Source of the DNA: Psammoneis japonica
Lineage: Eukaryota
NCBI GenBank assembly: GCA_008632985.1
Contig: QPGO01000111.1
Coordinates: 238,036-258,035, forward strand
Length of the DNA stretch: 20,000 nucleotides
Direction: 5' to 3'
The translations under genes and the position numbers were made by a program. Each line of letters begins with the position of its first letter. The stretch's first letter is position 1. Below, piece by piece: positions 1 through 20,000 of this stretch. The notes under the pieces were generated by a model that was given only the letters and a program-made list of their open reading frames with translations, had not been told where the DNA came from and made no database searches.

Positions 1-23
1 AGGTTTCTGAAATCTCCTTTTGA

Positions 24-393
24 CCCTTCAACCACCAGGGGAGCAAATCTCCGCGGGTGGAGATTTGCTCCACTTGAGGATTTGTGACATGTCATGCACT
101 TTTGCGACAATGCAATGAACATGGCACAAAAATGTCATGTCAAGTGCAACCTGTGCAAAGCATGCCATGTGCACTCACTTGTTGGGAGAAGTGTGGTGTC
201 ATTGCTCCATTTGTGACAGCAATTCATGACAACCTTCATTGTCAAAGGTTGAGAGATTCAGCTCCTCTCCATTCACAGATGAAGCTTGCAAAAAAACCTT
301 TGTCAAAAGTTGACATTGAACTTTCTAAATTGCAAAAAGGGCCCCCCCAGATTTTTGGCCGTGGAGATTTTCTCAAGTCCAGTGGTTGAAGGG
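24..393. mobile_element. Non-autonomous TIR element (MITE), probably piggyBac-type
   Basis: Perfect inverted termini CCCTTCAACCAC (24-35) / GTGGTTGAAGGG (382-393), extending imperfectly inward (GAGcAAATCTCCgCGG vs the reverse complement of 359-374). Flanks are TTGA (20-23) and TCAA (394-397), each one transition from the piggyBac TTAA target duplication. CCC termini are typical of piggyBac. Confidence 0.55.
40..71. repeat. Perfect 13-bp inverted repeat (subterminal hairpin)
   Basis: GGAGCAAATCTCC (40-52), 6-nt loop, GGAGATTTGCTCC (59-71). Confidence 0.9.
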
Positions 394-614
394 TCAAGTC
401 TGTGGTTGTTTTGCTGAACACAACAAGAAGATGCACCAAATGAACTGTGGCGGTTCCAATGGCATCATTTGCATTGTCATAAAGTGGAAATTTGATGCTG
501 CTGTGGGTGCCGCCATCTTTGCTCTCCCTTGTGTTTGTCATGCGTGTTGGCACAAGAACATTGGCAAGCATGGATCTCCAAACTGTGACTTCACTTTCAA
601 CATTCCAGTGCATG

Positions 615-766
615 GTTTCAACACTTTTTGTTGAAACTGTTGGTTTCAACAGAATGAAAACTGTTGAAGCCGCGCTTGCTTCAACAAAACATTTTCAGCT
701 TCAACAGAATTTTGTTGAGGCTGTGCAGCTTCAACAGATTTTTTGTTGAAGCCGTCAGTTTCAACA
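615..766. repeat. Array of short TTCAACA/TGTTGA motifs in alternating orientation
   Basis: About 6 TTCAACA and 4 TGTTGA copies form small inverted repeats, e.g. GTTTCAACA 615-623 / TGTTGAAAC 629-637. The arrangement resembles transposon subterminal repeats. Confidence 0.7.
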
Positions 767-2641
767 ATTCTTTGACGTCTGTTGAGATTGTTTGACTCAG
801 GCATTTGTGCCAATGTAAGTTGACATCATGTGAGGCAATGCACAGCACCACAACGGCTGTGTGTCTGCCATTTTTTGACTGGAAATGTCTTTTTTACGCA
901 AACCAGTTTCACACAGTCTGGCAATGCACTTTCAACAGATTTGAGGTGAATTTTAGGGGAGGGAACAAAAACGAGCAGATTGCGGCAATTCCGGAACTAT
1001 TTGGTTTAGGCGGATGTGCTTTCTAGCACTTTTGATTCTGTCACGCGCTGTTGTCGATCCACTGCCGGAAGCACAGAACATCAATGCACTCAGTTGCTCA
1101 GTCTAAAATGATGCAACACCATGCATTTGGAGCTCGCTGCTGTTGCTGTTGCACACGGTTGCACCACAGATTGATCTTCTTTGCTGCTGAGCTGGCGCTG
1201 ATGTCCTCAGATGCAAGCTCGTCATCTCCCAGATTCTCGTGATCATCCTGCTGCTTTGTCGCTCATGTGCCAACAAGCATTTCATGAGAAAAAGTGAAAC
1301 CCTGAAATGTGAGTTACAAAGATGACAGTGCACAAAACTGAGCTGAGAGAAGATGAGCGGGTGATCGCATGAACAACAAGATGCAATCGCACAGGTCTCA
1401 CAACGAAAACACACACACCGGATGCGCGGCATCAAAAAAGAAAGATGTGTTGTCAATGTGGCAATGAAAAGATGCTGCATCAATGTGGCAATGAATGAAG
1501 CAGCTGTTGAAGAGACAGCAGACATGAGGGTTGGTTGGGTGTGTCATCTGAACAAAAAGATGTTGCCAGCAGCTCACCGGTTGTGTTTCGTCAGAAAAAA
1601 ATCAGGCGGCATGTGCTGCATGGCAACAAAAAGATGCTGCAGCTGCAGAGAAGCTGCAGCAGCTGTTGTTGATGAACTGCACTCCAAACTGTTGAAGCAG
1701 CAGCATTTGGCAGGTGATGTGTGGTGTCTCACAGTGCTGCAACATCTGCGGTGCACGTGGTGTGTCAAATCGCGCAGGGGTGCACGGGAAACTCCCAACG
1801 CACAATTTTTTCTTCTCATGTGTCTCAAGCACATGCACAAAGCAGCGTCATTCGTGGCTTTTCCCAGGGATTTCATGCTTCCGACAAAAATTGCAGCAAA
1901 AGGTGGCAATCCCGGGAAACTTTGGGGAATCCCTCGCAGCAAAACCAAACTGAAGGTCGCGTGCGATGCGCCACGCTGGCACACACGACTCATGACTCAC
2001 GACTCGGTCGGCTGACACATTGAACTGTGGCTCCTGTGTTGTGTGCATCCCTTCCATCAAGAGTGTTGATGATGATGTTTGAGCATTGTTGGCATTGGAG
2101 GTGTTCAAAAAAATCAAAGTGTGTGTGAAAAAGCTCCCCACACCTCTCAAACAAAATCCTGCCCATGACAACTCTCAAAGTTCTTCCCACAGCCAACACA
2201 CAACTGCACTGGAAATGGGAGGATGTCTGGCACATGGTCTGATGATGATTGCACAAGGACAAAAATGGGGAAGTCTGCAGTTGACCTTGAACGTCGGAGA
2301 GGGAGATTTGTCGTGTGGGCACAATGAAACTGTGAGCCAGCCTGTCTGTAAAGTCGTTGATGAGGCCGGCTGTCCAGCAGTTCCTCCCAGCCAGATGGAA
2401 GAAGAAGAGAAAAGGAAAAGGAAGGAAAAAATAAACATCAACGAAGGTTTGAAAGGGTGCGCTGCAGTGCCGCAGTGTGCACAGCAGTGAAGACGGACGT
2501 AGACAGGTGCAGACGCGCTGCGTGGAATTTGGTGCGAAGTGTCACACATTTATGTGCGCAGAAGGATGTGGATCACCAACGGCTGGAATGAAGCAGCACA
2601 CCACACAGCAGTGAGTGCAGCTCTGTCATCACGGCGCTAGA

Positions 2642-4101
2642 ATGGCAGAGGACAACATCGTTGCGTCTGGCAAAGCAGAGGATGCAGCAGCTCCGGAAGT
2701 CATGGCAGAACTCACGGGCACCGAAGGCGCGGCGGCAGCTGCCATGACTGCACTTGGCGCCGAGGGAAGTGCCGAGGGTGTGTCCGTCAAGTCCGAACGC
2801 GCAAGGATGTCGGAGAAGCCGGCGCAGTCCCAAACTGAAAAGAGTGAGAAAGCCATGCCGCCGGAGCCAACCTTTCAAATTTGTGGTTGGAATGAAGCAC
2901 AGCAGCTGGGTTGCACCGCCAAGCAGCTCCTTGAGGCCGGTTGCAAGATCGAGTTGGTGGGTGATCAGGCCACCTTTGTGAAACCGGAGGTCCTGCCTTT
3001 TTGCAGCGGCAAAAGCGAGGAGGCAGCCAAGCCTGCGGCCAAAGTGGTCGCGAAAGCAACGGCAGAAGAGGAAGAAGAAGGAAAGCAATTTCCGGGCCCC
3101 AACGATCCGTCATTCGACTTGTGGGACTGGGTGTTGCGGCACGAAAAATCCGATAAATTCCAGGAGTCCATGTGCCTGATGAAGGATGCGCCGAACAATC
3201 CCGACCTCTGGTTCCCCGTGCTGGGAGAACTGGGGTGCATCAGGAGCGACCCTGAAGCCATCGCGAATGCTCACGGCGAACACTGCAAGTGGGTGTGGAG
3301 GTGCCGCACGGAAGTCGGCGAGAGGGGCATCCCAGACTCGACGCCGAAGAGCAACAAAGTGTTCAAGACCGCCGTCGAGGCTTTCGAAGCGGGGTGGTCG
3401 CTCGCACTGGTCTGTCTCGTGAAGAGAGCAAGCACAGAAGTGTGCACATTTGGATGAGGCGCCGTGTCACTCAACCTGCATTGTTTTGCCTCGAAAAGTC
3501 CGTTCGCTCTGCAGGCCTCAAGGAGGTGGAGTTGGGCGAGCTGCGCGCATCGCAACGGAGGGGCGCAGGCATTGGTTTTTTTGCTTTGCGCCAGTTCCAG
3601 AAAGGCAGTGCGGTTGGAATCTACGTGGGCCCCAGGGTGCCCGGTGCGACGAGGAGCTGCTCGTGGTGCGACCACAACAGCAAGTTTGGAGAAGACCACA
3701 GCGTGTGCTGCTCCACCATCCATGACAGCGAGGGCTGCCACGTCACAGTGGAGCCAAAACCGCTTGATTTTAGCGGTCCAGGGAACAAGAATTCCCATCC
3801 ACTCCACCTCGGAATGCACTGCGTGAACGATGCCACCGAGTCATTCAAGGACAAGAAGAAGATCAAGGCAAGCCAACACGCGGACAACAACTGCGAGTTC
3901 TACAACGATGGGTGCTTGGCAGTCACGAAGCGAATCATGCCCGGGGAGGAATTTCTCTGCAGATGCAACTTGGACGAATCGGAGAAGAAGAAGAAGAAGA
4001 GGAAGGCGACGTCGGGTGCCATGAATCGGAAGAAGAAATCGTGTCTACTCCCCAAGTCGGGGGGGAGAAGCTCCACGTCTGGCAAAACGTTTGCCGTGTA
4101 G
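2642..4101 (+). pseudogene. SET-domain (lysine methyltransferase-like) protein gene with one frameshift
   Basis: The C-terminal frame has SET motifs GAGIGFFALRQFQKGSAVGIYVG, GMHCVNDA and NNCEF..GCLAVTKRIMPGEEFLCRCN (GEELxxxY with Y->C), followed by a basic NLS-like tail. The upstream Ala/Glu-rich frame (ATG 2642) joins it if one G is added to the G-run at 3391-3394. Confidence 0.7.
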
Positions 4102-4211
4102 TGTGCTCTGTAAATTGGCAGCACAGTGTGTTGGTGTTTTTCAGCGAAACTGCAGCATCAGTTGGAAAGGCGCAGCCGCAGTTGTGGTTCGAAAAATGGG
4201 AACAAGGAAGA

Positions 4212-4313
4212 ACAGAAAGTCGGTAAATTTGCACAAATCTGGTGAATTGGCAGGCACCTGCATGGTCGCCTGAGCACAGAAAGTCAGCAAATTTACGCAA
4301 ATTTAGCAAGTTA
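4212..4313. repeat. 38-bp imperfect direct repeat (two copies, 64 bp apart)
   Basis: 4212-4249 and 4276-4313 align without gaps, with 10 differences that are all transitions. Confidence 0.8.
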
Positions 4314-4323
4314 TTTTGTGCTG

Positions 4324-5757
4324 TCACAGTCGCCTGAGAATGGTCTCTTCCTCTAGAGAAAGGGGGATTGAATTGTTGTTCTTGCCCACTGCAGCACTCT
4401 TCAGGTAGAGAGACACACAGAAGAACTCGTCGTTTGAGTTTGTCCTGCTGGAGATGCAGTGGTGCTTGGTGGGGTTAAAAATGATGACATCACCAAGCCG
4501 GAGTGCAACGGAGATGCCTTCGGCAGGGAAGCAGAAGTGCGCCACAATCCCGTCATTCATGGTGCAGCTGCCGGACGGAGGGACTCCCACCACGGTGACT
4601 GCTGACAGGAAGAAGTCCTGGTCCCGATGGGCGTTGAGGAAGACATTGCGCCCAGCCGCCAGAGAGGAGAAAATGCCATCTGACCACACCAGGGATTTCC
4701 AGTTGTGAAACTTTTTGACACGAGCGACACCCTGGAGGATGGCATGGTCCACGTGCTCATTGACAAGGTGCTCCATGCGTGAAAGAAGTCTGGTGAGGTG
4801 GTGAGTGTGTTGGTCGGCTGTGCCAGGCTGCTTGCAAGAAATTCGAGCGTCCCTCGTGGCAGCCAGGCCAATCGTGGAACACTTGCTCCTGTCCGTCTCC
4901 ATGAAGGCAACGCATTGTTTGCCGCGCACGGTGGACTGGGCGGTGCAGCATTCTAGTGCTTCGAGCGCTCGGCACTGAGCAACTGGTTCTGCTGGGTTGG
5001 GGGAGCTGAACACCACAGCAGAACGCGGCAGCAGGGTGCAGGTGTTGTCGCAGCGGCAACCGTCCAAGCCAAAGAAAGGCTTCAGATTGAGCACAGGGTC
5101 ACAGACGACCAGAGGAGCCAATTCGGCAAAGTCAATGTCAGCAAGACAAGGTGGTGCAGGCTGAGTGTAGTCGCCGTTATAAACTAGAGTGCGGTCAGCT
5201 ACGCAGTGCACGGAGAGACTCTTAGTGGTGCACGGTGCGAGTGGAACGAGGCGAGTGATCTTGGATGTTTTCCTGCTGGCGCGGCTGCGGATTCGCCTGC
5301 GGCTGCGGCGGGCCTTACGAAGTGGTGGTTGAGCCCTCAACACGTTCTCACACATCCTGGTGCACATTGACGATGCGGTGTTCGCAGAGAACGTGTGTGC
5401 AAACTTGCCGGTAAATGTTCCGCTGCTTGACACTGTCACTGTCGTCTCAACAGTGCCCAAAGCAGAACTCTGTCGACAGGGACCGGCGGACTCCAGGGGA
5501 GTGGGGTCAAAACCCAATCGAGAGATGTGTCTGCTTTCCATTGCCTCAAGAGCACCCAAAGCAAAACTCTGTTGACAGGGACTGGCAGACTCCAGGGGAG
5601 TGGTGTCGAAACCCAATCGCGAGAAGCATTTGCTTGTTGTCGGGCTGCGAGCTGCACGTCCCAAACCCCCACACTGTCGAGACCGGCTGTAACTCGATCG
5701 CGACAAGTGCTTGTCGTTGGTGGGACGACGCAGCGAGGCACGAGGCAGTTGCGACAT
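4324..5757 (-). CDS. 2OG-Fe(II) dioxygenase-domain protein, TET/JBP-like (C-terminal domain)
   Basis: FSSLAAGRNVFLNA-HRD-QD (HxD at 4621-4629), HFCFP..GISVALRLGDVIIFNPTKHH (distal His near 4459-4464) and a terminal CVSLY strand match the double-stranded beta-helix layout of TET/JBP-type enzymes. The N-terminus is low-complexity and basic. The start is uncertain (ATG 5757; the ORF is open to 5793). Confidence 0.65.
   Translation of the reverse strand: MSQLPRASLRRPTNDKHLSRSSYSRSRQCGGLGRAARSPTTSKCFSRLGFDTTPLESASPCQQSFALGALEAMESRHISRLGFDPTPLESAGPCRQSSALGTVETTVTVSSSGTFTGKFAHTFSANTASSMCTRMCENVLRAQPPLRKARRSRRRIRSRASRKTSKITRLVPLAPCTTKSLSVHCVADRTLVYNGDYTQPAPPCLADIDFAELAPLVVCDPVLNLKPFFGLDGCRCDNTCTLLPRSAVVFSSPNPAEPVAQCRALEALECCTAQSTVRGKQCVAFMETDRSKCSTIGLAATRDARISCKQPGTADQHTHHLTRLLSRMEHLVNEHVDHAILQGVARVKKFHNWKSLVWSDGIFSSLAAGRNVFLNAHRDQDFFLSAVTVVGVPPSGSCTMNDGIVAHFCFPAEGISVALRLGDVIIFNPTKHHCISSRTNSNDEFFCVSLYLKSAAVGKNNNSIPLSLEEETILRRL
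5456..5627. repeat. In-frame tandem duplication (99-bp period) within the dioxygenase N-terminus
   Basis: Copies start at 5456 and 5555 and encode SRLGFDTTPLESASPCQQSFALG / SRLGFDPTPLESAGPCRQSSALG. Confidence 0.85.
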
Positions 5758-6123
5758 GGTGTGTCTCAATTTGAAATGTGTTTCAAAACACAACGACGGA
5801 AGTGTTGTCGCGTTGTTTTTGTCTCCGCGGAGGGAGGATCATCCCATGGCAATCTCAGTGCGAGTTCTCGCGTAGAAGTGCGTCACGTGCCGTGCCAGCT
5901 CGTGCGTTTGAATTGCACGGACACACAAGCACGGCAACGATGAGAAGCAGGCCGAGATTCAAAACAAATTTTACCACCCAAAGGCGTCTCATCATTTCAA
6001 CGCATCTGCATGTCTGTTTGAAATGACTTCATGCGTCGCTCCATGCGCAGGTAGAGGCAGCACGCCGCGTTTGAAAATTTTGCGCGCGCAGAGGGCGTGA
6101 CGGCAATTTTACGCATTCTGCGC

Positions 6124-6939
6124 ATGTCACAGTTTGGTTTGGAAATGCGACATCTGGTCAAACCCGCTGCAAGCAAGGTTGATGTTGCCACAAGGTTGGA
6201 TGCGATGAACCATCGTCACAGAAGTGTTGGGGAGTTTTATCTTCAAACGGCTCCGGACTCCGCGTTCCAGAGCAGGCGTGTCTCCGGAGACGGAAGCGGA
6301 TCTTCGCACGGCGGCGAAGTTGGCTTCGCTTTGAGCAGCGAAGTGTTTTTGAACGAACGCCTTCTTGGCATGAATCACACCTGCGACACATCTGTCGACA
6401 TGGGCGGGGGAGTTGCCGGACCCAGCATCGGGCTCAAGTTACTTCGTCGCCGTTGCACCATGGTGAGCATCGAGGCCGACCACGATCATCACCAAGAGGC
6501 TGTACGTTGGGCTCATCGTGCTGGCCTTTGCTCGAACGGCGGGTCAGAGTTGATCAGCAAGTCATTCTTGGACGAGAGGCTGGCTCCTTTGTGGAAAAAG
6601 AAAGGACTCAAGGTGTTCTTCAACAACTGCAACTCCCGCATGGTCGACGACAAGAACACACAGCAGAAGGCAGAGGCGATGCTTTTGAAGTTGTGTCGTG
6701 CTGGGACCGTGGTGGTGGCGCTAGATCCGCTGTTCACGTCGTGCGCGGGAGAGTGGATGTGCGAGTCCTTCACAGCGGATTGCCATGATGGCGACTTTTT
6801 GTGGCACAGCGGAGACGTGAAACATCTCGTCTTCCACAAGTGCACCAAGAAAGAGGAGACTTCTCAGTCAACCAGCCAGCACATGCGACGTCCCACTCCG
6901 ACACACTTGGAACGGAAGCATTTGCCCGTCGCGAAATAG
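6124..6939 (+). CDS. Class I SAM-dependent methyltransferase, DOT1-like
   Basis: Ordered motifs match DOT1-type enzymes: (H)GGE ~ YGE; SVDMGGGVAG ~ FVDLGSGVG; VSIE ~ GVE; VFFNN ~ IFVNN; AGTVVVALDPL ~ GxRIVSxxP. The start is uncertain (6097 GTG, 6124 ATG or a later ATG). Confidence 0.55.
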   Translation: MSQFGLEMRHLVKPAASKVDVATRLDAMNHRHRSVGEFYLQTAPDSAFQSRRVSGDGSGSSHGGEVGFALSSEVFLNERLLGMNHTCDTSVDMGGGVAGPSIGLKLLRRRCTMVSIEADHDHHQEAVRWAHRAGLCSNGGSELISKSFLDERLAPLWKKKGLKVFFNNCNSRMVDDKNTQQKAEAMLLKLCRAGTVVVALDPLFTSCAGEWMCESFTADCHDGDFLWHSGDVKHLVFHKCTKKEETSQSTSQHMRRPTPTHLERKHLPVAK

Positions 6940-7161
6940 CCAATTTTGCTTAAGAACTCAACTGAACTGTTTTTTTGCTGTCACTGTGCTGGACGTCACA
7001 TGCCAGTTGCTCCACTCAATTCGCCATTGCTTTGCGGTAACGTAAAGTTGTCGTCGGAGATGGCACACACTTGAAGAGACAGAGGAAAGCTGAGTTGCAA
7101 TCGACACTTAGTTTGCTGAACATTTACAAATTTACACTGCACCGGCAAAAAAAAAAACAAC

Positions 7162-8034
7162 TCAGTCTTCGTCGCTGTCCTGAAGCACCAAGTCGTCATC
7201 GACGTTCAGGTCAACTTCGCAGTTGAGCTCGACATCATCGTCGGCATCTTCTCCAGCTTCTTCTGCCGGAGCTCCAATGAGACGACAGAGTTCCATGGGC
7301 AACGACCCCTCGTAGAAGTGACTGTGAAGTGAGTTCTTGTTTTGGGCGTGCCAACCGATGTGAAACTGACCACCTTCCTTCTGAAGCTCGGTGAGCGCCG
7401 CCTCATTGCCGATCACTTCGGACCAAACAGCATCCTTCATCCAGAAGAAGTCGTCTTCAACGAAGACCTCGGTGTTGTTCTCAGGGTCATCGTTCAGCTG
7501 CTTCGCAATGCACTTCCCGAGGCCGCGCACTTTAGCATCAGTTGGGACTTCTTCGAGGAAGATGAAGAAGAGACGCACGGCGCAGTTCTTGGCGTTCGTC
7601 TGCAACTTGCCCTCGTGAACCCACCTGCCAGCGCAAGGGTGGAATCCGACTTGAACCGCCCACGGAGTCCTGCTGCGAAGGTCATCAAACAGAACCTTCT
7701 CCGACCAAACATTGGTTGGAAGGGGATTCTTGGCTTGGAGACGAAAAACGACGCCTTTCTTGCGGCCGACAGTGACGGTGGCGCAGCGCAGGAGGGCGTC
7801 CTTGTCGGAATGGCTGCCATCGTCAGAACCGGCAGATTTGGAAAGCTTGAACCCGTGCTTGGCAAGGCAGTCTTCCGGTTTAAGGTCGTCGTCGGTCAAG
7901 CCGTTGGTCTTGCGGGGCGGACTTAGTTTCTTCAACAGAGCATCAGAAAACTTCGTCTTTGCCTTCTTCTGTTTGGTTTCGGCGACTTTGGCTTTCGCAG
8001 CCGGGGAGGTCGTTGTGTTTCTTTTGCGTGCCAT
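7162..8034 (-). CDS. Hypothetical protein (~290 aa) with basic N-terminus and acidic C-terminus
   Basis: Protein-like ORF from MARKRNTTTSP (ATG 8034), with a Lys-rich NLS-like start, a globular-looking middle and a D/E-rich tail. No family recognised. Confidence 0.6.
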   Translation of the reverse strand: MARKRNTTTSPAAKAKVAETKQKKAKTKFSDALLKKLSPPRKTNGLTDDDLKPEDCLAKHGFKLSKSAGSDDGSHSDKDALLRCATVTVGRKKGVVFRLQAKNPLPTNVWSEKVLFDDLRSRTPWAVQVGFHPCAGRWVHEGKLQTNAKNCAVRLFFIFLEEVPTDAKVRGLGKCIAKQLNDDPENNTEVFVEDDFFWMKDAVWSEVIGNEAALTELQKEGGQFHIGWHAQNKNSLHSHFYEGSLPMELCRLIGAPAEEAGEDADDDVELNCEVDLNVDDDLVLQDSDED

Positions 8035-8583
8035 CGAATCAGTCGGAGAGAATTTGTGGGAACAAAAAGTGCGATCGTTCAGAAGTGCCAAGAAAGACCC
8101 AGCAGAGCTGCGCACATCACACCAAGGAGAACTGGCAACGTCAGCAACCAGATTCAAACACGTCGAACTGCAACAAGGCAACCTTCCAGGTGTCAGCACT
8201 TGCAAGTGGTGCATGGGTTCAATTTGAACAAAACAGACACAAGGATCGGAGCACGCAAAGTCACACTAAGTTTGCTGAAAATGCGCAAAATCACGTGCAA
8301 TTCCGTCCATGCTTCGTGTGTGTTTCAGCCGTTGCTGCTGCGTGGCCATCGCGCACGAAATCTAGTCGCCAAACGGTTGACGCCATCGCTGTCACTGCAT
8401 GCTGCACCGGCAGTTAGCCAAGGTGGGCCCATCACCCATTTGGAGGATTCGCACGCACTTTGGAAACACGAATGACGTCAATCGCACTGTCATTGCCACA
8501 CGACTAACTCAACTGCCCCGCCACTCGTTAAAGCGTGATTCTACGGAATTTACGCAAAGCTGCGCCCACCACCAAGATTGCCG

Positions 8584-8676
8584 AAACAACTTGAACAAGA
8601 TCCGAATCTTGCCCCATGGAATGTTCAGAGCAGATGGTCAAAACAACTTGAACAAGATCCAAGTCTCATCCCATGG
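8584..8676 (+). repeat. 57-bp-period direct repeat
   Basis: AAACAACTTGAACAAGATCC at 8584 and 8641, and CCATGG at 8614 and 8671. It reads KQLEQDPxLxPW twice. Confidence 0.85.
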
Positions 8677-8839
8677 GATTTCAACGTTGACGAAACTAAG
8701 TGGGATGTTGCACGTCTGGTGCGAAGAAGGACGTGGGAGGAACGCACACGTCACTCTTCCGTCGAGGTGAAAGAGGCACACTTTCGTCACACTTTTTTGT
8801 GACAGAACCTTTGCGCAAAGGGAAACGAAAAGCATCCAA

Positions 8840-9519
8840 CTGCGGTGATTGGGCCACACCGATCGCAGTTCTCAGTTCTCACAGTGACCTGGCAACGCAG
8901 GTTGTGAGACAACGCACAAGCTCAGCTGCGGTGACTGGACGACACCAGTCGCAGCTCTCACAGAGACCTGATCGCACAGGTTGTGAGAACATGACACAAC
9001 GCTGCGGTGATCGGATGGCACCGACGCAGTTCGTCAAGCAACTAATTCACTTGGCTGCGGTGACTGGATGACACCAGTTGCAGCTCTCACAGCGACCTGA
9101 TTGCACAGGTTGTGAGCAAACAACACAGCGCTGCACCTCGTAATGTAGGTTGTGAGACAACGCACAAGCTCAGCTGCGGTGACTGGACGACACCAGTCGC
9201 AGCTCTCACAGAGACCTGATCGCACAGGTTGTGAGAACACGACACAACACTGCGGTGATCGGGTGGCACCGACGCAGTTCGTCAAGCAACTGATTGACTC
9301 GGCTGCGGTGACTGGACAGCACCAGTCGCAGCACTCACAGCAACCTGATTGCACAGGTTGTGAGAAGACGACACAGCGCCACGGTGAACGGGTGGCACCG
9401 ACGCGGTTCGTTGATCAACTGGACAGAACCACTGCGGTGACTGGACGACACCAGTCGCAGTGCTGCAGGTGGCGAGAAAACACACATCGCTGTGGTGATT
9501 GGACAGCACCGATCGCAGC
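8840..9519. repeat. Tandem array of imperfect hairpin units upstream of RepHel
   Basis: Ten CTGCGGTGA...CGCAG-type units at about 8840, 8926, 9002, 9055, 9174, 9250, 9303, 9379, 9432 and 9490, mostly alternating 76/53-bp spacing. There is a higher-order 248-bp duplication (8899 vs 9147) and a second hairpin, CTCACA..ACCTG/CAGGT TGTGAG. Confidence 0.9.
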
Positions 9520-9587
9520 TTCACGGTGATTGCACTGAAAAAACAACCATTTTTGCTGAGCAACTTCTTGAAATTTGTTGAGTTGAA

Positions 9588-12500
9588 GTGTCAGCTTCAA
9601 TTAAAATGGACGAGGCCAACTCCCGTGTTTGTGGTGCAATCAATGGAAAGTTTGAGATGCTTTGTCTACATGGAGATGGAGAATTTAGACCACACGCATG
9701 TTTGGTCTGTGACGTTCTGCTGAAACCTGGAGAAGTTTGCTGCTTGCCGCTCGAAACATTGGAATCAGCAAGAAACTTGCTCACCCCTTCAGACTGGAAC
9801 ACCGTGTCTGATCATCTCAAGTCCTGCTGCACTGTAGAGCATGAAGATGCTGATTGGATCAAAGACCTGCTGCTTTCTCCTCGCGCCCAACACGCTGTGC
9901 AGGAAGACAGACGACGCGTTGACGGATTCACTTGCTGCAGCGAATGCCGAAGAAGCCTGGGAAGAGCCGTCATGCCAATGCACGCGACAGCGAACAACTG
10001 CTGTTTCGGCACCCCGCCGCACGAACTGTTGTCTCTAACTGAAGCAGAGTTGGCAATGCTCACACCAGTGAAAACATGCGGGTGCTGCTTCAGTCACCTT
10101 GGCGGCAAACAGAAGAAGCTTCAGGGAAGTCTGACATGCTACAAAGTCAAGATGCAAAGCATCGTAAGAACTGTTGTGCACTTCGACGTGCTGAATTTAC
10201 ATCAGGGTGTGATTGCACTGATGACTGGAAAGATGACTCCGGAGCAAAGACAACTTGCACGTTCAAAGAACAGGATTGGGACGCACTGCATGCTGAGGGT
10301 GATGGAATGGCTGTTGCACCACAACCAAGAGTGGGTGCACCAACAGACAAATCTAGACGAAGTCAGGCGCAATCTGCGGAATCCCGCACTTGTCGACAGC
10401 ACCGGCGAAGAAGAAGGAGAAAATGCGAATGTTGAGACCTCAGAGTCATTTCACATTTGCTTTCCTGATGGAACCATGTCTCCTGCGACCGGTGGTCAGC
10501 GCAACCTGGACTGCTTCAAAGATCTTGCACACGAAGCTGCTGCCAACGGATTTGATTTAGAGGTGCAAGCACAGTTGTCCAAAGAATCTGCGAGTGATTT
10601 CAAAGGCAACAACTTCATTGACGCGTGTCTGCTGCAGTTTCCTTTTGGCAGAGGAGGAATCAATGAGACGAGAGTGAAGAAAGACGGAAGTCTTGCAGAC
10701 AGCACCAACCTTGCACACTGTGCCGACCACCCAGCACGGATTTCCCAGCCTCACTTCCACGAGCAGCTCTTCGTGTTAATGTGCCACAACTTGACAATGA
10801 AGCAAAGGATGCTGCAGAGCGCAGGGTGGAAAGTCAGGGACAAGAATCAGGCTGCACAGTTTGCAAACGAACCAACAGTGGACGATGTGGACAGAGCTGT
10901 TTGTGATCGCAACTTGGGCGAGAGAAGAGATTGTGGACTCGGGCACCACTTTTTGCGTGCACTCGACGTTGCATCTGCGTCTCTGCCACACAGTGATGAA
11001 GCAGCAAAGAAAATGAGGAGAAACGCTGAAACTTGTCAGCATCATTTTGGTCAGGGTGGCATTTTCTTAACTGTCAGTCCGGACGATGCAAATTCGTTTC
11101 TTGTGCAACTGCACTCGGGTGTCATCCTGGACCCAAACGAAGACGTGACACAACTGACGGACGAAATTCTTGCTGGCAGGGCTGGGCAACGTAACGAACT
11201 GCGTCTAAAGTTTCCCGGTCTAACAGCCTTTGCATTCGAGTGCTTGTTTGACATTGCAGTGGAAGAGGCAGTGGGTTGGGATCTGAGTGCCAACCAACCA
11301 AGAGAAAACTTTAACTTCTACATTGGCAGGCCAGCCGCATTTTTAGCCGCAGTTGAGGAGCAGGGACGTCCAACAGTGCATGGACACATGCAGATCTGGC
11401 TCACATCGATCAACAATGCAAGAGAGAAGCTGCATTCGCCAACAAGACAGATCCGACGCGAAGGTGCTGAGTGCCTCACCAACATGGTTCAGAAGATCTG
11501 CAGCACGGAATTGATCTGTGGCGAGGACTTCAGCACTAACGCGTTGCGTGAAGCATTCGATCATGACTGCACAGTGCCAAAAATGTGTCGCACCTCTCCA
11601 AAAGCAGCAGACGACCAACAGCTAAGAAACCTGAGGCACAAAGACGGCCAGCAGTCGAAGAACGGAATGTTTGCTTGTTGTCGTCACTGCACCAAGTGCT
11701 GGACAAACGTCGAGTTTGTAGAAAGCTTTTTACAGTCACGGCACCGTGCACCTGGCCTGACTCGCCATCCAGACAACCATGCAAAGCGACTAAAAGCAAT
11801 GTGTGTGCAACACCAGCAAAGTGGTCCGCAAGGGACAATGGAGGCCCATGTGCCGGATGCAGCTTACAACCATCACATGCACGTTACGAAGTCGTGTTTT
11901 CCCAAATGCGCAGAGTTGCGTAAAATGTGTAAAAAAACCCCACACGAGGAACTGGACGTGCTGTCAAGGAAACGGAAACGAGAGGAGCTCAAACTGGGTG
12001 ACTGCCATCACAGGCAACCAGCTGCTTCGTGTCCAAATAATTTGGCAAGGAACGCAGATGACACTCAGATAAAGTGGTTCAGCTGGGATGGAACTTTTGT
12101 GTGTCGGCACGTGAAGGAAGTTGTTCTGAAGAGGAGAAAGTGCGATGCTTTTCAAAACGTGTCGTGCCCTGCAATTGGCAGATCAAAACTGACATGCAAC
12201 ACAAACATTGCTTTGTTGATGCCTGGACCGTCTGCTCAACACACGATTGAGCACATCCTAAAAGATGCCCAGAAAGATGACACTGCATCGTACGACGAAG
12301 TGCTTCGAACTACAAACAGGACAGCAATGGAATTACGGAAACACGCATCTGATGCATCGGAAGCAATCAGACGTCTCATGTGGGGTGCTCACTCGCGTGA
12401 CAAGACGAACGTCATTGGACCACCACTTGCGTCTTACATGACAAGGAACAGAAGCCGTTTCATCGAATCTCATTTGACCGCATGGTGCCCCTTGAAAGAC

Positions 12501-13517
12501 ATTGTCAGCACACTAGAAAGAGACGAAGTGTCTGTGACTGTAGCCCATTTTGGCGATGCACCGTTCTTCCAATGCCAGGCCTTGCACTGCCCATGTCGTC
12601 CAACAGCACTGGAGAATCTCAGTCCATTTGCGTTTTTTAGTGAGTGCGAAGTTCTTCGCAACACAAGGAAAAACGAACACGGCATGATGATGTTCGACAA
12701 CAGAGCGCACAGGCACCCGTCTTGCAATTCAACGAAGAACAAGTTTCTTCAAGGTGTCAGACAGCGACAGCAACCGCGATTGTTAAAAGTGCTTCAGTGT
12801 GATTTTCCTGATGCAGCCAAGTTTGGCAGTTGCCTTGTAAATCCGCAGCAACCAACAACACCAGACAAAGAATTGCACTGCAAGTTGGCATTGGCCTTGT
12901 TTGTGCCTTGCAGAACAATGACGGAACTCAAACCAACAACCCATGCATGCCTGCATGAATTCCAACTCTCCGCAGTGGCCGGTGTCATTGCAGAGGAAAA
13001 CTTGAACTTCTTGCAGAACCTGCAGGATGCTGAGTCCAACTGCCTTCGTCTCAAAAGTGCATCTGACGTTCTGCAAAGAAAGACGGAGCAATTTAGACCT
13101 GCTGACGTTGCGCTTGACTGTTGCGAAAGTGACGAGGAAGAAAGTCTTTCAGGCGCCGTTCAGGGTCAACTGCTGGATGCACTCTTGGAAGAAATGGCAG
13201 AGCAGCCAGAAGACGATGACATTAGGTTGAGCGACCAAGCAGTCATTCCTGCGCATTTGAGTGGCAAACGTGCAAGACAGAAAGGTTCACACATGGGTGG
13301 CTGCAAATGCTTGGCAGACATGCACACTGACCCACCAAACGAGGAAAGCCAGGTCAATGAACGACAACTTTTTGAGAATCTAGAGGGCAGCGATGACACT
13401 GACAAGGAAGACCAGAATGAAGGAGTGCAACAACACATCCACAGCAGACCACTGTCAAGAGACGACATTGTTCGAGTGATGCTGACTAGAACGCAAAGAA
13501 CAAGAAGGTCGTTTTGA
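9588..13517 (+). pseudogene. Helitron RepHel, Rep (HUH rolling-circle endonuclease) portion
   Basis: Contains a DUF6570-like segment (ATANNCCFGTPPHELLSLTEAELAML), QFPFGRGG, motif 1 FLTVSPDD, motif 2 VEEQGRPTVHGHMQIW (HUH at 11379-11387), CNTNI and motif 3 HTIEHILK (YxxxYxxK with both Y->H, 12240-12254). The true start may lie upstream of the in-frame TGA at 9579. Confidence 0.9.
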
Positions 13518-13521
13518 GGAC

Positions 13522-15338
13522 ATGACAGGTTTGGAAGAACACGTCGATGTGCGTCAAGCAAACGGATCTGCAGCAAGCATCGTAGACTGGGCCAGGAAAG
13601 CAAGACTGGATGGGCAACAGCAGCGTGCCTTTGAAATTCTAGCAGGAACCTTTGTGCTCACTTGCTGTCAAGATGCTCTTCAAGATGAGACGTCACGCAA
13701 TGGACTTAACAGGAGAAACAGCAGACACGAATTCGCAACAAACCTTCGCCGATTGAAGAAACTCGTGGAAGTGCAAAGACGTAGAATGTTGCAACTTGTG
13801 TGTTTTTTACATGGTGCAGGTGGAAGTGGCAAATCAACCACAATGGACCTCGTCGTGGAGTGCGGAAGAGAGCATTTGCTCGCTTGTTGAGCAGCCGTTC
13901 ACAACAAGCACAATCAGAGTGGCTGCACTGACCGGAGTGGCTGCCGCTGTTCTCAAAGGGGACACAATCCACCGAGTTGCATGCCTCATGAGAAGAAAGC
14001 AAATGACCGAAGAGCAAATTGAAGCATGGTCAGACATGAGACTTTTGGTGGCACATGAGATTTCTTTTGCAAGCAAGAGAGAACTGGAAAAACTCCATGA
14101 GAATTTGACAGTGTTGAAGAGCGAATTAAGCAAGCCGCACGGTGGCATGAACATTGTTTTCGCAGGTGACCTCAGGCAACTAGAACCAGTCGGAAAAGGA
14201 GTGAAACCACCATGCAAAGATGTGTGTCCCGAGTTTCACGAGTGGATCAACTGCCACACAGAACTTCGTGGTGTGCACAGGTTTAAAGACGATCCATCAT
14301 GGGGAAAACTGCTCAAGAGATTCCGCACTGGCAAGATTGCAGTTGACGACATAGAGCACATCAACGAACGAGCAGCTCAGAACGAAGATGATCTGCCCAG
14401 TGACCTCCGCCATGCTGCATGCGCAAATAAGGACAGAGATGCAATTGACACTGGCCCATTCGAAAAAAGAGTGAAAACACTGCATGGAAGAGATGGAGAC
14501 GTCCTTGACTCAATGTTGATTTTCAGTGACGACTTGCAGGCACAGAATGGCACGAGACTCTGCCAACCATTTCCGGTTTGCAACAGCTTCTGGAACAACT
14601 GTGGTGAAGGAGACGTTGTCATGCAATCAGGAAGAATGGATCCAGTCTTACAAATTTACAGAAGATGCAGAGTCATGACACCTTTCAACGAAAATGCAGC
14701 AAACAGTCAAGCAAACGGAACGCAAGCCACTGTTGACAAGGTCGTTCTCAACCAGGACAGGAACAAGACTGGTGACTTTAGACAACAACATTGGCATTCC
14801 TGCTGTGCTTGCTAGCCAGGTAGACCACATTGCATTGGAACACTGCAACAAAAGCATCGACCCCGCGAAGTTTTTAGTTGAGCCAAAAACAAATGCTTTC
14901 AGGGCTTGCATCACCAAGCCCAGCCCAATTTTAGAAGAAGGCGACAAACAAAGGCACACTTTCCAACTGAAGGCAACCCAGCTGCCGTTTGTCATCAACA
15001 ATGCCACTGCAGGGCACAAACTGCAAGGGAGTGGAGTCCCGCAGTTGTTTGTACACTCTTGGAGCTACACTCAGAATTGGGCGCATGTTGTGCTCTCCAA
15101 AGCAAAGACCAGAGAAGGGCTGTTCATGCGAAAGCCACTGAGCAAGGACCTGCAAAAATGCAAGGTCCCAGAAGGCTACGAAGCCTTGATGAGACTCATG
15201 AAGGAGAGAAGCGCCACGCATTTTTCTCAGCAACAGCACGCAGAAACACCAATGTGGTGCGCAAACACCAGATTAGGATGCTCAACCACTGTGCAACTGT
15301 TTGGCGACCCCAACCGTAAAAATGCGGAAATTTCGTAA
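13522..15338 (+). pseudogene. Helitron RepHel, PIF1-family (SF1B) helicase portion, frameshifted
   Basis: Motifs: Walker A HGAGGSGKS; ALTGVAA..LKGDTIH; degenerate Walker B LLVAHEISF; HGGMNIVFAGDLRQLEPV; LRGVHRFKDD; TQLPF..NNATAGHKLQG; HVVLSKAKTREGL. They are spread over three frames, with shifts near 13513 (junction to Rep), 13876 and 14750-14765. Confidence 0.9.
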
Positions 15339-15472
15339 AACAAAATGTTTCGATTGGATCAGCACATTGCGTGGAAATCCACACATGCATCACACAACGT
15401 CGAATGGATTTTAACCAACAAACCAAGAAACGCGAACGCAACCGTCACAGAAAATGCAGCAATGGAGAAAAC

Positions 15473-15874
15473 ATGGATTTGCAACAACAAACAAAGAAGG
15501 CAGACGAGCCAAAGAAAACTGGTGAGGACAAGAAAAAGGTGCAGACACGTGCGGAACTTCTTCAGTCATTGATGAATGAGGAAGACGAAGAGGAGATTAC
15601 CTTGGAAGAAGCAAGAGCGGCGTTTGACCTTGCTTCGGGAAATTTTGATGTCACTTCTGCACTTGTGCAAGACAACACGACAGTGGACAGTCATCATGTG
15701 GAAACAACGGTCGCGCCCAAGGATGATTCAACCATGGAGGAGCTAAAGGCAGCATGTGCAGCGGCGATTCCACAGCGGTCGGGGAGATTTTTCACCGAGG
15801 AGGAGATGGCGGAGCAGGAGAAGGAGCAAGCAAAGTCCCTTCAGAAGAAGTGTGGCCAGAAAGAATGGAATTGA
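15473..15874 (+). CDS. Small acidic protein with a possible UBA-like helical motif
   Basis: ORF from ATG 15473. The segment ITLEEARAAFDLASGNFDVTSALV resembles UBA/CUE-like helices 2-3. Confidence 0.35.
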   Translation: MDLQQQTKKADEPKKTGEDKKKVQTRAELLQSLMNEEDEEEITLEEARAAFDLASGNFDVTSALVQDNTTVDSHHVETTVAPKDDSTMEELKAACAAAIPQRSGRFFTEEEMAEQEKEQAKSLQKKCGQKEWN

Positions 15875-16183
15875 GCAAATTGCAAATGACCATTTGGCAA
15901 AGACAACCACATCAATGCACAAAATGCATGCACATGGACTTTCACTTGAGCCGCCGCGGATTGAGCATGGCCACAAATGAGGACTGACTGTTTGGCAAAG
16001 AAACTGCAACAATGCGCAAATTTCGCACATTTCCACACTCACTTAATCCAACGCAGCTTGCCTTGGACAACATCAACATGCACAACTAGACAACATCAAC
16101 ACACACCAGACAGCCTCATGAAACCTCACAGAAGACAGAATGGTCAGAAGCAAAACAACCAGCACCACGCTCTAACGCATGTT

Positions 16184-16227
16184 GGTCATGTCGCGTGGGT
16201 CGCGCAAAAGTGCGCACCGAAATGACC
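16184..16227 (+). other. GC-rich hairpin, candidate Helitron 3' terminator structure
   Basis: GGT(C)GCGCA-AAAG-TGCGCACC (16198-16218), enclosed by GGTCAT (16184-16189) / ATGACC (16222-16227). It lies about 20 nt before the end of the TpA-depleted domain. No clear CTRR follows. Confidence 0.4.
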
Positions 16228-16496
16228 GTCATGTGTTGTAATTAATTCGAACGCCCGGCGCAAAATGCAGCAAAATGATTGGTGCAGGCAATCGTCATGG
16301 CTCTATTTTCTGACAGTAGCGAGGGCGGCAATCCAAAATCTTTCGGTTTCAGACTTCGATCTAGAGAGTTCCACCTAAAAAGAGGAGGAACCAATTTGTT
16401 TCCCGCCATATCACGCGCAAGTGGATGATGATTCGCGCGGAGCCTCACATCTCTCCACCCTCGCTCAGCCGCGCAAAGCCAGAAAATCAAACAACC

Positions 16497-17072
16497 ATGG
16501 CCACTTGCGTTTGTAGTTTGAGCGGCGAGACGGGTTCTTCCGTATCAGGGGTGTTGAAACTTGTACAGTCAAGTGAAGATGCACCCACCACCATTGAAGG
16601 CGAGCTTCGAGGCTTGACACCGGGAAAGCACGGCATTACAGTCAATGTGTACGGCGACCTTTCTCAAGGCGCTACTACATGCGGAGAGATTTTCAACCCA
16701 TTTGGTGAGAATTATATTGCGGTCTGTGCGAATCGTGCTTGTCTTCATCATTGTGTCGTAGCTTATGATCCTTTTGTGTTTTGTTTCTGAACAGGCAAAT
16801 CACACGGATCACCACAAGACGATCCGAGCAATCGCATGGTGGGTGATTTGGGAAACATTGACGCTGGATCGGATGGAAAGTGTGCCGTGTCGTTGTCGGA
16901 TTCACTCGTGAAATTGTTGGGGCCCCATTCCGTCATTGGAAGGTCGATTGTCGTGTATACTTCTGCGGATGATGGTGGACGTGGCGGCCAACCGTCGTCA
17001 CTTACAACCGGCAACACTGGAACACGAGTAGCTGCCGGTGTGATTGGAATTGCCGCAGCTGCGGCGCCATGA
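16497..17072 (+). CDS. Cu/Zn superoxide dismutase-fold protein lacking metal ligands (161 aa; exons 16497-16704 and 16795-17072)
   Basis: Start context ACAACCATGG. A 90-nt GT..AG intron at 16705-16794 restores FNPFGKSHG. The protein is colinear with SOD1: GLTPGKHG, GDLS, FNP, VGDLGNI, LLGPHSVIGRSIVV, DDGGRGG, TTGNTGTRVAAGVIG. Confidence 0.92.
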
Positions 17073-20000
17073 GGTGGGAGAAACGATTGTTTAAATAAGG
17101 ATCAACATGGTAGACTTGAAAGGGTTTTGTCTGACATTATGGCTACTGTCCTGAAGCAGATTAGAATAAGGAGTACTTTTTAGCGAGTGAGAATGGCCAC
17201 CAACGGTCTGATTTATAAATCGTCAAGAACCCGGCCGCCAAAGCTCTGCATCCAACATCAAATGTTGGATTCTTTTGCACTGATGTGAGCAGGTAGTTTT
17301 GAAACTTTCAGTACTCGCGTCGCATTGTTCAACGCCTTACTCTTAGGTCCTACACCAGCACTTTCACAGTACATCAGCCCGAGGCCTTCCTCGCCTAGAT
17401 TCTTCATAGAGGTGGCGTTTCAAACAACGGGCTTGTTTGGGCTCGTCTAGAAAAAATCGAGAGGCACTGTCCATACAATTCTTTCTCCCCTCCGCAAGGA
17501 AATTCCCCCAAGGATCGCCTATTCTTCTTCTTGTTGGTTCTCGTTTTAACGCAGAGCGGCGGCGTCTCCATTGTTGACAGCGCTAAGTGAGCAAACTGGT
17601 TCGCGGGAGGAACGTAGTCTTCTCGATGCCCACTTATATTGCTGTCCGCATACTTAGACTGGCATCCACATACAAAGGTTCGGGCAGGCTTGAACTGTGG
17701 ATTGAATCGTTTCGAGCGGCACAAAACGTGCACGCGGCATCTCCAGCTAAAGATAAAGGTGCGAATGGAGTCACCAAGATTCTTGAGAGAGTCGGCATTC
17801 ACCGCAGTGTCCCGTCAAGACTGCTGATTGCCAGAATTCCCCATGTGGCATTGACCTCCGTCATTCTCAAGGAAAAACACGAAAGTCCCGTTACTTTGTC
17901 AGTAAAGGAATCAAACCGATCAATAAATTTAAAGCCCACCTAAATGTACGGTGTCCATTCCCTCGTGGGCAATTTTTTCATTGCTTATCAAACAGTCCCA
18001 CTTGGGTTTAAATGTCTTGTATTGTTCGGTCCATCTGTTATGAAGCGAGTGCCGCACCCTCACGTTGATAGAAGCATGAAACGAATCCCGGTTCGCAAAT
18101 GGGAGATTTTCTCAGATCTGCGAAAACAGACAACATTCGATTGATTACAGCAGCAGTGATGAAAATGCATGCTCACGTAAAGGCAATCGAAAGCAAAAGA
18201 TGAAGAAAAGGATCTACCTGGCAGGAGATTCTCGACATCTTTTTGGGCGAAAAAGAAATGCCTCAGGCTTGCGCCACTCTAGAGTGGACAAATGCGCTCA
18301 TTCCGCCCCTGCGAAAGGATCTTTCCCGTATGAACGTCAATTCTCTTCCTTCGCAACAGAGGGAGCCACAGGTGTCCACGGCAGTGGAGGCACATTCGAT
18401 GCGAATAAAGTAAGGCAGAGTGCATTAAGATCCGTTCTAACGAGAGCAATGATGGTAGCCTCCCCAATAGCTTCATTCTCGTCTCCCGGAAATTCAATGT
18501 TGGAAAAGCCTTCTCTATTAGCTACCATTGACATGTGCCATCGAAGGAGAGAATCCAGGGAGCCTAAAAGACTAGTCCTCTCATCTTTTGGGTTGGCTAG
18601 AGGCAAGAACACAAAACACATTCGGGTTGAGGAGCTGTTCCGTAGTCTTGCGAGAAAGTGGACCACTGGCATGTGGTACGATTTGAACTTATTATACTGA
18701 ACCAAATCGACGCTACTGGGTCTCTAGAATAGGAGACAATGTCAAAGGGACACTGCGTTTGTGCGTGGCACGCCGGTCCGGCACAATAAGAGGCCCGTGT
18801 GGAATCTTGATTCGTGCGATCGCCAAGGATCTACCGGTAGCCAATACTGTCTCTGTATCCGACGCTGAAGCTTTTCTCTACTAAAACCAGCTAAGACCTT
18901 TGCAAGATTGTTAATTCGAAACAATATCTGTCGAAGCCATGGTAACTACACCAAGCTTCAGCATCGCAAGAGTCCCTGCGTTTGATTCGCCTGCGATAGA
19001 GAGTCAGGTTGTAGGATCCAGGATAAATTTCAGATCATCTGAGAGACAAAGGGCCCGTACGTTAGACGATACAAAAGCCCGTCAAATCATTCACAAAGTG
19101 TACGCACAGGCACGCAAAACAAGAAACAGGAAAGACATTCCAAGTTGCTGTTTAAAGTACGCATGCAAAAAGGTCCTAAGCTTTTCACTCCGACAAGAGT
19201 CACCTTTTCTATGGGGCTTTCAAAACTCAACGTTCAACTGTATGAAAAAAACGCCAAGCAGAAATCGGCCCGTTCTATGCAAGAGATAAGCTGTAAAAGG
19301 TTGAACTCACCGCCATCTTCAGATGAGCGCCTGTATCGGTAACGGTAGACACTGAACACTGCGTTAGAACCACTTTGCTTGCTCGGATTCCGAATAGTGA
19401 GTGACCGTGGCATGGTATATTGGCTATGGAGATGTCGTCGCGTCGGTTGATAACATGGCATTGCCAATGCCGAAAAGCAGGAGCAGACAACGGCGGACGG
19501 GATCGCGACATCATGTTGAAGACTTGCGATCTACGGATCGGCACGAAAAACGAAAAATCAAATCAAATATAAATATATTCAACATCGTAGAAACTTTATG
19601 CTGACGAACTTCTCCGACGTCCGACGTCCGACGATCCTTTTTGCCCTCATCGCTCATCGCAGTTGCTAAGCATATGCATATCATATAGGTAGCAGAGTGT
19701 GTTAACCATGTCTTTACTTGCCACGTTATTGATTGTCCCATGACATCATTAAGCTTGGTGACAACAGATGCAGTAGTGGTTGTAACGCATTCACCACTGC
19801 ATAGGCTCCAACGAAGCAGGCACATGCCTTTGAATTTGGAAAACGGAAAATTACAGTGAATGAGCCGAGCTTTCAAAGTGCTCTGCTATTATCGAAACTG
19901 CGTGGGGTGGTTTGTTTATTCGAGGGAAATGACAAATTCATGGACGGTTGTTTGACGATGCTGATACTAACAACAATGGATCCATTAGCTTAAATGAGAC

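Follow-up and report, generated by a model that had tools for sequence, protein, structure and literature searches.

What could strip almost every TpA dinucleotide from 16 kb of DNA and leave the gene beside it untouched? The window (the whole 20-kb stretch of DNA that was analysed) holds 142 TpA in positions 1–16240, whereas 200 mononucleotide shuffles of the same block gave a mean of 954 (sd 22, minimum 893). An earlier note on this DNA had described this near-absence across the block from manual counts, and its figures (2 TpA in 1–600 and about 31 in 19381–19980) were exact on recount. The observed/expected ratio (O/E) of TpA per 500-nt bin lies between 0.00 and 0.36 across 1–16000 and between 0.43 and 0.79 across 16501–20000, with overall values of 0.15 in the block and 0.60 beside a superoxide dismutase (SOD) gene; TpA frequency rises from 0.0087 in the block to 0.042 in the host part (Fisher p 3e-38). 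As the note had stated, coding and non-coding DNA are depleted alike and so are both strands, with TG and CA counts homogeneous along the block (chi2/dof 1.06 in 400-nt bins). The return to normal composition beside the host gene was also borne out: the density switches at about 16175–16240, some 250 nt before the SOD start codon, and the climb from 0.15 to 0.60 spans about 100 nt.

The dinucleotides lost are roughly matched by those gained. Relative to the host part, the block is richer in G+C (about 0.51 versus about 0.47), TG (O/E 1.54 versus 1.15) and CA (1.49 versus 1.17), and poorer in CpG (0.78 versus 1.00). About 430 of the roughly 570 expected TpA are gone from the block; together with 234 missing CG this makes 664, compared with an excess of 372 TG and 346 CA, or 718. 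By this mass balance, about one third of the TG/CA excess is ordinary CpG decay, so that only part of the excess belongs to the TpA process proposed in the note. Decay of 5-methylcytosine at CpG yields the same TpG/CpA products, and the block carries its marks, namely CpG depletion, TpG/CpA gain and CG<>TG/CA differences between copies. Unlike the process considered here, however, it is unable to remove TpA, and at 6001–8000 CpG is intact (O/E 1.03–1.05) yet TpA O/E is 0.15–0.16. CpG decay was rejected as the cause of the TpA loss, with which it only co-occurs.

The Helitron block and the host gene

The window begins with a segment at 1–311, its identity unassigned, that is TpA-depleted and repeated (the summed depth of run X1 in bin 1–667 is 3267, versus 37 for the single contig covering 312–1664). 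A low-copy segment follows at 312–2389 (TpA O/E 0.00–0.11), within which lie a 140-nt palindrome (628–767) and a 30-nt tandem array (695–774). The palindrome is the one feature observed that bears on the putative MITE of the note. Two X1 contigs of 1353 and 753 letters cover this segment at depths of 36.9 and 30.2 with 0 differences to the window, and summed X1 depth in bins 668–2001 is 117–269. Its scanned ORFs gave no Pfam match below E 0.019 and no PHROG match at E ≤ 0.001.

Positions 2390–16240 would form the body of a large, repeated, dead Helitron on the + strand (TpA O/E 0.05–0.36), with a summed X1 depth per bin of 1840–5197 versus 48–64 in the host part. Similarity to the accessory genes of relatives begins at 3787: tblastx against the regions upstream in relatives L003, L005, L009 and L014 gave matches at 3787–3990 and 7192–7812. 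An accessory ORF of 367 codons on the − strand (7165–8265) is conserved upstream of the Rep/helicase gene (RepHel) in these relatives (28–31% identity, E 1e-14 to 1e-37 by tblastn) and has no family match in Pfam or PHROG. Its Tyr content is 0.3%, and opposite the 20 Tyr of the relatives the window has Cys at 4, His at 4 and Tyr at 0. A tandem array with units of 248 and 129 nt (8887–9518) separates this region from the RepHel frame at 9639–15245 (+ strand), which is collinear with homologues of 1866–2012 amino acids. The frame encodes the defining protein of a Helitron, an HUH nuclease domain plus a PIF1-like helicase, with Pfam matches to Helitron_like_N (E 5e-9), DUF6570 and PIF1 (E 7e-12).

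Searching with homologues P0001, P0002 and P0008 (tblastn) recovered RepHel as four collinear pieces in frames 3/1/2/3, which contain 0 in-frame stops and are joined by three +1 frameshifts at about 13513, 13875 and 14750–14770. At precisely 13512, 13875 and 14749/14763, other X1 copies carry indels by which the frame would be restored. In the Rep nuclease consensus GQYxFKY (alignment A1), both Tyr are replaced by His (CAC at 12240 and 12252); the catalytic pair at 12240–12254 (+ strand) reads HxxxH in place of YxxxY, while the HxH motif is intact. An HUH nuclease copy without its catalytic Tyr cannot move itself, and with both of these residues lost and three frameshifts this RepHel copy is, judging from its predicted protein, dead. 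The family is highly repeated despite dead catalytic residues, an observation that we count against the explanation proposed below.

Composition is host-like from 16241 to 20000 (TpA O/E 0.6, CpG O/E 1.0, X1 depth 48–64). The first part of this region, 16240–16400, has host-like TpA density (6 TpA between 16239 and 16376) and is highly repeated in X1 (depth 7089 at 16377); the unique X1 contig begins at 16427. This stretch may be the end of the element or another repeat, and reading 15841–16560 for Helitron termini (5' TC, 3' hairpin plus CTRR, A^T target) placed no end confidently. The host gene, a Cu/Zn SOD (Pfam Sod_Cu) at 16497–17072 on the + strand, has exons at 16497–16703 and 16794–17072 and one 90-nt GT..AG intron, and a spliced X2 contig omits 16704–16793. 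The 161-amino-acid model has its best homologue at 77.7% identity and groups with ochrophyte sequences.

Within this window, the TpA loss is confined to the mobile block and the neighbouring host DNA is normal. The earlier note had proposed that repeats are targeted. The mobile block is hit and the host gene spared, as that proposal has it, but the term "repeat-restricted" goes beyond the evidence: the low-copy 312–2389 is as depleted as the repeats, and the repeated DNA at about 16240–16400 (depth about 7000) has normal TpA density.

Tyrosine loss, sequence context and timing

The note had claimed that Tyr is replaced by Cys or His at family-conserved positions. Nineteen Helitron homologues share 24 columns of conserved Tyr, at which the window has 5 Tyr (all TAC), 10 Cys (TGC), 7 His (CAC/CAT) and 2 Phe, so that the claim holds for 17 of the 24. 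Conserved columns other than Tyr are kept at 392 of 473 positions, versus these 5 of 24 (Fisher p 2e-10). Tyr makes up 2.9–4.0% of the 19 homologues versus 0.4% of the window ORF, which is 4.7% Cys and 4.8% His. When each of the 19, all with normal Tyr, was left out in turn, it showed 0–3 Tyr>Cys and 0–2 Tyr>His changes. The note had named a shared intrinsic composition as grounds for refutation. The relatives at 21 metagenome loci speak against this, with TpA O/E of 0.37–0.77 and, at the same columns, 0–1 Cys and 0 His each and most of the conserved Tyr kept. As judged from these alignments, the lack of TpA is caused by mutation and is not native composition.

The substitutions have a narrow context. 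Among those needing A>G at codon position 1, 14 of 18 follow a T (baseline 22%, p 7e-7), and all 13 of those needing T>C at codon position 2 precede an A (baseline 27%, p 4e-8). Set against P0186, the closest relative, which has normal Tyr and 74% identity, the window shows 80 amino-acid differences, of which 19 are reverted by TA>TG/CA, 5 by A>G outside a T context and 3 by CpG decay; per available base, this is 19/175 at TpA versus 5/297 for A>G elsewhere (p 3e-5). Read from aligned sequences, these counts show the context specificity and the direction of the TpA change, in agreement with the note's proposal of A:T to G:C conversion specifically at TpA on either strand. The loss also depends on the 3' neighbour, in the order T > C > G ≥ A (TAT > TAC > TAG/TAA), for which the simplest reading is T-A-Y on the edited strand.

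The tandem array at 8887–9518 is an internal clock for change after duplication. Its units 8887–9131 and 9135–9379 are 92% identical with 19 differences in all, and differ at 3 of 3 TA sites and 8 of 20 CG sites. Among the 40 best-supported of 665 listed differences to other X1 copies, 6 are single TA<>TG/CA changes, 14 are CpG-type and 12 are other; the remaining 8 rows are four TG<>CA doubles, which fit an ancestral CG and an ancestral TA equally. Against this share of the copy differences, TpA is just 0.9% of dinucleotides. Such comparisons, made at the sequence level, show that the TpA process went on after the copies diverged. Over the 20 kb, about 650 variable places are listed (share ≥ 5%) versus about 430 missing TpA. 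Since the variable places number only about 650, a good part of the TpA loss seems to predate the divergence of the copies seen. On the copy comparison that the note had proposed, the differences to X1 copies are mixed: private TA<>TG/CA differences exist, and much of the loss seems common to the copies.

Tyr depletion recurs in the wider family. Among the 150 best representative homologues, 8 fall below 1.5% Tyr, where the median is 3.35%. Tyr>Cys/His is a leading change relative to the nearest normal relative in 5 of 6 depleted homologues checked and in P0008, with P0270 and especially P0015 as the weaker cases; normal-versus-normal controls gave 0 Cys and 0–5 His. On a family tree of 100 rows, for which Y, C and H were masked, it takes 7 changes to account for the 8 depleted rows, of which at least 5 are forced by well-supported branches. 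The sister of the window on this tree, P0169, is also Tyr-free, and P0008 and the window disagree, Cys against His, at 7 of the 17 sites mutated in both. The tree suggests that the Helitron family was struck at least five independent times in public (meta)genomes.

A proposed TpA mutator and its rivals

A system with this signature has been described. A 2026 mutation-accumulation preprint on the chlorarachniophyte alga Bigelowiella natans (Mettrop et al., bioRxiv 10.64898/2026.01.13.699255) reports that integrated NCLDV and virophage DNA is hypermutated de novo by TpA>TpG/CpA change, which overtakes the note, whose author knew of no characterised pathway that does this. According to the preprint, 230 of 231 de novo mutations in two hypermutable regions were A>G or T>C and every one of the 230 fell on TpA; some lines showed rates of about 1e-7 to 1e-6 per site per generation. 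There, as here, A:T>G:C change is restricted to TpA on both strands; foreign or mobile DNA is hit next to normal DNA, which here is seen in one window; and the lasting footprint pairs low TpA with raised CpA+TpG. In B. natans, by the same account, coding sequences low in TpA are enriched in transposon domains (DDE, RT). With the preprint's cut-offs, all 16 one-kb windows of 1–16000 pass for TpA (their Rho_TpA is at most 0.27) and 9 of the 16, including 1–3000 and 12001–16000, also pass for CpA+TpG; those passing both form two clusters of at least 3. Depletion here is far deeper (Rho_TpA 0.06–0.27, computed in the usual observed/expected form, which may differ from the preprint's formula, versus 0.45 for the NCLDV region). 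The target also differs, being virus in B. natans and, in this window, a Helitron DNA transposon present in many copies together with a low-copy segment, and the 3'-neighbour order seen here was not found in the available preprint text. Because the SOD groups with ochrophyte sequences and no named sequence is an identical match, the host probably belongs to another lineage than B. natans, on the basis of this one gene.

We propose, with a probability of about 0.75, that the block is mobile-element DNA repeatedly hit by a host-level A:T→G:C process at TpA, and that this process would be the same in kind as that of B. natans. The block, mostly a single large Helitron, now dead and from a repeated family, with a low-copy segment, would have undergone TA>TG or TA>CA on either strand again and again, only at TpA and nearly to saturation, with about four fifths of its TA steps changed to TG or CA and with ordinary CpG decay alongside. 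At stop codons, such changes would turn TAA into TGA or CAA and TAG into TGG or CAG. Because they never create a stop codon, the wrecked genes would remain long open reading frames. The host may direct the process to silenced or foreign DNA, where it could serve as defence. As to chemistry, adenine may be deaminated to inosine in DNA by a candidate ADAT/TadA-like enzyme; the T-A-pyrimidine preference would fit such a deaminase acting on DNA.

Other known mutators and editors resemble the process in part. Repeat-induced point mutation (RIP) of ascomycete fungi likewise wrecks mobile DNA by dinucleotide-specific transitions and spares neighbouring genes. It acts by C>T mainly at CpA, creating TpA, lowering G+C and making stop codons, whereas the process considered here removes TpA, raises G+C and can give rise to no stop codon; fungal RIP was rejected on a TpA O/E of 0.15, a CpA O/E of 1.49 and a G+C above that of the host part. 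The APOBEC/AID enzymes, which deaminate cytosine in retroelements and viruses, are likewise deaminase-type hypermutators of mobile or foreign nucleic acid, but they convert C to U (read as G>A) and create stop codons, in contrast to A:T>G:C at TpA. A-to-I editing is carried out by ADAR on dsRNA and by ADAT/TadA-type enzymes on tRNA A34 and on fungal sexual-stage mRNA, a subject that the B. natans preprint also takes up. ADAR and ADAT/TadA likewise change A>G and strongly favour a U/T immediately 5' of the edited A, but act on RNA, so their changes are not inherited, whereas Helitrons transpose as DNA. ADAR further prefers a 3' G, unlike the T > C > G ≥ A order found here. ADAR-type hyperediting inherited through an RNA intermediate was rejected, as the element encodes a Helitron Rep/PIF1 helicase.

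A different chemistry could leave the same footprint if thymine at TpA were modified, for example by TET/JBP-type oxidation to 5-hydroxymethyluracil (hmU), and then misread or misrepaired as C. Every sequence result given here suits both chemistries because TpA is its own reverse complement, so that T>C on one strand looks the same as A>G on its partner, and in dinoflagellates hmU is concentrated at TpA and TpC. The neighbour order is nonetheless simplest as T-A-Y on the edited strand, which resembles the U33-A34 context of ADAT/TadA substrates, and we consider thymine modification unlikely. The B. natans preprint prefers, by homology alone, an ADAT2-like deaminase as the candidate enzyme (bioRxiv 10.64898/2026.01.13.699255). 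Somewhat more doubtful is an inherited composition, in which the element was already TpA-poor before its entry or amplification, in an earlier master copy or host, and nothing is now targeted in situ. Most of the depletion does appear common to the X1 copies, with about 650 variable places, and the sister P0169 is also Tyr-free. Such an origin has to contend with the private TA<>TG/CA differences among copies and tandem units, the equal depletion of the adjoining low-copy segment, the Cys-versus-His disagreement of the window and P0008 at 7 of 17 shared mutated sites, and the inability of a copy lacking its catalytic Tyr to mobilise itself.

The higher G+C of a repeated block (about 0.51 versus 0.47) would be expected from GC-biased gene conversion among copies, or from some other general bias towards AT>GC, but the changes are limited to the TpA context (19/175 versus 5/297; 14/18; 13/13) and the low-copy segment is depleted equally, which makes such a bias very improbable. 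We judge equally poor the chances of selection against TpA/UpA, for instance as an escape from a nuclease that cuts TA, a transposon that targets it or RNases specific for UA: TpA is often mildly avoided, and even the host part stands at an O/E of 0.60, but in the block catalytic and conserved residues are destroyed, non-coding DNA and both strands are changed equally, and functional relatives retain TpA. The last rival is an artefact of sequencing or assembly, for example a modified motif that is systematically miscalled; the note had named an assembly artefact as a ground for refutation. X1 contigs of the host part differ from the window by 14–15 letters and 18–52 gaps, and the three RepHel frameshifts coincide with indels of other copies, so the assembly may carry indel errors. 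Against this, the 2.1 kb of depleted sequence at 312–2389 is reproduced with 0 differences, 4460 X1 contigs of similar composition fall on the block, and the Tyr>Cys/His pattern is also found in independent public proteins. The assembler did not create the depleted sequence, although X1 may be the window's own sample and is therefore not independent confirmation; an artefact seems extremely unlikely.

Meaning of the signature

The TpA>TpG/CpA signature has been in print since 2026, when a G+C-raising, TpA-removing dinucleotide hypermutation was first reported, in one alga (bioRxiv 10.64898/2026.01.13.699255). What this window adds is a repeated Helitron as target, near-saturation, the TAT > TAC > TAG/TAA order and the at least five putative independent hits in the family. 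It would be an independent and much more extreme case, with a DNA transposon instead of a virus and in an apparently different lineage; with a different lineage and a transposon target, the system would be a defence of wider reach among eukaryotes, no longer an oddity of a single species. The wider-lineage reading, that TpA editing is a RIP-like defence of opposite polarity, present in at least one further marine protist lineage, probably ochrophyte, and that it has hit this Helitron family at least five separate times, has in our estimate a one-in-two chance. Any candidate enzyme must reproduce the TAT > TAC > TAG/TAA substrate preference. A protein-level screen for Tyr-free, Cys/His-rich transposase ORFs is suggested for finding other hosts and should work at scale, as Tyr-depleted ORFs accounted for 8 of those 150 representative homologues. 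Since no stop codon can arise from the process, dead elements would keep ORFs of a thousand codons or more, and such open "ghost" genes get called by gene finders and enter protein databases as genes, a practical warning for annotation. If the wider-lineage reading is true, a repeated Helitron family and its neighbouring low-copy DNA have been driven almost to TpA extinction in this lineage.

Extent and context of the TpA depletion

The observed/expected ratio (O/E) of TpA in 500-nt bins was 0.00–0.36 across 1–16000 versus 0.43–0.79 across 16501–20000, and the border in TpA density was placed at ~16175–16240. The depleted part (1–16240), most of which is a dead Helitron, is referred to here as the block, and 16241–20000 as the host part. 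The block contains 142 TpA, compared with a mean of 954 (sd 22, minimum 893) in 200 mononucleotide shuffles, and the manual counts of the earlier note (2 in 1–600 and 31 in 19381–19980) were exact on recount. At 5168–5223, six TpA are left within 56 nt, in surroundings that are G+C-rich and depleted. TG and CA were raised in the block (O/E 1.54 and 1.49; host part, 1.15 and 1.17), and CpG was lowered (0.78 versus 1.00). The loss of 430 TA and 234 CG matches a surplus of 372 TG and 346 CA with a gap of ~8%, indicating that TpA supplied about two thirds of the TG/CA surplus and CpG decay the remaining third. These two decays are uncoupled, as 6001–8000 has a normal CpG O/E (1.03–1.05) together with a TpA O/E of 0.15–0.16 and CA+TG of just 1.13–1.36. 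Because TAA and TAG are rare and TGA is the sole common stop, many long ORFs are open in all six frames, 59 of them of at least 100 aa.

Survival relative to the host part was 0.04–0.06 for TAT/ATA, 0.20–0.23 for TAC/GTA, 0.31–0.32 for TAG/CTA, and 0.35–0.46 for TAA/TTA, with ATA (9 copies, O/E 0.03) and TAT (5 copies, O/E 0.02) near extinction in the block. This order would read as T-A-pyrimidine on the edited strand, which fits the products, as TGC/GCA and TGT/ACA were among the TG- and CA-trinucleotides most enriched relative to the host part. The only other pair with similar enrichment, CAG/CTG, fits CpG decay. Editing in strand patches, which would leave long single-strand runs, was rejected, as TG versus CA was homogeneous in 200-, 400-, and 800-nt bins (p 0.25–0.37). 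The loss is thus equal on both strands at the 200–800 nt scale, in agreement with the strand independence described earlier.

The Helitron and its conserved tyrosines

The frame encoding the Helitron Rep/helicase (RepHel) occupies 9639–15245 (+), matches the Pfam DUF6570, Helitron_like_N, and PIF1 domains, and is collinear with homologues of 1866–2012 aa. It consists of four pieces (frames 3/1/2/3) with zero in-frame stops, separated by frameshifts at ~13513, ~13875, and 14750–14770. Other copies, found among the contigs of sequencing run X1, have one-base deletions or two one-base insertions exactly at these sites that would restore the frame, so the shifts are either private to the window copy or assembly errors. 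In the window, His replaces each of the two catalytic tyrosines of the Rep nuclease, and since the catalytic Tyr of HUH nucleases is essential, this copy is dead. A homologue search with 110 aa around the catalytic site gave one match (51% identity). Upstream of RepHel, an accessory gene at 7165–8265 (−), of a type spanning ~330–390 codons, is 28–31% identical to genes in four metagenome relatives (counterparts include 5112–6275 (−) in locus L009 and 1130–2116 (+) in locus L014) and matched no Pfam or PHROG family. A conserved piece at 3787–3990 (+) matches a 470-codon ORF of L009 (1378–2790 (+)). Pfam searches of the relatives' accessory ORFs gave nothing above the cut-off, the L009 470-codon ORF having a sub-threshold SET domain match (E 0.009). 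As counterparts of both features are found upstream of RepHel in loci L003, L005, L009, and L014, the element spans at least ~3790 to ~16200. Pfam identified Helitron domains alone at credible scores among 54 block ORFs, 25 ORFs had no PHROG match, self-comparison of the window revealed tandem arrays only and no second copy of the element, and a tRNA scan of the window found none.

Tyr accounts for 2.9–4.0% of the residues in 19 homologues versus 0.4% in the window RepHel ORF, which contains 4.7% Cys and 4.8% His. In the 24 columns with Tyr in at least 70% of these homologues, the window has 5 Tyr (all TAC), 10 Cys (TGC), 7 His (CAC/CAT), and 2 Phe, compared with 392 of 473 columns kept for all other conserved residues (Fisher p 2e-10). 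The replacement of Tyr by Cys or His at family-conserved positions, as first noticed by eye, therefore applies to 17 of the 24 columns, with Tyr kept in five; the base 5' of the mutated codon did not predict Cys versus His in 17 cases. Substitutions needing A>G at the first base followed a codon ending in T in 14 of 18 cases (baseline 22%, p 7e-7), and those needing T>C at the second base (GTA to GCA, ATA to ACA, and CTA to CCA) had A as the third base in 13 of 13 (baseline 27%, p 4e-8). In 21 metagenome relatives, TpA O/E was 0.37–0.77, and conserved-Tyr positions held 0–1 Cys and 0 His per locus. These data identify mutation, and not native composition, as the source of the Tyr losses in the block.

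Copies of the element and the adjoining host gene

The X1 contigs (4460 in all) stack on 1–311 and ~2390–16400, with summed depths per bin, which are not copy numbers, of 1840–5197 on the element versus 48–64 on the host part. This high depth indicates that the element is repeated many times. The interval 312–2389 is low-copy, being covered by two X1 contigs (depth 30–37, 0 differences), and has a TpA O/E of 0.00–0.11. At ~16240–16400 there are six TpA, a host-like density, while X1 depth at 16377 is ~7089 and a unique contig starts at 16427. The proposed restriction of the depletion to repeats is thus not supported, since the low-copy 312–2389 is depleted and the highly repeated ~16240–16400 is normal in TpA. 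The latter is possibly a repeated piece that escaped depletion, either as a younger repeat or as a protected end of the element. The low-copy segment includes a 140-nt imperfect palindrome at 628–767 (75% identity) that overlaps a 30-nt tandem array at 695–774; these may be what the earlier note named a MITE. A contig from sequencing run X2 that carries 35 differences lies on the element at 2732–3039, a hint that some Helitron copy is transcribed. Our guesses at how a catalytically dead family became repeated are that it was mobilised in trans or amplified segmentally.

To the right of the element is a Cu/Zn superoxide dismutase (SOD) gene with exons at 16497–16703 and 16794–17072. The intervening 90-nt intron (16704–16793, GT..AG) is skipped by a spliced X2 contig, so X2, although recorded as 'DNA?', behaves like RNA. 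Pfam searches of 17 host-side ORFs gave nothing usable. The best match of the SOD (161 aa) was 77.7% in a collection including MMETSP and EukProt entries, every named match is an ochrophyte, mainly diatoms (57–66% identity), and in the SOD tree the window sequence pairs with an MMETSP protein within an ochrophyte-dominated clade. Bigelowiella natans is represented in the MMETSP and EukProt sets, and because the best match is only 77.7%, the host probably belongs to another lineage, judging from this one gene. The X1 contigs on the host part differ from the window by 14–15 letters and 18–52 gaps, reflecting either indel errors in the window assembly or a slightly different strain or haplotype. 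The X1 contig at 16427–18043 has 307 extra letters at its left end, off the window, that may represent another allele, for example one without the insertion.

Origin of the signature

To compare copies, the 40 best-supported of 665 listed differences between the window and X1 were sorted by context. Six are single TA<>TG/CA changes (TA lost from the window in four and kept in two), eight rows form four TG<>CA doubles, 14 are CpG-type, and 12 are other. As TpA makes up just 0.9% of block dinucleotides, TpA sites are heavily over-represented among these differences. Likewise, the tandem units 8887–9131 and 9135–9379 (92% identical, 19 differences in total) differ at 3 of 3 TA and 8 of 20 CG sites. 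The TpA process continued after the copies separated, and we consider it improbable that a master copy mutated beforehand simply passed on its composition. On the other hand, the variable places listed over 20 kb number only about 650, so much of the TpA loss seems to be common to the copies and older than their divergence. A sequencing or assembly artefact also has low odds, and the same holds for selection against TpA and for biased gene conversion. The nearest relative found, P0186 (a 312-aa RepHel homologue, 74% identical, with normal Tyr content), has 80 amino-acid differences from the window, of which 19 revert by TA>TG/CA and 5 via A>G outside a T context, against 175 and 297 available bases, respectively (p 3e-5); another 3 revert via CpG decay and 11 via G>A outside CpG.

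In a full-text literature search, the signature was found in Mettrop et al. (bioRxiv 10.64898/2026.01.13.699255) alone, with nothing for diatoms or Helitrons. This preprint reports that 231 of 302 new single-nucleotide mutations in B. natans mutation-accumulation lines were in an integrated giant-virus region and a virophage region, that A>G or T>C accounted for 230 of the 231, every one on TpA, and that the hypermutation was limited to some lines (bioRxiv 10.64898/2026.01.13.699255). It further describes 324 coding sequences with low TpA, among which DDE and reverse-transcriptase domains are enriched, 124 clusters of TpA-poor, CpA+TpG-rich windows, and, by homology alone, an ADAT2-like candidate deaminase (bioRxiv 10.64898/2026.01.13.699255). 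Under the cut-offs of that study, the block forms two clusters. Compared with that work, the target is a repeated Helitron instead of integrated viral regions, and TpA is depleted much more strongly than in its virus region (observed/expected ratio, Rho_TpA, 0.45). The proposed 'inverse RIP' is therefore a real process but not a new category, as it has recently been described in B. natans. We put at roughly three in four the probability that silenced or foreign DNA undergoes repeated in situ editing of A:T to G:C at TpA by a host process of the B. natans kind. Adenine deamination at TpA by an ADAT/TadA-like enzyme would be the leading chemistry; ADAT/TadA enzymes naturally edit A34 following U33. 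Because TpA is its own complement, the sequence alone fits a change of T as well, and thymine modification at TpA is a possible alternative to deamination.

Low Tyr content (<1.5%, median 3.35%) was found in 8 of the best 150 of 1504 representative homologues. Tyr to Cys/His was a leading replacement relative to the nearest normal relative in five of six low-Tyr proteins compared and in P0008, with P0270 and above all P0015 as weaker cases, whereas three normal-versus-normal controls gave 0 Cys and 0–5 His. A tree for which Y, C, and H were masked has 100 rows, 8 of them depleted; these 8 require 7 changes, and well-supported branches force 5 or more. The window and P0008 disagree on Cys versus His at 7 of 17 sites mutated in both, which argues for independent hits. 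Six public RepHel ORFs of 866–2012 aa (P0164, P0169, P0270, P0235, P0010, and P0008) contain 0.0–1.0% Tyr and 6.6–9.1% Cys+His, and these appear to be hypermutated ghosts predicted as proteins. As this kind of TpA hypermutation was described only months ago, the window is a case of real interest, and as such hypermutation is unable to create stops, dead elements stay as open frames in protein collections.
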